From a virus, in IMG/VR virus record IMGVR_UViG_3300021490_000001, positions 1-64,000 of that record: a stretch of 64,000 nucleotides of DNA; one strand, written 5' to 3'. The position numbers were made by a program, and so were the translations under genes. The notes below the pieces were generated by a model. The model saw only the letters and a program-made list of their open reading frames with translations. It made no database searches and was not told where the DNA came from. Below are positions 1 through 64,000 of this stretch, one piece after another. Numbering within the stretch: position 1 is the first letter of the stretch; each line of letters begins with the position of its first letter.

Positions 1-191
1 ATTGAAAAAAAAGTAACAGAAATTATCTATAAAATTAATGGGAAATACTATCATCAAAATTCAATTGTATTAAATAACACTGTAGTAGGTAATACAAATC
101 CCATAAAATTAACCAAAAAAGCGTACAAATCAATAACAGAAGATATGTTTGAATGGATTCTTAGAAGAAGCCTTATAGAATTAAATATTAG

Positions 192-1358
192 GTGATGAAC
201 ATGCCACAGGATATTTGTAATCACTGTCTTCGAACAATTGAAGATAATGATGTTGAAATTTTTAGGGGTAATAAGTATCACACTGAATGTCTTAATATGC
301 TCACTGTACGCTGTGTCAATTGTGGTACAAGACTCCTTAGAATAGAGTCACACGAATTCCATGATCAAGTTTATTGTGAAACTTGTTTTAATGTCCTAAC
401 TTGTATTTGTGATAGATGTTCAGAAAGAATTTTTTGCACAGATGCATATCAGGACTCTTATGGAGATTATTACTGCCATGACTGTTTTGAAGAAAGATAT
501 GATGATGACTCTGACGATGATTCTGATGATGACTCGGATGATTGTTGCTATTTAAAGACTCATCCACGCACTCATCCTTATGTTACAAAGATATGGAAAC
601 ATCGAAAGAAAATAAGAACCTTTGGAGTAGAATTAGAAACTAACTCTAACTTTGAAACTCCGAGATACTTTTCCAAGGTATTTGATGGTAGTATTAATGG
701 TAAAGAATATGTGTCGTATATATTACCATATAATGAAATTGGTTTTAGAGTGATAAAAAACTTTGAAAAAGTAGCTAAAGATAATTCTGTCCATGTTGGA
801 AACGATTGCGGGTATCATTTGCATCTTGGAGGCTATCGAAATACTTATATTAATATTAAGAAAGTATGGCTTGGTTACTTGATGATGGAAAATTTATTCT
901 TTAGTATGGTACCACAAAGCAGAAGAAAGAGTTCATATTGTTATAGATTTTCAAAAGACTATACTGTAGATAGTATACTAAGGCAAAATAATTTACCGAG
1001 ATTATTATCACATTTTTATGAATCGCAAATTAGAATTAAGAAAAATACACCAAAAGATAATTACCATCGTAAAAGATATTATTTTGTTAATCTTCATGTT
1101 TGGCTATCGAGACAAACTATCGAATATAGACTTCACTCTGGAACTACTAATTCCGAAAAGATTCTATTATGGGCTGAAATAAACAAACGATTTACTGATT
1201 GGCTTACATCGAAAACAACATCAATCAATGATGTATTATCATTAACAGAAGAGAAGTTCTATAAAATAGTTGGTAATAAACTAAAAAATTACATACTTAA
1301 GCGAATAAACAAATTCGGTAGAGCCAAACATGAAACGATAATAATCAATGAGAGGTGA
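192..1358 (+). CDS. Putative amidoligase (COOH-NH2 ligase type 2) with N-terminal CxxC zinc-finger array; start probably ATG 201
   Basis: RTFGVELE, DGS...EYVS, CGYHLH, RYYFVN, TIEYRLHSGT motifs; repeated CxxC; (DDDS)n linker. Confidence 0.85.
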   Translation: MMNMPQDICNHCLRTIEDNDVEIFRGNKYHTECLNMLTVRCVNCGTRLLRIESHEFHDQVYCETCFNVLTCICDRCSERIFCTDAYQDSYGDYYCHDCFEERYDDDSDDDSDDDSDDCCYLKTHPRTHPYVTKIWKHRKKIRTFGVELETNSNFETPRYFSKVFDGSINGKEYVSYILPYNEIGFRVIKNFEKVAKDNSVHVGNDCGYHLHLGGYRNTYINIKKVWLGYLMMENLFFSMVPQSRRKSSYCYRFSKDYTVDSILRQNNLPRLLSHFYESQIRIKKNTPKDNYHRKRYYFVNLHVWLSRQTIEYRLHSGTTNSEKILLWAEINKRFTDWLTSKTTSINDVLSLTEEKFYKIVGNKLKNYILKRINKFGRAKHETIIINER

Positions 1359-1363
1359 TTTAA

Positions 1364-2506
1364 ATTTGTCAAATACATTTAATTAAAACATACAAAAAAA
1401 ACAAAGATGGAAAACTAACTTCTGAAAAGCTAAACGATGAAGATGCACGAGCGTTTAATACACTCATGCTCCAGGGAAGTAAAACTAATAATGATTCGTT
1501 TGGGTATTTTACGCCTGAACGAACAAAAAGGATAGCTAATGAATACAAATCAAGAAGTTATCAAGATATTATAAATGCCCCTTTTGTAGTTGGGCATAAT
1601 CGATTTTCTACTAAAGGAGCAAATACAAAAAAGAATGCACATCCATTCCAATCAAATAGATTCATTTGGGTACACAATGGAATTATAAACAATGATGAAC
1701 AACTTAAAAAACGATTCAAGTTAAAAATAAAAGCAAAAGTAGATTCAGCGATCATTGGACATGTAGTAGAGCATTACGCTAAAAAGGAAAAATCTATTGA
1801 GAATGCAATAAAATCTGCAATTGAACAAATATCAGGTGATTACTCTGTATTTCTATATGACAAAATAACAAGGAGATTATTCTATTTTAGGAACTCATTG
1901 AGAACATTTGAAACCGCTTTGCTATATGAAAAGAAAAACAATCGATATATTCTAATTGGCTCAACAAATGGAGAGAACATAGATAAAGTATATACAAAAC
2001 AACTCCTTGGATTCAATATCAGGAAAGCAGAAGTGCTATCAAGAAAAACGATAATGCCCAACGCCCTATTTGAAGTGAATGGAAATGGATTTGAACATCT
2101 AGCTAATTTTACACCAGCTAAAAATGCATATCTATATCCATATAACTCTTTTTATAATGAAAGAGCGAATTCATGGGAAGATGATCTTATATACAGAACA
2201 AACGAAAATTACACTGATTGTGGAAATATGACCGAACAAGAAGAAGTACTTAATTATAATATTATAGAAAGATTAAGATCTATAGTAGAGAAACTTGGTT
2301 TTGATCTGATAGTAACTCCGCAAGTGGATATACTTGAAAATAACACTGAACATGTATCTGGTGTATTTATATCTGGAAAAGATACTGAAGAATTTATGGA
2401 TATATATAATGAATATTTTACTGATTTAAAAGACTCAACAATGGATGCAAATAGTGTAATTACTTTCATAAATGATGTCCAAGATTATTATGAGAGAGCT
2501 ATCTAG
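1364..2506 (+). CDS. Class II (Ntn) glutamine amidotransferase; frame extends upstream of the called ORF to ATT 1364, giving N-terminal (M)CQIHL
   Basis: VGHNRFSTKG, NAHPF, VHNGII, VDS motifs; SD GAGGTGA at 1352-1358; Cys at position 2. Confidence 0.85.
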   Translation: MCQIHLIKTYKKNKDGKLTSEKLNDEDARAFNTLMLQGSKTNNDSFGYFTPERTKRIANEYKSRSYQDIINAPFVVGHNRFSTKGANTKKNAHPFQSNRFIWVHNGIINNDEQLKKRFKLKIKAKVDSAIIGHVVEHYAKKEKSIENAIKSAIEQISGDYSVFLYDKITRRLFYFRNSLRTFETALLYEKKNNRYILIGSTNGENIDKVYTKQLLGFNIRKAEVLSRKTIMPNALFEVNGNGFEHLANFTPAKNAYLYPYNSFYNERANSWEDDLIYRTNENYTDCGNMTEQEEVLNYNIIERLRSIVEKLGFDLIVTPQVDILENNTEHVSGVFISGKDTEEFMDIYNEYFTDLKDSTMDANSVITFINDVQDYYERAI

Positions 2507-2521
2507 TAAAGAGGGATAATT

Positions 2522-2962
2522 ATGTGTGCAAAATCTATATGTCAAAAATCGTTTACAGCCTATATAAAAAAAGGACTTCAAAAGTCTAATATCGTTATAA
2601 AAGATAAAGATAAGCTTCGATACGAAATAACTAGAAAATTACGAGTAGAATCAGATTATGGATTGTATGTTGAGTATCATTTTAAGATACGATCTTTGGA
2701 ATCATCTTCTTATATTCCATGTGATATATTCCATTATAAGATCCCTACCATTGACTCTCTCTCTGTTAATGGGATTGAACGCATACTTAGTAATAGTATA
2801 ATTACCTCCTGTAAACTTTCGAGTTCATATAGCAGTAAGATAGTACTAAGACTTAAAATAAACTTAAATGAACTAAGTAAAGCACTTCGAATGCTCAATA
2901 AGGCCATGACATCAATTGTTCCTGAGATAATAGAAAAAACTATAACTTATAGAGGTGATTAA
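2522..2962 (+). CDS. Hypothetical protein
   Basis: ORF tightly packed in operon with SD-like GAGGGA. Confidence 0.6.
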   Translation: MCAKSICQKSFTAYIKKGLQKSNIVIKDKDKLRYEITRKLRVESDYGLYVEYHFKIRSLESSSYIPCDIFHYKIPTIDSLSVNGIERILSNSIITSCKLSSSYSSKIVLRLKINLNELSKALRMLNKAMTSIVPEIIEKTITYRGD

Positions 2963-3424
2963 ATGTTTATTATTTTTGAAGAGACTGTATCTAAAAATAA
3001 CACAAAATATCTTGTTGTATCGATTAATCTTGAAAAAGATAAACTCTATAAACATTACCAAAATCATTACTTTGGCATAGCAACTAAAATGTCCGGGACT
3101 TCAAAAAAGTACTATATACCTACACTTAATGACTGCATTGCAAAATCGAGTGGTTTAAAACACCTTGATTATGTATATGATTATTCCATTGATATTTCAA
3201 ATTACACAGCCAATGAAATCGAACAATTGAAAAAAGAATTAATCCAAGGAATCGAAAGACTTAACAAAGAAAATAAAGAATTTTATCAAAGGTATGTTAA
3301 ACCTGTTAAACTTTCTGGAATGTTTCAAGTAGACTTTAAAAAGAACAAAATTAAACTACTTAAAAAAGATAAATCTAAGACCTCAAAAAAAAGAAGTAAG
3401 CAACTAAAGAAGGAATCAAAATGA
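2963..3424 (+). CDS. Hypothetical protein with basic C-terminal tail
   Basis: GAGGTGA SD, abutting ORFs. Confidence 0.65.
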   Translation: MFIIFEETVSKNNTKYLVVSINLEKDKLYKHYQNHYFGIATKMSGTSKKYYIPTLNDCIAKSSGLKHLDYVYDYSIDISNYTANEIEQLKKELIQGIERLNKENKEFYQRYVKPVKLSGMFQVDFKKNKIKLLKKDKSKTSKKRSKQLKKESK

Positions 3425-3641
3425 ATATAAAGTAGATGTTCCACTATGGACAGACATTCAAGTAATAGTTGATGCGAAAAACAAATATGAAGCAATGGAC
3501 TTAGCTGTAACTAAACTCTTTAATCAAGATAGACCAGTAGAACAAAATGATCTCTTATTTGACTTTGATAGATTCACTGATGATTGTTTATATGATCATA
3601 CAATAGATGCCTTTGTTAAAGAAATGAAAAAAAGAAAATAA
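3421..3641 (+). pseudogene. Small ORF with apparent 1-nt deletion after the start (would read MKYKVDVPLWTDIQ...)
   Basis: ATG at 3421 overlaps the upstream stop, but the long open frame (3408-3641) is offset by one base. Confidence 0.45.
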
Positions 3642-3702
3642 GGAAACATACTTAAAGAGATGTACTTAACTTAAGCTAAGATAAACAATTTATAAAAGTA
3701 TC

Positions 3703-4035
3703 TTGAAAAATATAGTAAAGATAGTACAAGTTAGCCCTCACTTCATTTATCACTTTAATTTTCTTTATTTGGTTGATTGTATGACATCTCAATTGGCATA
3801 TACCATAAGAAAAGCTAAATACTTTGCAGTATCTAATCGAATGGCTTGTAAGACCATTGGTTCTAGCCTTTATTTTAAAGTAGGAAGAGAAGAAGTCATA
3901 CTTTACGAAGATGGACGAGTAAGCTGTACATGTAAGAATCAAACAATAAATTCTAAATTTGGATCTTATTGTGCTCACATATTTGCAGCCATTTGGAAAT
4001 CAATTGAACTATGTAAAGACATAAGGAAGGTGTAA
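3703..4035 (+). CDS. SWIM zinc-finger protein
   Basis: SCTC...YCAHIFA. Confidence 0.7.
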   Translation: MKNIVKIVQVSPHFIYHFNFLYLVDCMTSQLAYTIRKAKYFAVSNRMACKTIGSSLYFKVGREEVILYEDGRVSCTCKNQTINSKFGSYCAHIFAAIWKSIELCKDIRKV

Positions 4036-4037
4036 TA

Positions 4038-4253
4038 ATGAGTCAAACTTGTTTTCCTATAACCTGCATAGGCAAAGCAGATATAATTAATACATTCAAA
4101 AGCAGACCAAACTTTGAAAAAATAAAGGCACGAGTAGAATCATTAACAGATTCCGAAATGGAATACTTAGCAAGCAAAATGGCAGATGATTATTGTAATC
4201 AGCTATTTTGGTCTAGCTTAGAAATAATATTTAATGATCTTTATGTAAAATGA
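4038..4253 (+). CDS. Hypothetical viral protein
   Basis: SD AAGGTG, packed ORF. Confidence 0.65.
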   Translation: MSQTCFPITCIGKADIINTFKSRPNFEKIKARVESLTDSEMEYLASKMADDYCNQLFWSSLEIIFNDLYVK

Positions 4254-4257
4254 TACT

Positions 4258-4698
4258 ATGAAAGTAGAATGCTTAAAATCTGTAATTAGACTCAAATTCC
4301 ATAAGTTTGTCTTAATACTTGATGTCATTGAAGATGAACTATATCTAAGTGGAAATCGAATAGACAAAAACAGGTCAGTTAGAACATATAATAAAGCATA
4401 TATAAAAGAAAATACATGCAAGTATCCTAAGAAAACCATTCTTCAATTAGCTTTTAATAATGAAGTCTTAATTGTAGATTATTCTGATAGTGGTAAATTC
4501 TACTTCCGTTATTGGAATTCCATAAAAAATTTCTACAAATGGAGACATGAAGCCACTGATACTTATATGTTTAAAAAGGACTGGAAAACTAAAAATAAAG
4601 TCTTTTTTAAAAATGACTTTACAATACCTATATATACTTGGGAATCCAAGACTGAACCACAAAATAAGGTTACTACATATGAAACCAATATTAGTTAA
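4258..4698 (+). CDS. Hypothetical protein
   Basis: Packed + strand ORF. Confidence 0.55.
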   Translation: MKVECLKSVIRLKFHKFVLILDVIEDELYLSGNRIDKNRSVRTYNKAYIKENTCKYPKKTILQLAFNNEVLIVDYSDSGKFYFRYWNSIKNFYKWRHEATDTYMFKKDWKTKNKVFFKNDFTIPIYTWESKTEPQNKVTTYETNIS

Positions 4699-4933
4699 AG
4701 AAGTAACAAGCAAAGCTGGTGGAATAATCAAAGTTATATCATTTAGCTCTGACATGTATCAAGTGATATCTGGATATCTAAATGATCTTAATGAAATGAA
4801 TGTCATTAGAGATGTTAGATTGCATGTTTCAGAACCGGAATTAATATATGATGAAATAACAAATTCCAAAGTATTTTTGCTTGCTTTGAATAAATGGAAT
4901 TTTTCAACAGAACTCGAACATAGGTCAATGTAA
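4679..4933 (+). CDS. Hypothetical protein (likely start MKPILVKE)
   Basis: SD AAGGT before ATG 4679; abuts next gene. Confidence 0.55.
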   Translation: MKPILVKEVTSKAGGIIKVISFSSDMYQVISGYLNDLNEMNVIRDVRLHVSEPELIYDEITNSKVFLLALNKWNFSTELEHRSM

Positions 4934-5302
4934 ATGTACAATATGTATTGCGCTATTGGGATTAATAAGAATTCAAACTATAAGATAGAAAAAGTTGTTA
5001 CTACAGACTTAAATGTAATACTATCCTTTGATATAATCATTGCATTTACAATTATTAAATATACTCGTAAAATCAAAGCCCATATGGACTATGATACTTA
5101 TTTAGACTACTGGTTTAAAACACATGATGAAAATGTAATAGTAAATAGATCTTTAAATAACATTAATACACAAGCATATACACTTAGTGAATTAACTGAA
5201 ATAAGAAATCTAATAACGAGAATAGATTCATATACTAAAGACATATACATAAAGAAAAGACTTAGAACACTATATACAAAGCTATTCGGTGGAATCAATT
5301 AA
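4934..5302 (+). CDS. Hypothetical protein
   Basis: Packed ORF. Confidence 0.55.
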   Translation: MYNMYCAIGINKNSNYKIEKVVTTDLNVILSFDIIIAFTIIKYTRKIKAHMDYDTYLDYWFKTHDENVIVNRSLNNINTQAYTLSELTEIRNLITRIDSYTKDIYIKKRLRTLYTKLFGGIN

Positions 5303-5540
5303 ATTATCTGATTATATCTATTTGATAAAGTGTGCTAACTGCAAATCATTTAGATTTTTCGAAATTCGAAATAAACCACCAACGAAGGTTACTTGTTTGA
5401 ATTGCAATAAGAGGCTGACTTTCTTGACTAAGAAAGGATATCTTAACTCTATGGTCGTAATCAAACGAATAGAAAAATATAAATACTATCAAATACACAA
5501 TAAAGGCCTATTAATGAAAAAGATGATTGGTGATCAATAA
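5289..5540 (+). CDS. Zinc-ribbon protein
   Basis: CANC...CLNC. Confidence 0.65.
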   Translation: MESIKLSDYIYLIKCANCKSFRFFEIRNKPPTKVTCLNCNKRLTFLTKKGYLNSMVVIKRIEKYKYYQIHNKGLLMKKMIGDQ

Positions 5541-5659
5541 TGGATGAAGTACAACTTAAAAACATGAAGCAGGCAATGATAGAAAAAGGAAACTGGAAAG
5601 AAGTATCCAAAATAAACAAGATGTTAGAAATGCATGGATACAAAATCAAAGGTGATTAA
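5540..5659 (+). CDS. Small hypothetical protein (39 aa, MDEVQLKNMKQ...)
   Basis: GGTGA SD; fills the gap exactly between neighbours. Confidence 0.55.
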   Translation: MDEVQLKNMKQAMIEKGNWKEVSKINKMLEMHGYKIKGD

Positions 5660-6037
5660 ATGCATTTTAGTTGGGCAGTACAGCAGATGAGAGAAGGAAA
5701 GAAAGTAAGACGCAAAGCATGGGATTCTCCGGAAAAAATAGATTATATTAAAATAAACAAAAATACTAAAGGACTCATTACGAATAATGCAGATGATAGA
5801 ATCTTCTATCTATCAGATTATGACGCGACAGATTGGGAACTCTTTGAAGAACCAAAAACTTTAAGTGATATTGTAATCAATGATTCTGATTATGAATACA
5901 TCTATGCTCACTACAAAGAAAAAGATATCAAGGAGTTCATTAAAAAGCTAGAGAAAGAATTTTGTGATGGGAATTTACAAAGCACAAAAGAAATACGAAA
6001 AAAGCTTTATGAACTTGCAGGAGAGAGATTTAAATAA
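5660..6037 (+). CDS. DUF2829 / Thoeris anti-defence 2 (Tad2)-like protein with C-terminal extension
   Basis: MHFSWAVQQMREGKKVRRKAW ... SDYDATDWE matches the MNF..A...K.G.KV.R..W / D..A.DW family pattern. Confidence 0.7.
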   Translation: MHFSWAVQQMREGKKVRRKAWDSPEKIDYIKINKNTKGLITNNADDRIFYLSDYDATDWELFEEPKTLSDIVINDSDYEYIYAHYKEKDIKEFIKKLEKEFCDGNLQSTKEIRKKLYELAGERFK

Positions 6038-6185
6038 GCTCTAAAATCATATATTACATATTTGGAGGACTAATAGCATCTGCTATCCAAATATCGTTTA
6101 TGGATATGATATTGGCATCCATCATACTCATAAGCATGAACATAATTTATGATTATAATCAAAAAAAAAGAAATAAGGTGATAAC

Positions 6186-6782
6186 ATGCAGGTAAAAGGA
6201 GTAATTAAAGCAGTAGCGAGGGAAGCCAAAGAATTCGATGGTATCAAGAAACGAGGAGTATTAATTTCGAATGATACCGGAGAGAAATGGTATGATGTAG
6301 TCTATGAGGATTCCGAAAAAGACTATGACAAATTATTTGACTCTATTTATGTTAGAGGAAATGAAATAGAAGCAGAAGTCGAAGGAGCAAAAAACTTAAC
6401 TATCGTAACTGTTACAGGAAAGCAAGAACTTTCTTCTAAACCTAAAGGAGATAGTTTAACATTTGACGAATTGCTAGCTGAAGCAAGGAACAAGTATCCT
6501 GATCTTTGCATGCATACTATTGAAAGCGAAATTATACAGAATGTCTTAGTATCAGACAAAATGGGAAATCAAAAAGAAACAACATTAGCCATATCGAAAG
6601 TAAGATTAATTACTGATAGAACAACAGAAGCCAAAGTTGTTGAGGCAATAGGAGATGCGTGTTCCCAAAATGTAAATAAGGAAATAGCACCATCATTTAT
6701 AAGAATGGCTCAAACTAGAGCTTACTCACGAGCATTAAGATTCCTATTGTGTAAAGGAGTAACAGAGGCAGAATTAAAATGA
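6186..6782 (+). CDS. Putative ssDNA-binding/annealing protein (OB-like N-terminus plus Rad52/Sak-like C-terminus)
   Basis: EAIGDA...NV...FIRMAQTRAYSRALR motif. Confidence 0.55.
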   Translation: MQVKGVIKAVAREAKEFDGIKKRGVLISNDTGEKWYDVVYEDSEKDYDKLFDSIYVRGNEIEAEVEGAKNLTIVTVTGKQELSSKPKGDSLTFDELLAEARNKYPDLCMHTIESEIIQNVLVSDKMGNQKETTLAISKVRLITDRTTEAKVVEAIGDACSQNVNKEIAPSFIRMAQTRAYSRALRFLLCKGVTEAELK

Positions 6783-7885
6783 AAATATTGCTCCCCAAGC
6801 AAATCGAGACTTGTTTAATACCTTCAAGTTATAAGACTATTGGCTATAAGGAAACAGAAGACTTGCTTAATTATAAAGATGAATTTGATTGCATTGTTAC
6901 TTATCCAATCGATGGTGCTAAACTTAGCTTGATCGAACATTTCTCTAAAGCCAAAGAATTTATAGTACTTGGATCCGGTAAAGAGAACATTGATTATGAA
7001 ACTGCTAAGGACAAAGGAATAAATGTAATCTCTCTTGAAGGAGTAAACGAATATGCTGTTGTCGAATGGTTAATATTTCATTATCTTTTGTATAAAAGAC
7101 AATTAGATGTATACGGAACGATAACAAAACCAACTCTTAATTTTCTTAAAGAGAGATATTCTCAAACAATCCCGGTTATTACAGGACTAGGCTTTATTGG
7201 ATTTGGTAATATAGCTAATAGATTCTTACAGTCAATAGAATTAGTACATACACAGGTCTATTACTTTGATCCATATGTAACTAAAGATATTGGAATAAAA
7301 GTAAATTCTATTAATGAAATATTTAAGAATTGTAGTGTTATCATAGTTTCAGTTCCTTTTGTTAAAGAAACTACAAACTTAATAGATTCAAACTCACTTA
7401 AAGATGTATCTCATAAGATTGCTCTATTATCGATTTCACGATATGAAGTAATAAACTGGGAATCATTGATTCCTTATAAGAATAGGTTTAACTTTATTGC
7501 TCTTGATTGTCTTCCAGATGAATACTTGATGCTAAAGAAAAATACTAAAATAAATAATAATCTTGCTGTATTTGAAATAGCTAAAACAACCCCAGTAGCA
7601 ATTACTCCGCATATTGCAGGAAGAACATTTGAAACAAATCTTAAAATAGCTACAGAACTTAATGGTCACTTTCTTGGCAAATGGAATGCGAAAAACTTCC
7701 CTAAGGTTCAGGATTATATTAAGAACTTGTCTATTATAGAATTGCATAATCTAAATGAACAACTCTATAATAAGACAAAGACGAAGTCGATTTTAAATGC
7801 AAGAGATGAAGCTAGAATAAAACTAGAAGGAATTATAAATGAACAAACGAAACTCAGCACTTACAAGACTAAGAACATTAAGTAA
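6779..7885 (+). CDS. D-isomer-specific 2-hydroxyacid dehydrogenase family protein
   Basis: GFIGFGNIA Rossmann motif, ETTNLID, ISR, ALD, ITPHIAG. Confidence 0.85.
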   Translation: MKILLPKQIETCLIPSSYKTIGYKETEDLLNYKDEFDCIVTYPIDGAKLSLIEHFSKAKEFIVLGSGKENIDYETAKDKGINVISLEGVNEYAVVEWLIFHYLLYKRQLDVYGTITKPTLNFLKERYSQTIPVITGLGFIGFGNIANRFLQSIELVHTQVYYFDPYVTKDIGIKVNSINEIFKNCSVIIVSVPFVKETTNLIDSNSLKDVSHKIALLSISRYEVINWESLIPYKNRFNFIALDCLPDEYLMLKKNTKINNNLAVFEIAKTTPVAITPHIAGRTFETNLKIATELNGHFLGKWNAKNFPKVQDYIKNLSIIELHNLNEQLYNKTKTKSILNARDEARIKLEGIINEQTKLSTYKTKNIK

Positions 7886-8252
7886 GTATAATATTCCTGG
7901 TTCCATGCTCAAGAGACCAAAAAATGCAATTTATATTAGCACCGCCAATGATCTAAGACATGAACTTGGAAAATTTATGATCTGTTGGATGCTAGCTAAT
8001 GGAACGAATATAGATTACTATTGGAAAGATGTTAGAAAATCCATTCTTCAGTTTTGTAAACTCGATCTAAGCGAATTTACTTTTCCAAATGAATCCAAAC
8101 AATATATAACCGAAGCAGTAGATCGTAATCATAAACGAAGAGATATAGTTGTGCTCGATGATGATCAAGCTATAGAAGTCGTGTATAAACATAAATCTCG
8201 AAAGTTACTTTCAGAATATAAAAAAGCCAATGTAGATTATTATGAAATTTAA
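7839..8252 (+). CDS. Hypothetical protein, possible PD-(D/E)XK-like fold
   Basis: TEA...RRDIVVLDDDQAIEVV pattern. Confidence 0.45.
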   Translation: MNKRNSALTRLRTLSKYNIPGSMLKRPKNAIYISTANDLRHELGKFMICWMLANGTNIDYYWKDVRKSILQFCKLDLSEFTFPNESKQYITEAVDRNHKRRDIVVLDDDQAIEVVYKHKSRKLLSEYKKANVDYYEI

Positions 8253-8577
8253 ACCTAATGCAAAGACAAAAGGTCCAAATTACAATTATAATGATCGACA
8301 TAGGATGCATATTATAATGATCTCAAGATTCGGTAGCAAGAGTAAAGACATACGATTGGTTACTCTTACAAAGGGAGAGGAAAAGCAAATAGATGATGGT
8401 GTACTTAACCTAGCAGATATCGTTGAAGACAGCCTTGACTTAGGTTCTGGAGACTCTTGGTCTGAAATCGAAGTCAATAATCAAAATATTAGTACATTTA
8501 CTGAATTGTTATTTCTATTAAAGAGTATTGAAGACAATAAAGATTACTCTATACTAACAGTAAAAAGGAGAGAATAA
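8242..8577 (+). CDS. Hypothetical protein
   Basis: Overlapping packed ORF. Confidence 0.55.
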   Translation: MKFKPNAKTKGPNYNYNDRHRMHIIMISRFGSKSKDIRLVTLTKGEEKQIDDGVLNLADIVEDSLDLGSGDSWSEIEVNNQNISTFTELLFLLKSIEDNKDYSILTVKRRE

Positions 8578-8578
8578 T

Positions 8579-8701
8579 ATGCCAATTCCCATTGATCCAA
8601 ATCGAGATCCGCTATATGCTTGTCGAATATGTAATGCTATCTATAGAGGAATAACTGCTGCAAGGAACTGTGAAGAATCACACTTGAAAAAAAGCGATTG
8701 A
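8579..8701 (+). CDS. Small zinc-finger protein (40 aa)
   Basis: YACRICNAIY...ARNCEESH; SD AGGAG. Confidence 0.6.
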   Translation: MPIPIDPNRDPLYACRICNAIYRGITAARNCEESHLKKSD

Positions 8702-9081
8702 AAATGATAAAAACAAATAAGCAAATATTGAGAAAAGAAATATCAAGAGACCTAAAAGACGGTATTGAGACCGTGAAAAATAAGTATTTCGAGCAAATGG
8801 TAATTACAGATGATGAGTATAACGAAATTTACAATATTTTCTGCGATGGAGATTATGAAATGGCATATTATGCCGGATTAAGTGTTGATATCTATGGAGA
8901 CATTGTTTCAATTGATATAGATACCCTGATAACTGCGTTGGCTGGGTGTATCAAAGATACTTCTATGATAGACGAACAATACAATCGTAGTATCTTTATT
9001 CAACTTAGAAAAAAACTAATCAAGTGGAAAGGATATACTCTGTATATTGAAAAGGCGATGAATGACAAAAAAGGTGAATGA
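8698..9081 (+). CDS. Hypothetical protein
   Basis: Packed ORF. Confidence 0.55.
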   Translation: MKMIKTNKQILRKEISRDLKDGIETVKNKYFEQMVITDDEYNEIYNIFCDGDYEMAYYAGLSVDIYGDIVSIDIDTLITALAGCIKDTSMIDEQYNRSIFIQLRKKLIKWKGYTLYIEKAMNDKKGE

Positions 9082-9227
9082 AAAAATGAATGAAGAACGG
9101 AAAGATAACTATGACTTTGTTGGCAATTGTGCTTTTTTTTTGCGATTGTGATGTGTTTTTTTCCTCGCAAAGCCTAAGAGGAAATCAAAGTTTGCGAAGG
9201 TAAATGAAAAAAAAGTAATGAAAACAG

Positions 9228-9800
9228 GTGGAATTGATGAATGACAAAATAATAACACAAGAGGATTTGGATGAAAACAACAGCCTTGATGAACTAAAAT
9301 ATGATGGTGGGCGAATTATCTTTGGAGAAAATTTAGGGGTTGTGAAAATCAAAAAATCGTTAATCTGTAAATTTTCTATTTTTGCAAAAGCAGGCACTGG
9401 CATCGAAGCAGGCGAGGGTATCGAAGCAGGCGATGGTATCGAAGCAGGCTGGAGTATCAAAGCAGGCGAGGGTATCGAAGCAGGCTGGGGTATCAAAGCA
9501 GGATGGGGCATTAAAGCAGGCTGGGGTATCAAAGCAGGCTGGGACATCGAAGCAGGCGAGGGTATCGAAGCAGGCTGGGGTATCAAAGCAGGCTGGGGTA
9601 TCGAAGCAGGCACTGGCATCAAAGCAGGCAATGGCATCGAAGCAGGCTGGGGCATCATAACATTATTTCGTGGCAGGATAATTGCAAATTTCATTTCATG
9701 CCATAGAATAGCTACCGGACTACATATCCATGAAGAACAGGAAATCAAAGCAGAAATCAGGAAAGGAACTATTATTTTAGGGAAGGTGTCTAAACCATAA
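9228..9800 (+). CDS. Hexapeptide-repeat (GI[EK]AG[WETDN]) beta-solenoid protein; start probably ATG 9237
   Basis: About 14 tandem 18-bp repeats at 9389-9655. Confidence 0.75.
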   Translation: MELMNDKIITQEDLDENNSLDELKYDGGRIIFGENLGVVKIKKSLICKFSIFAKAGTGIEAGEGIEAGDGIEAGWSIKAGEGIEAGWGIKAGWGIKAGWGIKAGWDIEAGEGIEAGWGIKAGWGIEAGTGIKAGNGIEAGWGIITLFRGRIIANFISCHRIATGLHIHEEQEIKAEIRKGTIILGKVSKP

Positions 9801-9837
9801 CACAAACAACAACACACTCGGAGTAATCTTCTTGGGC

Positions 9838-9864
9838 TGAGGGGGGTGCATCTAACCCCCCTCA
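9838..9864. terminator. G/C-run hairpin TGAGGGGGG-9nt-CCCCCCTCA
   Basis: Perfect 9-bp inverted repeat in intergenic space. Confidence 0.4.
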
Positions 9865-9898
9865 CTATTGAAAAAGACACAAAAAAAAGAAAAAGGCG

Positions 9899-10744
9899 AT
9901 GAAAATGAATGAAAAATGGAAAGATAACTATGACTTTGTTGGCTATTTTTCAGAAGGGCTTGCAGAGGTTAAAAAGAATGAAAAATATGGATTTAACAAT
10001 AAGAAAGGAAAGACTGTAATTCCATTAAAATATGACTATGCTGATTCCTTCTCAGAAGGGCTTGCATTGGTTAGAATTAATGAAAAACATGGATTTATTG
10101 ACAAAAAAGGGAAAATCGTAATTCCATTAAAATACGACTTTGTTGACTCTTTTTCAGAAGGATTGGCAGGGGTTGAAAAGAATGGAAAATATGGATTTAT
10201 TAATAAGAAAGGGAAAATTACAATTCCTTTAGAATATGACCTTGCTGGCTTTTTTTCAGAAGAAGTAACATGGGTTAAGAAAGATGGAAAATACGGGTTC
10301 ATTAACAAGAAAGGTAATGTTATAATTCCATTGAAATATGATGATGCATGCCATTTTTCAGACGGGCTAGCATGGATTAAGGAAAATGGAAAAGAAGGAT
10401 TTATCGATAAGAACGGGAAAGTAGTAATTCTATTAGAATATGATCAGGTTTATACTTTTTCAGATGGGCGTGCATTGGTTGAAAAAGATAAAAAATATGG
10501 ATTTATTGATAAGAAAATGAAACTCGTAATTCCATTGGAATATGAGGATGCTGAGTCTTTCTCAGAAGGACTTGCACGAGTTAGAAAAAATGGTAAAGAT
10601 GGATTTATCGACAAGACTGGAAAAATTGTAATCCCATTAGATTACGATGATGTTGGTCCTTTTTCAAATGGAAAGTCCTGGGTTCTGAAAAATGGTAAAG
10701 AATATTTTATTGATAAAAAGGGAAATGTAAAATGGGACGAGTAA
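9899..10744 (+). CDS. WG-repeat (KWG Leptospira-type) protein
   Basis: About 7 repeats of KYGFIDKKGKIVIPLKYD...FSEGLA.V. Confidence 0.9.
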   Translation: MKMNEKWKDNYDFVGYFSEGLAEVKKNEKYGFNNKKGKTVIPLKYDYADSFSEGLALVRINEKHGFIDKKGKIVIPLKYDFVDSFSEGLAGVEKNGKYGFINKKGKITIPLEYDLAGFFSEEVTWVKKDGKYGFINKKGNVIIPLKYDDACHFSDGLAWIKENGKEGFIDKNGKVVILLEYDQVYTFSDGRALVEKDKKYGFIDKKMKLVIPLEYEDAESFSEGLARVRKNGKDGFIDKTGKIVIPLDYDDVGPFSNGKSWVLKNGKEYFIDKKGNVKWDE

Positions 10745-10787
10745 AGGGAATGTTTAAAAAAAAGGCGATGAAAAAAAAGGTGATTGA

Positions 10788-11025
10788 ATGGCAGAAGACC
10801 TAGTAAATCATCTACCTCACTATGAGAAAGGCGGGATTGAGACAATAGATTTTATTAAGGCGAAAGGATTGTATAAAGATTTCTACCTTACCCAATGTCA
10901 TCAAATATATTTCAAGAGCAAAGTATAAGAGAAAGGAGCTTGAAGACCTTAAAAAAAAAGCAAAATGGTATCTAAAAAGGGCAATCTCATTATTAGAAAA
11001 AAAACTGAAACATCAGGCTCTGTAG
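10788..11025 (+). pseudogene. DUF3310 (SaV-like) protein with one extra base near 10891
   Basis: MAEDLVNHLPHYEKGGIETIDFIKAK...FYLT / NVIKYISRAKYK...EDLKKKAKWYL lie in two frames. Confidence 0.75.
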
Positions 11026-11092
11026 TCTAGTGGACTAAGACATGGGAATAGTAGATACCCCCAAGACTCTGGTTCGAATCCAGACGGAGCCT
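11016..11092 (+). tRNA. tRNA-like element with aberrant anticodon arm (isotype undetermined)
   Basis: Acceptor GGCTCTG/CGGAGCC, D stem GTCT/AGAC with TGG loop, T arm TCTGG-TTCGAAT-CCAGA; anticodon arm is 21 nt instead of 17. Confidence 0.7.
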
Positions 11093-11108
11093 TTAAGAAA
11101 TAGGAGGA

Positions 11109-11297
11109 ATGACTATGGCATTAACATTCGAAGAAACAAAAGAAATGGAAGAACTTAAGCAATTACACAAAAAAGAACTTGCAGAGATATCATTGCAAAA
11201 TGCAAAAGAAGAACACGAAATGAAAATGAAACGACTAGAACTAATGCTTAAGATAGCACAGGCAGGTGGAATCTTTAAAGAAGAAGAAAAAAATTAA
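11109..11297 (+). CDS. Small coiled-coil protein
   Basis: AGGAGG SD; E/K-rich helix. Confidence 0.65.
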   Translation: MTMALTFEETKEMEELKQLHKKELAEISLQNAKEEHEMKMKRLELMLKIAQAGGIFKEEEKN

Positions 11298-11314
11298 ATA
11301 CACAAGCGATTAAA

Positions 11315-11674
11315 ATGGATTTTCTAGTGTATCTTGATTATGTCGATTTAGACCTACAACCCAAGCTAATTGATAAGGATGACAAGAATCGATATGCGCG
11401 AGCTTCTTTTCTGTCAATTGATAAAGTTTTTAAGGTAAAGAAGTCTTTATATTTGTTTGAAATTAACGAAAAAATTGTCATAATCGATACTGCCAGTATG
11501 AAAGCACACTGTTCCTGTATGGATTTTGCTAGCAGACGACATAGTAAAAATCGATACTGCAAGCATATTTATCGTGCAGTAAGATGGTTAGTTGAGTCAA
11601 AAGATAAATCCATTAAGATAACTTCAAATCAATTTGTTATTGAAAGATTCTCTAATCTCAAATTCCTTCGTTAG
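11315..11674 (+). CDS. SWIM zinc-finger protein
   Basis: HCSCMDF...YCKHIY. Confidence 0.8.
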   Translation: MDFLVYLDYVDLDLQPKLIDKDDKNRYARASFLSIDKVFKVKKSLYLFEINEKIVIIDTASMKAHCSCMDFASRRHSKNRYCKHIYRAVRWLVESKDKSIKITSNQFVIERFSNLKFLR

Positions 11675-11809
11675 AGCGATTTTAAGAAACTTTTATCTTT
11701 AATTGATCAAATATATGTAATTAAGATTAAATTTCCTGTATGGAGCTAATATTAGCTATAGTAATGAACTCTAATGTTTAAAAGAAGGACATGCTTAAAA
11801 ATAGACTAG

Positions 11810-11992
11810 ATGATATTCATAAATAAGGAAAAGATTAAGAAACAAATTGAGAAATTGTATAACTTAAATGTAGACATAGCCCTTAAATTCATTACTATGA
11901 AAAAGGAACCAACGATTAGGGACATGCTATATATTAATCGATTAATCGAAAGTATAATCAAAAAACTAAGAGAGGCGACTGAAGATGAATGA
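11810..11992 (+). CDS. Hypothetical protein
   Basis: Overlaps next start. Confidence 0.45.
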   Translation: MIFINKEKIKKQIEKLYNLNVDIALKFITMKKEPTIRDMLYINRLIESIIKKLREATEDE

Positions 11993-12191
11993 TGATAATG
12001 CAAGGACATTAGCTATTGAGATATTGGATCTCTTCGAGGACTTGCTAAATCAACATGATATAACTATTCCTAGTCCAGATAGATGTGGAAACCAAGAAGA
12101 AGCCAGACTGTATGGAGATATATACTATGCTCTTGAAGATCAAATAACAGACCTAATAAAAAGAAACAAGAATCTTAAAAATAAAGTTTAG
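11985..12191 (+). CDS. Hypothetical viral protein
   Basis: SD GAGGCG; IL.LFEDLL...ITIPS..R...EARLYG pattern. Confidence 0.65.
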   Translation: MNDDNARTLAIEILDLFEDLLNQHDITIPSPDRCGNQEEARLYGDIYYALEDQITDLIKRNKNLKNKV

Positions 12192-12201
12192 TGGTAGTCC
12201 A

Positions 12202-12603
12202 ATGAAAGAAGTTATAATCTTAAAAGAGTCAACTGGAGTTATTCGAGAAGCTAGAGATATCTTCAAAAATATCAAGGAAATGAATATAGATTATGCTCAA
12301 GAGAACTTTATTGTCTTTTTCCTTGACTCCAAAAATAAGATTATCAATGCTGAAGTATTATTTAAAGGTGGCTTAAACTCTTGCCTAATCGATCCTAAGA
12401 CAATATTCAGAATAGCATTATTACATAACTCAAATGGGATAATCGTGGCTCACAATCATCCCTCTGGAGATCTAACGCCCTCTGATGAAGATAAGAATAT
12501 CTATGAGTCACTACAAATGTCAGGAGAGTTCTTAGATCTCCGTTGTATGGATTCGATCATATTCAATGAAAAAGAATATTATTCAATGAATTCCAGCAAA
12601 TAG
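12202..12603 (+). CDS. radC: RadC-like JAB/MPN domain protein
   Basis: QENF...LDSKN...GGLNSCLIDPKTIF...AHNHPSGDLTPSDED. Confidence 0.9.
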   Translation: MKEVIILKESTGVIREARDIFKNIKEMNIDYAQENFIVFFLDSKNKIINAEVLFKGGLNSCLIDPKTIFRIALLHNSNGIIVAHNHPSGDLTPSDEDKNIYESLQMSGEFLDLRCMDSIIFNEKEYYSMNSSK

Positions 12604-12635
12604 ATATATATAATTAACTTTACCTTTAATACATA

Positions 12636-12932
12636 ATGTCCTCGCAAAAAGATCTGGTTGAAATTCCAAAGCCACTTTGGGATCTTGCCATTACTGTTAT
12701 CGATGAAGCTACATCTACTGAATTGTTTAAATATATGCCTGTTACGGAGTTTAGTTTTACTAGACTATACGATAAGGTAACTATCAGGGCTTCGTTCGAT
12801 TTAATGACTTTGGAAGATCTAACTATTTTAGATAAGTATGTTACTGTTCTTCTTCCTAAATCCAAAGGCATAGTAAAAGAGAAATTGAATAAATCGAAAC
12901 AATATATCTGTGATCATTATGTCAATGATTGA
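12636..12932 (+). CDS. Hypothetical protein
   Basis: ORF downstream of a TATA-like element. Confidence 0.5.
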   Translation: MSSQKDLVEIPKPLWDLAITVIDEATSTELFKYMPVTEFSFTRLYDKVTIRASFDLMTLEDLTILDKYVTVLLPKSKGIVKEKLNKSKQYICDHYVND

Positions 12933-13071
12933 ATGGTTAATGCTGTTAGCTACTCTGCTATTTATAATTTATTTTTCAGATACCATTCTATGGATATTCT
13001 TTTGGATTCTTATCATAATCATATTTGGAATCTGTGGAATAGTATCTTTCATTGGTGGTTTGTTTGATTGA
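12919..13071 (+). CDS. Small membrane protein (50 aa)
   Basis: MSMIEWLMLLATLLFIIYFSDTILWIFFWILIIIIFGICGIVSF, two hydrophobic segments. Confidence 0.55.
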   Translation: MSMIEWLMLLATLLFIIYFSDTILWIFFWILIIIIFGICGIVSFIGGLFD

Positions 13072-13258
13072 TGTAAGACATAGACTATGCAATAGACCGA
13101 TTGACTATCATAGAGATTATACCTCTTTTTCAAATAAATCTCCGATCCATGCAAGGAAAATGAAAGATGGAACATTCGAAGTTACAATTTATGACTGGAC
13201 TTTTAAATTAACAGAAAACCAGAGATGTGTATTAGTTTGGAAACTAAACAAAGCGTAA
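13052..13258 (+). CDS. Hypothetical protein
   Basis: Packed ORF. Confidence 0.4.
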   Translation: MVVCLIDVRHRLCNRPIDYHRDYTSFSNKSPIHARKMKDGTFEVTIYDWTFKLTENQRCVLVWKLNKA

Positions 13259-13416
13259 TCAAACGAGTAAAGCAATGGATGCTTGAAATGTATGATGAGG
13301 CTACTAACTCCAGAATACAGAATTACAATGATCTAAAAAAATATGAAGAAGGTGGAGCTAAGATTAATGCACTTAATGATTTATGGAAGAAGTTTACTAA
13401 AGAATTTGTAGACTAG
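13225..13416 (+). CDS. Hypothetical protein
   Basis: Packed ORF. Confidence 0.45.
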   Translation: MCISLETKQSVIKRVKQWMLEMYDEATNSRIQNYNDLKKYEEGGAKINALNDLWKKFTKEFVD

Positions 13417-13778
13417 TTTAATCGATAGTTAAATTCTTTTCCGATTCGTTTGATGTTCACGCTATTCTCAAGGATGTGTAATCTGTTCATTAGCTTCTTG
13501 GTAGAATCGATTGTTATCCCTAAATTGTATGCTAGTTCATATACGCTTATATAACGATCGCTGTGAGACTTTAAGTATTCTAAGGCTAATTGTTCCTTTT
13601 CTTTCCATTCTTCGCTGTAATGGCTTGTATCGACTCCCTGTACTGTATCCTTAATGACTATTAACTTTACCGGAGTATCTTTGTCTAATTTATCATAAGA
13701 AGTATAAGGAATTGAGATTCTGGTTCTTCCATCGGATCTCTTTCGTATGATCCCATTTATGTAAGTTACATCATCCAT
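13413..13778 (-). CDS. Putative transcription regulator (AbrB-like N-terminus plus winged HTH)
   Basis: GRTRISIP...PVKLIV; ALEYLK...ISVYELAYNLGIT...KKLMNRL. Confidence 0.6.
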   Translation of the reverse strand: MDDVTYINGIIRKRSDGRTRISIPYTSYDKLDKDTPVKLIVIKDTVQGVDTSHYSEEWKEKEQLALEYLKSHSDRYISVYELAYNLGITIDSTKKLMNRLHILENSVNIKRIGKEFNYRLN

Positions 13779-13826
13779 ACAGATATTTAAAAACTAATCT
13801 TTAAAAACCTTTTTTGAGGTGATTGC

Positions 13827-14012
13827 ATGTTTGGAGTAAAACAGAAAATTAAATGGTTAAGTTCGAATACAACAATGGATATAGAGAAACAATTCGATGA
13901 ATTCTTCGAATCTACAATAGTAGCTGGAATACTCGAAGTAACTCCTTTGGTTAAAAAAGATGGAAGAATATCTAAATTCATGCTTGTAGTTCGATATATA
14001 CCAAAAAGTTGA
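13827..14012 (+). CDS. Hypothetical protein
   Basis: GAGGTGA SD. Confidence 0.6.
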   Translation: MFGVKQKIKWLSSNTTMDIEKQFDEFFESTIVAGILEVTPLVKKDGRISKFMLVVRYIPKS

Positions 14013-14016
14013 TCTT

Positions 14017-14346
14017 ATGACTTTGTGTATCAAATGCAGAAGGAATCCAAGAGTAAAAGGAAGAAGAGTATGCCAAAAATGTATAAATAAATCTAAAAGA
14101 TTACTTTATGCAACTGATAAAGAATTTCGAGAAAGAGAATCGAAACGAAATATAAATTATCAGCGTAAAAAGATTAAGAACGATCCTTCCTTTAGAAAAC
14201 ACAAGAGAGAGTATACTGCTTACTGGAGATCTAAACATAACGATAGATATATTTTCCTTCAGGCAAGATCTGCATTCAATCGATTAAGCCCTTATTACCG
14301 TAAGAAATTTCTTAAGGAATTTAACTTACATTTGAATATACTTTAA
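14017..14346 (+). CDS. Basic zinc-finger protein
   Basis: CIKC...CQKC followed by R/K-rich helix; converges on the late arm. Confidence 0.6.
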   Translation: MTLCIKCRRNPRVKGRRVCQKCINKSKRLLYATDKEFRERESKRNINYQRKKIKNDPSFRKHKREYTAYWRSKHNDRYIFLQARSAFNRLSPYYRKKFLKEFNLHLNIL

Positions 14347-14629
14347 AGCTAGAGATACTAGAATGATATGTTCCGGAAGCTATTACTACTTTTGCCTGTA
14401 GAGTCCATGTTCCTGTTTGATCTAAATCTCCTGCAACTGAAGTACAATATATTTTACCATCGGTACCATCTGTTTCAAATATGCCAGATTTTGTAATAAT
14501 TGTTCCATCTGGCTTTTGAAATATTATTTCTTTTGTTGTTGCACCTGAGATATCTTCTGCTGTTGTTCCATTTTTTATAGTTAGCAAAAACTTTGTTCCT
14601 ATATCATTTAAATGTATTTCTTCTACCAT
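14321..14629 (-). CDS. BppU-N-like (Ig-like) baseplate/virion protein
   Basis: NDIGT...IIFQKPDG...DGKIY...GDLDQTGTWTLQAKV. Confidence 0.7.
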   Translation of the reverse strand: MVEEIHLNDIGTKFLLTIKNGTTAEDISGATTKEIIFQKPDGTIITKSGIFETDGTDGKIYCTSVAGDLDQTGTWTLQAKVVIASGTYHSSISSFKVYSNVS

Positions 14630-16413
14630 TATAATTCCACCTCAAATTCCTTTTGTTTGTCAATATATACTGTGATACTCCTTTCTTTATCGATATATAA
14701 AGTATATGAAACTACATCTATAGATTCCATTATCATAAAATTGGAAGTTTTGGTTATACTATTTGTTCCTTTGACTATGAAATCAGATGACTTTTGGATG
14801 CTATAAACTGCATTGATTATAAAATCGGATGTCTTTTCTATTACTCTTGATGCGTTAATATAAATATCAGAAGTCTTATTGATATTTCGTGTTCCCTTTA
14901 TGGTTAAATCTGAATTTAGTGAAAGGTCAAATGCACCCTTTATAACAAAATCAGAGTTTAGATCTAATGATTGAATCGCATTGATCACAAATTCTGAAAA
15001 TTTATATGTGCTTTGTGTTCCTTTGATTACTAAATCAGAAGTTCTTGTTGTGCTTACAGCTCCTTTGATTACGAAATCTGAATTTTTTGTTATATCGAAT
15101 GTGTCCTGTATTATCAAGTCACTTGTTTTAGTTATCGATAATGTGCCTTTGATTGTAAAATCAGAGTTTTTGTAAACTGTATATTCTGCTTCTATTATGA
15201 AGTTTGAGGTCTTATTTAAGGAGTTCGTTCCTTTTATAGTTAAATCTGAATTTTTAGTAAGCTGAATGGTATCCTTAATTGAAAAGTCGGAAGTCTTAGA
15301 TATATCAAATGTATCAACTATGAAAAAGTCGCTTGTTTTTGATACATCCTGTGTTCCTTTAATTACAAAACTTGAAAATTTGTAAGTTGATAATGTTCCT
15401 TTTATTACTAAATCGCTTGATATTGACTTATTATTTGATGCTTCTTTAATTACAAAATTAGAAGTCTTGTCTATACTGAAAGTATCTGCAATTGTAAAAT
15501 CACTTGTCTTTGTTGTTTCTAATGTTCCTTTAATTACCAATTCGGAATATTTGAAGGTGCTTTGTGTTCCTTTAATTACAAGATCTGAAGTTTTTGATGT
15601 AGATAATGTTCCTTTGATTACTAAATCCGAATCTTTCTGTATTGTGTAGACTTCGTTAATTACTAAATTGCTTGTCTTTGTTGTTGTTAATGCTCCCTTG
15701 ATTGTAAAGTCTGAATTCTTATAAACTGTATATTCTGCTTCTATTATGAAATTTGAAGTTTTAGATAAAGATTGCGTACCTTTGATTATGAAGTCCGAAT
15801 TCTTGGATACCTGTAATGTATCCTTGATTGATAAATCTGATGTTTTATTAATACTAAAAGTGTCTGCGATTGTAAAATCACTTGTCTTTGATGTGCTTTG
15901 TGTTCCTTTGATTACAAAATTTGAAAATCTATAAGTACTATTTGTTCCTTTAATTACTATGTCTGAATTCTTTGTGGTTTGAAATGTATCGGTTATTATA
16001 AAATCAGATGTTTTAGAAGTGCTTACTGTTCCTTTTATTGATATATCTGAGTTCTTAGTAACTTGTAAACTTCCTTTTATTACTAAATCAGCATTTTTGG
16101 TTAAATCGAATGTATCTTTAATTGTAAAATTACTGGTCTTTGAAGTGCTTAATGTTCCCTTGACTACTAAATCAGAAGTCTTTGAAGTGCTATTTGTTCC
16201 CTTGATTGTAAAATCTGATGTCTTGGAGAACTGAAATGTTACGATTTGAATTCCAGGAAATTTTATTTCTGAACCACTTTCGCTTGAACTTTGGATTACT
16301 GTATAAGGTTCTCCATTATTCCAATATTTTAATTCAACTAAATTATCGTCAGGTATTATTGGCTGTCCATTTAACCAAAACTTTAATGTGCCATCAAGCG
16401 CCATATTTATCAC
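14629..16413 (-). CDS. Fibre-like protein with 14-aa tandem repeats (xxKTSDFxIKGTxx)
   Basis: Dozens of 42-bp/14-aa degenerate repeats over about 14730-16230. Confidence 0.75.
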   Translation of the reverse strand: MINMALDGTLKFWLNGQPIIPDDNLVELKYWNNGEPYTVIQSSSESGSEIKFPGIQIVTFQFSKTSDFTIKGTNSTSKTSDLVVKGTLSTSKTSNFTIKDTFDLTKNADLVIKGSLQVTKNSDISIKGTVSTSKTSDFIITDTFQTTKNSDIVIKGTNSTYRFSNFVIKGTQSTSKTSDFTIADTFSINKTSDLSIKDTLQVSKNSDFIIKGTQSLSKTSNFIIEAEYTVYKNSDFTIKGALTTTKTSNLVINEVYTIQKDSDLVIKGTLSTSKTSDLVIKGTQSTFKYSELVIKGTLETTKTSDFTIADTFSIDKTSNFVIKEASNNKSISSDLVIKGTLSTYKFSSFVIKGTQDVSKTSDFFIVDTFDISKTSDFSIKDTIQLTKNSDLTIKGTNSLNKTSNFIIEAEYTVYKNSDFTIKGTLSITKTSDLIIQDTFDITKNSDFVIKGAVSTTRTSDLVIKGTQSTYKFSEFVINAIQSLDLNSDFVIKGAFDLSLNSDLTIKGTRNINKTSDIYINASRVIEKTSDFIINAVYSIQKSSDFIVKGTNSITKTSNFMIMESIDVVSYTLYIDKERSITVYIDKQKEFEVEL

Positions 16414-18101
16414 GCAGTACTTAAGTCATCAACAAATATATTACCTGCTATGCTTCTGCATTTTATTCTTAATTCAAGAACTCCATCTTCTGTGATATCT
16501 GTTGATGATGCAGTAAGACTTTTCTGCTCATAAGTATCTGGTACACTTGGAGTTATTTCAGTCCATCCTGTAATTCTTTCACCCATGAAATAAATTGCTC
16601 CTTGAACATCTCCATTACCAAATGAAGTATCTTTTTTAATATAAGCAGACAGTGTTTGTTCAACTCCACTATCTGCTTTAAAAAAGAAAGACTGGCTGAT
16701 ATAATATGTTGCTGATGTAGGACTATATTTAAGGCATTGTGTGCTTCTTGCATTTGCTGTATCTCTATAAGTTACTCCATATTCGTAATAGCATCTATTG
16801 TCGCCTGATGTTTTGAAGTGCTGACATTTAGCGCAAGGATAATCTCCATAATGTTTTCCTGGTTCTGTATAAACATCTCCGCTTGAATTTCCTGTTCCTG
16901 AATATTTATTGATGGTGTTGTTGGAACTGGAATATAACCGAATGCCATAGTTACTATTGTTATTACAAGTTGGAGTAGTTATGGTATTGTTGTCGGAATA
17001 GTTAGACATGTAAATACCGTTTTGATTGATATTACAAGTCGGAGTGGTTATGGTATTATTGGAAGAGTAAGACATGTAAATGCCGTAGTTGCTATTACTA
17101 TTACAAGTCGAAGTAGTGATAGTATTATTGGAAGTGTAAGCCATGTAAATGCCGCAGAAGCTGTTGTTATTACAAGTCGGAGTAGTGATGGTATTATTGG
17201 AACCGGAATTTAAGTAAATACCGTATTTGTTGCTATTACAAGTCGGAGTGGTTATAGTATTATTGAAAGCGGAATATATGTAAATACCGTGGTTGCTGTT
17301 ACTATTACAAATCGGAGTGGTTATGGTATTATTGGAACCGGAATAAAAGTAAATGCCTATATCCGCACTGCTATTAACAACAGGCGTTATTATTTCATTA
17401 CTTAAACAACTACTTAAATACCATGCTTCATCACCAGCACTTAACAAACTAGCAGAAGTAACTTTCCAATTATCACAAGATGACATATAAATACAATTAT
17501 CATATCTTAAGAAATGCAAACGCTCTATTTCAATATAATCTTTACTGCTTGCATATAATCCACGGCCATATCGATTAGCAAAAGTAGAGTGCATTTGCCT
17601 AAAATAGGTTTGTCCATTTTGCGTTGTAGTTCCTAAATCCCATCCGCCTGATATTTTTAATCTGCTTGCAGTTGAGCTTCCTGAAGAGGAAACTGTTTGA
17701 ACTGCTGTTGAAGTTGCTGCTGCTTCTCCTGTGCTTGTTACTCCTAATTTATAGCCAGTAACTCCTGATTCTGTCGTACCTGGATATTTCTTATATAGAA
17801 CAGCATTTGTATTATCTGTAATTGTTACAATTTCATAATATTGACCATCACCGCCTTTGACAAAATCACCAATAGCTAATTCGGTAGTGAATAGCGTCCC
17901 TGAACCTGTTACTGCTGTGCTACCAGCTGTAAATCCTAAAGTCCCTGTTAAGGCTGTATCAGATGGACTTTTGGCAACTCTGACTTCATCACCACCCGTA
18001 AGACCAGTTGATGCTTGTGTAATGGTCTTGTATGGATTTCCTGACGAACCATCGCCTGTAGAGTCATCACCATTTGTAAAATCACAGTAAACAATTGTCA
18101 T
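16410..18101 (-). CDS. Right-handed beta-helix (pectin-lyase/NosD-like) tailspike-type protein
   Basis: GDDSTGDGS..NPYKTI N-terminus; repeats GIY..SNNTITTPTCNSN. Confidence 0.8.
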   Translation of the reverse strand: MTIVYCDFTNGDDSTGDGSSGNPYKTITQASTGLTGGDEVRVAKSPSDTALTGTLGFTAGSTAVTGSGTLFTTELAIGDFVKGGDGQYYEIVTITDNTNAVLYKKYPGTTESGVTGYKLGVTSTGEAAATSTAVQTVSSSGSSTASRLKISGGWDLGTTTQNGQTYFRQMHSTFANRYGRGLYASSKDYIEIERLHFLRYDNCIYMSSCDNWKVTSASLLSAGDEAWYLSSCLSNEIITPVVNSSADIGIYFYSGSNNTITTPICNSNSNHGIYIYSAFNNTITTPTCNSNKYGIYLNSGSNNTITTPTCNNNSFCGIYMAYTSNNTITTSTCNSNSNYGIYMSYSSNNTITTPTCNINQNGIYMSNYSDNNTITTPTCNNNSNYGIRLYSSSNNTINKYSGTGNSSGDVYTEPGKHYGDYPCAKCQHFKTSGDNRCYYEYGVTYRDTANARSTQCLKYSPTSATYYISQSFFFKADSGVEQTLSAYIKKDTSFGNGDVQGAIYFMGERITGWTEITPSVPDTYEQKSLTASSTDITEDGVLELRIKCRSIAGNIFVDDLSTA

Positions 18102-18106
18102 CTATA

Positions 18107-18358
18107 TCACTCCGTAGTTTCTTCATCTACCGTAATTTCCTTGTTTATCTTAGATTTTAGTACTAAGTATCCTGCTTCCAAATCATTGATTCGCTTTATT
18201 TCATTTTTTACTGTTTGGTCAAAGTTATTGTTAATATCGACCATGTGAACAAATGGATATCTTTTTGTAAACGACTTTTTGCCATTAAAGAACTCTACAT
18301 CTACAATTAGTTCATCTTCTTGTTTTTCTACATTAGCAATTTTAGCTTTGTATTTCAT
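18107..18358 (-). CDS. Hypothetical protein
   Basis: GAGGT SD, packed ORF. Confidence 0.6.
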   Translation of the reverse strand: MKYKAKIANVEKQEDELIVDVEFFNGKKSFTKRYPFVHMVDINNNFDQTVKNEIKRINDLEAGYLVLKSKINKEITVDEETTE

Positions 18359-18376
18359 GTTATTACCTCTCTTTAT

Positions 18377-21300
18377 TTATATTGAATTTATGGTTAGTCC
18401 ATAATCGAAACCACCCATTGTGAAAACAGACGAGTTATATCCCCGTTTACACCATACTTGAAATGATCCACCTGGAGCTACTGTGCTTCCTATGTTTTGA
18501 AAAGTCTGTGTTAAATTAATATGAGAAGTATAGGCATTATTATCTGCACAGCTATCTACAATATTTTGATATGCAAGAGATGTATTCATTTGCACTTGTC
18601 CTGTGGCAGAACCATTGTTTGTGCAATTAATAAGTGGAATGCTATTTGTTTGACCTGATGCGTTTACCCAGAGCCAATTTGAATTTGTTGGTGGGTTATC
18701 TAAATCAATCAATGGCCTATATACTATTTGACTAATACCTGAGCCTAATGAACAATCTAGATCTGGTATGCCATTATCTATTGTAAAATTCTCATTGAGT
18801 AAATTAGAAGAACATCTGCTTGTAGTATCGCAATTTGTAAGATTTAATTTATAAATTCCATCATCTACAAGACTTGTATCAAAAGAGACATTAATCTCTA
18901 ACCCACCATCTGAAAAACTTCCATTTATTGTGTAATTGAAAGTTCCGTCAGTATTTCTAAGAGTTAAGTTTCCCGTTACTACATCTCCATTTGCATCTTT
19001 TCCTAAAAGACAGCCAATATCTATTGTAGAACTATAAGTTCCATTTTTGTTCTTATCACCATTAATATGAATTATTTGTGGTTTTCCAGGAGCATACTGA
19101 ATAACTCCAATTTCGTCTGTAGTAACTGAACTCCAACCACAATTTGAAAGATTATCGCAAGCATATATTTTATAAGTAATTTCATCTATATTATTATGAA
19201 TCTCTGAAAGCCAAACAACACCAGTTCCGCTATGTTGTGTAAATGTAGCTCCATCATCTGAACTTGTGTATAGCATTCCTGAAGTGTTCATACTAATATT
19301 TCCTATTAATGTTGTATCATCTGAATATTTTAAATCCCAATTTTTAACAGCATTTGCAGTTGTTACAAAACCAAAATAACTTATTTCTGTAGCTTTTACA
19401 GTTCCTATTGTTTCGTTTTCATCTATATAGAAATTTAGTTCATAGTAACTTACATTGCTCCTTGTGTAACTGTAACTATCTGTGGTTTCGATATTCCCAA
19501 GATAAACACAATTTGTAGAGTCTGAAATGCTGAGTCCATCTGTTTTTTTCGTTTCATTGCAATAATAAATTAATGAGTCTTTGTTTGAATTCGTTCCATC
19601 GATATAAAATAATACTTGCATAGTTGAATTAGATTCAATATCTCTATAATGGATTTCTGTTATTGCGGGATTATTATTATAATAACTTAGAGTATCTATT
19701 CCCATAGATTCTAATGTTGTTTTATCTAATGGAAAAAATTGATGGAACAAGCCTCTAACATCTGGTTTAGTGAAATTATAAACTTTCCAACCTGAACCAT
19801 TACTTGAACAAGTCAGATGCCCACAGGAACAATCATGCACGCTCCATTCCCAAATGTTATCAAACAAACTTTCAAACCATTTACTTTCATTCCTGTGTTC
19901 TGCTCTTTGTTCGTTATATGCTCCTCCTGCTTTGGTATTTGAAGGAAATCTCCATGAGAAGTTAAGATTGTTTTCTGTCGTATGATTGACAGTAGTGGCT
20001 ATTAATATGCTGGAATCATTAAGTCCATCTGTATCGGAACAATTGTATAAAATAGTTATTGAACCTGTACTGGAAGTGTTTATATCTGCAGGACTCTGAG
20101 AAATGAAGGTACAATTTGGTGGTAGATTTGGAACATATTCATCACTTAATGGAAGCCAGTCAATGTTTCCATTTGTTAAGTTATAATAATCATCACAGAA
20201 TCCATCAGTATTTGAATCAGTGCAAGTATCTGAATAATCATTTCCTGTTGAATTTGTCCAGTAGTTTCCACCGATTTGTGTTCCAATACTATATATTCTG
20301 GTTCCTGTTTGTTTTGTCGTGTTCCAATTGTTTGCATAAACTGTTCCAAACTTAACATTATCCGTCTGATTGAAAAGATTATTGTAAATGAGATTTACTT
20401 CTCCATTTCCTGCACCATTCATGTAAAGACCGTAAGTATTGGAATAGATTCTATTATCGTATATTGTGTTATTCGTGGCTGTTGTATCGAGTTGAATACC
20501 ATAATAGTTTGAATGTATTGTGTTATTGTAAATAAGATTATCATCGTCACTAATAAAAAGCCCGACATCAGAAGTGCCACTTTGTGAATATATTGTGGAT
20601 TCTTTTATTGTGTTTAAGTTTCCGTTTATATAAATACCGTCATCAGTATTTGAATTAGCGATTATGTTTGTAAATGTGTTTGAATTTGAATAATAACTGT
20701 AAATACCATTATAATTATTTGAATTAGCGATTACATTTGTAAATGTATTTGAATCTGAATAAGTACCATAAAAACCATAATTATTAGAATTAGCACTTAT
20801 ATTTGTAAATGTGTTTGAATCTGAATTATAACTATAAAAACCATAAGTATTTGAATTAGCTGTAATGTTTGTAAATGTGTTTGAATTTGAATTATAACTA
20901 TAAATACCATCATCGGTATTTGAATTAGCAGTTATATTTGTAACTGTATTTGAAACAGAATAATAACTGTAGATACCCCATTCCATATCGGTAAATTGTG
21001 AATTAGATATATTTGCTCCTTGTGTCGCAATTAAAAAGAACCCGTTGTTTTCTGTTCCTGTTCTATCCATAACTAAATTAGATACATTTGAATTATCAGC
21101 ACCGCATAAGATTATTTCAGACACATTATTAGTCCAATCCTGAATATTTACAGATGAATTATAAAACAATATTGGCTTTTCTTCTGTTCCTATAACATTA
21201 ACAAATTCTGAATTACAATCAAGTGCAGTTCGTGTGGTTACATAGTAAAAATCAGCTAATACATTGTCTTTTATAGTAATATTTGTAAATGTGTTTGAAT

Positions 21301-22867
21301 CTGAAATATAACTGTAAATACCATAATTATTTGAATTAGCTGTAATGTTTGCAAATATATTTGAATCTGAATAATAAATGTAAAAACCATAATTATTTGA
21401 ATTAGCAGTTATATTTGTAACTGTATTTGAATCTGAATAAGAACATGAAATACCAAAAGTATTTGAATTAGCAGTTAGATTTGTAACTGTATTTGAATCT
21501 GAATAATAAGTATAAATACCATTATCAGGATTTGAATTCACTGTATTATTAGTCAAATTATTTCCATCAGCGTAATATAAATAAATTCCATTAGTGTCCC
21601 AATCACTAACAACACAATTCTTAATAGTCACATTCGTGGTTTCAGCAGATGCTCTCTTGACATAAATCCCATAATCTGCTACATCATCACCGTCAATAGT
21701 AAATCCTGCACAATCGAGAGTTACATCATTTGCACTGATGTTTATGCAGTAGCTTGTAGAAGAACCTGTAATGCTTTGGTTCATGGTATATGTTCCTGCT
21801 TGGTCTAATACCATACAGCCAGAAACAATCGGATCTATCTCAATGTCAAGAATTGTTATGTTGAACTTATCTGTTGCCCACATAGGATAATCAAATTCAT
21901 AAGTTATAGTATGGTTTCCTTTAGTTAGTGATTTCATTTTTTTCAATGTGATTTCCTTGGTGGTACCTTTATTATTAACAATATCAGGAATCTTATCGTT
22001 TAACTTACTAAGATGTTTGTCTAATGTTACAACTTTCTTTGTAAATGGTCTCTTTTTGAAAGCCAGACCTGGATTCAAATCTTGTACTTTTGCAGGAGTA
22101 TCAGACTTGTATTCGATATCAACAGCTAACGAACAATGAACTGTGTTATTTTCTCTAGCAACGCAATGTGCACTATTGGGTACCTTTAATGAATATTTGT
22201 CTGATTCATACTTCCAATAATTCGTAGTTATATATTGCGAAACATTAGTTATCTCATGTGTTTCACTTGATTCGTTTATCGCCTCTATATAGCCCGCAAA
22301 TACTTCTTCAGTTACAAATGTTAATCCTGCTTTCCATATAGGGTCAATATCTACATAATCATCTAACATAAAAGACCACTTGATTGTATCTTCTGGTTTT
22401 TTATGGCCTACTAATTGTATTTTATTAACCTTTTTTCGTTCCCAACAATCTCCATCTTTAATGGGCCTGTATTTATTGCCATAAGTAGGTACATTCCAAT
22501 CTACTTGAATGTCATAAGGAACCCAAGAACCATTATCAAGAAGTTTCTGTGTTGTTATGATATTATCTATCTTATTCAAATTTACATGAAGTGTTCTGCT
22601 TCTGGCTACCTTTTTAAATAAAGTTTCGTTTTCATATTTGGTATTGTTATAATCAGCAAAACACACACGCCAATAAGAAGTGGTTACATTAATATAAGAA
22701 TTACATTCAGAACCGCAGGTTATGTCACCAGTGTAATTATAAGTTACACCCTTAAGATTAAAAAGAACTCCAAATAAATCTGTATAGGTCATTAATCCAC
22801 CAGATGCCACAATTACAACTAATACTGTTGCTGCTTGCTGCCAGGTAAATTTGTTCATTTCAATCAT
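18377..22867 (-). CDS. Giant secreted/membrane-anchored beta-helix (NosD-like) glycoprotein, 1496 aa
   Basis: N-terminal hydrophobic helix (ATVLVVIVASGGL); repeats SDSNTFTNITANSN; IGGNYW...D...DGFCD motif; dense N-x-S/T sequons. Confidence 0.8.
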   Translation of the reverse strand: MIEMNKFTWQQAATVLVVIVASGGLMTYTDLFGVLFNLKGVTYNYTGDITCGSECNSYINVTTSYWRVCFADYNNTKYENETLFKKVARSRTLHVNLNKIDNIITTQKLLDNGSWVPYDIQVDWNVPTYGNKYRPIKDGDCWERKKVNKIQLVGHKKPEDTIKWSFMLDDYVDIDPIWKAGLTFVTEEVFAGYIEAINESSETHEITNVSQYITTNYWKYESDKYSLKVPNSAHCVARENNTVHCSLAVDIEYKSDTPAKVQDLNPGLAFKKRPFTKKVVTLDKHLSKLNDKIPDIVNNKGTTKEITLKKMKSLTKGNHTITYEFDYPMWATDKFNITILDIEIDPIVSGCMVLDQAGTYTMNQSITGSSTSYCINISANDVTLDCAGFTIDGDDVADYGIYVKRASAETTNVTIKNCVVSDWDTNGIYLYYADGNNLTNNTVNSNPDNGIYTYYSDSNTVTNLTANSNTFGISCSYSDSNTVTNITANSNNYGFYIYYSDSNIFANITANSNNYGIYSYISDSNTFTNITIKDNVLADFYYVTTRTALDCNSEFVNVIGTEEKPILFYNSSVNIQDWTNNVSEIILCGADNSNVSNLVMDRTGTENNGFFLIATQGANISNSQFTDMEWGIYSYYSVSNTVTNITANSNTDDGIYSYNSNSNTFTNITANSNTYGFYSYNSDSNTFTNISANSNNYGFYGTYSDSNTFTNVIANSNNYNGIYSYYSNSNTFTNIIANSNTDDGIYINGNLNTIKESTIYSQSGTSDVGLFISDDDNLIYNNTIHSNYYGIQLDTTATNNTIYDNRIYSNTYGLYMNGAGNGEVNLIYNNLFNQTDNVKFGTVYANNWNTTKQTGTRIYSIGTQIGGNYWTNSTGNDYSDTCTDSNTDGFCDDYYNLTNGNIDWLPLSDEYVPNLPPNCTFISQSPADINTSSTGSITILYNCSDTDGLNDSSILIATTVNHTTENNLNFSWRFPSNTKAGGAYNEQRAEHRNESKWFESLFDNIWEWSVHDCSCGHLTCSSNGSGWKVYNFTKPDVRGLFHQFFPLDKTTLESMGIDTLSYYNNNPAITEIHYRDIESNSTMQVLFYIDGTNSNKDSLIYYCNETKKTDGLSISDSTNCVYLGNIETTDSYSYTRSNVSYYELNFYIDENETIGTVKATEISYFGFVTTANAVKNWDLKYSDDTTLIGNISMNTSGMLYTSSDDGATFTQHSGTGVVWLSEIHNNIDEITYKIYACDNLSNCGWSSVTTDEIGVIQYAPGKPQIIHINGDKNKNGTYSSTIDIGCLLGKDANGDVVTGNLTLRNTDGTFNYTINGSFSDGGLEINVSFDTSLVDDGIYKLNLTNCDTTSRCSSNLLNENFTIDNGIPDLDCSLGSGISQIVYRPLIDLDNPPTNSNWLWVNASGQTNSIPLINCTNNGSATGQVQMNTSLAYQNIVDSCADNNAYTSHINLTQTFQNIGSTVAPGGSFQVWCKRGYNSSVFTMGGFDYGLTINSI

Positions 22868-23276
22868 TCCTGTTATCTGTATCCTTCATAAGCAGGAAGT
22901 CATCGACTTCGATTACGCTTTTGAAGTTAGTATTGTTTTTGGTCTGTTGATAACCAAATAGAAATTTAATAGTTCGGATTTCTTTTCCTGTTTCGATTTC
23001 TTTTATTATCGTAGTTCTTGCTACAAAAATTAGTCTTTTGTTCTTATCGAGAACTAAACCTATGTTCCATGGTATCAAAAAGAATTGTTCTATGTAAGAG
23101 CTGATTTTATTGTAATCAGATGGCTCGATTTTAGGTTTATCAATTAGAATCTTAGAGTTGATATAGTCTGCTATCTGTCTCCAAGGCAGTTCTTTACCTT
23201 CTAAGGTGTCTCCGTTTGTTAATTTTACCCTCCATAGTGGGTCTATGGACATTACTTTGTTATAGTCTAATGGCAT
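22860..23276 (-). CDS. Hypothetical protein
   Basis: AGGAGG SD. Confidence 0.65.
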   Translation of the reverse strand: MPLDYNKVMSIDPLWRVKLTNGDTLEGKELPWRQIADYINSKILIDKPKIEPSDYNKISSYIEQFFLIPWNIGLVLDKNKRLIFVARTTIIKEIETGKEIRTIKFLFGYQQTKNNTNFKSVIEVDDFLLMKDTDNRND

Positions 23277-23353
23277 TGGATTGCCTCCTATGATATTGAA
23301 TTATCGAAATTCTTTCCTTTTGTTCCATACTGTTTGTGTTTCAAATCATTCTT

Positions 23354-23902
23354 CTATGACCTACTCATTTTTTTTAGTTTCTTTTGGCCCAGCGGAAACC
23401 AAGATGAACCAAGATAGTATCTGGATGACTGACAAGCTCTGCATAGTATTCGCAGGTTTTTTAGTTGATTATTGAAATGATCTCCATCCCTGTGATGTAC
23501 ACATAAATTCTTTTCTGTATGGCAAATATCGCATCTTTTTGGCAGGTTTTCCATTGCCAATTTTTTATATGCTTTAGTGTTTTTGCTTTTGCCTGTTGTT
23601 GTTTGCGCATTGAATATTTTCTTTTTTGTTTCATCTGAATGATGTTTTCTCAACATTGATCTTGGGTTGTTTTCTGTCATAAATTTAGACTTCTTGCGTT
23701 TCCATTCTTCTGTTCGTGGCTTCTTCAAATAATTTGATTCACAGACCTTTTGTGCCTCACTTAAGGTTCTTGACCTGATTTTGTATTTCTTTAAATAATA
23801 TCTTACAGCATTTTGTGCGCATCCAAGTTTAGATGCGATTTGCCATGTTGAAAGCTTATCATTTAAATACCATTTTTTCAGTTGATCTTTAGTTATTAGC
23901 AT
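23354..23902 (-). CDS. HNH homing endonuclease with HTH and NUMOD3-like DNA-binding motifs
   Basis: KHHSDETKKKI; CDIC...VHHRDGDHFNNQLKNLRILCRAC. Confidence 0.85.
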   Translation of the reverse strand: MLITKDQLKKWYLNDKLSTWQIASKLGCAQNAVRYYLKKYKIRSRTLSEAQKVCESNYLKKPRTEEWKRKKSKFMTENNPRSMLRKHHSDETKKKIFNAQTTTGKSKNTKAYKKLAMENLPKRCDICHTEKNLCVHHRDGDHFNNQLKNLRILCRACQSSRYYLGSSWFPLGQKKLKKMSRS

Positions 23903-23936
23903 ATATTTTATTTGTTGCTTAAGCTATTTAAATGTA

Positions 23937-24449
23937 TTATTGTTCGTCCCATTGAAAGGTTATGGTTAGCTGTGCATGAGGACCTACAGGAGCATCTGTA
24001 TCAACATATATCTGAGATACGATATAGTCGCTGTATCCCGTTGATGTAAGACTTCCTGTCAATGAACCGCTTATACCGATGTTTGCTGTTCCAGGATCTG
24101 ATGTTGGAAATGTCGTATCTGCTTTGGTAGACTGTGTATTTACTGGAGTAGAATATGTTTCTGCTGTATATCCTGATGTTACCAGATTTGCTTTCATTGT
24201 TCCAGATGAACCTAAAGATAATGTTCCTGCTGATTTCCATACTTGCAGATTATCGATTTTCGTTGATGTTCCCATATCGGTTACATTGTATCTATTCCAT
24301 TTTTCATAGCTATAAGTACCTCGTGTAATTGGGTAATCTGCTGGCACAAGGTTTACTGCATCTGTGCTTCCATAATTAATGTTAGATACACTTGCAGTAA
24401 TTGTTTCACCCGCACCATTAGATTCGCTTATACTTACTGTTGCTGCCAT
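23937..24449 (-). CDS. Putative virion structural protein (S/T/G-rich beta protein)
   Basis: GAGGA SD; composition; late operon. Confidence 0.6.
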   Translation of the reverse strand: MAATVSISESNGAGETITASVSNINYGSTDAVNLVPADYPITRGTYSYEKWNRYNVTDMGTSTKIDNLQVWKSAGTLSLGSSGTMKANLVTSGYTAETYSTPVNTQSTKADTTFPTSDPGTANIGISGSLTGSLTSTGYSDYIVSQIYVDTDAPVGPHAQLTITFQWDEQ

Positions 24450-24460
24450 TTAAATTCCTC

Positions 24461-24856
24461 CTACTTCTTTTTTCTTAAGTCTCTAACATCTTGTTTTATT
24501 TCGCTAATCGAGAAGCTAATACTCTTATTGCTTGCGTTTATTTCTGCTGTATGTACTTCAAGACCATTTATCATTTTAGTTAGTGACCTGATTTCTTTTT
24601 GTGTGTTGTTCATTACTTCGATTATTTTACTATCCAGACTTGATTTCGTATGTTCAAAATCTTTTCTGAGACACTTATGGTCAGTTTTAATAATTTTCAG
24701 CTCTTTAGTTGATTGATTTTTATGTGTATTAAGTTCTTTTATTATCGCTTTATGATTCAATGAAAATAAAAACGCGATAAAGGATAATAATAGTAACGAT
24801 ACAACACTCATAGGTTTCAACTCTACTGGAACCCATGTAAACAAACTCTCTATCAA
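24461..24856 (-). CDS. Membrane-anchored coiled-coil protein (holin/lysis-associated candidate)
   Basis: One TM helix (VVSLLLLSFIAFLFSL) followed by coiled coil. Confidence 0.5.
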   Translation of the reverse strand: MIESLFTWVPVELKPMSVVSLLLLSFIAFLFSLNHKAIIKELNTHKNQSTKELKIIKTDHKCLRKDFEHTKSSLDSKIIEVMNNTQKEIRSLTKMINGLEVHTAEINASNKSISFSISEIKQDVRDLRKKK

Positions 24857-24888
24857 ACAATCACCAATATATTTTAATGTGTATATCT

Positions 24889-25308
24889 TTATTCTTCAGT
24901 ATAATATACAATAACTCTTGTTACAGCACTTCCTACTGAGTATGTTATGTTCGTAAGCCTTAGTACTTCATCAACATCACCAACTACATTTATATTTGGC
25001 ATACTTATGAATAGTGGGCTACTTGTATTAATATGTCGATAACTGCATAGTATTTTAGAGTCGTCTGTTGTATGTCCTGTTCCGAATGCAATCGTTCCTC
25101 TTACTGTTGAAGTTAAGTCTGATAAGACTGTACCGCTAATACAAAATCCTAATACTCTAATTTTTTTTCCTGAAGCGGGTGTCAAATCATCTGTTCCTGC
25201 TGAAGTTGAAACTCTAAGTTCTTTAGTTGACATCTCTACGGGAATGATTCGTTTAGCATGGTTTGTGTCTTCATGTTCATGAATTTCAATTACATCTTTT
25301 GATGTCAT
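24889..25308 (-). CDS. Putative virion protein
   Basis: AGGTGA SD; TPASGKKIRVLGF beta-sandwich pattern. Confidence 0.55.
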   Translation of the reverse strand: MTSKDVIEIHEHEDTNHAKRIIPVEMSTKELRVSTSAGTDDLTPASGKKIRVLGFCISGTVLSDLTSTVRGTIAFGTGHTTDDSKILCSYRHINTSSPLFISMPNINVVGDVDEVLRLTNITYSVGSAVTRVIVYYTEE

Positions 25309-25313
25309 TTAGA

Positions 25314-25736
25314 TCACCTTAATTTTTCAAGGAAAGACAAGATCTTCTTTCTGTTTTTTCCTTTGAGTTCCATACTTATTAGCAAATCGATATCAGCCGA
25401 CTTTAAGTCCATGCTCTTTAGTTTTTTCTTTATAGTATATGTATTTTGATTTAAGTAGAGACTGGCTTCCTCTTCATTGTCAAGAAGTCTGTCTATTGGT
25501 TTCTTTTCTTTCTTTTCTTTTTTTTCTGTTTTTACCTGTATTGGTTTTTCTACTTTTTTCTTTAATGCTTTTGGCTCTTCTGCTGGCTTTGTGTCTTCGA
25601 CAAGTATTCTGCCTAGATCGATATACATCTGGAGCCCATTGTTCAGTTCAGCTACATCTACGCTTTCGCCTGGGTGAATAATTTTGTTCTCAATAGAAAA
25701 TGTTATGTTCCTTGCTGTTAATTTCAATATGGTCAC
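25314..25736 (-). CDS. Head-associated small protein with C-terminal E..GKNRK motif
   Basis: IIHPGESVDV N-terminus, K/E/P linker, ELKGKNRKKIL; typical of genes near capsid genes. Confidence 0.5.
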   Translation of the reverse strand: MTILKLTARNITFSIENKIIHPGESVDVAELNNGLQMYIDLGRILVEDTKPAEEPKALKKKVEKPIQVKTEKKEKKEKKPIDRLLDNEEEASLYLNQNTYTIKKKLKSMDLKSADIDLLISMELKGKNRKKILSFLEKLR

Positions 25737-25761
25737 CTCTAAAGTTACTCTTTATTATATA

Positions 25762-25781
25762 TAAGAAGTGTTGGTTATTTA
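25762..25781 (-). promoter_or_regulatory. Late promoter motif TAAATAACCAACACTTCTTA (copy 1)
   Basis: Identical 20-mer also at 38964-38983; both intergenic, upstream of - strand genes, TATA-like 5' part. Confidence 0.65.
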
Positions 25782-25785
25782 TTAG

Positions 25786-26487
25786 TTAGTTTTTTTGCTT
25801 AACCAGAATCTTGAAGATGTCATCTACTTTTCTATTTCGTAAATTTTCTTCTGTTGTTTTATTCTGATTGTATCTATATCCTTTGTGTTTGATTGCGATT
25901 ATTCCAAATAGATTTATGTTCTGGCCTGTTTTCCTAAACTTATTAAGTAAGTAGATATTGAAATCATAAGTGAATCTGGAAACTAATTCAAACATGTCAT
26001 AATAATTGAACCGTTGTTTATGCATTATATCCGGAATTCTATTTTCTATAGGTACTGTTATTAGGATCCTTCCTTTGTCTTTGCACTTTTTGAATAACTC
26101 CATCATAATCTCATGTGGCTTATCTACATGTTCTAATACTTCAAAGCAACTTACATTATCGAAATAGTTATTTTGAATATCCTTGAGGTTATTATATAAA
26201 ACTGCTTTGTTCTGTAGCTTGGCTTTCGCTATCGAGAGAGCTTCTTCTGAGATATCATAACCGCTTGGTCTGAGGTTATTGCCAGCGCATAATGATAGAA
26301 ATATACCATCACCACAACCGTAGTCCAGAATATTTTTGCCTGCTGTTCGTTCTAAGGCCCAGATAAATCTATGATCTGGTTTCATTATTCTAGGTTCCCA
26401 TGGAGTATAACATCGTTTATAATCTTCATTATAAGCTAATTTAATATATTTCTCTTCGTTTTCATTTTTGACATTATATCCTTTCAA
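25786..26487 (-). CDS. Class I SAM-dependent methyltransferase
   Basis: ILDYGCGDG, GYDIS, FDNVSCFEVLEHV, GRILITVP. Confidence 0.9.
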   Translation of the reverse strand: MKGYNVKNENEEKYIKLAYNEDYKRCYTPWEPRIMKPDHRFIWALERTAGKNILDYGCGDGIFLSLCAGNNLRPSGYDISEEALSIAKAKLQNKAVLYNNLKDIQNNYFDNVSCFEVLEHVDKPHEIMMELFKKCKDKGRILITVPIENRIPDIMHKQRFNYYDMFELVSRFTYDFNIYLLNKFRKTGQNINLFGIIAIKHKGYRYNQNKTTEENLRNRKVDDIFKILVKQKN

Positions 26488-27215
26488 TGTAAATCACCTG
26501 GTGGAGTTAATTTTACTCGTTCATTGAACCAGCGCATTTCATCTTCAATGTAATATGATGGATTTAACCATGCTTTATCAGATACATGTCTGCTTACCTG
26601 ATTGAGTTTTAATATATTTCCATATTTACCAAGAGCAAGATCATTTAAATTTCCCACTTGGTTAGATAAAATCCATCGAAGATACTTCATTATTTTATGT
26701 ACTCTATCTGGCATTTTGCATTCTGGATTTATATGAGATTCCAAAATGGTTCCATACCAATCAATTGCATCCTTTTTGAACCAATGTATCTTTGCTTCTA
26801 AATGCGCCCAAGTACAATTGAGTTTGGCTAATGCATCAAGAGTTGCTGAATTCCATTTATAAAATGGTGGCTTGAATCCCCAGTATTTTGGCATGTAAGG
26901 TTTGAGGATATCTAAAGATTTACCATATAATTCAAGCTGTTCTTCGTACGATTGATAACCTTCAAACTTGGTTTTAGTTGTACATCTCAAATGATGATAG
27001 CCATGCATGGCTATATGCACCCAATCTTTGTGAGCTTCATACCAGTCATTCCATGCTCTTGAGTCATTTAGTTTATACTTTGAATTGTTCTCCCATACTG
27101 GAACTGTAAAAGCTGTGACTTCAAGTTGAGGGAATTCCTCTTTTAGTACATCGAATGTAGTAGTCCAGTAATCCAAAAACTTTGGGTTTAGATCATCTGT
27201 TGTAATATAAATCAA
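26484..27215 (-). CDS. Polysaccharide deacetylase-like (NodB/DUF2334-type) protein
   Basis: ITTDD, TAFTVP, IAMHGYHH, GFKPPFY. Confidence 0.75.
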   Translation of the reverse strand: MIYITTDDLNPKFLDYWTTTFDVLKEEFPQLEVTAFTVPVWENNSKYKLNDSRAWNDWYEAHKDWVHIAMHGYHHLRCTTKTKFEGYQSYEEQLELYGKSLDILKPYMPKYWGFKPPFYKWNSATLDALAKLNCTWAHLEAKIHWFKKDAIDWYGTILESHINPECKMPDRVHKIMKYLRWILSNQVGNLNDLALGKYGNILKLNQVSRHVSDKAWLNPSYYIEDEMRWFNERVKLTPPGDLH

Positions 27216-27991
27216 TTTAAATCCTCCTTTATACGATTCTGATTTGCATATCTTGTATTTGAATCGAGAGCTGCTAAGATCATGCGTGATTTGTAGACAA
27301 AATCGTTAATTAGTTCCATGTTTTGTCGTACGCATGTTCCTCCAATATAGTTTGATTTAATGTCTGGTCTTAAGCCAAGAATCTTTTGCGTTTCCTCACC
27401 AAACTCTCTAACTAATTTGTGGTTTATATTATATCTATTACAGATTCTTTCTGCTTCCTGTGCCCATGCTATTAAAATACCATATTGAGTTGTATCTAGA
27501 AGTTTAAGAATTTCTGTAACATAATGATGTGTATTGTGAACTGTCTTGACTTTTAATCCCATGCCTTCGAATATTTTTCTAGCTGATATTAATGCTTCCC
27601 CATCTCTACCTGAAATCCATTTCGTATACTGTCGAATATGTTCATTAATTAGATCATGCTGTCCCCTGACTGGTGAATGAACAACTTTAGCACTTGCTTG
27701 TTTTTCTAATTGCAGGCATGTTCCTGGAACTACAGTTGAGTTTATTATTAATAATTTTGGCTTGAATCGATTTGTATATTCAGTTACGATCCTTACGAAT
27801 TTCCTGGAATAATGCAGGTTGATTAGTAATACATCTATTGAATCCACAGTCAAGGCATCAACTCCTGTGACTTCTTTCATAAGATCTGTTTTTAAATCCA
27901 GACCATGGACTTCATATTGTCCGCTTTCTTTTGCTAAGTTATATAATGCAGCTCCTGTTACGCCTAATCCGATAAAAAGTAATTTCTTCAT
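27212..27991 (-). CDS. NDP-sugar dehydrogenase (UDP-glucose/GDP-mannose dehydrogenase family)
   Basis: IGLGVTG, INSTVVPGT, HSPVRG, EILKLLDTT, IGGTCV; start MKKLL at 27991 after GGAGG. Confidence 0.85.
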   Translation of the reverse strand: MKKLLFIGLGVTGAALYNLAKESGQYEVHGLDLKTDLMKEVTGVDALTVDSIDVLLINLHYSRKFVRIVTEYTNRFKPKLLIINSTVVPGTCLQLEKQASAKVVHSPVRGQHDLINEHIRQYTKWISGRDGEALISARKIFEGMGLKVKTVHNTHHYVTEILKLLDTTQYGILIAWAQEAERICNRYNINHKLVREFGEETQKILGLRPDIKSNYIGGTCVRQNMELINDFVYKSRMILAALDSNTRYANQNRIKEDLN

Positions 27992-28242
27992 AATAGATCT
28001 TCCTCCTTGATATTGAAAAAATATTGAATCCAATTTGGTGTATTAAGCCAATAGTTAATAATATGTCTTTCGTTTTGAGATGTATCATGAGAATCAAACG
28101 CTTTAATCCATTTGATAGCCTCTGCTTTTAGAGCTTCTTCAGTGATAGTATGATTCATACCACAGGTAGCGCATATGCTTCCTTCAATGCCTTGGTGCAG
28201 TTCGCAGCCAATTAAGTCATTTAATGTTTTTGGTCTTATCAT
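27988..28242 (-). CDS. Hypothetical viral protein
   Basis: LKAEAIKWIK...WIQYFFNIKEEDL; SD GAGGAG. Confidence 0.6.
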   Translation of the reverse strand: MIRPKTLNDLIGCELHQGIEGSICATCGMNHTITEEALKAEAIKWIKAFDSHDTSQNERHIINYWLNTPNWIQYFFNIKEEDLL

Positions 28243-28450
28243 TTTTCTCCTCTAATTGCAAGATCACTAAACCAATACTAGAAGATGCATCTAGTATTAA
28301 CTTGAACTGTTCGTTTGTTAATGGATACTCTGCATCTATGAATTCATTGAGATAATCATAGATTCTTCGTAGTTCTAACATCATCAAGTAGTTTCTTGTA
28401 CCTTTCTTTTGAGTTTTTCCAGTTGAAATATTCGACTTTGTCATAGGCAT
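28217..28450 (-). CDS. Hypothetical protein (true start probably MMLELRR)
   Basis: Packed ORF. Confidence 0.45.
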   Translation of the reverse strand: MPMTKSNISTGKTQKKGTRNYLMMLELRRIYDYLNEFIDAEYPLTNEQFKLILDASSSIGLVILQLEEKNDKTKNIK

Positions 28451-29309
28451 AGTCTATCACCTTTTGGTAAAATTCTCCATCTTCAGAGAGTTTTTTAAAT
28501 AGAGATGTTATTGTTTTCACATCATATTGGTCTACGCTAGTATAAGGATAAAGAACCTGGTGAGAATATACCTTATCACATCCAACTAATGGAACCTGCA
28601 AGCAGGCAGCATCACATCCTATGCGTCCATACGAATAGCCATCATACGAATCGTAAATCCAATATGATTCCTTTAATAATTTTATAAAATCAGGAAAGGG
28701 CATATATGGAATTATGTTGTCATATAAGCATTTTGTGGCTCTGAAACGAGGATCTTCCTTTTCCATGTATCCTACGAGAGATAATGATTTATTCGATTTA
28801 TGCAAGTGGATCCATGGCATTAGTACATTGTTATCGTATCTATGGTATATAATCGAGATATGCTTGAATTTATTATCTGTGCCAAATCGTTTAAGCAAAT
28901 GAGTTTCACAAGGATGAGGAATTAAATGTATTTTCCTATCAAGAATATGTTCCATTAAGTTTTTAGCTGTTGGAGTTGTAGCAAATATTCCATCACAGGA
29001 ATTCACAGAATGCTTAAAGGCAAAAGGGTGCTCCATCGATTTAGTCCATAATTCAGGCGAATGATCATGATTTCCAATTAATATAGTAGAAGACCCTTTA
29101 AGGCGTTCTTTTATGTCAGAAAGCATCTGTATATCCATTGGATCCAGATTCACTTGTATGACATCATAATCTTCGAGATTGTCTTTGACTGTATTGTAAT
29201 CTTTACAGTCGCCATTGAATAATTTAATCCATTGATAGCAACCAGTCATCGTTGGCTTTACATCTATAAGATTCTGGAATACCTTAAAAGCAGTAAATAA
29301 ATATTTCAA
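28356..29309 (-). CDS. GT-B fold glycosyltransferase (GT4-like)
   Basis: IHLIPHP, YSYGRIGCDAACLQVPLVG, YFNWKN C-terminal pattern. Confidence 0.7.
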   Translation of the reverse strand: MKYLFTAFKVFQNLIDVKPTMTGCYQWIKLFNGDCKDYNTVKDNLEDYDVIQVNLDPMDIQMLSDIKERLKGSSTILIGNHDHSPELWTKSMEHPFAFKHSVNSCDGIFATTPTAKNLMEHILDRKIHLIPHPCETHLLKRFGTDNKFKHISIIYHRYDNNVLMPWIHLHKSNKSLSLVGYMEKEDPRFRATKCLYDNIIPYMPFPDFIKLLKESYWIYDSYDGYSYGRIGCDAACLQVPLVGCDKVYSHQVLYPYTSVDQYDVKTITSLFKKLSEDGEFYQKVIDYAYDKVEYFNWKNSKERYKKLLDDVRTTKNL

Positions 29310-29446
29310 GATCTAGCCTCTTTGATTTTTTCTATGGTTACCTTTAGATAGTCGCCTTCGTCTATGTTATTCAGTGCTCGTATCGTATCAGGAATTCTGA
29401 CTCGTTTGCCTTTTTGAAGTCTTGCATAAAATGTAGAATGTACCAT
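29306..29446 (-). CDS. AbrB/MazE/SpoVT-family DNA-binding protein (46 aa)
   Basis: FYARLQKGKRVRIPDTIRALNNIDEGDYLKVTI; TATA upstream. Confidence 0.8.
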   Translation of the reverse strand: MVHSTFYARLQKGKRVRIPDTIRALNNIDEGDYLKVTIEKIKEARS

Positions 29447-29510
29447 AGATACTATTATGAATCTTAGATATATAAATCTAATGGAAAAAAAAGAAAAAAA
29501 AGAAGGGTGA

Positions 29511-29972
29511 TTAACCCTTCGTAAATTCTATTACTGCAGTTACCATAGATGCTGTTGTTACAGTTGGAACTTTTAGATAGAAACCTTCAGTTTCAGCTAT
29601 CGAGATTGCAGTTGTAGCGGAGTTTGTTTGATACGTAGCATCTGCTGTTGTAGTTCCTGTGGCTGATAGTGCTACTGAAGTTGTTCCTGCTGCATTCTTT
29701 TTAACTAGATATGCATCTAGTTCAGAAACAGCTGTACCAGTACTTCGCCAGGTTACACCAAGCTTTGTGATTGTTATGGCTTCTCCAGGAATAAAGCAAG
29801 CTGCTTCTCCACCTAGAAATGTATCTGCTGCTGTTGGTGTAGCCAAGTTGAGTGCCATATAATGTTTTTTAACAGCAGTTACTACATCTCCAACACTCAC
29901 GCTGTCATCTTCTAGTATACCTGCACCAATAGTTTTTTTATTTTGTAATGGTAGTTTTAGTACTCCACCCAT
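29511..29972 (-). CDS. Putative capsid decoration/head fibre protein
   Basis: Directly after the MCP; A/T/G-rich; AGGTGA SD. Confidence 0.55.
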   Translation of the reverse strand: MGGVLKLPLQNKKTIGAGILEDDSVSVGDVVTAVKKHYMALNLATPTAADTFLGGEAACFIPGEAITITKLGVTWRSTGTAVSELDAYLVKKNAAGTTSVALSATGTTTADATYQTNSATTAISIAETEGFYLKVPTVTTASMVTAVIEFTKG

Positions 29973-29981
29973 CTAAATCAC

Positions 29982-30869
29982 CTAGATGCCTGTTAATGTG
30001 CATACTGCATCTGGTCTTACAACTGCTATGCCGACTCTTTCGAATGCCTGAACTTTTGTAGTGTGTTTATCTTGGTCATCGAACATGTTGATCGATACGG
30101 GCATTGCTTCGCCTACTTGGTATGCTCCACCTGGTCCTCTCTTTAGGATTATAGCTGTATCTTCTGTGACTTCTGTGCATTCGATAATCTTAAGTCCCAT
30201 GAAGAAAGGTAGTACTCCTGTGCTTACAGTTTTCTCAGTTAGACCATTCCATAGATTTTGGGAAACGATTGTGGTTAGTTCTTCTGCATTTGTTGGGTTA
30301 AGAAGAAGTGTGTCCGCTTCGTATCCTTTGTTTTTGATTAGTCTCTTTGCCCTGCGTATGTTTTGCACGGGATCAGCTGTTGTAGAGCTCCATACACCTT
30401 TTGGATTAGCGTAAGTACTTCCTGCATCTGCAATCAATCGTGTAACGATTACACTGTCTTCTTTCTTTATGACTTTGGTTACAGCTTGTTTAGACTGAGC
30501 AGCCCTAATTGCTAGTTTTGATAGGTGGTCTGCTTCCCATGTTAGCTGGAATCCTTTACCATATTTCTTGATGTTCACTACGCTTTCTGTTGCATCTGCA
30601 TCGTCATATACGAAGTCTGCTCCTTCGCCTACCTCTGTTGCATCGCCTAGATCAGAAAAAGGGTAAAAGTAATATTTGGTAGCTCCCTGATCTTTTAGTT
30701 TTTCGACCATACAATATTGTCGAAGTCGTGCTATGTCTTCTAGTTTTTCAATCGCTGCATCTCTGATTACTTCTGAAACCTTTCGCGGAATCGAATCAGT
30801 AGTTACAGTGAAGGAAAAGTCCTTTCTCTTAAGAGAGAAGCTTTTTTTCTCTGGAGTTGTATCTGTCAT
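29982..30869 (-). CDS. Major capsid protein (HK97 fold)
   Basis: EVGEGADF, IKKYGKGFQLTWE, DTLLLNP, FMGLKII, AFERVGIAVVRPDAV; start MTDTT after GAGGTGA. Confidence 0.9.
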   Translation of the reverse strand: MTDTTPEKKSFSLKRKDFSFTVTTDSIPRKVSEVIRDAAIEKLEDIARLRQYCMVEKLKDQGATKYYFYPFSDLGDATEVGEGADFVYDDADATESVVNIKKYGKGFQLTWEADHLSKLAIRAAQSKQAVTKVIKKEDSVIVTRLIADAGSTYANPKGVWSSTTADPVQNIRRAKRLIKNKGYEADTLLLNPTNAEELTTIVSQNLWNGLTEKTVSTGVLPFFMGLKIIECTEVTEDTAIILKRGPGGAYQVGEAMPVSINMFDDQDKHTTKVQAFERVGIAVVRPDAVCTLTGI

Positions 30870-30880
30870 TTCATTCACCT

Positions 30881-31306
30881 CTACTGAAGCCTCAAGTCAA
30901 TTACTGCAGTTGTATCTGTAGTAGTTGCTGGTATAACAACGGGTCCAAGATAGTCACCGCGTATTCCTATTCCTGCAAATGTGGTTCCATAGGTTGCAGC
31001 TACTGTTGCTAAGCTTGCTGTTGTGGCAGATAGGATCATCCTTGCTCCAGCAGTTGTTGCAGCACCATCTGCGGTTACGGTTACTTTAGCTAACCCAGAA
31101 GTCTGGACAGTTAGTTCTGCCGATTCTGCTGTCGAAGTTGTGTCCTTGCCCACTACGACTACACCAATTACTGAACCGGATACGCTTTCACCGACTGTTC
31201 CTGTTCCATTGTCTGCTAAACCGGAGCTGTATATCACTATACTTCCTGGAGTTATAGCAGATGTCGTTGAAGCGGAAGTTATTGTTATATTAGATGGTAG
31301 GGACAT
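30881..31306 (-). CDS. Capsid cement/decoration protein
   Basis: Between scaffold and MCP; AITPGSIV...VIGVV...TVQTSG. Confidence 0.65.
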   Translation of the reverse strand: MSLPSNITITSASTTSAITPGSIVIYSSGLADNGTGTVGESVSGSVIGVVVVGKDTTSTAESAELTVQTSGLAKVTVTADGAATTAGARMILSATTASLATVAATYGTTFAGIGIRGDYLGPVVIPATTTDTTAVIDLRLQ

Positions 31307-31935
31307 TAGTCATCACCCTCCGTTAGTTCTTTAAGTTCTTTTTTAAGATCGTCTGCCTTGAGACCAGCACTTTCTCTTGTTGATATTCTGGACTTTAGGT
31401 CTTTGATCTTAGACTCGATTTCTCCGGTTTTAGCTTTTTTGAGTTCTTTTCCTTTCAATGATGCTTTTCCGTCCTCAGTTTCCTCAATGGCTTCAACTCT
31501 AGACTGAAGTGCATTAATTGCAGTAAGGTCTAGTTTCTGATACTCTTTTGCCATGTCGGTAGCTTTTTCCTTAGAATAGAGTTCTTTTTTTAGTTCGAGG
31601 TTTACGAGCTTGTTTATTTCTGCAGCTTTTTCTTTCTGCTCGTATTCACTGACTTTCTTAGAAAGTTCAGTTTTTTCTTCGACTAGGGAATCAACCTTTT
31701 CCTTTAGTTCTTTGATTTCATCCTCGTTTTCTTTTTCTTTTTCATCTTTTTTTGGTTTGGGATATCCTTCAGGATATGGGTATTCTTCTTTTTTCTTTTT
31801 CTTTGCCAAGCCCTCAATAAGAGCTGCTAGGTCTTTTTCGATTTTTGCCAGCCTGTCTTCTACGCTAGCAGAATCACTTCTAGGAGAATCTCCATCAGTG
31901 ATCACATCATCGAATAGATCGTTTACGTTTGTCAT
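31306..31935 (-). CDS. Capsid scaffolding protein
   Basis: E/K-rich coiled coil with YPYP motif, upstream of the MCP. Confidence 0.75.
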   Translation of the reverse strand: MTNVNDLFDDVITDGDSPRSDSASVEDRLAKIEKDLAALIEGLAKKKKKEEYPYPEGYPKPKKDEKEKENEDEIKELKEKVDSLVEEKTELSKKVSEYEQKEKAAEINKLVNLELKKELYSKEKATDMAKEYQKLDLTAINALQSRVEAIEETEDGKASLKGKELKKAKTGEIESKIKDLKSRISTRESAGLKADDLKKELKELTEGDD

Positions 31936-31999
31936 GATTACATAACAAAGTGCAGACTATATTAATGCTAACATTCTCTGTGTCTCATTTATATAGGAA

Positions 32000-34900
32000 T
32001 TAGTACAGAATTGTGCATATGTCACAAGCTGGTTCCATGACTAATGCTGCATGTCCCCATCCTATAATCTTTATTGCTATTTCATTATTGGAATTGTCTT
32101 TGTAGGAATCTGTCCAGCAACGCATAGAGACGCCACGTATTTGTCTTGTGGCAAGCTGTTTATTTACTTCGCTGTTGGTTATCTTGAATTTTATTATCAT
32201 TGCTTTGAGATCATCGTCCCATCGAGAGCTAAGTATCTTGCCTACCTGATGGATTACATCATCCGAATGATCTCTTACTATATTAAGTCCATTTGGTTTT
32301 GGTGCATTCTTTACGACCTCCTCAGAATAAGTAATGCCATTCCATACTCCAGGAGCAAATCCTATTGCTTCCCATGTATCATTAGTTTCCTTGCTTAATT
32401 CTCTTATTGTAAAGGAATGGCTTTGCCATGCTGTAGTCTTAGGAGCATCTGTATCTTTTTTTAGAATCCAAGTTTTGTTTTGTCTTGTGGCTGTATATAT
32501 TCCTTTAAGTTTCCCTGAAGTAAACTTAATTTGTTTAAGATCAGATGTGTCTTTCAATATAGTTGCTGTTCCACTTGTAAGTTTTCGTATCCATGCTGGT
32601 GTATTCTTAGTCCGATTTTCTGGATGACCTGGCTTCAGTTCGCCTGAATATGTGAACATATCTATATTTTTATCATGTCTTAATATTCCTGCCACTGTGT
32701 TTGTATCTATTAGATTGTGCTGTAGGATAAAATGACTGTATGTGTCTTTGCCTGGTTCTTTTATCCTTAAGTCATACACTTGTTTTGATGGACCTTTTCT
32801 TATTACGACTGGCCCTTTCCAATATCTATGCTGAAGGACATATTTAGCAGAGTTAGCATAATTTAAGGCATTTGTATTTATCTCATTAGAGAATCCGAAA
32901 GTGTCATTATCATTCGCTAACATCGAAACAGATCTACCTTTTGTTAATCTCTCTATCCATGATTCCAAATGAGGTTCAAGCTTAATTGATTCCTCGCTGA
33001 AATTCGTAATTAAGAGATTAGGTATATTATATTTTACTGCATTTTGTAAATTGGTTTTTAGGCTAGCAGTTTTGGCTTCTTGCGTCACAACATTTCTTGC
33101 ATCTAGGATCAAGACATCTATGCCATTTCCTTTAAGTAATTCTTCATTTGAGTGATCTAATGCATAAGCGAATGAGCAAGGGCCTATATCTATTTTTAAT
33201 GCAGTCGCTTCTTTGCCAATTGCTTCTATCTTAACTCCTGTAAGTGTTAAATGTCTATCAAATACATGGATCTCATTAGGATAGTTTAATCTTTTGAGTT
33301 CCGCTTCCATTTCCTTAGTCCCATAAATTGGGATGTCTATTTTATTCTTAAGTGCCCCAATATGTTTTGGGCTTATTCCTGTAAGGATTATTGCATCGGG
33401 ATTGTCTTCTTTGAGTTTGCCTAAATAATCGATTCCTGCATTTATCCTAATTTTTATTTTATCTGTAGATAATAGCGCGCTTGTATTTAGTTTATGAGTT
33501 TTTGATTGCTTTCCTGAGCCTAAAGTACCATACCAGAAGATAGTAGCATTGGAGATATTATAGTCTATCAACATAGCTTTCTGTATAGGAAACGGTTGTT
33601 TCTTGATAGCATTAATCAGATCTAATCTTATTTGCTTTCTTTTACTTCGTTCATCATAATTCCAATACTGATATTGCTTTGGAATCTTAGATGCTAATTT
33701 CTTAGGGATCGCTTTTATTCCTTTCTCTGGCACATAGTCTTTGTTTATACTTCTTAGTGTAAGCATATAAGGAGGAGAATTAGAAGGAAAACCCATCCAT
33801 GTGAAATATCCTTCTGGTGTTTTTTTCCATTCGGATTTGTTCTCTAATTCTCTGAATGAGAACTTACCATTGAGTAACTTTCCATCGAAAAAGTATTCAT
33901 GATATTGGCTTTTTTGCGCTCCATACTGCACAGTGCCTTTATCTACTATTATAAACTGTCCTGCTTCCTTTTTTGTTGCGCCTATTTCACCTGGTTCAAC
34001 CCATCCTTCTGCAGTAAGCCATTCAATGGGTTCTACTTGTTTTAGCTTGCAGTTGAACTTAGTTAATGGATTGTGGAACTTGTCATCTACTATAGGTTTT
34101 ATTTCTTTATTGTACAATTCTTTAGCATCTTCGAAGGAAGTAGCATCTCTTGAGAATCCTTTGGGAACAAATAAAGTATATCCTATTAGGTGTTTGTCGC
34201 TAAATTGTATGCGAAGATCGAGATGTACGCTACGCCCACGTGCGTGTGCGTGTATTACATAATTATACGTTTTAGATTCATCTGGTATTTTAAGGTAGAC
34301 ATCAGAGTAATCGAGTTTCTCTTCTGTTTTTTCCAGATCGAAGAGTGAACGCGCTGATTTTGGCATTCTCTTCTTTTCTTCTGTTCCTGTTGTTTCTTGA
34401 ACTATTTCTTTTACTCGTTTGATAGAGAATGCATCTTCTTTTCCTCTATGTCTTATGACTCTTGGACTCCACCAGTTGAACCATAGTTTTCCTTTATCAT
34501 CATATTGTGATATTTCTACTACTATTACTTCTATTGTTTCTCCTTCTTTTGCGTCTATATTTGTATTAAATGTTCTGCCTATGTATGCTTCATCTTTAGG
34601 AGAACCAACAACACAGTCGTAGAAGAATGTATTTTCTGTGCCAGCTACTTTATGTTTCTTTTTTATTCTGGCAAAGATCGAAACTTCATTTTTATATTTA
34701 AGGACTTTATCTGTCTTCCCATCAAAATCATAAATGTGTGAAGGCATCTTGATCATAGCTCCTTCGCTTCCTGGAAGTTTTGATTTCTTTTCTATTGCAT
34801 TCCTTACATCATCAAGATCTTTAGCTATAATAGGATCTGTGTGAAATATATTTTTTCCCTTAAACTTGTAGATATATTCCAATCTTATGGAGTATGGCTC

Positions 34901-37744
34901 TTTAACTAATTCTTTTCCATTGAAATAAAGCGTATCGTATACATGCGCTTGGAGATATTTCTCATCTGGTGATACTTCTTTTGAATGAATAATGCCTGAC
35001 GTGACTGCCCTTGGCTGATGTTTTCCATCTTTATATAATTCTATTTCAAATTCCGCTTCAAAGTCACCGTTTATTTTAAGGAACTGCTCCTTTAGGGTAG
35101 GAACCTTATTGGTAATAATATTTCCTTCATCTGACCATATATTTATTTTTTCATTAATTTTATGGACTTGGGCTCTTATGCCATCATATTTCTTTTCTAT
35201 GTATAATCCATTTTCTTCTAATTCTTTTTCCCATTCTGGTTTGGATTTGATTACATTGATTACACTCAAAGGAGTATATATCTCTTCTTTTGATCGCCCA
35301 TGAGTTGGCTTAGGCATTGTATGGAATTTTCCTAACTTGAAACCTGGGTGGGATAAATTTTTTGGACTGACTAATTCCCATTGGATTCCGATACTACCTA
35401 GACATTCCATTGTGTAATCTGTTAGATCAGAAGCTATGAGTAGGCTTACGGAATTTTCATCCAATAGCTTAAGGACATCTTCACGTATATTAGAGGTTAT
35501 TTCTTGTTTGGTTCCATCAGGGCATACCAGAAATTTAGCAGTAGCAAAAGATGCAAGATTACCTGCCTTATCGATTAACTGCCACTTTGCCTCTGTATTA
35601 TCGACCAGGCTCATTTCATGTAATCTATGGTCTGTATTTGGAACAAGTTCTAAATCCCAAATTGGGTAATGATTAGTAAATGGGCCATGAAGTGTATCAT
35701 ACAAAAAATGCACTCTTGGTCTTAATTTTTCAGGAAGTGCACGTAAGATTCTGAATTTAAGTGCTCTGTCTTCATTTGGGTTTTCAGGTTCCTCTTTTTT
35801 AATAAGTATGTCTATATCGCCTGTTGTACCTTCTTTCTCATGGGTTGCAACGCCACCAACTATATATACATACGGTTCAGCTAATTTAATATTACCTTGG
35901 AAATGTGGCAAAATATCCTTGATAAATATTCGTTCTCCATCTACTTTGCCAGATGGATTTACCCGCACATAACGGAAGTTAGTTAAGTCTCTTGTTCGTT
36001 TATGTAATGCAATGATTTTATTATAAAATTGTCTGGAATATTTTTTCATTTTATTAGAGTGAAATTTTGTTCCTCTTCTTGTGAGTTCTTTGTATACTTT
36101 AAGTCCTATGTCTGTTAATTCTTTTAGTGAATATTTTGTCTTCTGGCCTTTTAGTGCATTTACATATTCGTTTGATAGGAATCTCCAATCATCTTTTAGT
36201 TGTACTGTTTTTCTTGATTTTGGAGTATAATCGGATATGTTTTTTGTATATTGTAGATTCTTTTCTCTTATGAATGGCAGAATCGAATCTTCTGGCTTCA
36301 TTGTTCCAAGATATTTTAGTGTGGCATCATCGAGTGCATCTTGATAGTGGTGCGTGAAATGTCTCCTTTCAAATTCCTTAGTTATTCTATAATGTGCGTT
36401 TACTAGATCAGCCATCTCTTTTCCGCTTGTTATACCATGCCTTAGATAGTTTCCAAAAGCAACATGGAGTTTGAAATGAGTTCCAATTACTTGAGAATCT
36501 GTATATCCTTCAAGCAATTTTGTAGTTATGCTTGGCGTCTTGATTAAATCCTGTTCAAGATGAGCATCAAGAGAGTCTATCTTATTGATTTTTATTTTAT
36601 GATCTAAATAAGGAACAATTTTATTATGAGTTGATATTATTTGCTCCATAGTCCAAGAAGCGACATGTTTCCCTTCGCTGAATTTTCTTGCCATTCTGTG
36701 TAAGTTATAATGCACTTCATATAATGAGTCCTCATTCATTAAAGACGGTTCTGTTAAATTTTTCATTAAGTAACGTGGGAATATTAGCTTATACCATTTC
36801 TTAGAGTCTTCTTTTTTGTATGTTGAAGAGGTATCCTTTAGAACAAATCCTTCAATGGACTTATTCTCTGTGGCTTTAATTATGTCCTTAAAATTCTCAT
36901 AGGATTTTATGGTGAGATATTTTACTTTTGAAATGTATTTTTTATCGCTTACCTTTTCAAGTTTCATTTTTCGCTCATATAATAACTCTTCTGTATGATA
37001 AGTTCCGTTTGTATTTAGTATGTCAAATACCTTTACCCTTAATGATTTATCTGGTGTCGTTATGTCTTTGTTTGAAATTATCGAATATACATCTTTTCCT
37101 GTATCTGAGATTAGTTCTCCATCGAGGATTAATATGTCATAGTTTAATTGCTTTACTTCATCTAAAATGTGCTGAATTTTATTATTTGGAATTCTATTTC
37201 CAAAAAAAGTATATGCAGAAACTTTGTTTAGGTCCTTGTGTATTTGTATTCTTATTCCATCTTCTTTCTTTTCAAGAATAAGATTAGCGAAATCTAAGTC
37301 TTTCATGTCTTCATAGCAGAAGAATTCGTTTGATATGTTGTTTATCTTATCCTTAAATGGCTTAATGGGCTGAACAAATTCTATATTCGTGCTTGTAAAG
37401 TTATTGAATGCAGGAATGTCAGCATAAAAACCTTTCTCTAAGTTGGCGTTTATTTTCACCGGTGCAGAGAACTTGAAGATAGATTTGATTGCATATTGAT
37501 AAAAGATCTTGGTCTTTTGCCTGAATTCCTTTTTAAGATTATATGTATAAATTGCTTGTTGTAATTTGCATTCTTTAGGGGTGCTTAGTGAGAGTATAGC
37601 TAAAGCATGTTTATTTTTTACAAATACTAAGTCTTTGTTTATGGCTTTTCGAGAATATATTTTGGAAATAATCTCTTCTTTACCATTCAATCGATTTTGT
37701 ACAAGTTGAAAAACTGTGTTGTCTATTCCTATCATAATTTTCAC
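32000..37744 (-). CDS. Multidomain prohead protease polyprotein: ligase adenylation domain, His-rich helical repeats, nucleotidyltransferase, ATP-dependent DNA ligase (with OB), LigD phosphoesterase, inactive MBL, degenerate phosphoesterase, capsid maturation protease
   Basis: EKKEDGIR/ILDGEL/VFDIL/EGFVLK/WYK; IVGGVA...GDIDILI; EKKYDGIR/YDTL/EGAMIK/LKYK; VIHAH...HLDLR; GTLGSG...PDAIILT; VRDH...VGKI...RGVS...ALVMEPAC. Confidence 0.85.
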   Translation of the reverse strand: MKIMIGIDNTVFQLVQNRLNGKEEIISKIYSRKAINKDLVFVKNKHALAILSLSTPKECKLQQAIYTYNLKKEFRQKTKIFYQYAIKSIFKFSAPVKINANLEKGFYADIPAFNNFTSTNIEFVQPIKPFKDKINNISNEFFCYEDMKDLDFANLILEKKEDGIRIQIHKDLNKVSAYTFFGNRIPNNKIQHILDEVKQLNYDILILDGELISDTGKDVYSIISNKDITTPDKSLRVKVFDILNTNGTYHTEELLYERKMKLEKVSDKKYISKVKYLTIKSYENFKDIIKATENKSIEGFVLKDTSSTYKKEDSKKWYKLIFPRYLMKNLTEPSLMNEDSLYEVHYNLHRMARKFSEGKHVASWTMEQIISTHNKIVPYLDHKIKINKIDSLDAHLEQDLIKTPSITTKLLEGYTDSQVIGTHFKLHVAFGNYLRHGITSGKEMADLVNAHYRITKEFERRHFTHHYQDALDDATLKYLGTMKPEDSILPFIREKNLQYTKNISDYTPKSRKTVQLKDDWRFLSNEYVNALKGQKTKYSLKELTDIGLKVYKELTRRGTKFHSNKMKKYSRQFYNKIIALHKRTRDLTNFRYVRVNPSGKVDGERIFIKDILPHFQGNIKLAEPYVYIVGGVATHEKEGTTGDIDILIKKEEPENPNEDRALKFRILRALPEKLRPRVHFLYDTLHGPFTNHYPIWDLELVPNTDHRLHEMSLVDNTEAKWQLIDKAGNLASFATAKFLVCPDGTKQEITSNIREDVLKLLDENSVSLLIASDLTDYTMECLGSIGIQWELVSPKNLSHPGFKLGKFHTMPKPTHGRSKEEIYTPLSVINVIKSKPEWEKELEENGLYIEKKYDGIRAQVHKINEKINIWSDEGNIITNKVPTLKEQFLKINGDFEAEFEIELYKDGKHQPRAVTSGIIHSKEVSPDEKYLQAHVYDTLYFNGKELVKEPYSIRLEYIYKFKGKNIFHTDPIIAKDLDDVRNAIEKKSKLPGSEGAMIKMPSHIYDFDGKTDKVLKYKNEVSIFARIKKKHKVAGTENTFFYDCVVGSPKDEAYIGRTFNTNIDAKEGETIEVIVVEISQYDDKGKLWFNWWSPRVIRHRGKEDAFSIKRVKEIVQETTGTEEKKRMPKSARSLFDLEKTEEKLDYSDVYLKIPDESKTYNYVIHAHARGRSVHLDLRIQFSDKHLIGYTLFVPKGFSRDATSFEDAKELYNKEIKPIVDDKFHNPLTKFNCKLKQVEPIEWLTAEGWVEPGEIGATKKEAGQFIIVDKGTVQYGAQKSQYHEYFFDGKLLNGKFSFRELENKSEWKKTPEGYFTWMGFPSNSPPYMLTLRSINKDYVPEKGIKAIPKKLASKIPKQYQYWNYDERSKRKQIRLDLINAIKKQPFPIQKAMLIDYNISNATIFWYGTLGSGKQSKTHKLNTSALLSTDKIKIRINAGIDYLGKLKEDNPDAIILTGISPKHIGALKNKIDIPIYGTKEMEAELKRLNYPNEIHVFDRHLTLTGVKIEAIGKEATALKIDIGPCSFAYALDHSNEELLKGNGIDVLILDARNVVTQEAKTASLKTNLQNAVKYNIPNLLITNFSEESIKLEPHLESWIERLTKGRSVSMLANDNDTFGFSNEINTNALNYANSAKYVLQHRYWKGPVVIRKGPSKQVYDLRIKEPGKDTYSHFILQHNLIDTNTVAGILRHDKNIDMFTYSGELKPGHPENRTKNTPAWIRKLTSGTATILKDTSDLKQIKFTSGKLKGIYTATRQNKTWILKKDTDAPKTTAWQSHSFTIRELSKETNDTWEAIGFAPGVWNGITYSEEVVKNAPKPNGLNIVRDHSDDVIHQVGKILSSRWDDDLKAMIIKFKITNSEVNKQLATRQIRGVSMRCWTDSYKDNSNNEIAIKIIGWGHAALVMEPACDICTILY

Positions 37745-38955
37745 ACATTTGTATCTTCTATAGCCAAGGCTTTTTTTACTGCCTTTGATCCTTCTTCTCT
37801 TGTTATTAGACCTGCTCTGACTGCTTCTGTTAAGTAGCTGATTTTATAGTTGTTTATTTCTGCTCTTTCTTTTTCGTTGTCAATCGAGAGTGTATTCCAC
37901 CCTAGATCTGGTATATTGAATAATCCTCTTCTTATACAGGCATTAGTGAATATTTGAAGCTCTATGCTTGATGAAACAGTCTGCTGAAGCTGGACTATTT
38001 CTTTTTCTGACTGTTTGATCAAAAATTCGAGAGAGCTTCTATTGAGATTTTTACCTTTAGGTAATAGTGTTTCTTTTGGAACTCTTAGGCAACCGGAAAT
38101 AGAATCAAGTATGTTCTCAAAAATAGGAGTGAAATCAGGGAAGTTCTTCTTTTCACCTATTAGTTTTATCTCTAGGTTATCTGTTGATGAGATAATAGAG
38201 GTTCGCTTAAAATTTTTAAGATCTTTATGTAAGTCTTCTAAGTCTTTTTCTTCTGCTTCTTTTAGTGTTCCATGAAGAGAAGGATTAGAGTACTTGTCTA
38301 TGGCTTCATCTGAGGATTTTTCTGCTGATCGTTTTGAGTATAGTCTATGTAACATTGGTTCTATTAGTCCTATACCATGTATGTTATCCTCAATTGACCA
38401 GAATTTTAAGTGCATTACTTGGTCTGGTCTTAGGATTATCGTTTTACTTTGGTACTTATTTATGGTTTGTTCATATCGAATTATTTTTCCTTTTTTGTCC
38501 CATTTGGGTTCTATCGTATCTGGATTGATATACGCTGTATCTACTATATTATTTCCTGCCCAGATCAATTCTAGATAACCATCTCCATAACCTAATGCAT
38601 CCCCTATTGTTTTTCTAAGATTTGGCTTAAATGTTTTGCTTGTGATTATCTTAGTGCAGATTTCAGACTCTTTTGTAAATGCTGGTCCTGGAACGGTAAA
38701 AAAGCCTGTTCCAAGTATAGCCTGAACTAGTAGATTTATTCCTGTAAATACCATTGGATCCTTGTATCTGTAATACTGAAGATCTTCAAATGGAGCTCGA
38801 TTATAGCTACTAGTTAAAAGATAGCTATTGAAATCTTCTGTATTTTCGCCCATAGAAACATAAGTTCTCTTTTTAGGCAATGGCCTGGGCTTAAATCTAT
38901 TAAACATAATATTGACTTTTTTTGATATATCCCTGTTTAGAGAACTGAGCTTCAT
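37741..38955 (-). CDS. Portal protein
   Basis: DALGYGDGYLEL, INPDTI, QVMHLK...IHGIGLIEP, LRVPKETL. Confidence 0.9.
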   Translation of the reverse strand: MKLSSLNRDISKKVNIMFNRFKPRPLPKKRTYVSMGENTEDFNSYLLTSSYNRAPFEDLQYYRYKDPMVFTGINLLVQAILGTGFFTVPGPAFTKESEICTKIITSKTFKPNLRKTIGDALGYGDGYLELIWAGNNIVDTAYINPDTIEPKWDKKGKIIRYEQTINKYQSKTIILRPDQVMHLKFWSIEDNIHGIGLIEPMLHRLYSKRSAEKSSDEAIDKYSNPSLHGTLKEAEEKDLEDLHKDLKNFKRTSIISSTDNLEIKLIGEKKNFPDFTPIFENILDSISGCLRVPKETLLPKGKNLNRSSLEFLIKQSEKEIVQLQQTVSSSIELQIFTNACIRRGLFNIPDLGWNTLSIDNEKERAEINNYKISYLTEAVRAGLITREEGSKAVKKALAIEDTNV

Positions 38956-38963
38956 AGATAAAT

Positions 38964-38983
38964 TAAGAAGTGTTGGTTATTTA
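38964..38983 (-). promoter_or_regulatory. Late promoter motif TAAATAACCAACACTTCTTA (copy 2), probably driving a leaderless portal mRNA
   Basis: Identical to 25762-25781; TATA-like part about 25 nt upstream of ATG, no SD. Confidence 0.65.
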
Positions 38984-38990
38984 ATTGTTG

Positions 38991-40511
38991 TTATTTATAT
39001 AGTAATGCGATCGAATCAAAACGAGGTATCCTATCTGTTGAATCATTGTTCATTATTACCTTTATTCGTGGATATCTTCCAGCATTGATTATAGTATGAA
39101 CTTCTTTTAGATTGACTGATTCCCATATGTTTGATGCAGTGAATGCAACATAGAATTTACAATTATCTGTTTTATAATCTGCATTTGTCTTTATCATGCA
39201 TTCTGTTGGTGTAAAGCTTAATACAGAACTTGGTGAAATCCAAGTGCCTGTGCTTCCAGAAATTACAGCTAATTCTGTTTTTTCATTGTTGTTGCTAGTT
39301 ATATTTGTAACATTAGAACTTGATGGATCTATATCACTACTTGAATCAAAGGTATAATTGATCGAATATTGCATTCCCTCTTCTTGAATATCCTTAAGGG
39401 CTCCTTTTGCTTTATCATTTAATTCCAATATGCTCGTACTTAAATCACTTGGTCTCTGGGCATAATTAAATGAAGTAAGCAATCCCTGTTCATTGAGTGT
39501 TGTTGTAAATGAGACTATATCTTTCCATCCATTTACTCCATCATAAGGTGAGACTACTCTGAGTTCATAACCGGGTATTTGATTAACTAATCCAATACAT
39601 CTTCCGCGTCCCATATTTTTTTCAGCACTTAATTCATTTAGTCTTTGAGTTGCCCTTACTATTAGCTGTTCATTAGTATAAGCTAAATTATCGTTATATA
39701 TATCTTCCTTGTCGCTTGATCCGGTAGATACAGTAGTTAAATTTGGCAATCCATCGATTCTTGCTCCTGATGCATATATCTTATTTCGGATAGTCGTTGA
39801 ATCGAATATATTATTCAAAGAGATTAAATTCATTGCATATGCAACATATTCTGTACTATTTTGCCTTCCTGCTCCTGTTTTCTTAAAGAAGTAAAAATCC
39901 TTGAATGTATTTCCTTTGAGGAATAAATAACATCCACAATACTCAGCTACAGTCCGTAGGCAGTCCATAACAGACTGACCAACGAATTTAGGGGCTAAAG
40001 TATCCGCGATAGCATCTACATTCGTATATGTAAATCCTGTAGTGTAGGTATCTATTATATCCTTTATGATATAATCTCCTGTCTGTGCGCTTGTATAGCT
40101 CTTCCAGACGAAGATCTTATGCAGGTCATAGGTATAATCATAGCTAGTTAAAGTTACGAATCTACCACTTGTGCTTAGATCTAGAGAATATTTTTTGACG
40201 GTTCCTTCGAACTGTTGAGTTGTCGCATCCTGGAAATCATAATAGATTTTAATCACTGCATCATTTTCTATCTTGTCTGTAAAGTAGCCATTCTTGTTGA
40301 CTAAGACCACATTAGATGACCATGATCTAGCGTCTGCATTAGCGGATACGCTAATTGATTTGACATAATCTGAAATGTCCGTTAATGTGGAATCTATCAT
40401 CAGCTCTACTTTTCTATATGGTCTATAGTATTCACCTGGAACGAATACTCTTCCATCTACTGATTTCTTTATAGGGCTTGAACTTATTGAATTAACTGCC
40501 ATTACCAACAA
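38991..40511 (-). CDS. Baseplate hub / tail tip protein (gpD/Tal-like); start probably MAVNS 40502
   Basis: DISDYV, QFEGTV, IIKDII, DCLRTVAE, IRNKIYASG, PGYELRV pattern; downstream of the tape measure. Confidence 0.7.
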   Translation of the reverse strand: MLVMAVNSISSSPIKKSVDGRVFVPGEYYRPYRKVELMIDSTLTDISDYVKSISVSANADARSWSSNVVLVNKNGYFTDKIENDAVIKIYYDFQDATTQQFEGTVKKYSLDLSTSGRFVTLTSYDYTYDLHKIFVWKSYTSAQTGDYIIKDIIDTYTTGFTYTNVDAIADTLAPKFVGQSVMDCLRTVAEYCGCYLFLKGNTFKDFYFFKKTGAGRQNSTEYVAYAMNLISLNNIFDSTTIRNKIYASGARIDGLPNLTTVSTGSSDKEDIYNDNLAYTNEQLIVRATQRLNELSAEKNMGRGRCIGLVNQIPGYELRVVSPYDGVNGWKDIVSFTTTLNEQGLLTSFNYAQRPSDLSTSILELNDKAKGALKDIQEEGMQYSINYTFDSSSDIDPSSSNVTNITSNNNEKTELAVISGSTGTWISPSSVLSFTPTECMIKTNADYKTDNCKFYVAFTASNIWESVNLKEVHTIINAGRYPRIKVIMNNDSTDRIPRFDSIALLYK

Positions 40512-43500
40512 CTCACACAGTCACTGCAACAGGCTGATATGTTGTAGGTTATATCAGGATAGGTTCCACCTGCTGTACAGCTAAAATAATCTCTCCACAA
40601 CCATAAGCCATTTGAATCTAAGGAGTCTAATGTTAAGTATCGAGTCAGAGTTTCAGTTAGCAATCCTCCGTCATTCTTAGAGCTTGTATTGCTTATTGTT
40701 TCATTGATACATGAGTTTGGCTGGGTATCGAATCTGATTGCATAATCCGCTCTATGCGTGCTAAGAGATGATATGTTCATTATAGGGATGCTCGATGTCT
40801 GACCAAATGGAGTCACATTTTTTGAGTTGCTAGTTAGAGGCATATAATCTATATTTTCGATTAATCTTGGAAGAGTAACATCGAAATTGCTCCAAATAAT
40901 CTTTGCTGTGTGAGAATTATTGCTGGCATAGTAATTAACATTGCCATCAAAGTGGGCGGTTATAGTTACATTATCATCCCCATAATAAGATATGTTCAAG
41001 TTAGATAAAGTTACATTGCCCCAATAGTTAGCAGTGATGTTTAGAGGGATATCTACATTTTTTTCGTTTTTGTTATCCACATAATCTTGGAATTTAGTTT
41101 CATTCAATTCTATTGGATTATAGGTATAATTTATTTGGATATCTGAATATGTTAGATACCCAGGAGTTAAAGATGAAAAGACAATGGGAATATTGCATGC
41201 TGGTGATTCGCAGTTATTGGAGTTGATATATTGTTGTATACTTGTGGCATTTAGATCTATGTTTTTAGAATCATTAAAATCACCAGACATAGAATATTCT
41301 ATGTCTTCGTCTGCTCCTATATTGATTGTCACATTAGAAGGATATGATTTGGTATAGGTGTACTTATGAATCACATTATTTGCGTAATCACTGACATAAA
41401 AATAATCACCATCATTTTCGATACCAGATATTTTATATGTAGTAATCGAGCCAAAGCAGGAATCAGTTTCACTTAGATTAGATGTATAATATCTGGAGAT
41501 TCCTGTACCATAATCATTACTTTGGGTATAGATATAGTTATTAGATTCAAATGTGCCATAGGTTAGATATGCAGGTAATCTATCACTATTTAGTCTCCAT
41601 ACATTTTGATATGTGATTTCCGTTCCATCAACATTTCTTTTGGTAAGTTGGAAATACGTAAACATATGATATATTTCATTAAACTCCATTAAATATAGAT
41701 AACCATCATCTCCATATTCTATATCATAGAGTAGTCTTGGAGCTGTAAATAGTTCTTTGATGTATGTTCCATTTTTCCATAGTAAATGTGTTTTATTTGT
41801 TGATGTTTCAGTTATAAAATAATGTGTGCCATTACTTGTAATTCCATAGGCACCGTCTATTGTACTATTGAAGCTAGTTTGATAAGTTCCATCAGTATTG
41901 TATTCAAAGACGATTCCATTATCCCCTACAATTTGGATCCTACCAGTGGAATCGAGATTCATACCACGAGGAGTACCTACCCTAGAGATATCAAATGAGT
42001 CATTGATATTTGTTCCAATAGGGGCTTCAGCTCCAGTTAAAGTCAAATTAGATGTTTCTATTGTTGCATCTTTAGACATTCGAATATATCGAATACTTGA
42101 TTGAAATTCATTAACAAGCATGGCTTCTGTTTCATGATAAGTAGAGTCTTTGAGATTATATTGATAGCTATAATTCTCAGTTAAGTAGCCTGGTAGCTCT
42201 ATGTCAGCAATCGAATCATTATTATAATCTACATTTAGATCTAAACGATAATAAGAAAATACACCATTTTGGGGTGCAATATGCAACCCCAATTCAAAAT
42301 TAATTATTTCATAGTCTAAAAAATTATATAGTATAATAGGCTTTGGAAATGTATTGCTAGTCCATCCAGATTCAAATCGAGTATCTCGTTCCCAACAAGT
42401 ACCATTCCACTGATAAACTTGAAAGGTTGTTCTGGAAGTTGTTATAATTCTGCTAATTTCTAGTCCTTCTATACTTTTAAATGTCTCAGAATTTTGATAT
42501 AAATAACTATCAGATGAAGGTAAACCACAAACTTTAGTTGTATCCTCAATCCAAGTAGATCCATTATAGTAGTAGTTTCTATATCCTACAGCATCCGCAT
42601 TATATGAACTAGTCATCATTGTCCAATTATTTTCATTGTATAAGTTATAATCTACATTAGCAGCAGTTACCCATAATCTATCATGTATTCCGCTAAAGAT
42701 AGAATTATTAACGTTCCATCCAGTTCCATTCCATGTATAACCAGACCAATTTCCAGTATACAAACCAACAAATAAATGAGTATTTCCATCACCAGAAAAA
42801 TTAAAGTTAAATTCCGGATTAATCCATTTTTCTGGATTATATAGCCCATTAACCAGCGTTGAATTTTCTTCCCAACAAGTACCATTCCATTGATAACCAA
42901 TATATGAATCAGAATCATAATGAGCTAATATTAATGTCCATTTTTCGTTCCCTGAGAAATTATACATTATATCTCCAGCATCATATGAATCTTCAGGTAC
43001 TCCGCATCCAAATGTTTCGTTTAATTCCCATTTTTTAAATCTAAGATGCGTATTACCACTTATATTAATATATGCAGATTTAATTTGAGAGTAATTACTT
43101 AAAGTAAACCATGCTGTATCATTCTCAAATTCATCACTTATAAATTCAGTAGTTGAATCATTAAACTCATCTAATGTTGCATCTGTAGTCCAATTATATT
43201 CCACAGTTCCATTTGAGCAGATATAGTCATCACCGTAATTCGTAGAATCGATATCAAGGCAAATTGTCTCATTGATAAGGTCTCCAGTAGAATTTGTTAT
43301 ATTTGCTTTGAGTTCTGCCACATGACCTAATTCATAATATCTATCCTGGCTTAATCCATTTAGATATAGCGTACTCACTGAATTATTTGGTATTAGTTGT
43401 TGAACGGTCGTAGTCATATTAGACTTGCTTGTGTTTTCAGTTCCATCTCCTGCCCAGAATTCTGCTGTCAGGTTATCCCAATAAGTATAATTTCCATACC

Positions 43501-46249
43501 CAAGAGTTGCGATTAGTGTGTTTGTGTTGTTGGTAACTTCTGTTGAATATATTCCGCCGACTTGTGCATCGTTCTTGTAGAATTGAACATATCCTGTTAA
43601 TGTATCTCCGCTGCTCGGGTCTGTAATTGTCAAATTTACCAACCAATCTGTGTTGTTGTAGACCGTGTCTGGACTTGTGGCATTTGCTATAATTGTCGGT
43701 GGAGTATTAACCGTAAAATATTGGGTTGTTTCATTCATATTTCCTGCTGTGTCATTTGCATAAATTGTAATGTTATTTAGTCCTTCTATTGCAATTATTG
43801 TTGTGTTTGATATCCCATTGAATCCATAGAAAACACCATAAGATTCTCCTGCAATAAGATACCAAATACCACTTTTTTGAAATACTGTTGGAGCTGCATT
43901 CCCTCCAATGTCAGGAAGATTATCCACAATTTTATTATCTGATTGCCATTGTGTTCCTGTCCAATTATAACCAATAAAATTGCCTACATATTGTCCAACA
44001 ATTAAATACCATGTATCGTCTTTATAAAATACATCAGGCGAATTTCCATTCCCACCAGACAGACCGTTTATAATTCCTGTATCGTTTTGCCATTCACTTC
44101 CTACCCACTTAAAACCATAAAATACGTTATTATTTCCTGAAATTAAATACCATGTTCCATCTTTTTGAAAAACAGTAGGTTTTACTGTGGTTAATGAGGG
44201 AATTGTGAGACCCGTAATAATAGCAGAATCAGATTGCCATGTTGAACCTGTCCAATTATAACCACTAAAATGTGTTGAGTATTTTCCTACAATAAGATAC
44301 CAATTGTCATTTTTTTGAAATATTGTTGGGTTTGAATTCATTCCAACATCGCCAAGACCTGATACTATTGCTGAATCAGACTGCCAAGTTGAGCCAGTCC
44401 AGTTGTAGCCATTGAAAACGCCATCCATTTCACCTGCAATAAGATACCATGTTCCGTCTTTTTGAAAGACTGTTGGTACTGACTTGTCGCCAACATCGCC
44501 AAGACCTGATGTTATTGATGAATCGGACTGCCATTTGTTCGGAAAGCTAATATTACTTCCACCATTCAAACTATATGCTATCCAATCTAAACTTTCATCA
44601 GTACTCCAATTTAAATCAATATCCGTATAATTATAGGTAATATTTTCCGGAGAATCAATTGTTATTGTTGGGGGGGTGTTGTCATGTGTTTCTTCTTCTC
44701 CGAAATAGTAAGTCGGTTCTGCTGTTGTATATAATGCTCGTAATTCAGATGCAGAAAGAGTTCTATGATATATTCTAAGCTCTTCTAAACTTCCCTTTAA
44801 ATAGTCACTAGTGTCTTGTTTTTTCCCTATTTGCAATTTGTATGAATCTCCATCCTGTCTTATTTTTCCAGTGTGAGAATAAGAACCCTGAGGAATACCA
44901 TCTAAGTAATTGTATCCAATATCATTAGTATCATCGAAAGTAAAAGATAATAAATGCCAGTCATTATCAAACCATGATCCATTACTTAAACCGCCGCGAA
45001 CTCCACCCGTGTTTTCCCATTGGATAGCCATTTTATGATCAACATTATACCATCTAATCCAAAAGTTATAGTGTCCAGAGGAATACCATGAAGATAAAAA
45101 ATGATTGTAGTGTGAAGTATCGCTTAATTTTGTCCAAAAAGTCACTGTCCAATTGTTTGTATTTAACATATTTGATATTGAACAAAGAGTTATGAGATCA
45201 TTTCCATCGAAACTATATGCGCCATTCGAATCTCCTCTCCAACCAGTTGAAAGTGTTGCCCCGCTTACTGCACCGTTGCAGCTGCCCACCCTATCTATTG
45301 CATCACCATCGAAAGTGTAAAAATTCTTTATGTCTTCACCGAGCGTTTTATCTGCATCACTTGTAGTTTCAGCACTATCATTCCCATAATACATATAGAT
45401 TGTTGTGTTTGAAGTGTTCGATATTTCAGGGACTTTAACCCAAACAATTGCGTTTGTGCTTGAAACAGTCTTTTCAATCCAGTAGTCTACTTCCTGCTCT
45501 GTTGTATCATTAAGCCAGGTAAATCGCAGGTCTTTGAAAGTTGAATTCATCTTGCCTGAAACGTAATCAACATCCAATTTCAACTGATAATTGTTGGATA
45601 CATTCAGTCCTGTCCCGTTAATCTGAATTTTTTTTCTGTAAGCAAAGGATGAGTTAAACCATGTGGGGTCAAATAATCTTACATTATATGTTTCATCATT
45701 AGAATTTATCCTGTATTTAACAGTCAGCTTGCCAACATCTCTCCATTTGTATTTGTATATCCTGGAATAATAATTTCCTTCATCCCATTCAACTTTCATT
45801 TTATGGCCAAAACTTTGTGGACTTTTTATATCATTTATTGTTTCTCCTGTATAAAGCAAATCTGTTACATCATATTGCAGTATCTTACCTATTGCATTAT
45901 GCACTTGTATCCTATGCTCTACAGGAAACAATTCTACATCTGTAGTATTCGTTAGAAATTTATATGTTTCATTTACGGTTATGTTCTGCTTATAAAGAAC
46001 ATTGCGCTTTATGATTGTATAATCGCCATCGGATGAGTTTATTACTTCTCGATATTTGGCTCTCATTTTCTTAGTTCCATCGAATAGATTAACCCATTCA
46101 GTTCCGCTTACAACCCATTGCTCATTTTCCCAAACCTTGAAAATAGATTTGGTTGGCTGTATATCTATTCTAACTGAATCTGGCAACATAATGTAAATAC
46201 TGCAAGTCAGTATTACTAAAATCAATAGTCCTATATGATATTTTTTCAA
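40502..46249 (-). CDS. Giant signal-anchored adhesin-like glycoprotein (DUF2341, LamG/concanavalin, Ig-like, propeller-type repeats), 1915 aa
   Basis: MKKYHIGLLILVILTCSIYIML; DLRFT...YWIE...VWVKVP...IYMYYGN (DUF2341); GSLEELRIYHRTLS (LamG); PTVFQKDGTWYLIAG repeats; many N-x-S/T. Confidence 0.85.
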   Translation of the reverse strand: MKKYHIGLLILVILTCSIYIMLPDSVRIDIQPTKSIFKVWENEQWVVSGTEWVNLFDGTKKMRAKYREVINSSDGDYTIIKRNVLYKQNITVNETYKFLTNTTDVELFPVEHRIQVHNAIGKILQYDVTDLLYTGETINDIKSPQSFGHKMKVEWDEGNYYSRIYKYKWRDVGKLTVKYRINSNDETYNVRLFDPTWFNSSFAYRKKIQINGTGLNVSNNYQLKLDVDYVSGKMNSTFKDLRFTWLNDTTEQEVDYWIEKTVSSTNAIVWVKVPEISNTSNTTIYMYYGNDSAETTSDADKTLGEDIKNFYTFDGDAIDRVGSCNGAVSGATLSTGWRGDSNGAYSFDGNDLITLCSISNMLNTNNWTVTFWTKLSDTSHYNHFLSSWYSSGHYNFWIRWYNVDHKMAIQWENTGGVRGGLSNGSWFDNDWHLLSFTFDDTNDIGYNYLDGIPQGSYSHTGKIRQDGDSYKLQIGKKQDTSDYLKGSLEELRIYHRTLSASELRALYTTAEPTYYFGEEETHDNTPPTITIDSPENITYNYTDIDLNWSTDESLDWIAYSLNGGSNISFPNKWQSDSSITSGLGDVGDKSVPTVFQKDGTWYLIAGEMDGVFNGYNWTGSTWQSDSAIVSGLGDVGMNSNPTIFQKNDNWYLIVGKYSTHFSGYNWTGSTWQSDSAIITGLTIPSLTTVKPTVFQKDGTWYLISGNNNVFYGFKWVGSEWQNDTGIINGLSGGNGNSPDVFYKDDTWYLIVGQYVGNFIGYNWTGTQWQSDNKIVDNLPDIGGNAAPTVFQKSGIWYLIAGESYGVFYGFNGISNTTIIAIEGLNNITIYANDTAGNMNETTQYFTVNTPPTIIANATSPDTVYNNTDWLVNLTITDPSSGDTLTGYVQFYKNDAQVGGIYSTEVTNNTNTLIATLGYGNYTYWDNLTAEFWAGDGTENTSKSNMTTTVQQLIPNNSVSTLYLNGLSQDRYYELGHVAELKANITNSTGDLINETICLDIDSTNYGDDYICSNGTVEYNWTTDATLDEFNDSTTEFISDEFENDTAWFTLSNYSQIKSAYINISGNTHLRFKKWELNETFGCGVPEDSYDAGDIMYNFSGNEKWTLILAHYDSDSYIGYQWNGTCWEENSTLVNGLYNPEKWINPEFNFNFSGDGNTHLFVGLYTGNWSGYTWNGTGWNVNNSIFSGIHDRLWVTAANVDYNLYNENNWTMMTSSYNADAVGYRNYYYNGSTWIEDTTKVCGLPSSDSYLYQNSETFKSIEGLEISRIITTSRTTFQVYQWNGTCWERDTRFESGWTSNTFPKPIILYNFLDYEIINFELGLHIAPQNGVFSYYRLDLNVDYNNDSIADIELPGYLTENYSYQYNLKDSTYHETEAMLVNEFQSSIRYIRMSKDATIETSNLTLTGAEAPIGTNINDSFDISRVGTPRGMNLDSTGRIQIVGDNGIVFEYNTDGTYQTSFNSTIDGAYGITSNGTHYFITETSTNKTHLLWKNGTYIKELFTAPRLLYDIEYGDDGYLYLMEFNEIYHMFTYFQLTKRNVDGTEITYQNVWRLNSDRLPAYLTYGTFESNNYIYTQSNDYGTGISRYYTSNLSETDSCFGSITTYKISGIENDGDYFYVSDYANNVIHKYTYTKSYPSNVTINIGADEDIEYSMSGDFNDSKNIDLNATSIQQYINSNNCESPACNIPIVFSSLTPGYLTYSDIQINYTYNPIELNETKFQDYVDNKNEKNVDIPLNITANYWGNVTLSNLNISYYGDDNVTITAHFDGNVNYYASNNSHTAKIIWSNFDVTLPRLIENIDYMPLTSNSKNVTPFGQTSSIPIMNISSLSTHRADYAIRFDTQPNSCINETISNTSSKNDGGLLTETLTRYLTLDSLDSNGLWLWRDYFSCTAGGTYPDITYNISACCSDCVSCW

Positions 46250-46602
46250 GTGATCACCTTAAGTATGATTGTAAAGTCCCTGAATGTAGCATGCGTATCA
46301 GCATTATGAGGTATATTAACCGATTCAACTTGGACAGTCAGGTCTCCATTATCTGTATCATTATAGCTTACTGAATCGAGGCTGTCAGCATATCCCTTAA
46401 GCGTAGCCATATCAGCTTCTCGATTGGCTCCAAATAATCTTCCTTTGAGCGTTATTACATTGCTCATTACTGATACTACCTGTGTCTGTGGTGCTGTCCT
46501 TCCTGGAATAGGTTGAGCCGGGACTAATTTCTTATTTGGCCTGTCTACTATATTACAATATAAACTTACTGAACCTAGTGTTACTGATGTGATCCTTGTC
46601 AT
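46246..46602 (-). CDS. Putative distal tail protein
   Basis: Directly after the tape measure; IPGR...VITLKG pattern. Confidence 0.55.
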   Translation of the reverse strand: MTRITSVTLGSVSLYCNIVDRPNKKLVPAQPIPGRTAPQTQVVSVMSNVITLKGRLFGANREADMATLKGYADSLDSVSYNDTDNGDLTVQVESVNIPHNADTHATFRDFTIILKVIT

Positions 46603-49541
46603 ACTATCCCCTTAGCTTCTCTTAGTTTGTTTAATATCGAATCTGATATTGTCTCTCCGATTGATTCCTGGTCTGACATCGAGACTCCTGTAAATGTATT
46701 GTTAACTATTAAAGTTACTTCGCCACTTCCTGCATGTTCTTTAGCTATAACCCTTTCTCCTTTTTGGACAGCAATTATTCTATCAGATGTTATAAAACCA
46801 CCAGAGTGAAAATAATCCCTATATGGAGAATCTTCCTCAGGTGTAAAACCTCTTTTCTTTAATTCAGTAGCAGCGCCATATGCTCCTGATCCTCCTGATC
46901 TGAGCATGTCAAACAGATCTGCATTAGAATAGTCAGCCCATGTTTTGGAAGGCCCACGTGGCTCAGTAGGAACACGACTACTTCTACCTCCTCCACCTCC
47001 AGTTGCTTCACCTATGTTTACATCATAGCCTCGTAATTCAATAATCTTATTTATTGTCTTTACCATAGCAGAATATAAAGTAATAGTTTGACCTTCTAAG
47101 GTTCCTAAAGCAGAAGTGTATTTTTCTGCATTTTCTCTTGCTACCTTATATAGTGTAGTAGCCTTACTTATGGCTCCATTTACATCTTCTGTTCCATTGA
47201 ATAATAAGTCATTGGCTTTTAGATAGTTATCTTCTATTTCTCTTACATTCAATTGGATTTCTCTTCTCATAGCTCCGAATGACAATTCATATTGCATCTG
47301 AAGTAATTGGACGCTTGCATTAGCTTCATCGAGTTTTATCTTCTTTTCTTCAAAGGCGATCATCTCATCTTTGTGGGCTAGCTGGAAATCCAGAGACTTT
47401 TTTTGCTGTTCTTTATTTAGTTCCATCAATGCTTTGGCTTCTGTTTCATACATGACAGTTCCTTTGGAATGTTCTAATAACCTTCGTTGGATCGCTATAC
47501 CCTCAAAACCAGAGCGAAATTCAGTAAGTTTTTGTGCTGATAATGCCTTACCGTAAGTTGAAGTAGGACCATAGTTTAACATCATTTCTTCCTGGAGTTT
47601 CATGGCATTAATCTGGCCTGCAAATATTTCTCTCTCTGCTCCTATTTGACCAACGAATCTTGCTTGAGTAATTGCCCCCATCGTAGATTCTGCGTTTTTT
47701 AGAAGCTTGTTATATATACTGGTTTGAATATTTACGGATTTCTGTTTCAATTCTAAGGCGTTTAGAGTTCGTTCTTGGTTTATTAGAGCTTGAACCCCTT
47801 CTTCATAAGTTAAGTCAAGCCCAGCAAATATCGCTTCTTGCGTCTCTTTAGCTTTTTCTGATGCAGCTATCATTTGAGGAATACTTACCTCTACAGTCTG
47901 AAGCATCATTTTAGCCTGAGCATCGTATGCTTTAAGAAGACCTCTAGCTATCTGGAGAGCTTCAGCGTCCTCCATTCCGAATTTTTCGGCTATTTCTTTT
48001 TGCAATTCTTCTACGCTTCTTTTTGCGCTTGTGAAACCAAGAATTGTTTCCCTTAGACCTTTGGTTAAGTCTCTTGCAGTTTCATATTGTCCAGCCTTAG
48101 TAGCCTGTTGAATCTGCATAGTCATTGGCTGGAATACATCTTCAGCCATAAATCCAAGCCAAGCAGCCATTTCGGAATATTGCTGCATTCCCTGAACTTG
48201 CATTGCTTTACCTATGCCCTGAGTTAATTCATTGCCTATCTTAGATCCAAGACCTTCAATTGCTTCACCTATAGCAATCTTTCCAGGTCCTGTCGTCATT
48301 GCTCCTATTAAGGCACTAGCTCCAAGAGCTCCGGAAGTCCACAGCGCACCTGTTTTCAATACTCCCAATAGGCCTCCTTTACTGCCTGCGGAAATGGCTA
48401 GGCCTCCAATTCTTCCTCCTGCTTCGGCAACTAGTCTTCTTTGCAGTGCTGGATCTTCTATTCCTTTACCAACTAATTTTGGACCTAAAAGAGGGATTGC
48501 TCTGATTAATTCTTTAATGGAATTAGAATTTTTAGCTGTTTCTTTTATTACTTTAGTTGCGACATTAGTAGTGGCTGAGGCTTCTTTTGATCCGAGATAT
48601 GGTGTTTGTGTAAACATCTTAATGCTCTCAGCACGAAGTTGAGCTGTAGTTAATCCAGATGTAGGCCCTAATCCTGCTGCTCTTCTTGCAGCAGATAATT
48701 CCTGGCGAGTTAGAGCCAACGCATCCTTATGCTTAACTTCAGCTTTAATCAGTTCGTCTACATTGGCAGAAGCTGTGCGTCGTGCTGCACTAAGCTCATT
48801 CTGTTGTTCGGCTAATGTCCTGTAATATTTTTTGATATCAGAGTTTATTGAGGATATACCCTTGCTGATTTGTCTTTTATCAACAAATAGATTTCCTTCG
48901 CCTCCTTTGTTCTTCAATAAATCATATAATGCAGAGCGATCCGCTTTCGCTTTGGAAATCATTCCTCTTGTTTTATCGATCTCTTCAATCATTTGAGCCT
49001 GCGTTCCTGTCTTCCAGCTTGCTTTTATATCTGTAATTTCTGTTCGTATTTTGCTGATCTGCTTTTCGAGTTGAACTTGTTTTTCCAGGTTCTTAGTCGT
49101 AAATGATTCTAAACTAGCTGACTCTTTTTCTATCTTGAACATATCTTTCAATGATTTAAGAGCTTTTTCCCTGGTAGCTAAGGCTTTAGCTTCATCAGCA
49201 GCATTTATGGCTGTAGTTGCACTTTTAGAAATGTCAGATAGTTGCCCTACAGTTTTTGCTGCTTTGATCGATTTTAATCCTTTATATGCACTATAACCAA
49301 TTATTGATGCATCTATTACTGCACCGCCAAGTTGCATTTTTCCAAGCTCAATTAGCGGTGGGACTACTTTAGATACTTCAGAAGCAAGGCCAGAGTAGGC
49401 ACGCAAGGATTTCTCATTAGCGGAGAGTTGGTTTCTATTCATTTCTTCCAGGATTCGAATCATTTCTGCTTCTGTATTTCCTGTAATGTTATTCCCTATA
49501 GTATCTGCATCTATTATCCTGCCTTTAAATGTCTCTGCCAT
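46599..49541 (-). CDS. Tape measure protein
   Basis: 980 aa A/K/E/G-rich helical protein; C-terminal FHSGG...VQKGERVI; follows tail chaperones. Confidence 0.85.
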   Translation of the reverse strand: MAETFKGRIIDADTIGNNITGNTEAEMIRILEEMNRNQLSANEKSLRAYSGLASEVSKVVPPLIELGKMQLGGAVIDASIIGYSAYKGLKSIKAAKTVGQLSDISKSATTAINAADEAKALATREKALKSLKDMFKIEKESASLESFTTKNLEKQVQLEKQISKIRTEITDIKASWKTGTQAQMIEEIDKTRGMISKAKADRSALYDLLKNKGGEGNLFVDKRQISKGISSINSDIKKYYRTLAEQQNELSAARRTASANVDELIKAEVKHKDALALTRQELSAARRAAGLGPTSGLTTAQLRAESIKMFTQTPYLGSKEASATTNVATKVIKETAKNSNSIKELIRAIPLLGPKLVGKGIEDPALQRRLVAEAGGRIGGLAISAGSKGGLLGVLKTGALWTSGALGASALIGAMTTGPGKIAIGEAIEGLGSKIGNELTQGIGKAMQVQGMQQYSEMAAWLGFMAEDVFQPMTMQIQQATKAGQYETARDLTKGLRETILGFTSAKRSVEELQKEIAEKFGMEDAEALQIARGLLKAYDAQAKMMLQTVEVSIPQMIAASEKAKETQEAIFAGLDLTYEEGVQALINQERTLNALELKQKSVNIQTSIYNKLLKNAESTMGAITQARFVGQIGAEREIFAGQINAMKLQEEMMLNYGPTSTYGKALSAQKLTEFRSGFEGIAIQRRLLEHSKGTVMYETEAKALMELNKEQQKKSLDFQLAHKDEMIAFEEKKIKLDEANASVQLLQMQYELSFGAMRREIQLNVREIEDNYLKANDLLFNGTEDVNGAISKATTLYKVARENAEKYTSALGTLEGQTITLYSAMVKTINKIIELRGYDVNIGEATGGGGGRSSRVPTEPRGPSKTWADYSNADLFDMLRSGGSGAYGAATELKKRGFTPEEDSPYRDYFHSGGFITSDRIIAVQKGERVIAKEHAGSGEVTLIVNNTFTGVSMSDQESIGETISDSILNKLREAKGIV

Positions 49542-49739
49542 TTACTTCGCCTGTTTTTTAAACTGCTCGATTATCTTCCTAGCTCTCGCTTGCTCTTCCT
49601 CTATTCTTTTCTTTTTCTCTGCTTTTTCGAAATCGAGGTTATCAAGGAACATAAGCCCAAGGATATCACAGGCTCTTTCTTTTCTTACCTGCGAAGGAAG
49701 CCATCCGCATTTATCTCTAAAATATTGATATGTTTTCAA
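49542..49739 (-). CDS. Tail assembly chaperone, C-terminal (GT-type) part, probably made by -1 frameshift
   Basis: GWLPSQVR motif; -1 frame open from 49766. Confidence 0.65.
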   Translation of the reverse strand: MKTYQYFRDKCGWLPSQVRKERACDILGLMFLDNLDFEKAEKKKRIEEEQARARKIIEQFKKQAK

Positions 49740-50044
49740 TTCTTCTGGGATAGCTTCTTTCGAAAATTAACAGGCTTAAATGCATAGATCTCCAACCAAA
49801 GGCTGGTTCCCTCCTGGAAGGTCAAACTCTTTAGGATTTCATTTTTTTCCTGCTCAGATCCTATTATGGATGCTTTTACATGGGACTCAATTTGTTTGTC
49901 TGTCTCACTATTTAATTTTATATACTCGCTATAGTTAAGACACCTGAAAGTTACACTAAAACCATCATTGAAAGTAATGGTTCTAGTTCCATCAGGGTTG
50001 TCTTTTAGTTTATAGTCTGCATCCTTAATTGCTGGTTCAATCAC
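49736..50044 (-). CDS. Tail assembly chaperone (G-type)
   Basis: Between tail tube and tape measure; VTFRCL; ends ...PVNF. Confidence 0.7.
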   Translation of the reverse strand: MIEPAIKDADYKLKDNPDGTRTITFNDGFSVTFRCLNYSEYIKLNSETDKQIESHVKASIIGSEQEKNEILKSLTFQEGTSLWLEIYAFKPVNFRKKLSQKN

Positions 50045-50055
50045 TCAATCACCTC

Positions 50056-51087
50056 TTAACTCCATGGAGACGCATCTGAATTGTAGATATGGCAACTATC
50101 GAGAGCTAATGGTCTGATTGCCATAGCAAGTGTAATAGGGGTATTGCCTACGTCCTTAGTAAATCCAGGAGTATCAATTATTGAGTTTTTGAATCCTATA
50201 AAGATTTCGTCTTTTGTTGTAGTTGCACTACGAGTCATTGTGATATTGAAATTAAAGTCAAAGATAGTTGTGCCTTGTGCCTTGGTTGTGGTTTCAACAC
50301 CACCTGTGGTTCCTGTAAAGAACGCATCATAGTGTTTTCTGTCTGTGAAATCTACATTAAGGATTGCATTGTAATTTCTTCCCTGCTCATGGATTGCAGA
50401 GATGCATCGTTCGTCTCCTGTATCAGTGCAATACATTTTTGGATTAAGATCATTATCGATTGTGACTTCCCAGCGATTTACATTTTCGAATACTTCAGCT
50501 ACTGTAGTTGCAGCATTATTTGTCTTGATAACACAGTGATGCCACCTGAAAGGCTCTACATCCGGTGCGCTTGCTGTAAGGACAGTAGTTGCGATTCTCA
50601 TATCTTGGGCTATGAAATCAACATTCTCTGTTACAAAACCACCTGAGTCGCCTGAGATCGAATATCTGCTAACTTTGCATCCTTCATATTCTCTAGAGAA
50701 TCCACTACCTGCTACCTGGTCATACAAAGTAAACGAAGGGATTTCATCCTTCTCTGCGATTGTATGGTCATAGTAGTCTGCGGTTGTTGTTCCGACAGGT
50801 GAGCTTGTTACGCTTCCAAAGGCCATTTTCAAAAACCATCCATCACTTAGCCATTGTGAAAAAGAATCAGAATAGCTAAGAGGCCCTAACTGAGGTTGTG
50901 GCATGTTTCTTGTATTTACTCCATCAAAGAATCTCTGATCACTGAATCCTTTGTTTTCTGAGCCTGCTGGTCCTGAAATAGGGAACCTTAACTTAGTGGC
51001 TGCTGCTGTTGTAGCTGTTCCATAAGTTGCTTCTTCTGCTACAAATATCTGGCCTGAATAGCCAAATGCTGGTCGTGTAATTGTCAT
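50056..51087 (-). CDS. Major tail tube protein
   Basis: AEEATYGT, YDHTI, PSFTL, YEGCKVS, EVTIDNDL, GRNY. Confidence 0.85.
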   Translation of the reverse strand: MTITRPAFGYSGQIFVAEEATYGTATTAAATKLRFPISGPAGSENKGFSDQRFFDGVNTRNMPQPQLGPLSYSDSFSQWLSDGWFLKMAFGSVTSSPVGTTTADYYDHTIAEKDEIPSFTLYDQVAGSGFSREYEGCKVSRYSISGDSGGFVTENVDFIAQDMRIATTVLTASAPDVEPFRWHHCVIKTNNAATTVAEVFENVNRWEVTIDNDLNPKMYCTDTGDERCISAIHEQGRNYNAILNVDFTDRKHYDAFFTGTTGGVETTTKAQGTTIFDFNFNITMTRSATTTKDEIFIGFKNSIIDTPGFTKDVGNTPITLAMAIRPLALDSCHIYNSDASPWS

Positions 51088-51323
51088 TTCTTATCCTCTC
51101 CTATTTTTGGATTTGTGGGTTTAGTCTTTTCCACTTTCTTTTCTGATTTGGTTTCTATATGCTTGGCGATGAATCTTTTGTCTTTTACTAATTTGCCTAA
51201 TTCATCCGGAACTGTCGCTGATACTCCAGGCTCCATATTAAGCCATGTTATTTTTTTTGATGATGGATGTACTAAACCCAATATTCGTTTTCCTTCACCT
51301 TGTTTTAGTTTGATTTCAAACAT
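51084..51323 (-). CDS. Small hypothetical tail-region protein
   Basis: GGAGGAG SD. Confidence 0.6.
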   Translation of the reverse strand: MFEIKLKQGEGKRILGLVHPSSKKITWLNMEPGVSATVPDELGKLVKDKRFIAKHIETKSEKKVEKTKPTNPKIGEDKK

Positions 51324-51325
51324 GT

Positions 51326-51784
51326 TTAACTCCTCCAGATAAATAGATTGAAATATGTTCTATTGAAATACATCTTGCTCTGCGGATCGAAATCAAAAGC
51401 CAATCTTAGCGTCGGGGCTCTTGTTATGCTTGTGATTCCAGGGATGCTTGTTGAGTTCGACTCGATGTAGTTCATGACCTGATCCCAAATTCTGTTTAAT
51501 AGCTTAGATCCTCCATATTCAACTTCATTTATTGTTCCCTTAACTCCACCTCTCACCAGGATATACATTCTAAGTATGACATTCATTGGCTGGACTGTAG
51601 AGCCCATGTGCATCCGTCCTGGAGTCTCTTTATCCCATATGAAATAAATCCTTGGAGTTTTGGCATTCTCTTCGTATGCACCATAATATATCCAATTCTT
51701 ATCCGTTCTATGAATCGGATCTTCTACATTATCACGCAAACCCTCAAGGAGGTTGTCTACAGCTTCGCTAATGTAGTCTGTCAT
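51326..51784 (-). CDS. Putative tail terminator/neck protein
   Basis: Upstream of the tail tube; TPRIY motif; size. Confidence 0.6.
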   Translation of the reverse strand: MTDYISEAVDNLLEGLRDNVEDPIHRTDKNWIYYGAYEENAKTPRIYFIWDKETPGRMHMGSTVQPMNVILRMYILVRGGVKGTINEVEYGGSKLLNRIWDQVMNYIESNSTSIPGITSITRAPTLRLAFDFDPQSKMYFNRTYFNLFIWRS

Positions 51785-51786
51785 AT

Positions 51787-52695
51787 TTACCAGTATGGAT
51801 TTCCAGTAGCTTCAAGTCGAGATGAAAGCATCTTTCCTCTTGCCCTTAGTGCCTTTTTGATGTAATATTCATATTGTGCTTTATTCCAGTCTGTAGTTGC
51901 TCCTTCCATTTTAAGTGCGGGTTCAGGAGTATCACCATAATGTCCTGATTTGATCAGGCTCATCGTAAGGTGAGCAACAGCAGACTGAATTAAAGAGTAT
52001 CCTGCATCTGTAGACACCCATCTTCTACCGCTATCTCTCTCTGCAATCAGCGATGCTTTGGTTACGCTGGTCGTGAAAGCACTTCTTGAGATTTCTTTTC
52101 CAGTGCCAACTTCTGATTCAGTAATCGCGGCGAATTCAGCTGGCGTTACGTAGTTTTTAGTGTGGAGAGAGAAGAATAATTGATCAACCCAGAAGCGCCC
52201 AATAGACGTTCCTGTAATGACTTTTATCTTTGCATGGCTGGCAGTTGATGGTGAAGTTGTGGATATTTCTGAACGAGTCCAGTCTGAGTAAGAATATATT
52301 TTATCTCCTTCATCGGAGCTTATTAAGGTGCCTTCATTCGTATACCAATCAATCTGTCCCATGATGTATCCGCTAGAGGAATATGACTTAAGCCAGCATC
52401 TCATATCATAAGTTGAGCCTGCTGTGATTGGCACATTAAATTGTGTTCTTAAACCGGAAGAATAAATCGTAGATCCCTCGCTGTTAATTTTAAACATGCG
52501 CGTGCCTTCAATGGGCCTTACTTCATAAGTGGTGCCAACATCGAGATTTTGTTCCATTGAAAATATTGGTGTGGCTCCTGTAGTCGAATAAAAAGATTCG
52601 TATCCTTCAGGAACATCAGCATCAGTTGCGCTTATAATTTCAAAATTGCCATTATTAAGAATATTCAGGTCTATTTCTCTTGCTTGATAATTCAT
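51787..52695 (-). CDS. Carbohydrate-binding (CBM4/9-like) domain fused to a putative head-tail adaptor
   Basis: NILNNGNFE...FWVDQL jelly-roll, then NYVTPAEF...QSAVAHLT connector-like helices. Confidence 0.55.
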   Translation of the reverse strand: MNYQAREIDLNILNNGNFEIISATDADVPEGYESFYSTTGATPIFSMEQNLDVGTTYEVRPIEGTRMFKINSEGSTIYSSGLRTQFNVPITAGSTYDMRCWLKSYSSSGYIMGQIDWYTNEGTLISSDEGDKIYSYSDWTRSEISTTSPSTASHAKIKVITGTSIGRFWVDQLFFSLHTKNYVTPAEFAAITESEVGTGKEISRSAFTTSVTKASLIAERDSGRRWVSTDAGYSLIQSAVAHLTMSLIKSGHYGDTPEPALKMEGATTDWNKAQYEYYIKKALRARGKMLSSRLEATGNPYW

Positions 52696-52721
52696 ATATT
52701 TCGCCTTGCTTGGCTAGGTTT

Positions 52722-52744
52722 GTGGCTGGGCATAGCCCAGCCAC
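52722..52744. terminator. Perfect hairpin GTGGCTGGGC-ATA-GCCCAGCCAC
   Basis: 10-bp inverted repeat in intergenic space. Confidence 0.45.
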
Positions 52745-52756
52745 GAAGGTGATACA

Positions 52757-53071
52757 TTAAGGGATGATGTCTCTTACTTTCGCTTTAACAGCTTTGGTTG
52801 TATTCTGAGTTATATGAACAAGTCCAATTGCTGCGAGGAAAGGGGTGAGATTAGAGACTATGTTTGCAGCCTGTTCATATGGCACGCCTTGCACCGCTGC
52901 TACTATTCCTATCATAGCCCCATAGATGGCTGTGTTCCTAAGTTTTTCCATCTCAAAGGTCATCTTAGGATTCTCAAGTTTCTTCTTCATATACGGAGCT
53001 AATCCGCAAATTATGCCTGCTGTTGCTCCATATACTACAGGCCATAGACCTGCTATAATAGATATATCCAT
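52757..53071 (-). CDS. Holin-like small membrane protein
   Basis: Three hydrophobic segments, basic C-terminus; GAGGTG SD. Confidence 0.55.
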   Translation of the reverse strand: MDISIIAGLWPVVYGATAGIICGLAPYMKKKLENPKMTFEMEKLRNTAIYGAMIGIVAAVQGVPYEQAANIVSNLTPFLAAIGLVHITQNTTKAVKAKVRDIIP

Positions 53072-53117
53072 ATTTACACCTCTAAAGGTTTATGGTTATA
53101 GTTAGAGTGCATTTTAT

Positions 53118-53426
53118 TTAATTGTTATCTTTAATTGCCTGATCGAGAAGGATCATAGAATCGATAAGCTGCGTGCCCTCTTTAGAAGTCGAATAATAGT
53201 TGGAGATCTTATGGTTGTAATATCTATTCTTTTTTTCTATCAAACCAAGATCAATCATTTTAGAAACCATGTTATAGGTATTACTGGAATGAAAATGGAA
53301 TTTCTTTATTATACTTCCAATAGAATTAGGCTCGATCATTCTGATTTCCTTTAGTAACGTAAATGGCTTAGTTCTAAAGAATGGATTGGTATATGAGTTC
53401 CGGATCTGAATCACCCAAAGCCACAA
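53118..53426 (-). CDS. Winged-helix (MarR-like) DNA-binding protein
   Basis: TYNMVSKMIDLGLIEK...YSTSKEG. Confidence 0.7.
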   Translation of the reverse strand: MWLWVIQIRNSYTNPFFRTKPFTLLKEIRMIEPNSIGSIIKKFHFHSSNTYNMVSKMIDLGLIEKKNRYYNHKISNYYSTSKEGTQLIDSMILLDQAIKDNN

Positions 53427-53739
53427 ATGGCTTATTTCGAATATCGCATTTATTCAAAATTGAGGAATACATTAGCGATTGTTTCTTGGCTTTTAAATAA
53501 TTATTATATGTATTTCTGCTTTTAATCTCTCCAACTAAGTAGTAGTCTTCAAGCTCATAGATGATGTCTGGTTCTTTGCGGGAATCGCATCCGTATTTTT
53601 TAAAGGAAATCCTTAATGGAGTTTCAGCGCAAATTCTCATGATTTCACAGCATGAGATTCCTAATGGTTTGAGAAGCTCATCTGTAGGAAATCTATATTT
53701 ACTTACTATTCGATCATGTGTTCTGCTAGTTGACCTCAT
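53374..53739 (-). CDS. PD-(D/E)XK nuclease-family protein
   Basis: EPDII...LVGEIKS...KAKKQ. Confidence 0.7.
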   Translation of the reverse strand: MRSTSRTHDRIVSKYRFPTDELLKPLGISCCEIMRICAETPLRISFKKYGCDSRKEPDIIYELEDYYLVGEIKSRNTYNNYLKAKKQSLMYSSILNKCDIRNKPFVALGDSDPELIYQSIL

Positions 53740-53960
53740 AAATACTTCACTCGGTTCCTGGTATATATTTGCTTTTCCAGGACATTAAGAGTTTCCATCA
53801 TGTCTCCCAAACATCTATATGCATTAATTGTATTTATAGATTCCATCACTTCACTTGGTGTATTCTCGCTTTCCATATACTCTCTGCAAAAGGCTCTTTG
53901 TATGGGATCGCACTCCAGTCTCAAGCAGAATGGATTTCCACATTTTTTCATTACTTGCAC
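53736..53960 (-). CDS. Small Cys-containing hypothetical protein
   Basis: CGNPFC..C...C; packed ORF. Confidence 0.5.
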   Translation of the reverse strand: MQVMKKCGNPFCLRLECDPIQRAFCREYMESENTPSEVMESINTINAYRCLGDMMETLNVLEKQIYTRNRVKYL

Positions 53961-54436
53961 CTTAGTTTGCTTATGATTTCATCCTGTAGTATATATTGCT
54001 CTACTTTCTTTGTCAAATCGAAGTCCTTTTTGTCCAAATAATTCATGAGCTCTTTTTTATGATATTGATTTTCTGATTCGCGCTCAATCAGTTCAAGGAA
54101 TCTCATATATGTCTTATCAAGGACTTCAAGAGCAATAACTGCCATTTCATGCCTCTGAGCTATCAGGCTGTTAGGCATGGTATGATTTTCCTTAATATAC
54201 CTATAGATGTAGTTCGTAATTCCTTCTAATGGTTTTAGAGCTTTTTCAAAAGATACTTGAGAGTCTTGTTCATAGAACAAAGGCAAGCGCCTTAGTCCAA
54301 TTTCCACATATGCGCTTGCATCTTCGTTGAGGACTCTTTTGCTAGGAAACATTTTTTCCATTTGATTCTCGTTCATCTGGTCACCCATATATTTTATTAG
54401 TCTGCTCATCCTCTGCAGTATGAAAATTCTCGTCAA
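53951..54436 (-). CDS. Hypothetical helical protein (likely start MNENQ)
   Basis: GGGTGA SD before MNENQ. Confidence 0.55.
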   Translation of the reverse strand: MTRIFILQRMSRLIKYMGDQMNENQMEKMFPSKRVLNEDASAYVEIGLRRLPLFYEQDSQVSFEKALKPLEGITNYIYRYIKENHTMPNSLIAQRHEMAVIALEVLDKTYMRFLELIERESENQYHKKELMNYLDKKDFDLTKKVEQYILQDEIISKLRCK

Positions 54437-54752
54437 TTAATTCGTCATATTCTTCATTTTCAATTAATTCTATTTCTTTTTCTAATAGCTTATAGTCTTC
54501 ATTGGTTGTAAAAGAAGGCAAGCCTTTCTCGTTTAGATAAAATGTGTAGTGTTCTTCATTGGCTCGCTTTCCAAATTGATAGCCCCGATAGTTATTAAGA
54601 AACGATTGTCCTACATGTATTGCAGACTCTATATTAAACATATTCTCAAGATTGTCATCACCGAGTTTGCTCAATCGTTGAAATTCGGACTTGGAATTCA
54701 TGGCTAATGCATAGATTCTATCAAGGAAATCTTCTTTGGTTATTTTTTGCAT
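54381..54752 (-). CDS. Hypothetical protein
   Basis: TATA (TTTATATA) about 25 nt upstream, leaderless. Confidence 0.6.
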   Translation of the reverse strand: MQKITKEDFLDRIYALAMNSKSEFQRLSKLGDDNLENMFNIESAIHVGQSFLNNYRGYQFGKRANEEHYTFYLNEKGLPSFTTNEDYKLLEKEIELIENEEYDELIDENFHTAEDEQTNKIYG

Positions 54753-54790
54753 ATATAATTAAGGAATTGCTTTCTATATAAATGTGTTCC

Positions 54791-55024
54791 TTATAACACA
54801 ATAAAATCTTCCGTTATCGACTGTGTCATTATGGGAAGCCCAAACAGGCTCTGCACCGAATGTCGCTTTTCACCTTCTTCAGTTATCCTCATTAAGTCTC
54901 TGCAATGGATGTTGAGTTTCGCAAGGAATTCATGGCTGACTATTATGTGAGTGGGCTGTTCTGCCTTGTATTCCTTAAAGGTCAATAATACTTTCTGTAT
55001 CCTTTCAATTGGATCTCCTTTCAT
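54791..55024 (-). CDS. Hypothetical protein
   Basis: PTHIIV...LFGLPI pattern; packed ORF. Confidence 0.55.
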   Translation of the reverse strand: MKGDPIERIQKVLLTFKEYKAEQPTHIIVSHEFLAKLNIHCRDLMRITEEGEKRHSVQSLFGLPIMTQSITEDFIVL

Positions 55025-55332
55025 TTAACCACTTTGAATTTCTTCTCAAATTCTTCAGGCGAATAGATGCCTGTTGAAAACGCCAAATTAACTATCCAAT
55101 CTTTATCTCTAATTTTATATCCATCTTTTCCATAGGCATCATAGATATAGAATGTATAGTCTTCATCTTTGAATACTTGTATTTTCGTATCGCATATCTC
55201 TAAAGTGCACTTGACGATGCTCGCTTTGGAGTCCTTCGTTTGTTTGTCTGCAAGCTTTTTAGCCTTCGCCTCATCGAACTGAAATGCAGTTCCATTTGTT
55301 GTTAGTTCTGTAGTTACATTTATCGGTTTCAT
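55021..55332 (-). CDS. Hypothetical viral protein
   Basis: IRDKDWIV...IYSPEEFEKKF; ATGA overlaps. Confidence 0.6.
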   Translation of the reverse strand: MKPINVTTELTTNGTAFQFDEAKAKKLADKQTKDSKASIVKCTLEICDTKIQVFKDEDYTFYIYDAYGKDGYKIRDKDWIVNLAFSTGIYSPEEFEKKFKVVK

Positions 55333-55517
55333 TTTAATTCCTCCTTTAATGCCTTGAAAGTATCAAGGGCTTCCTCGGATGTTCTTCCTGAGACTTGAAG
55401 TGTCTGGGTTTTTATATCTGACAGTCCTTTGCGTTCTTCCTTGTTAAAATAAATCGTAGGGAGATTTTTGTCTATATATTCAGTCTTGTGAATTACTTCC
55501 TTATTTGGCTCTTTCAT
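55329..55517 (-). CDS. Hypothetical protein
   Basis: GGAGG SD. Confidence 0.55.
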   Translation of the reverse strand: MKEPNKEVIHKTEYIDKNLPTIYFNKEERKGLSDIKTQTLQVSGRTSEEALDTFKALKEELK

Positions 55518-55716
55518 TAGATCCCTCCAGTATCTGCTTGATTAACTTATGCTGCTCTTTGACTAAGTCGGTTTCGCATAATCGATCGGCTTCGCATTTG
55601 CAATACAATCCAGCGTATCCCAAAACTGCCAAGTTTCTTTTAGTGTTGCACAGTTTGCATTTATCGTATTCATCCAACAGTTTCCTTGCTCTTCCTATCT
55701 GGTCTATGGCTTTCAT
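55501..55716 (-). CDS. Small Cys-rich hypothetical protein
   Basis: CKLC...CKC; packed ORF. Confidence 0.5.
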   Translation of the reverse strand: MKAIDQIGRARKLLDEYDKCKLCNTKRNLAVLGYAGLYCKCEADRLCETDLVKEQHKLIKQILEGSNERAK

Positions 55717-55910
55717 GGTATCCCTGTCTCGATTGATTCCTGATTAGTATGGCCTGGGTCGTGTTGGGGATTCATCGTAGATGCACATCACTCCCGGTTC
55801 TGTATCTAAAGGACAAGGTTCACCCCTCTGGTTTAGAGCATCGTCTTTTGCTTTCGCATGGATTCAGGTCATCTGTTTTAGAGTTCTTAATTTTCTATAT
55901 CTATGGTTCC

Positions 55911-56390
55911 TTAGCTCCTCTCAATGCAAATCGCCAAGAGGATTATGAATAATAGTATCGGAATCGCCTGTGAAGCTTGAGATATATCGCCTGCTAGGTC
56001 TATCAGTGTTAGGATACAGATCAGACACACTCCAAGGGTTGACATCCAACTATTCATATTAACCACAATACTAACCACAATCTGCGCATCTGGTCAGCCA
56101 GCATTTTTATGAACAGGACACCACACATTTCTTTATTCATTTAGATTCCTCCCAGCGCTCCCAGCGCATATGCTATCACCATGCAGAGTGTTAAGAGTAG
56201 CATAAGAAGCATCGCCTTGTAAAGTTTAGGTATGTCGCTGATGGCTATGTCTATCAGTGTTAGGATACAGACTAGATACCATCCAATGACTATCAGGCAA
56301 TTAATCATATTAACCACAATCTGCGCATCTGGTCAGCCAGTATTTTTTATGAATAGGACACCACACCAGGCCTTTAATCTCTTTCTCCAT
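55911..56390 (-). repeat. Tandem duplication of a roughly 240-bp two-mini-gene cassette (Cys/His peptide plus 2-TM peptide)
   Basis: Shared blocks GTCTATCAGTGTTAGGATACAGA and AACCACAATCTGCGCATCTGGTCAGCCAG; ORFs 56310-56390, 56141-56308, 55911-56057. Confidence 0.8.
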
Positions 56391-56469
56391 AGTTAGAATT
56401 GGTGAGTTTTCTTTATATATCTATGGACTATCAGAGACTATGTATCTGTTAGGATTTAGTCTAATGCTC

Positions 56470-56559
56470 TCACTTGCATGGTCCTAGTCTTCGTCCGCCT
56501 TTTCTTCTGCTTGGATATCTGCTTCTTTTTCTTGGACCTCTTCCATCTCTGTCTGGCAT
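56470..56559 (-). CDS. Tiny Arg-rich protein (DUF5320-like), MPDRDGRGPRKRSRYPSRRKGGRRLGPCK
   Basis: GAGGTGA SD and upstream TATA; MP..DG.GP...G.C pattern. Confidence 0.65.
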   Translation of the reverse strand: MPDRDGRGPRKRSRYPSRRKGGRRLGPCK

Positions 56560-56623
56560 AGTGTCACCTCTGCTTATCTTGAATGTTAATTATTGGTATA
56601 GTTTCTTTATATGTCTGTGTATC

Positions 56624-56744
56624 CTCTCAGAGTCCTTTCCTAAAAATTTGGGTGTGCTCAAGTGAGTTTGTACTCATTGGGTTTGTACTCCTTGGGTTTG
56701 TACTCTCAGAGACCATTCTTGAAATTTTGGTGTGCTCGACGAGT
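56624..56744. repeat. Direct repeats: 2x CTCTCAGAG...TTTGG(G)TGTGCTC and 3x GTTTGTACTC
   Basis: Read directly from sequence. Confidence 0.75.
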
Positions 56745-56819
56745 GACATATAGTAATAAGTAGAAAAAAGTTGACTGAATTCTGAGAGATGTATAGTCTA
56801 TAGTAAGTACATATCACAT

Positions 56820-57300
56820 TGCGCGCGCATGCATAGCGATCCATTGGTTCATTGGTTCCGTTGTTGTAGTGGGCATTGGCGCATTTAATTAATTCCAGGC
56901 GCTAAGGCGCTTAGTGAATGGGGGGACACCCCCCGTAACCCCCCCGATAAAAGTTGTCCTCAGCAAGTGTCTCGTTCGTGGTTAAGAGGTTGGTTCTCAC
57001 TTGATGCGTTGGTGAGTGAGAACCAATTTGCATTCATGAATGGGGCGGTGCTGAAAGCAGACCAGAGCCCGGGGCCCCTACCCCAAACTCTGGCAGAGCG
57101 GGCGCTAAAGACGCCCGCATATTTATCATCGGAGAGGGGCACCTTTAATTGAGGTTTGCGGTTGGCAGTTCTATTAAATATAAACCGCAAACCTCATTAA
57201 CCCATTCATTCATGCAAACTGCGCTCCGCTTGCCTCTATCTGGTAATCTCTCTCTCACAAAAAAAATTGGTGAGAGAGAGAGGTAAAAACCTCTCGGGAG
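56820..57300. other. GC-rich multi-hairpin non-coding region at the strand-divergence point (origin/terminus/ncRNA candidate)
   Basis: Stems 56990-57026, 57098-57118, 57150-57196, 57247-57281. Confidence 0.6.
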
Positions 57301-57309
57301 GTGTTCACC

Positions 57310-57411
57310 ATGAGTTTAAAACAGAAAACATATGAACTGCAGATGAAATTAATTCGTCTGCAAAAGGCGCACGCAATGCGTCACACAGATTATGAGCTGG
57401 AGGTTGATTAA
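57310..57411 (+). CDS. Small protein (33 aa, MSLKQKTYELQ...)
   Basis: GGAGGTG SD. Confidence 0.6.
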   Translation: MSLKQKTYELQMKLIRLQKAHAMRHTDYELEVD

Positions 57412-57412
57412 T

Positions 57413-58012
57413 ATGTTATCTCCACAGCAGAAGCTACAGAACAGGTTGAATTCACTTCTGCCTGATTTGAGGAAAACGACCAGGTTTAGCCCTGAGTCGA
57501 TCAGCTTCCTTCGGGTGGCTGTGCAGATGGGTGAACCGTCTGCTGTTCAGCGTGCGCTGGACAGGTTGGAAGCACTGGATGACTTTGTCATGGGTGCTAC
57601 TGGTCTGGCGCAAAAGGTGGAGAGTTTTACTTTGTATGACCTCCATCTAGACCGAATCGAAGCTGAAGCAGACTCGATAAGATCTGCTCTTCTTACCTCT
57701 CCTGAGAAGGCTCAGGCAGAGGCTGAGAAGGAAGACAGACTTCAGAAGATGTCTGGGTTGGATTATTCAGACATCTACGGACAAGAACCCTCATGGGAAC
57801 CTGTTGGAGCTACATCGAGAGCTCAGGCTTTCCGTCAGGGTAAACTCCAGTCTCGAACAGCTGAGCGGGACAGAGAGTTCACCGAGATGGAGATTATGCA
57901 TGAGCAGAGTCTGTTTGATTCTGCTTATCCGCATGAGACGCTTGCGGATAGAGAAGAGCGTCTCAAAAAGGAAGAAACTCCGACATTGGAGTCATTCCTA
58001 AGTTTCTTGTAG
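57413..58012 (+). CDS. Hypothetical early protein (start MLSPQQ)
   Basis: GGAGGT SD; followed by a T-rich terminator-like tract. Confidence 0.7.
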   Translation: MLSPQQKLQNRLNSLLPDLRKTTRFSPESISFLRVAVQMGEPSAVQRALDRLEALDDFVMGATGLAQKVESFTLYDLHLDRIEAEADSIRSALLTSPEKAQAEAEKEDRLQKMSGLDYSDIYGQEPSWEPVGATSRAQAFRQGKLQSRTAERDREFTEMEIMHEQSLFDSAYPHETLADREERLKKEETPTLESFLSFL

Positions 58013-58042
58013 GGCTTGTCCCTACTTTCTTTTTTTTTATAT

Positions 58043-58173
58043 TTAGGCGCTCTATGCAATTGGTGAGCGCGAATAAAGGCTTTTGGTGTACTGCACACGG
58101 AGGAGGTTGGTGTCCGCAAGGGCAAATAAAGTTTTCCCCTCCGGGTCGCTAGCGCTAAAACTTTATAAGCCCT
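58043..58173 (+). promoter_or_regulatory. Repeated early promoter module, copy 1 (BRE/TATA-like CGCTAAAACTTTATAAG inside an inverted repeat)
   Basis: Near-identical blocks at 58661-58803; ATAAAGTTTT/AAAACTTTAT inverted repeat. Confidence 0.7.
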
Positions 58174-58216
58174 TGCTCTTCCGTGTAGGGTTAAAGAAAG
58201 TCAGGAGGAGGTCTGA

Positions 58217-58507
58217 ATGAATATTAAATTTATACATAATTGGGGCGGAAAGCTGGATGCAAAGAAATTCACAACCATACGGAGAAATCCGTATTGGTTA
58301 GATAAACGTGGAGAGATTCATGTTTATCTAAAGGGAGAATATTATGCTAAAAGAGAACTCGTTGATGTTATTAGAGTTCCTTTTGGCACAATCGACAGGT
58401 CTGTTGTTGAAGCAGATACAGGACTGTCTTATGAAGCTTCTCTTAAGATTTTTGAGAGCTTCAGAATAAAAGAGGATACGATGGTTTGTATTCTCTTTTT
58501 TGAATAA
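58217..58507 (+). CDS. ASCH/PUA-like domain protein
   Basis: KFTTIRR motif; AGGAGGAGG SD. Confidence 0.55.
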   Translation: MNIKFIHNWGGKLDAKKFTTIRRNPYWLDKRGEIHVYLKGEYYAKRELVDVIRVPFGTIDRSVVEADTGLSYEASLKIFESFRIKEDTMVCILFFE

Positions 58508-58660
58508 CTTTTCTTTTTTTTTCTCCTGTGGAGGTCACCTTGACTTCCACTGGAAAAAAACGCGCCTGCCTTGGTTATATTGGGGAAGGCAGGCGCTCTA
58601 CACTTCCACAGGAAGTGAAGGTGCCAGCCAGTGTGACCTACATTTCCTGTGGAACTTGAG

Positions 58661-58803
58661 TTAGGCGCTCTATGCAATGGGTAAGCGCTTAACCTACCAA
58701 CCATACATACCTTACCTACCCATCGGAGATACACGTTGGTGAGCGGGATGAGGCATATAAAGTTTTCCCCTCCGGGTCGCTTCGCTAAAACTTTATTAGC
58801 CCC
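58661..58803 (+). promoter_or_regulatory. Repeated early promoter module, copy 2
   Basis: TTAGGCGCTCTATGCAAT and ATAAAGTTTTCCCCTCCGGGTCGCT..CGCTAAAACTTTAT shared with copy 1. Confidence 0.7.
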
Positions 58804-58885
58804 ACCCGCCAGGGAGAGCACATAACATTTAAGAATTAAATGTGTATGGTGTTTACTCACCCTCTGCACATTTAGATAAAGGAGG

Positions 58886-59107
58886 ATGAGTGATATGAGT
58901 GATATATTAGAAAATCTTCAGCACAATAACTATGGTTATTGTGATTGTGGATTGAGATTAACGCTTCTCGTAAGAGAGGCGGGTGTGTCTTCCACATACC
59001 CACAGGAGGGCTGGAAAGTGTACGATCATAAGGTGATGTGTTCTTCCTGTGATGTAGAAGAAATTAGGCACCTTGAAGAAGAAGGGTGGTATGTGGTAGG
59101 CTGGTAA
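58886..59107 (+). CDS. Small zinc-binding protein
   Basis: YCDCG...MCSSC; GGAGG SD. Confidence 0.6.
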   Translation: MSDMSDILENLQHNNYGYCDCGLRLTLLVREAGVSSTYPQEGWKVYDHKVMCSSCDVEEIRHLEEEGWYVVGW

Positions 59108-59117
59108 ATTTCCGTAG

Positions 59118-59477
59118 GTGAAAAAAATGAAAACAAAAACATTAGATGTTAAGAGTATAACGGTTAGCTATTTCCCTGTGGAGGAAATAACTGACATGCT
59201 AGAAAAGGTGAAAAAGGAAGTTTCACCTTTTTTGAAGGAACTTCCACGTTTTATTAATCAAGTGGAAGTTCAGATAAAAGGAACGAGCCCACAGATGGAA
59301 GCGTGGGCGAATGTTTCGATTAAACTGTATATATTCGATACGTCTAGAAATGAATATATCTCCGAGAAAAGCATAAACTGTAGATGGAGCTATAAACGGA
59401 AGATATCTAGAGATCTCTTCCTGAATGATATAGACTCCTTTGAAGGAGTCGAGTCATATTGTAAGAAGTTAGCTTAA
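59118..59477 (+). CDS. Hypothetical protein (start probably ATG 59127)
   Basis: AGGTGA SD. Confidence 0.6.
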   Translation: MKKMKTKTLDVKSITVSYFPVEEITDMLEKVKKEVSPFLKELPRFINQVEVQIKGTSPQMEAWANVSIKLYIFDTSRNEYISEKSINCRWSYKRKISRDLFLNDIDSFEGVESYCKKLA

Positions 59478-59497
59478 TCGATTAAGCAGTAACTCTA

Positions 59498-59675
59498 TTA
59501 GTATATAAGATAGTATATAGTATATAGTATGTATATGTTATGTATATGTTATGTATATGTTATGTATATGTTATGTATACAGTATATATAGTATATATAT
59601 AGTATGTATATATATAGTATGTATATATATAGTATGTATATATATAGTATGTATATATATAGTATGTATATAGTA
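59498..59675. repeat. AT-rich minisatellite: (TATGTATATGT)x4 then (ATATATATAGTATGT)x about 5
   Basis: Read directly from sequence. Confidence 0.9.
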
Positions 59676-59813
59676 CCTACCTTATAGAGTATGTCATACA
59701 TATAGGTAGAGTAGAGTAATGTTGAGGTGGGGGGTAACCCCCCACATTCTTGCGCTTATTGATGTACTCAGTAAATCGATAAGCATATAAAGATAATAGT
59801 ACACTTTTCTTGT

Positions 59814-60086
59814 ATGAATTCCAGAAAGACGCTTCAAATTGATGAAGACCTAAAAATGCGCTTTGATAAAATCAGAGGCAGTAGCGCCAACAGCAAAATG
59901 GCACTATTGCTGGATGTATACACTAAAAAGATAGCAGAAGAAGACAATGTATACAGATTAATCAATGCGCACATGATAGACTTAAAAGGACAGCTCAATT
60001 CATATCACAAAGATATTAAATCCTTAAGTGAGAGGATATACCAACTAGAACAAAACATTAGAGGTAAAATAGAAATGTTAAGATAG
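59814..60086 (+). CDS. Ribbon-helix-helix-like plus coiled-coil protein, paralog 1
   Basis: KTLQIDEDLKMRFDKIRG.S.N.KM..LL. Confidence 0.6.
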   Translation: MNSRKTLQIDEDLKMRFDKIRGSSANSKMALLLDVYTKKIAEEDNVYRLINAHMIDLKGQLNSYHKDIKSLSERIYQLEQNIRGKIEMLR

Positions 60087-60162
60087 CTATAAACCCTTGC
60101 GCTTATGCAAGTAGTAATACCAAATCGATAGCTATATAAAGAATTAGTATTAAAATATAGAC

Positions 60163-60450
60163 ATGGTTATTCAAAAACACATAGTAGTCTCTGAAACGAT
60201 CTGGAATTCATTTCAGAAAATCAGAGGCAAGAGCCACAATGACAAAATGCTCAATTTGCTAAATAGTACTACCAAAACAGTAGCAAAGGAAGAGATTATT
60301 ACTAAATTATTAACTGATCATATGGAAGACATTAAAACAATCCTTGAAAGGCAAAATAATATCATAGAATCTCAAGCTAGAGACATACAGAATTTTCTCG
60401 ATAAAGCTGGATCTTTAATGAGCTATATCGAGAATCATACTGGATATTAG
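60163..60450 (+). CDS. Ribbon-helix-helix-like plus coiled-coil protein, paralog 2
   Basis: KHIVVSETIWNSFQKIRG.S.N.KM..LL; duplicated upstream promoter. Confidence 0.6.
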   Translation: MVIQKHIVVSETIWNSFQKIRGKSHNDKMLNLLNSTTKTVAKEEIITKLLTDHMEDIKTILERQNNIIESQARDIQNFLDKAGSLMSYIENHTGY

Positions 60451-60642
60451 ATACATTATGCTCTCAGACCTCCTGAGAGGCTTGTAGTTAAACGATCAGG
60501 TTTCTAGGTATAAATACCTACCTTCCCCCCTGATCGTTCCTCTATGAGCTCCTATGGAGGTTATAGGTATATCCTCTACTCAATATACCTCTAGAGGATA
60601 TTTGATTTTTGGTAACACATACTGTTGTTTTCTATGGGTACT

Positions 60643-60820
60643 ACACTACGAAACGGAAGCAGTAGGACTTGTGTAGATATAATTAACTTATTTACATTAT
60701 GAAACGTAAGTAGGACTTGTAAATAGTGTAATTACCTTATCACATTACGAAACGTAGTAGGGCCTATGAATAATGTAACTAACAATTATTACAAAATGTA
60801 AAGTAATGGGATTTATAACT
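60643..60820. repeat. Degenerate 46-51 bp tandem repeat x3-4 (core ACATTACGAAACGTAAGTAGGACTTGT)
   Basis: Units start at about 60643, 60694, 60742, 60788. Confidence 0.7.
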
Positions 60821-60866
60821 TTGCCAAATCGATAGTGGTTGGTTCAGTTGGGTAACTGGAGATCAA

Positions 60867-61004
60867 ATGAAACAAAAAGAATATCAAGGAGAGGAAAATC
60901 TGTTTCGATTTCTAGCTGAGATGACTTTCCTTGATGTGAATAAACTTAGAAGATATTACCGTGAATGGAACAATGTTAGTAACAATTTCAAGGAAAGTGA
61001 TTAA
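60867..61004 (+). CDS. Small hypothetical protein (45 aa)
   Basis: GGAGA SD; abuts next gene. Confidence 0.5.
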   Translation: MKQKEYQGEENLFRFLAEMTFLDVNKLRRYYREWNNVSNNFKESD

Positions 61005-61806
61005 ATGATAAACTGTGCTGTTAGAACTACGAGCAAAAAAGAGAGAGAACGAGTTGAACAGATATGTGCTCAATATGATATCTCCTGGGAGTTAGGTATT
61101 AAGCCACCGTCTGGAGTTTATAGTACTAAAAAAGCTGTATACTTTTGTATAGGACGGTTTCTTTCATATACGTATAAACTTAATGTAGCTAATAACAAAT
61201 ACATAAAAGCAAATAGGGAAGTTTATTCTTATGATGACTTTGTTTTCTACTTTGATAAATCGAAAATGAATGCTATGAAAGGATCTATTGTTCAAATTAA
61301 AACTGCAAATGAATTGTATAAAGTAGAAAGTGTTTGCTCTAAGTATAACATTTACTGGGATCACAATTATTGGCTAAGCAACAAATGGATAGCTGATGGG
61401 TTACATATCGACTTTAATTGTATAAACAAAGGTAAAGAATTTTATATCTGCATTGATAATGCATTGACATTTACTCTTTCAATTTCCACTGAAAATAAAG
61501 ACTTACCTATGTATTCAGTTAAAGAATTTGTAAAGAAATTTGATAAATTCTTGGAGAACAAAAGTGAACTGGACTAGTCTTAGTACTATGGACTATCTCT
61601 TTGGTAAGGAATTAAAAGATGAAGAAGCCAAAAAGATATTAGCAGGAAAAGCTTATCTATTCGGCTGGACTATATACAAGTAGATGATAACTAAAATGCA
61701 ACCTATCTATTCATGTTTATTCGAAGATATTCCGATGAAGTTCAAAACTGAAAAGTTTAAATTATCTGATAGTCTTTATGAATCTCATAAACAAAAACTA
61801 AATTAA
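61005..61806 (+). pseudogene. Decayed paralog of 62187-62789 (intact part 61005-61577, two internal domain copies)
   Basis: Continuation SWRTKVNW / DYLFGKEL...YK*MIT...EKFKLSDSL aligns to the paralog across two frameshifts and a TAG. Confidence 0.7.
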
Positions 61807-61830
61807 GACAATTAAAAATGAGGTGATAAA

Positions 61831-62136
61831 ATGGCAGTAAAAAAAAGTCTGTTTGATGAACTATACGATAAAGCAGACGAAATTGTAAAAAAACTGAAGA
61901 AACCATTAACAAAAAAGGGAATTAAAAGAAAATTTTCTGCAGCATACGATGATGCGGAAAATAACAAAATAGATGCAGAACTTAAACTGCAAGATTTAAG
62001 AAGCAAGTTTAATGACTTCGATGTAAATGCAATATTAGAGCAAAAAATAATCATCGAGGAGAATATTGCACTGCAAGAGAAACTAGAACAGGAATATGAA
62101 GAACTGTTCGGAAAGAAAATGCCAAAAAGCGAGTAA
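61831..62136 (+). CDS. Coiled-coil hypothetical protein
   Basis: GAGGTGA SD. Confidence 0.7.
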   Translation: MAVKKSLFDELYDKADEIVKKLKKPLTKKGIKRKFSAAYDDAENNKIDAELKLQDLRSKFNDFDVNAILEQKIIIEENIALQEKLEQEYEELFGKKMPKSE

Positions 62137-62186
62137 ATTGGGGGAACTTCCTCCCTAATTTTACTCCATTAAAGAATGGTGATACT

Positions 62187-62789
62187 ATGGAACATTGTAT
62201 TGTAAAAGTTGAGTCAGAAAACGAAGTAACTAAAGTCGTAGATATATGCTATAAAAATGGCGTAGAATGGCGTTCAAGAACAAAAGATTATATGCCATTT
62301 GATTTTAAGAAAGACAAAGAATGTTATTTGTTCGTTCAAAACACTATTATTTATGATATAAATGCTAAGAGTTATGCAATATGTAAATCCAAAAGAGATA
62401 AACAAAATATATACTCAGCCAAAGAATTTATTCGTAAGTTTGGTGAATCGAAATATAGAATCAAAACGAAAGAAGAATTCATTGAAGAGTTTGGTGAGAA
62501 TTGGAGATATCATGTAAATCTGACATTCACACCGAGCATGGATGAACTTTTTGGTATAAAATTAACAAATGATGAATATATTGAATTAGAACAAAAAGGA
62601 AATTGTTACATCCGACCTTGGTTTATAAGCAAGGATATGATAACTGAAGTGGATAAACCCATAAATCGTTGGGACAAAGCACGACTGTTTGAAACGATAA
62701 CAAAACCATTTAGATTAGAAAAAGAAAAATTCAAATTATCGGATAGTCTTTTTAAAAGAAAAAAGCCAAAACTAAATCAAGACAATTAA
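62187..62789 (+). CDS. Hypothetical viral protein
   Basis: GGTGA SD; YRIKTKEEFIEEFGENWR motif. Confidence 0.7.
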   Translation: MEHCIVKVESENEVTKVVDICYKNGVEWRSRTKDYMPFDFKKDKECYLFVQNTIIYDINAKSYAICKSKRDKQNIYSAKEFIRKFGESKYRIKTKEEFIEEFGENWRYHVNLTFTPSMDELFGIKLTNDEYIELEQKGNCYIRPWFISKDMITEVDKPINRWDKARLFETITKPFRLEKEKFKLSDSLFKRKKPKLNQDN

Positions 62790-62849
62790 ACCTGAATGTG
62801 AAATGAGTGGAAAGAAATGAATATAAGCAAATGACAAAAGGAATTAACT

Positions 62850-63017
62850 ATGATATGTCCAAATTGCGGAAAGGAGTATGAACCCATTCTTAAGCGCAAG
62901 CATCCAGAGATAAATATCTCAGATGAGTTTCCTGATGCCTTGCCAATCGAAAGGGAACAACTTATATCTGGCATCTGTTCAGATGATTGTTGGGATACTT
63001 GGATTATTGGAAAGTAA
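62850..63017 (+). CDS. Small zinc-finger protein (55 aa)
   Basis: CPNCG...EREQLISGICSDDCWD. Confidence 0.7.
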   Translation: MICPNCGKEYEPILKRKHPEINISDEFPDALPIEREQLISGICSDDCWDTWIIGK

Positions 63018-63024
63018 TTACCTC

Positions 63025-63146
63025 TGGCGAAAGATCGTACGACTTTGGGTGGTGCGTCCTTGCTGTCGAGATAAATGTGTGATCTGCATTTATTTGAAGG
63101 GACAGTAGGTTAAATGTGTTATAAAAAGACACCACACGATCCGCCA
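63025..63146 (+). ncRNA. Putative structured non-coding RNA / cis-regulatory element (strand assumed)
   Basis: Nested stems TGGCG/CGCCA, GATCGT/ACGATC, GTGGTG/CACCAC, CTGTC/GACAG, ATAAATG/CATTTAT. Confidence 0.5.
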
Positions 63147-63172
63147 ATAGAAAACAGTAGGAAGTAAAAATT

Positions 63173-63760
63173 ATGAAAATATTAATTTATCTAGTTGAAA
63201 CTTTACTTTTAATAACTGCATTCTGTTGTGGATATTACTGGTCAATCGAGAATCATGATCCTGAAATTCAGATAGAAACTGTAAATATATCTATAGAAAA
63301 CAAGACAGAGCTAAATCAATTGCAAAATCGAATTGCAGATGAAATCAAATTAAAAGAATACTATATATCTGAAGCTAAATACTATGAACTCAAATATTTA
63401 AGTGAAAATAAATTAGATAAGAACCCATTGTTTGAAGAAGTCTTTGCCTTTATTAAGAAAGATAAAACAGATCGAAATCTGTACTTAGACAAATCGAGAT
63501 ATGACTGTACACAATTTTCAAATACATTAATAAGAAATGCTTTCAAAGAGAATATATTAATGTGCGCTGTTGAAATAAACTATAACGAATCCAAAGGACA
63601 TATGATAGTAGCTGTGAATACTTCAGATAGGGGTTTGATTTACATTGAACCTCAAACAGATAAAATCGTTGAACTAACTTTTGGAAAAAATAAATGGATG
63701 AACCATGAACCAGAAGTAATTGGATGGGATAGTTGCTTTGAAAGAAAATTCAAAAGGTAA
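63173..63760 (+). CDS. Membrane-anchored transglutaminase/papain-like cysteine peptidase
   Basis: N-terminal TM; YDCTQFS...GHMIVAV...IYIEPQTD (Cys-His-acid triad). Confidence 0.75.
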   Translation: MKILIYLVETLLLITAFCCGYYWSIENHDPEIQIETVNISIENKTELNQLQNRIADEIKLKEYYISEAKYYELKYLSENKLDKNPLFEEVFAFIKKDKTDRNLYLDKSRYDCTQFSNTLIRNAFKENILMCAVEINYNESKGHMIVAVNTSDRGLIYIEPQTDKIVELTFGKNKWMNHEPEVIGWDSCFERKFKR

Positions 63761-63765
63761 AGCTT

Positions 63766-64000
63766 ATGGAAATTAATGGATATAGAATTGATTTCGATAA
63801 ATCACTAGAGATGCACAAGAAAGATGCTATTGAACAGATCACTGAAGTAATTAAAGAACATGAAAAGTGGATACAACAAAATAAAAGCAAGACAATAGAA
63901 CTAACTGAAGCGCAATTAAAAAAGCTACTTGCTGATATCGAATCTGCTCTCGTCTTTAATGATTATTATATTTATGCTCCAGAAGAAATCAAAGGAATAA
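63766..64000 (+). CDS. Hypothetical protein, truncated by window edge
   Basis: ATG 63766 after AAGGT; open to the end. Confidence 0.55.
   Translation, partial: MEINGYRIDFDKSLEMHKKDAIEQITEVIKEHEKWIQQNKSKTIELTEAQLKKLLADIESALVFNDYYIYAPEEIKGI

Follow-up and report, generated by a model that had tools for sequence, protein, structure and literature searches.

The nucleotidyltransferase-ligase-phosphoesterase module described here recurs in the head gene block of many diverged viruses and is repeatedly fused to a protease. In the virus under study it belongs to a polyprotein of 1914 codons. We put at about one half the probability that this polyprotein is a polyvalent head protein whose C-terminal domain is the capsid-maturation protease and which carries a packaged, LigD-like kit that would heal and seal DNA ends. 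The window, the whole 64,000-nt stretch of DNA analysed, corresponds to positions 1 to 64,000 of IMG/VR record IMGVR_UViG_3300021490_000001. The source record is a complete 72-kb contig with direct terminal repeats, and the virus is probably a tailed virus of archaea. The nucleotidyltransferase and phosphoesterase domains are abbreviated NTase and PE below.

37741..38955, minus strand: portal gene, upstream neighbour (Portal_Mu PF06074, 4.4e-12; phrog_12, 4.2e-14)
32000..37744, minus strand: polyprotein ORF, 1914 codons, GTG start at 37744 (ORF list)
37388..37744, minus strand: N-terminal region, residues 1-119, without family match
36785..37387, minus strand: ligase 1, ATP-dependent adenylation (NTase) domain (PF01068, 1.4e-22, residues 147-320)
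35975..36784, minus strand: His-rich helical region, residues 321-590 (profile and AF2 model)
35606..35926, minus strand: minimal Pol-beta-superfamily NTase, residues 607-713 (motif, with marginal statistics)
35339..35605, minus strand: unassigned virus-specific insert, residues 714-802 (89 residues), between the NTase and ligase 2 (gap in homologues)
34445..35338, minus strand: ligase 2, adenylation domain and probable OB domain (PF01068, 1.3e-21)
33596..34330, minus strand: PE1, LigD-type 3'-phosphoesterase enlarged by inserts, residues 1139-1383 (profile and motif)
32885..33559, minus strand: MBL-like region, residues 1396-1620 (ESM Atlas feature match, a lead only)
32456..32836, minus strand: PE2, second PE-fold domain, catalytically degenerate, residues 1637-1763 (profile)
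32360..32455, minus strand: PE2-protease linker, residues 1764-1795, with RELS at 1781-1784 as candidate self-cleavage site (motif)
32003..32359, minus strand: serine protease domain of the prohead (capsid-maturation) type, residues 1796-1914 (fold and profile)
31306..31935, minus strand: 209-aa acidic coiled-coil protein, presumed scaffold (weak coiled-coil matches only)
29982..30878, minus strand: HK97-fold major capsid protein (phrog_1650, 2.7e-30; PF25209, 1.6e-14)

An intact ORF within the head gene block

The polyprotein ORF is real and intact. Both the gene call in the database and the record in the Atlas begin three codons further on, at ATG 37735, and give 1911 aa. Contigs from three further studies cover it with no indels listed; in one of these studies a single 6002-nt contig spans 33126-39127, differing by 35 substitutions without any gap, and overlapping contigs tile the rest of the ORF. 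Among the listed between-strain substitutions in the ORF, 24 of 31 are synonymous, and on this evidence the reading frame is under purifying selection. A misassembled chimera, a concern raised in the preliminary description of this locus, does not fit these contigs. That the gene is an assembly artefact, whether a chimeric contig or neighbouring genes falsely fused, is extremely improbable: nothing but the unusual ORF length speaks for it, and the complete record with its terminal repeats, the independent contigs, the synonymous substitutions and a fused architecture common to relatives all speak against it.

The gene had been placed between portal and scaffold genes, and its neighbours bear this out, with the portal gene upstream and coiled-coil and HK97-type capsid genes downstream. 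The end of the portal gene overlaps the start of the polyprotein by 4 nt. The 209-aa coiled-coil gene begins 64 nt downstream of the ORF, and a 141-aa protein is also encoded downstream. A TATA-like sequence lies in the intergenic gap after the ORF. From its position, we infer a scaffold role for the 209-aa protein. The motifs from which the domains had originally been read (KEDG, GG...GDIDIL, KYDG, HLDLR, VRDH, RGVS and ALV..PAC) were all located at the positions given for them.

A C-terminal prohead protease and candidate cleavage sites

The VRDH and RGVS motifs of the protease domain end at H1826 and S1873, respectively, and ALV..PAC follows at 1899-1906. Both H1826 and S1873 are invariant in the protease alignment and are conserved in a 64-sequence box alignment as well. 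The assignment of the C-terminal 140 aa to a herpes/HK97-type protease is upheld by the AF2 model of the domain (pLDDT 82.7, pTM 0.78), which in VIA-align matches T4 gp21 (5jbl; Z 9.9, rmsd 4.0, 127 residues aligned) and the VZV protease (1vzv; Z 9.2), with the next unrelated fold at 6.7. Foldseek matches the model to herpes assemblins (probability 1.0, E 1.8e-3), and a BFVD search with it returned 112 matches at E <= 1e-3, the named ones being mostly prohead proteases. There is no direct Pfam match of the domain at E <= 10, and neither S78 model, PF04586 or PF14550, matches anywhere in the complete genome. The connection to these models is transitive, as the protease family profile matches L011 (PF04586, 2.2e-9) and L008 (PF14550, 1.2e-6); it also matches L049 and L009 (phrog_976, head maturation protease). 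No other protease-like domain was found in the complete genome.

The linker between PE2 and the protease carries RELS, and the insert ahead of ligase 2 ends with KNLS at residue 795. Among distinct linkers, 25 of 39 contain [LM]S, a motif picked after viewing the data, compared with 8.4 ± 2.5 in random same-length segments (maximum 16 in 1000 draws). The motif [KR][NDE][LF][STQ] occurs seven times in the polyprotein versus 0.93 ± 1.0 in shuffles, four times at domain junctions and three times within the helical region; since the cleavage motifs were picked after viewing the sequences, these counts are not independent tests. Similar tetrapeptides are present in the neighbouring head proteins, with KELT near the C-terminus of the 209-aa presumed scaffold and KDFS at residue 19 of the capsid protein.

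Two ligase domains

Two stretches of the polyprotein score 80.9 and 77.6 bits against PF01068, for which the cut-off is 26.2. Motif I is KEDG in ligase 1 (residues 160-163, K160) and KYDG in ligase 2 (residues 852-855, K852), and its K, D and G are invariant in the ligase alignment of the family. Further motifs read from the sequence, which we take to be motifs III-V, are DGEL, EGFVLK and WYK in ligase 1 and EGAMIK and LKYK in ligase 2. The two domains share 34% identity over 106 aa (E 1e-9). Ligase 1 had been described as an adenylation domain without an OB domain, and this description stands: neither Pfam nor the sequence places an OB domain after it, the helical region coming next. Its match to PF09414 (RNA_ligase, 1.3e-5) is below the cut-off.

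The family profile of ligase 2 matches archaeal and eukaryotic DNA ligases in the PDB, down to 2e-20. The earlier reading of ligase 2 as a complete enzyme with an OB domain is firm for the adenylation part and probable for the rest. Following the adenylation domain, the stretch WFNWWSPRV...R..K.D is invariant in the family alignment, and the putative OB domain would close with a motif-VI-like WWSPRVIRHRGKED that is co-linear with RFPR of a solved ligase in one non-significant alignment. Pfam gives no OB match in the ORF.

Phosphoesterase domains and the MBL-like region

PE1 contains the H1167...H1174-x-D1176-x-R1178 signature of the LigD 3'-phosphoesterase, as originally proposed, and these four residues are nearly invariant in 35 sequences. 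The match to Pfam LigD_N (PF13298) is 6.3e-4 at 20.3 bits, below the 31.1 cut-off, while the family profile matches 3p43 (5.4e-4) and 3p4h (1.4e-3) in the PDB, with H..H.D.R aligned to 3p43. Members of the PE superfamily use two histidines and an aspartate for manganese together with a phosphate-binding arginine and histidine, and they heal 3' ends by taking off 3'-phosphates and 3'-terminal ribonucleotides (PMC3082917). By its predicted residues, PE1 keeps the LigD-type metal and phosphate ligands.

PE2 is a second, degenerate copy, in agreement with the first assignment. Its family profile matches 3p43 at 1.8e-7 and 3p4h at 4.6e-5, and alignment of the PE1 and PE2 profiles by hhalign (probability 96.9%, E 1.5e-10) shows that the two domains are related; in the PE2 alignment the catalytic histidines are not conserved and only one arginine is invariant. 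For the region between them, the proposed MBL fold finds an echo in ESM Atlas language-model features (0.91 against MBL/Apyc1 clusters, 150 shared), a value too low to tell relatives from chance matches. The region has no Pfam or PDB sequence match and reads TGISPKH where the HxHxDH metal motif would be, so that the motif is degenerate. Its first ~85 residues are found in only 5 of 79 loci.

The helical region and the nucleotidyltransferase

The conserved part of the helical region, about residues 490-590, opens many family members, and the profile of the region matches 45 of 79 viral loci. The His-rich helical repeats noted at the outset are indeed helical in the AF2 model, in which residues 509-589 form helices with pLDDT above 90. 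No informative relative emerged from the fold search, which gave generic helical matches with Z at most 7.1.

The NTase domain carries GG...GDIDIL at residues 630-647 and a third aspartate in WDL. In an alignment of 40 sequences, the G, D, D and G are invariant and the later D nearly so. The assignment as a Pol-beta-type NTase therefore holds at the level of the motif (G, D-x-D, third D), but its statistics are marginal, with a value of 0.029 against Pfam DNA_pol_B_palm (PF14792) and a best PDB profile match of 0.0096 (1wot). The rest of the best 60 PDB matches lie at 0.07-1 and are almost all NTases or Pol X proteins. The top Foldseek matches (2rff, 7bxo and 1no5) are NTases as well, but at E 0.19 or more, and the wide VIA structure search with the combined helical and NTase model was filled by matches to its helical part. 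A Pol X family DNA polymerase was considered and rejected, as the conserved domain spans only ~110 residues and is without fingers, thumb or 8-kDa domains. In most relatives the NTase runs straight into the ligase.

A family of modules in viral head gene blocks

The gene had been treated as a singular oddity; it is instead one member of a large family, with 79 related viral loci and 382 representative proteins that match the C-terminal part of the polyprotein at E <= 1e-3. The search for homologues with a portal-module-head synteny succeeded: the NTase-ligase-PE module is present in 79/79 loci, usually downstream of a portal gene and upstream of a protease gene. Where more than 1.5 kb of upstream sequence was available, 27 of 62 loci have a same-strand portal-like ORF (17 within 600 bp); where downstream sequence exceeded 1.2 kb, 18 of 71 have a separate protease-like ORF (15 within 600 bp) and one of the 71 has the protease fused. 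These counts are lower bounds, because the profiles derive from this window. In a permuted subfamily with the order NT-PE-PE-LIG, PHROGs identifies a portal upstream in 3/3 loci that the window-built profiles had missed. Downstream, two of these three loci have a capsid-type protein and two have a weak head-maturation-protease match, and one of them, L029, also has a terminase upstream.

Most family members have the module without a fused protease. The protease domain is found on 40 of 155 collected proteins and directly follows a PE-fold domain in 38 of 39 distinct protease-bearing proteins, most of which end there. The complete order hel-NT-LIG-PE-PE-PROT is seen in six proteins, and P0025 also contains a second ligase domain; the OB-less extra ligase occurs in few relatives only. 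The family is found in both prokaryotic domains. Annotation goes at most as far as 'DNA ligase', as in the uncultured ANMV-1, the only match in the phage collection.

ANMV-1 infects ANME-1, and its protein AJP62006 (GenBank KP703175) is 37% identical to residues 575-1763 of the polyprotein, with its domains likewise in the order NT-LIG-PE-PE; its gene follows a portal-like gene at a distance of 7 nt. The protein differs in being 866 aa long and in having no second ligase, MBL-like region or fused protease. The record names AJP62006 an 'ATP-dependent DNA ligase' and the portal-like gene a 'MutT-like phage hydrolase'.

Comparison with polyvalent proteins, LigD and T4 head proteins

The nearest published concept is that of polyvalent proteins with a C-terminal assemblin-like peptidase (PMC5512222). 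As in the definition given there, the polyprotein joins many unrelated enzyme domains in one polypeptide with a C-terminal assemblin-like peptidase. Polyvalent proteins are likewise very long multi-enzyme polypeptides of portal/terminase viruses, encoded beside the portal gene, with an assemblin-fold peptidase at the extreme C-terminus, and are likewise predicted to be packaged and processed in virion assembly. The main text of that paper does not contain 'LigD', its three shown uses of 'ligase' refer to RNA ligases, and RNA ligases were, according to its authors, never seen associated (Iyer, Burroughs, Anand, de Souza, Aravind 2017). The Pol-beta NTases described there differ in being of a conjugative-element type fused to ArdC-N, and Pfam detects no MuF, zincin MPTase or ART domain, all of which are typical of polyvalent proteins, in this ORF. 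We found no published description of a ligase/PE virion cargo in the literature.

The polyprotein shares with bacterial LigD the logic of healing 3' ends, adding nucleotides and sealing, and the combination of an ATP-dependent ligase with a 3'-phosphoesterase; PE1 has the His/His/Asp metal ligands and the phosphate-binding arginine of LigD and of the stand-alone archaeal PEs (3p43, 3p4h; Smith et al. 2011, PMC3082917). The archaeal enzymes are about half the size of PE1, which has inserts and is followed by a degenerate copy. The LigD comparison made at first thus applies to the ligase and the phosphoesterase but not to the polymerase, since LigD has an AEP primase-polymerase where the polyprotein has a minimal ~110-residue Pol-beta-fold NTase; Pfam finds no AEP domain in the ORF. 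With Ku (PF02735) giving 0 matches at E <= 1 in the complete genome and the AEP polymerase absent, the label 'NHEJ' was too strong. No 5'-kinase was found either, and the kit heals only 3' ends. Two further differences from LigD are the location of the polyprotein gene among virion genes and its fusion to a protease.

The protease shares its fold with T4 gp21, which in T4 cuts the internal proteins IPI-III and Alt after these are targeted to the prohead core, to be ejected with the DNA (PMC9026906). The T4 cargo consists of separate polypeptides with a 10-residue capsid-targeting sequence (PMC9026906), whereas in the polyprotein the presumed cargo forms one chain with the protease and, unlike that of T4, consists of DNA-repair enzymes.

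Proposed function and alternatives

We strongly infer that the polyprotein is loaded into the capsid. Because a prohead protease must work inside the procapsid, the whole polyprotein would be co-assembled into the prohead at low copy. The N-terminal 1,750 residues would constitute the LigD-like kit to heal and seal DNA ends, comprising an extra ligase adenylation domain, a Pol-beta-type NTase, a complete ATP-dependent DNA ligase, a 3'-phosphoesterase whose active site is intact and two accessory domains, one MBL-like and one with a degenerate PE fold. The protease may cut the linkers, with candidate sites in short [KR][NDE]L[ST]-like motifs that lie at four of the domain junctions, near the scaffold C-terminus and at capsid protein residue 19. 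The folded enzyme domains would be too large to exit the shell and would therefore stay in the head with the DNA. The most speculative step is that the enzymes are ejected with the genome. Once in the cell, and before any viral gene is expressed, the kit could strip 3' ends of phosphates or ribonucleotides, extend them by a nucleotide if required, and close nicks or ligate ends, such that damage from packaging or host nucleases is repaired or the terminally redundant genome is closed. Several observations weigh against head loading. Most members are unfused and would need another loading route, each protease copy would take up head volume with 220 kDa of cargo, and the protease domain runs to the stop codon without a C-terminal targeting tail. 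The HK97 protease is targeted to the capsid by such a tail. The absence of Ku and of a 5'-kinase, the sub-threshold PE match in Pfam and the marginal NTase statistics also count against the reading as a packaged end-repair kit.

A repair role at the packaging stage, with nothing injected, is possible though rather unlikely. The enzymes would be made late, together with the head proteins, and, either released into the cytoplasm or retained at the portal vertex, would clean and seal nicks and gaps in replicated or concatemeric DNA ahead of packaging, the protease fusion setting only their timing, stoichiometry or location. Late expression with the head module and a position next to the portal gene fit this account equally well, as does the lack of a protease fusion in most members, and the conserved N-terminal helical domain could contact portal or terminase. 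It is also favoured by two features of packaging: headful and T4-type packaging stalls at nicks in the DNA, and ligase mutants of T4 show a packaging defect. Repeated fusion to a protease that is internal to the prohead is, however, hard to explain for enzymes working outside, and enzymes inside the shell cannot reach DNA before it enters. In addition, the TATA-like sequence after the ORF suggests separate expression of the genes for the abundant scaffold and capsid proteins, as would suit an internal protein of low copy number.

Two further accounts concern what the kit acts on and whether it acts at all. An injected kit that mends tRNA, mRNA or viral DNA cut by host defence nucleases, in the manner of T4 Pnk/Rnl1 and with no part in the closure or maturation of the viral genome, would make sense of ligase 1, which is followed by a helical region in place of an OB domain as in RNA ligases and has the sub-threshold RNA_ligase match, and of the removal of 3'-terminal ribonucleotides and 3'-phosphates by PE enzymes (PMC3082917). 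We consider it improbable, since both ligases match DNA ligases much more strongly (1e-22 and 1e-21) than RNA ligases (1e-5), ligase 2 aligns with replicative and repair DNA ligases, the ORF is without kinase or cyclic phosphodiesterase, and few relatives have the OB-less ligase. A non-catalytic, structural role, in which decayed repair domains serve as a bulky internal body or head-filling scaffold, could account for the lost histidines of PE2 and the missing HxHxDH of the MBL-like region. It is very hard to reconcile with the presence and conservation across the family of both ligase lysines, the NTase G/DxD/D and the PE1 H..H.D.R, as well as with mostly synonymous between-strain substitutions, and we give it little credence.

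Implications for virion cargo

Extending the packaged-kit reading to the family is more tentative. Many archaeal and bacterial tailed viruses may carry a capsid-packaged NTase-ligase-3'-phosphoesterase kit that is loaded through fusion to the maturation protease or association with it, cut free by the protease and injected with the genome to repair or close viral DNA or to undo host-nuclease damage before viral gene expression. If so, virions would deliver a new class of enzymes for counter-defence or genome establishment, and these would matter most in hosts without Ku/LigD end joining, which to our knowledge include most archaea. Known phage-head enzymes modify host proteins or transcribe early genes, as do T4 Alt and the N4 RNA polymerase, and a packaged DNA end-healing and sealing kit would be a different kind of cargo. 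Compact ligase-phosphoesterase-NTase fusions are a further resource in the family, together with what may be a natural way of placing large enzymes in capsids by anchoring them to a protease. Such a kit would bear on the survival of linear viral genomes at entry and on their establishment, especially in archaea.

A predicted repair polyprotein in the head gene block

The virus carries a set of repair enzymes covalently joined to its only detectable maturation protease. The domains of this polyprotein run in the order ligase 1, helical region, nucleotidyltransferase (NTase), ligase 2, phosphoesterase 1 (PE1), MBL-like region, PE2 and protease. The 72,197-bp virus record, of which the window is a part, is complete and has direct terminal repeats.

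Polyprotein gene and neighbouring head genes
32000-37744, minus strand: polyprotein ORF, 1914 codons, uninterrupted
Directly upstream of the polyprotein, 4-nt overlap: portal gene (PF06074, 4.4e-12; phrog_12, 4.2e-14)
Downstream of the polyprotein: 209-aa acidic coiled-coil protein, putative scaffold
Downstream of the polyprotein: 141-aa protein
Downstream of the polyprotein: HK97-type major capsid protein (phrog_1650, 2.7e-30)

Database gene calls begin at an ATG three codons in, giving a polyprotein of 1911 aa. With the portal gene upstream and the coiled-coil, 141-aa and capsid genes downstream, the polyprotein therefore occupies the position claimed for it in the preliminary description, and all motifs quoted there are found at their places in the protein. 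The 64-nt gap between the polyprotein TAA stop and the scaffold ATG (31936-31999) holds the TATA-like sequence TATATAAA, which may be an archaeal-type promoter driving the abundant scaffold and capsid genes apart from the low-copy polyprotein. Joining of protease and scaffold by read-through or frameshift finds no support: the scaffold gene is in a different frame, and its ATG comes 64 nt further on, past the stop and the TATA-like sequence.

A 506-aa ORF (38991-40511) directly upstream of the portal gene, at the expected place of the large terminase, has no Pfam or PHROGs match, and no terminase was identified within the window. A tail tube gene (PF18906, 1.2e-20), a 980-aa ORF and a gene for a 1915-aa LamG/DUF2341 protein (50056-51087 and 40502-49541) share the strand of the head genes and are upstream of them; tail thus precedes head, an unusual order. 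Elsewhere in the window, an Amidoligase_2 protein with an N-terminal LIM-like zinc finger adjoins a class-II glutamine amidotransferase (192-2506), a gene pair known from phage peptide-ligation systems, and a 281-aa protein (9899-10744) consists of eight WG beta-repeats (PF14903, 1e-101).

An ORF of this length could be a misassembled chimera, a concern of the preliminary description, but this one is not: contigs of other studies cover the ORF with no insertions or deletions listed across the polyprotein stretch. In sequencing run X2, one 6002-nt contig covers 33126-39127 with 35 substitutions and 0 gaps, and further overlapping contigs reach across the remainder; in X3 and X4 the coverage comes in shorter pieces. 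Run X1 is identical to the record, perhaps its source, and was left out of the independent support. One X4 contig contains a joint leaving out 33726-37513, its shorter side being only 21 letters long; it was taken as a repeat or foreign match. X1 and X2 each bridge the stretch in one piece. Within the ORF, 24 of the 31 listed substitutions are synonymous, which fits purifying selection on the whole polyprotein frame.

The C-terminal domain has a maturation-protease fold

The relationship of the C-terminal domain to known proteases is visible to fold comparison and family profiles. Pfam and PHROGs gave no match in residues 1380-1914, the family protease profile had 0 matches among PDB sequences, and a word-based homology search starting from the C-terminal 166 aa came back empty, whereas an exhaustive search later found many homologues. 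That search, with residues 1380-1914, returned 382 representative proteins at E <= 1e-3. A profile of the last 140 residues gathered 64 sequences in which His and Ser are invariant, among them ORFs called prohead proteases by Pfam or PHROGs.

Protease ORFs of related loci named by Pfam or PHROGs
L011: Peptidase_S78, 2.2e-9
L008: Peptidase_S78_2, 1.2e-6
L049: phrog_976, 1.2e-12
L009: phrog_976, 2.7e-6

The AlphaFold model of the domain, built with a 15-sequence alignment, reaches a pLDDT of 82.7 and a pTM of 0.78. Among 48,161 solved chains its best matches are T4 gp21, at Z 9.9 over 127 aligned residues, and the protease of varicella-zoster virus, at Z 9.2, against Z 6.7 for the best unrelated fold. 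Herpesvirus assemblins rank first in Foldseek (probability 1.0, E from 1.8e-3), and 112 predicted viral structures match at E <= 1e-3, the named ones being mostly prohead or capsid-maturation proteases. Fold and family profile thus bear out the earlier assignment of the C-terminal 140 aa as a herpes/HK97-type protease. In the complete genome the family profile has exactly one match and the two Pfam S78 models have none; this domain is therefore the sole detectable maturation protease of the virus.

Other protease arrangements occur in related loci. A 364-aa ORF of L050 (12871-13965) has two protease-like domains, one of the polyprotein-family type at 11-135 and a Peptidase_S78_2 at 225-358. 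In ~720-aa proteins of L023 (5027-7222), L032 (13705-15861) and L059 (15723-17894), residues 65-190 form the protease domain, and weak matches to C2H2-type zinc fingers come after it.

End-repair enzyme domains

Both ATP-dependent ligase adenylation domains score far above the Pfam cut-off of 26.2 bits (80.9 and 77.6), and they are paralogous, being 34% identical over 106 aa. Ligase 1 keeps the motif-I lysine and is followed by the helical region without an OB domain, in agreement with its first description. Ligase 2 had been described as complete with an OB domain; its adenylation domain stands, and the OB domain is probable, to judge from a following beta-rich region with the invariant WFNWWSPRV...R..K.D at its end. 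The WFNWWSPRV region is co-linear with motif VI of solved ligases in a non-significant alignment.

Residues 607-713 hold the Pol-beta-superfamily signature, with G, D-x-D and a later D conserved in 40 sequences, and fit the proposed Pol-beta-type nucleotidyltransferase, at marginal statistics (Pfam 0.029; best PDB profile match 0.0096; Foldseek 0.19 or worse). Almost all matches, though marginal, are minimal NTases and Pol X enzymes, and the region is predicted to be a minimal NTase of ~110 residues that lacks the fingers and thumb of a polymerase. For the helical region, the predicted model shows helices with high confidence, as described earlier, and no informative relative came up. The helical-plus-NTase model gave no Foldseek match at E <= 0.1 and, in a wide VIA search of solved folds, generic helical matches only (Z at most 7.1); residues 330-600 gave no usable match in the ESM Atlas. 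These searches hence provide no evidence for a MuF-like or portal-binding helical domain.

PE1 (residues 1139-1383) matches LigD_N at 6.3e-4, below the Pfam cut-off. As a 35-sequence profile it matches both solved archaeal phosphoesterases, 3p43 (5.4e-4) and 3p4h (1.4e-3), and its H1167, H1174, D1176 and R1178 line up with the residues that bind metal and phosphate in these enzymes as described in PMC3082917, consistent with the LigD 3'-phosphoesterase originally proposed. PE2 (residues 1637-1763) matches phosphoesterase structures more strongly than PE1 does (1.8e-7) and lacks the catalytic histidines, confirming a second, degenerate copy. The two are related profile to profile (96.9%, E 1.5e-10), a relation visible to profiles only, BLASTP detecting no similarity. 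Between them, the MBL-like region (1396-1620) has as its sole support a language-model feature match of 0.91 with 150 shared features; it reads TGISPKH in place of HxHxDH, and a PDB sequence search gave chance-level matches only.

The module and the head genes in related viruses

Scanned with the module alignment, viral contigs yielded 79 loci, all with ligase and phosphoesterase and 71 with the NTase, so the polyprotein is not the singular oddity it had seemed. A portal-module-protease order is seen in homologues. By profiles derived from the window, which make these counts lower bounds, a same-strand portal-like ORF lies upstream in at least 27 of the 62 loci that extend far enough on that side (<=600 bp away in 17), and a separate protease-like ORF lies downstream in at least 18 of the 71 with enough downstream sequence (<=600 bp in 15). 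Three permuted NTase-PE-PE-ligase loci had neither portal nor protease by these profiles. PHROGs places a portal upstream in 3/3, with a terminase in one and a MuF-like minor head protein in one, and downstream a capsid-type protein in 2/3 and, after the module, a ~400-aa ORF with a weak head-maturation-protease match in 2/3. The association of the enzyme set with the head gene block is thus kept across distant viruses.

The protease is fused at one locus, L020, the closest relative. Protein searches collected 155 proteins, 40 of them with the protease domain; of the 39 distinct protease-bearing proteins, 38 have it immediately behind a PE-fold domain, and most end with it. Six proteins have the full order helical-NTase-ligase-PE-PE-protease, and one, P0025, has two ligase domains like the polyprotein. 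The PE-PE-protease protein of L020 (11443-14271) bears a PAPS-reductase/PP-loop domain (residues 124-301; PF01507, 5e-19), and the cargo of head polyproteins therefore varies. In P0004 (2320 aa), about 1,400 residues with PEGA-type repeats and a dockerin-like domain (precomputed Pfam) precede the NTase-ligase-PE module, an odd combination for a protein inside the head.

The phage collection gave a single match, the published ANME-1 virus ANMV-1 (L001, KP703175); the family has no known cultured representative. Its 866-aa NTase-ligase-PE-PE protein, annotated 'ATP-dependent DNA ligase', begins 7 nt after a portal-scoring gene. That gene (1913-3193), annotated 'MutT-like phage hydrolase', scores as portal with phrog_146 (2e-30) and the window portal profile (2e-33). 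Among species genomes, the contigs with the closest relatives belong to bins of Methanosarcinales, Methanobacteriota and Methanophagales, and more distant relatives are in bacterial bins. The runs containing the polyprotein virus are hydrothermal-vent and marine-sediment metagenomes, none of those listed being recorded as RNA, and the host is likely archaeal, ANME or methanogen-like.

Possible processing and delivery

Judged by its conserved residues, the enzyme set has intact catalytic motifs: in PE1 for healing 3' ends, in the NTase for adding nucleotides, and in ligase 2 (perhaps in ligase 1 too) for sealing. The NHEJ label given to it earlier does not hold, as the complete genome has no Ku gene and neither an AEP polymerase nor a 5'-kinase was seen. 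Because a prohead protease acts inside the procapsid, the polyprotein would enter the procapsid; the protease would then cleave its linkers, and the folded enzyme domains, unable to escape, would remain in the head with the DNA. Two motifs hint at such cleavage and are candidate processing features, both picked after viewing the data. [KR][NDE][LF][STQ] occurs 7 times in the polyprotein against 0.93 +/- 1.0 in shuffles, three of the seven inside the helical region; it falls at four domain junctions (328, 585, 795 and 1781), and further copies occur close to the C-terminus of the scaffold and, in the capsid protein, at residue 19. Of 39 distinct linkers between PE2 and protease, 25 have [LM]S, where control segments give 8.4 +/- 2.5.

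In the most speculative step, the enzymes would be ejected with the genome and would repair or close the incoming DNA, an idea based on the analogy of T4 internal proteins and Alt (PMC9026906) and on what was predicted for polyvalent proteins (PMC5512222). The main competing reading has the enzymes repair DNA during packaging, with no delivery, and the data do not separate it from ejection.

The literature covered, mostly open main texts, gives no account of a ligase/PE module within a head gene block, or of one joined to a prohead protease; the supplementary lists of PMC5512222 may name such proteins. LigD is absent from the main text of PMC5512222, where 'ligase' refers to RNA ligases only. 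The architecture of the polyprotein fits the polyvalent-protein concept set out there. With two ligases and an extra MBL-like region on the sole protease of a complete genome, the polyprotein is one of the most elaborate members of its family.

Follow-up and report, generated by a model that had tools for sequence, protein, structure and literature searches.

The gene examined here encodes a giant protein of 1915 aa and lies in the tail module of an uncultivated virus, within a window of 64,000 nt that covers positions 1 to 64,000 of IMG/VR record IMGVR_UViG_3300021490_000001. The gene, its neighbours and the large terminase gene are as follows.

50056..51087, minus strand: tail tube protein (Pfam Phage_tube_2, E 1.2e-20; phrog_290, E 6e-22)
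46599..49541, minus strand: presumed tape measure protein of 980 aa, so named from its length and its position after the tube gene and a 102-aa gene
46246..46602, minus strand: 118-aa protein in the distal-tail-protein position, placed by position only; its stop overlaps the TTG of the 1915-aa gene
46252..46259, minus strand: Shine-Dalgarno sequence AGGTGATC, seen in the letters themselves 2 nt ahead of the TTG
40502..46249, minus strand: gene of the 1915-aa giant protein, TTG start, read from the sequence
38991..40511, minus strand: baseplate hub (gp27/gpD/XkdQ-like), 506 aa, likely start ATG at 40502
69545-70975 of the full record, minus strand: large terminase (phrog_38, E 5.4e-39)

The 72-kb virus genome also encodes an HK97-type capsid and a portal, and ordinary fibre genes without signals are found at 14629-18101. 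The hub gene, the downstream neighbour, overlaps or abuts the end of the 1915-aa gene, and its assignment is supported by structure matches in the Atlas to YqbQ/XkdQ, Phage_GPD and VgrG clusters (TM 0.52-0.64) as well as by a profile of seven homologues that matches PDB entry 9h4p, 'Baseplate hub', over positions 47-364 (E 2.4e-5). A terminase identity for this 506-aa gene was rejected in view of these matches and of the large terminase encoded elsewhere. No Pfam or PHROG family matches the 980-aa protein, and the same holds for the 118-aa protein, for which a PDB profile search returned two rows at chance level (E 0.34 and 0.42); a small gene occupies the same place in related loci. The earlier note had put the giant gene inside the tail module between a distal-tail-like gene and the hub; its place directly before the hub stands, while 'distal-tail-like' describes where the 118-aa gene lies and nothing further. 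Across related loci the order tube, chaperone, tape measure, small protein, 1915-aa family protein and hub is conserved, with stops and starts overlapping, and a family gene lies between the gene in the tape-measure position and the hub in the window and in loci L005, L007, L010, L012, L015, L029, L033, L050, L066 and L067.

The 1915-aa open reading frame is a real gene, as the earlier note described. Its TTG start overlaps the stop of the upstream gene by 4 nt (TTGA), and homologues align with the protein starting at residue 1-2; because of this overlap and alignment, together with the Shine-Dalgarno sequence AGGTGATC, the TTG start is favoured. The public gene call (P0002, 1895 aa) begins instead at M21, an ATG with no comparable Shine-Dalgarno sequence upstream in the sequence as read, so that the hydrophobic N-terminal segment is missing from it.

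46199..46249, minus strand: export signal, residues 1-17 (basic n-region MKKYH, core IGLLILVIL, small residues TCS)

After MKKYH the protein continues with IGLLILVILTCSIYIML, the sole segment of the 1915 residues with a 19-residue Kyte-Doolittle hydropathy of at least 1.8, and a positive n-region ahead of a hydrophobic core, as in Sec-type signals, is found. The core is short, about 10 residues at positions 5-14. In a profile of 78 sequences, K stands at position 3 in 55 and the n-region has a net charge of at least +1 in 67, while the residues after the core are small (T/S/A at position 15 in 69, S/A/G at position 16 in 68, S at position 17 in 59) and Y19 is kept in 72. The AF2 model places a helix at residues 3-14 and a folded domain directly after it, with residues 18-21 forming a strand of that domain. 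The short core, the conserved small residues and the inclusion of residues 18-21 in the folded domain make a signal anchor less likely, and from profile and model the N-terminus is probably a cleavable Sec signal peptide, with cleavage expected near residue 17. Thus the basic, hydrophobic N-terminus of export type noted earlier is present, but the description of the protein as signal-anchored is probably wrong.

Domain architecture and homologues of the 1915-aa protein

Behind the signal, the following parts were distinguished.

45665..46198, minus strand: conserved N-domain, residues 18-195, a beta-supersandwich of the galactose-mutarotase-like type
45305..45538, minus strand: DUF2341 (PF10102), residues 238-315 (Pfam 64.5 bits, cut-off 23.4, E 1.3e-17)
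44741..45205, minus strand: Laminin_G_3/LamG (PF13385), a concanavalin A-like lectin, residues 349-503 (Pfam 75.8 bits, cut-off 27.6, E 5.3e-21)
43805..44533, minus strand: five tandem units of about 49 aa, residues 573-815, placed by motif register; possibly propeller blades
43055..43759, minus strand: the most sequon-dense stretch, residues 831-1065, with 20 sequons against 6.7 expected
42230..42874, minus strand: a second, degenerate repeat set of three units, residues 1126-1340, placed by motif register
40505..41350, minus strand: conserved C-domain, residues 1634-1915, with 8 Cys and a Cys-rich tail at its end

The DUF2341 and LamG modules claimed in the earlier note both score above their Pfam cut-offs. 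Self-BLAST of the protein gave no off-diagonal pairs, and the register of the motif was used instead for the internal repeats. The sequon-dense stretch has a weak match to Big_3_5 (E 0.0018) under the Pfam cut-off. Searches with the whole protein found no PHROG family and no PDB sequence at E<=0.01, and NCBIfam yielded nothing beyond a sub-threshold delta-60 repeat; an ESM Atlas search with residues 1-200 gave no usable match.

No Pfam model matches the N-domain, which is modelled by AF2 with a pLDDT of 92.5. Its structure resembles the beta-domain of GH38 mannosidase (VIA-align Z 13.3), many listed rows falling at Z 11-13, and the P1 domain of YidC (Foldseek E 3e-4, TM 0.56; VIA-align Z 11.7). 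As in YidC, an N-terminal membrane helix is followed by a beta-supersandwich of similar fold; unlike YidC, the protein lacks the insertase core, and identity is about 10%. Since many accessory domains of glycoside hydrolases and lyases score Z 12-13.3, the likeness to YidC is read as a shared fold and not as membership. A Dit-like ring was also considered for this domain and found unsupported, the best of the structure matches listed being galactose-mutarotase-like supersandwiches with no tail protein among them. For the C-domain (AF2 pLDDT 78), structure searches returned only generic Ig-like and pilin-like sandwiches at Z<=6.5, and a search of viral structures drew no match at E<=0.001. Judged by the structure matches listed, both conserved domains are unlike the known components of tails.

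A query of the N-terminal 200 residues, which hold the signal and the N-domain, retrieved 595 representative clusters (50% identity) at E<=1e-10, whereas tblastn of the same residues against 50,697 records of named phages found no match. Homologues share 40-64% identity over the N-domain; tube and hub identity among relatives, at about 22-26%, is far below this. A hydrophobic segment within the first 50 aa is present in 74 of 77 homologues. The C-domain accompanies the N-domain in 51 of the 77, and 46 of these 51 have at least three Cys within the last 30 aa. The ends of the family members are conserved, and the middle is exchangeable, built variously from lectin-like, Ig-like, propeller or beta-helix modules.

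Sequon excess and the putative host

The 1915-aa protein contains 79 N-x-S/T sequons (x not P) against about 37 expected from 500 shuffles of its composition (z ~8), and block-wise shuffling over 20-100 aa still gives z 7.8-8.7. Both forms contribute, N-x-T with 51 against 19.7 expected and N-x-S with 28 against 16.8, and the enrichment is about 2-fold in every domain. Six control motifs are not enriched: S/T-x-N (39 against 36.8), N-S/T (34 against 37.5), N-x-x-S/T (29 against 37.4), D-x-S/T (29 against 26.5), Q-x-S/T (8 against 9.6) and N-x-A/G (10 against 20.4). The saturation with sequons reported in the earlier note is therefore not explained by composition.

In this genome the excess is confined to four signal-bearing proteins: the four ORFs with signal-like N-termini hold 148 sequons against 78.6 expected, and the remaining 63 ORFs hold 114 against 130. 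One of the four lies elsewhere in the window.

18377..22867, minus strand: second signal-bearing, sequon-rich protein, 1496 aa, a NosD-type parallel beta-helix (Pfam NosD, E 1.2e-43)

This protein has a signal-like N-terminus and 61 sequons against 39 expected (z 4.2). Its beta-helix and C-terminal segments recur within the L009 and L010 genes of the family of the 1915-aa protein.

The same pattern extends over the family. The 77 homologues hold 5299 sequons against 2290 expected, a 2.3-fold excess, while the reversed motif occurs 2371 times, and z is at least 3 in 76 of the 77. In the C-domain alignment, half or more of the members share a sequon at 12 columns; the reversed motif reaches this level at 2. 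The 12 proteins encoded directly before the hub in related viruses ('pre-hub proteins') have 718 sequons against 297.7 expected, whereas 11 adjoining hubs have 62 against 65.3 and the hub of the window has 6 against 7.1. All 12 pre-hub proteins begin with a basic and then a hydrophobic stretch, although their N-termini belong to three unrelated sequence types, and in L015, where the gene is split into two ORFs, each ORF has a separate signal. Because the excess is specific to the motif, family-wide and tied to signal-bearing proteins, glycosylation by AglB is the probable cause, and the 1915-aa protein is very probably both exported and N-glycosylated. Export is the best reading because an export-type N-terminus is combined with a sequon density beyond composition, as the earlier note had proposed; the note had named the lack of a signal or transmembrane prediction and a sequon frequency explained by N/S/T composition as observations that would speak against it, and neither was found.

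With respect to the host, the only match of the protein in a cellular genome is a 7.6-kb contig of one Woesearchaeota MAG. This MAG encodes STT3/AglB (45.4 bits, above the cut-off), its link to the virus being that single contig. When 401 genomes from the phylum of the MAG were searched, the query of 200 N-terminal residues matched one, the MAG itself, and relatives of the terminase at 22-29% identity turned up in eight, the terminase search having been run without a control phylum. A cytoplasmic N-glycosyltransferase of the GT41 type (PF13844) was found in neither of two records, the complete virus genome and the incomplete MAG G001, and a cytoplasmic route of glycosylation was rejected on that basis; the sole glycosyltransferase-like Pfam match, a weak one to TOD1_MUCI70 (E 0.0036, below the cut-off), fell on the terminase. 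DPANN archaea of the Woesearchaeota type are plausible hosts, and the archaeal, DPANN-type host of the earlier note is retained as a tentative assignment founded on one contig and a MAG with STT3/AglB.

C-domain, hub and the fate of the putatively exported protein

Loci were sampled independently of the family with a 3-sequence tube alignment, which gave 47 loci, 31 of them with at least 3 kb downstream; with the window's own tube protein as query, no close relative was found. In all eight tube-anchored loci that have this hub type, the C-domain is encoded immediately ahead of the hub, also in loci with another N-terminal part, and it is absent in the five loci read that have an alternative tip cassette with a Tal-like protein of 631-881 aa. 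None of the 12 pre-hub proteins has a terminal membrane anchor, while relatives encoded elsewhere do end in one (L029 with the N-domain, L025 with a different N-terminus). This coupling in gene order points to the C-terminus, and not the N-terminus, as the probable hub-proximal end. In complex prediction, hub and C-domain gave a median ipSAE of 0.55 (runs of 0.61, 0.54 and 0.55) against 0.00 for the best of three controls, the runs agreeing in at least 77% of contacts and partner pLDDT being at least 66. Of 157 solved complexes, 116 pass the mark applied to ipSAE, as do 2 of 215 mismatched pairs; the cases that pass with values of 0.60 or less comprise 18 of the solved complexes and both of those mismatches. 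A score of 0.55 falls in a band rated as more often wrong than right unless the guess is already likely. The prediction gives weak support to binding of the C-domain to the hub.

The 1915-aa protein is best explained as a modular, lectin-like adhesin that belongs, as a constant member, to the tail-tip cassette (small protein, adhesin, hub) of a large group of uncultivated siphovirus-like viruses, with DPANN archaea as probable hosts. The best explanation for the 1915-aa protein, to which we give a probability of roughly 0.45 as a whole, is that of an exported, AglB-glycosylated adhesin which joins the tail tip only after export. The protein would be made with a Sec-type signal that is cleaved near residue 17, would be translocated over the cytoplasmic membrane, and would there receive N-glycans from host AglB on many of the 79 sequons. 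With the opening of the envelope, the Cys-rich C-domain would dock on the hub of tails assembled in the cytoplasm, so that the lectin modules with their glycans and the strongly conserved N-domain form the distal, host-binding part of the virion. The docking step is suggested by the gene coupling and by the one weak complex prediction. A tail assembly with an extracytoplasmic step, in which the adhesin is Sec-secreted, AglB-glycosylated, disulfide-folded outside and captured by the hub through its C-domain at envelope rupture, is a more tentative reading.

Several points speak against attachment to the virion. The 12 conserved glycosylation sites make for an awkward docking surface on the C-domain, and most tail fibres attach the other way round, whereas here the C-terminus would be attached and the N-terminus distal. 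The N-domain is far better conserved than tube and hub, which fits a conserved host partner better, and the virus already has ordinary signal-less fibre genes. The linkage of C-domain and hub could also just mirror recombination break-points inside the variable middle.

The main rival is a second fate: the protein may be exported and glycosylated but never enter the virion, remaining at the infected cell, either on its surface or close to it, a possibility we regard as real if somewhat doubtful. It could be held there via the C-domain or be soluble in the space beneath the S-layer, and it could serve as an adhesin in cell-cell contact, as a mask or decoy against superinfection and the loss of progeny on debris, or as a glycan-binding helper in envelope breakdown. 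All of the evidence for export and glycosylation applies equally to this fate, and an extracytoplasmic assembly step is unnecessary. Related proteins that share the N-domain or the signal types terminate in a transmembrane segment and a basic tail (P0051, P0062, L029 with 625 aa, L025 with 2143 aa and L007 with 1600 aa); as this is a standard cell-surface anchor, these viruses appear to furnish the host membrane with giant glycoproteins. The N-domain, conserved much better than any virion protein, is a carbohydrate-associated supersandwich, and that of YidC is likewise outside the membrane after an N-terminal helix. LamG and DUF2341 modules also belong to giant proteins encoded on cellular contigs of megabase size (P0089, P0108). 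However, accessory surface genes are usually sporadic, and this one is a fixed member of a cassette with frames overlapping on both sides. Proteins in the pre-hub place have the C-domain in every case and a membrane anchor in none, the C-domain co-occurs with one hub type and not with the Tal-like cassette, and the complex prediction passed its mark, if weakly. Between the two fates proposed in the earlier note, remodelling of the cell surface and addition to virions after export, the coupling of C-domain and hub and the weak complex prediction lead us to lean to the second.

Assembly in the cytoplasm without export, as for an ordinary tail fibre or an enlarged protein of the tip, is improbable; the hydrophobic N-terminus of the 1915-aa protein would then be buried in the tail tip or inserted in the target membrane at infection, and its sequons would serve some cytoplasmic glycosyltransferase or a structural role. 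The position in the tail module, the modular, fibre-like build and the limited support for hub binding would agree with such a protein, and in HRTV-DL1, a tailed haloarchaeal virus, a glycoprotein stain of virions showed faint bands, possibly including an attachment protein with nine sequons, with deletion of aglB reported to leave that virus unaffected (PMC10384203). Yet a basic n-region with a hydrophobic core would be read as an export signal, one such design is shared by three unrelated N-terminal types, and the split version in L015 has a second signal. The sequon excess is limited to signal-bearing proteins and absent from tube, hub, portal, capsid and signal-less fibres; it is present in every fold type, which a structural role in one fold does not explain. 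That no GT41 enzyme was found in the virus genome or the MAG also argues against a cytoplasmic protein, and the conserved Cys clusters would fit an extracytoplasmic one.

Least likely is a bacterial host without N-glycosylation, such as a member of the CPR, the sequon excess then arising secondarily from repeat or beta-strand patterns of an exported adhesin: the distant DUF2341/LamG matches do include a Dojkabacteria protein (P0102), the capsid's nearest named relatives are mostly Bacillus phages (~24-26% identity) and the Woesearchaeota link is one contig, but the enrichment is solely in N-x-S/T with N-x-T favoured, reversed, shifted, D-x-S/T and Q-x-S/T motifs being flat, and it recurs in nearly all homologues despite very different middle domains, while the viral tRNA-Tyr has a short variable arm, which we take to be the archaeal/eukaryal type, and the Methanobacterium phage psiM group is among the capsid matches.

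Relation to known systems and significance

The known receptor-binding proteins of siphovirus tail tips (Dit/Tal extensions and tail fibres) are signal-less and assembled in the cytoplasm. The 1915-aa family is like them in its place between tape measure and hub and in its conserved ends and swappable middle, and unlike them in its conserved Sec-type N-terminus, its sequon excess and its lack of a PHROG match; it also differs from Dit/Tal extensions in that its N-domain is a galactose-mutarotase-like supersandwich with no Dit-like match among those listed. Lambda Lom and PblA/PblB of Streptococcus phage SM1 are encoded in tail regions, end up on the host surface and mediate adhesion, Lom being a small, sporadic accessory gene and PblA/PblB lacking signals and being released by lysis. 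The protein described here, unlike these, is giant, glycosylation-adapted and a fixed member of the tail-tip cassette. Cellular giant LamG/DUF2341 surface proteins (P0089, P0091, P0102 and P0108) have the same modules and the same design of signal and lectin, but they have neither the N-domain nor the C-domain and are not beside tail genes.

Among archaeal viruses, the available text of one study describes the spikes of the enveloped viruses HRPV-1 and HFPV-1 as N-glycosylated (PMC10384203). Like them, the 1915-aa protein would be a viral attachment protein reliant on host export and N-glycosylation, here by prediction. HRPV-1 and HFPV-1, however, bud through the membrane, so that an exported spike is expected, whereas this tailed virus has no evident route by which to pick up such a protein before the envelope opens. 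In HRTV-DL1, ORF24 is an attachment protein with nine sequons and glycan-related domains (PMC10384203, PMC10544981); the portions of these papers that were available mention neither a signal peptide nor an enrichment test for it, while the present case comprises 79 sequons, a conserved signal and a whole family.

The egress of tailed archaeal viruses and their glycan content are open questions, and the players in egress are described as uncharacterised in the available part of the literature (PMC10791045). The family described here is large, its defining domains have no Pfam model and it has no member among named phages. The combined statistic of sequons and signals offers a simple, sequence-only means of sorting, by compartment, the proteins that uncultivated archaeal viruses encode. 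In the general view, tailed viruses assemble the whole particle in the cytoplasm, and the 1915-aa family joins two signatures expected to be mutually exclusive: constant membership of the tail-tip cassette and the marks of an exported N-glycoprotein. In the openly accessible literature, no report was found of a tailed archaeal virus whose tail proteins are exported or bear signals, or of a tailed virus that adds an exported protein to its virion. If the adhesin does reach the tail tip, this would be the first tailed virus with a virion protein that crossed the host membrane, it would represent a new assembly route for virion adhesins, and it would explain host-type N-glycans on a non-enveloped archaeal virus. 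If it stays at the cell surface instead, these viruses would routinely re-dress infected, probably episymbiotic, archaeal cells with giant lectins.

The giant gene, its block and its family

The window covers bases 1-64000 of a virus record of 72,197 bp. The record is complete by CheckV and has direct terminal repeats; a 127-bp exact repeat was found in it, and its G+C content is about 34%. Its structural genes form one long block on the minus strand, in which the gene next to the 1915-aa gene, described earlier as a hub, does encode a baseplate hub.

Structural genes in block order, with the terminase added last (window coordinates, except for the terminase)
50056-51087, minus: tail tube (Phage_tube_2, E 1.2e-20)
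after the tail tube, minus: 102-aa gene
after the 102-aa gene, minus: 980-aa gene in tape-measure position
between the 980-aa and 1915-aa genes, minus: 118-aa gene
40502-46249, minus: 1915-aa gene, the subject here
after the 1915-aa gene, minus: 506-aa gene, baseplate hub
37741-38955, minus: Mu-type portal
after the portal, minus: 1914-aa gene
29982-30878, minus: major capsid protein
further along the block, minus: 1496-aa beta-helix protein, then two fibre genes
69545-70975, minus: large terminase, beyond the window in the full record

Between the portal and the scaffold-position genes lies the gene of the 1914-aa protein (32000-37744, minus), which has ATP-dependent DNA ligase adenylation domains at residues 147-320 and at 844-1020. 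An enzyme-rich giant is a surprise where a minor head protein would be expected. On the plus strand lie genes for a 125-aa protein with a Tad2-like (Thoeris anti-defence 2) domain (5660-6037, E 5.7e-7), for an Amidoligase_2 protein with an N-terminal LIM-type zinc finger (192-2506), adjoining a class-II glutamine amidotransferase-like protein, and for a 281-aa protein made almost wholly of WG beta-repeats (9899-10744, E 1e-101).

The 1915-aa reading frame is intact in the sequence, and its DUF2341 and LamG domains, reported in the earlier note, are borne out by matches to DUF2341 and Laminin_G_3, both above Pfam cut-offs. The repeats also stand: there are five units of ~49 aa, which may be propeller blades, and three that are degenerate. 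The N-terminus is basic-hydrophobic as described, with MKKYH followed by a hydrophobic run that is left out of the public gene call (P0002, 1895 aa, beginning at M21). The upstream TTG start is favoured over M21 because a ribosome-binding site, AGGTGATC, lies 2 nt before it, because TTGA forms an overlap between it and the stop codon of the 118-aa gene, and because homologues align from their own residue 1-2, opening with the same N-terminal design. By starting at the M21 ATG, P0002 omits the first 20 codons and with them the probable export signal; at least two homologues (protein records P0054 and P0071) are apparently truncated likewise.

Among 5.8 billion proteins searched there were 108 matches, of which 77, with the window's own record removed, make up the family set. 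The first ~195 residues (the N-domain) are common to all 77 at 33-64% identity and the last ~280 (the C-domain) also to 51 of them at 24-37%, and the middles are variable within the family, with LamG, Ig-like, beta-helix and other types. In a full HMMER scan of 1.84 billion representatives, residues 1-200 matched 642 clusters at E<=0.001, of which 595 pass E<=1e-10 and 252 pass E<=1e-30, and all but two of the 150 matches listed start within about the first 25 residues. The N-domain was absent from the 50,697 named phage records searched, and a single metagenome-assembled genome (MAG), a Woesearchaeota assembly, carries it; among 401 genomes sampled from the phylum of that MAG, it was found in one.

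The N-domain model has a galactose-mutarotase-like beta-supersandwich. VIA-align matched it to a GH38 mannosidase domain (Z 13.3, rmsd 3.1, 172 residues aligned) and to dozens of glycosidase and lyase accessory domains at Z 11-13, and the top Foldseek match was the periplasmic P1 domain of YidC (E 3e-4); no tail protein is among the listed matches from either tool. As modelled, the fold is carbohydrate-associated and typically extracytoplasmic. The C-domain model is weaker (pLDDT 78), and just its last ~120 residues match generic Ig-like sandwiches (Z<=6.5). Eight of the protein's cysteines fall in the C-domain, and 46 of 51 homologous C-domains have at least three in their final 30 residues.

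Probable export signals

The alignment of 78 N-termini has K at position 3 in 55, hydrophobic positions 5-14, small residues at positions 15-17 (T/S/A in 69, S/A/G in 68 and S in 59), Y19 retained in 72, and an n-region of median net charge +2. In the AF2 model of residues 1-200 (pLDDT 92.5), residues 3-14 form a helix and residues 18-21 a strand of the N-domain. A 10-residue core followed by small residues is a cleavable Sec design, so the protein was probably wrongly called signal-anchored; we read its N-terminus as having the design of a Sec signal peptide rather than of a membrane anchor. With arbitrary hydropathy thresholds, a hydrophobic 15-residue window (KD>=2.0) lies within the first 50 residues of 74 of the 77 homologues, and two of the other three are gene calls that start just past it.

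Twelve pre-hub proteins (those encoded directly before the hub) have three unrelated N-terminal sequence types, one being that of the N-domain and the other two having a longer basic stretch and then a hydrophobic segment ending in A-V-G or S-L-G; in all 12 the charge ahead of the hydrophobic part is positive or neutral. In the related viral locus L015 (9992-17922), the pre-hub gene is divided between two ORFs, one of 1629 aa carrying the N-domain and one of 1016 aa carrying the C-domain; both have a signal-like N-terminus of their own, and that of the second is canonical. That unrelated N-termini converge on the same design argues that export itself would be what is selected.

In L050, L066, L067, L025, L040 and L047, an extended N-terminus is conserved on otherwise different giant sequon-rich ORFs: V-K-K-W-A within a basic stretch, followed by G-x-G and a hydrophobic segment. 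It could represent a signal type devoted to the export of very large proteins. In L052 (9228-12657), the pre-hub gene is apparently interrupted by a 189-aa ORF, which could be a mobile insertion, leaving the signal piece and an 813-aa remainder in separate frames.

Sequons and the probable route to glycosylation

The dense sequons (N-x-S/T, x not P) remarked on earlier are confirmed in the 1915-aa protein, with 79 against 36.8 expected (z 7.7). The earlier note had named N/S/T composition as a possible explanation, and the excess persists on shuffling: z is still 7.8-8.7 within blocks of 20, 30, 50 or 100 residues, and therefore local composition is not the cause. Control motifs are flat (reversed, 39 vs 36.8; N-S/T, 34 vs 37.5; N-x-x-S/T, 29 vs 37.4; D-x-S/T, 29 vs 26.5; Q-x-S/T, 8 vs 9.6). 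N-x-T is preferred (51 vs 19.7 expected; N-x-S, 28 vs 16.8), and enrichment is about 2-fold in each of seven regions. The excess reaches z>=3 in 76 of the 77 homologues, which between them have 5299 sequons, where 2290 would be expected, and 2371 reversed motifs.

Besides the 1915-aa protein, only one of 52 window ORFs exceeds z 3, namely the 1496-aa beta-helix protein (61 vs 39, z 4.2). This NosD-type protein (18377-22867, minus), encoded just upstream of the two ordinary fibre genes, has a signal-like N-terminus, and parts of it recur within family members in L009 and L010. Two small proteins with N-terminal hydrophobic segments (24461-24856, minus; 63173-63760, plus) have a mild excess of 4 vs ~1.4 each; the former, in the late block, could be a lysis or egress membrane protein.

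Across this genome, four ORFs with a basic-then-hydrophobic N-terminus hold 148 sequons against 78.6 expected, and the remaining 63 hold 114 against 130. In 14 related loci, with ORF starts from a simple in-house caller, 24 signal-bearing ORFs hold 567 against 262 and 162 others hold 569 against 409.9, a figure inflated by five large ORFs (229 vs 94.5) that are edge-cut or started too early (L007 28-4830, L009 7976-11569, L011 64-2316 and 9869-15394, L015 41-1966); with these removed, the rest hold 340 against 315. The comparison with cytoplasmic virion proteins that the earlier note had proposed gives an excess in the 12 pre-hub proteins (718 vs 297.7) and none in 11 adjoining hubs (62 vs 65.3). 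Because two overlapping, co-oriented genes differ so strongly in sequon statistics, the simplest explanation would be that their products are in different compartments.

Neither STT3 nor a GT41-type cytoplasmic N-glycosyltransferase is encoded by the virus. In the Woesearchaeota MAG, where the family member lies on a contig of 7.6 kb, an STT3/AglB gene scores above its Pfam cut-off, and GT41 was not found. Since AglB works at the outer face of the membrane, the simplest route would be host AglB acting on the exported protein. That the host is an archaeon of this phylum is weakly suggested by the one contig, by distantly related terminases in 8 of 401 genomes from the phylum, and by a viral tRNA-Tyr(GTA) of 79 nt (11015-11093, plus), whose short variable arm is presumably of archaeal type. 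On the sequence evidence, export and N-glycosylation of the 1915-aa protein are probable (about 85%). Inside the structural block, three sugar-related genes (25786-28033, minus), of UDP-glucose dehydrogenase-like, DUF2334/polysaccharide deacetylase-like and methyltransferase type, could serve to modify a sugar donor or some glycan.

Linkage to the tail genes and the possible fates of the probably exported protein

The same gene order, from tube through small gene, tape measure, small gene and 1915-aa-type protein to hub, is found again in related viruses, where tube and hub share just ~22-26% identity with those of the window. Loci were also gathered by the tube protein alone, so that sampling was not by the 1915-aa protein itself, giving 47, with 3 kb or more of downstream sequence in 31. 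Just three of these loci have the N-domain downstream of the tube, and two have it upstream; the C-domain stands directly before the hub in 8/8 with this hub type, L027 being on the same contig as L007, and L052 and L054 apparently being the same virus. In 5 of 11 loci read, there is a second tip cassette, a small gene and then a Tal-like protein of 631-881 aa with neither signal nor sequon excess. The signal-bearing, sequon-rich proteins of these viruses sit elsewhere, before head-tail connector genes, and some there end in a transmembrane segment and basic tail: that of L029 (625 aa) has the N-domain, and for those of L025 (2143 aa) and L007 (1600 aa) no N-domain match was found in the searches. 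No C-terminal membrane anchor occurs in the 12 pre-hub proteins. C-domain and membrane anchor are therefore alternative C-termini, the former going with the hub.

Complex prediction of hub and C-domain, both as alignments, gave an ipSAE of 0.55 (runs 0.61, 0.54 and 0.55; best of three controls 0.00), rated 'weak support' by the tool. Of 157 solved complexes, 116 reach the tool's mark, as do 2 of 215 mismatched pairs; at scores <=0.60 those reaching it are just 18 solved complexes and both passing mismatches. The runs agree in at least 77% of contacts, with partner pLDDT of at least 66.

In the accessible text of the literature, neither this family nor exported tail proteins of tailed archaeal viruses were found to be described. 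Virions of HRTV-DL1 are described with faint glycoprotein-stain bands, its ORF24 has nine sequons, and aglB deletion had no effect on this virus (PMC10384203); ORF24 is a virion protein with Ig-like and sialidase domains (PMC10544981). Egress of tailed archaeal viruses is called uncharacterised (PMC10791045), and two tailed proviruses are reported in Woesearchaeales, such proteins being unmentioned in that text (PMC11705971). A glycoside-hydrolase adhesin gene of more than 1900 codons is described in nanohaloarchaeal viruses, which are spindle-shaped, not tailed (bioRxiv 10.1101/2025.02.15.638363).

Two fates of the probably exported protein have to be weighed. A purely cell-surface or secreted role would fit the N-domain, whose conservation greatly exceeds that of any virion protein, and it is clear that these viruses insert other giant glycoproteins into the membrane of the host; both points count against attachment to the virion, as do the lack of precedent, the 12 conserved sequons of the C-domain and the unusual polarity. 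This role appears somewhat less likely than attachment, given the membership of the tail cassette, the overlapping frames, the coupling of C-domain and hub, the lack of anchors in pre-hub proteins and the weak score of the predicted complex, all of which count for the virion. Tentatively, on gene order and structural models, the protein may be attached to the virion after its export, a fate favoured here over one purely at the cell surface or in the surroundings.
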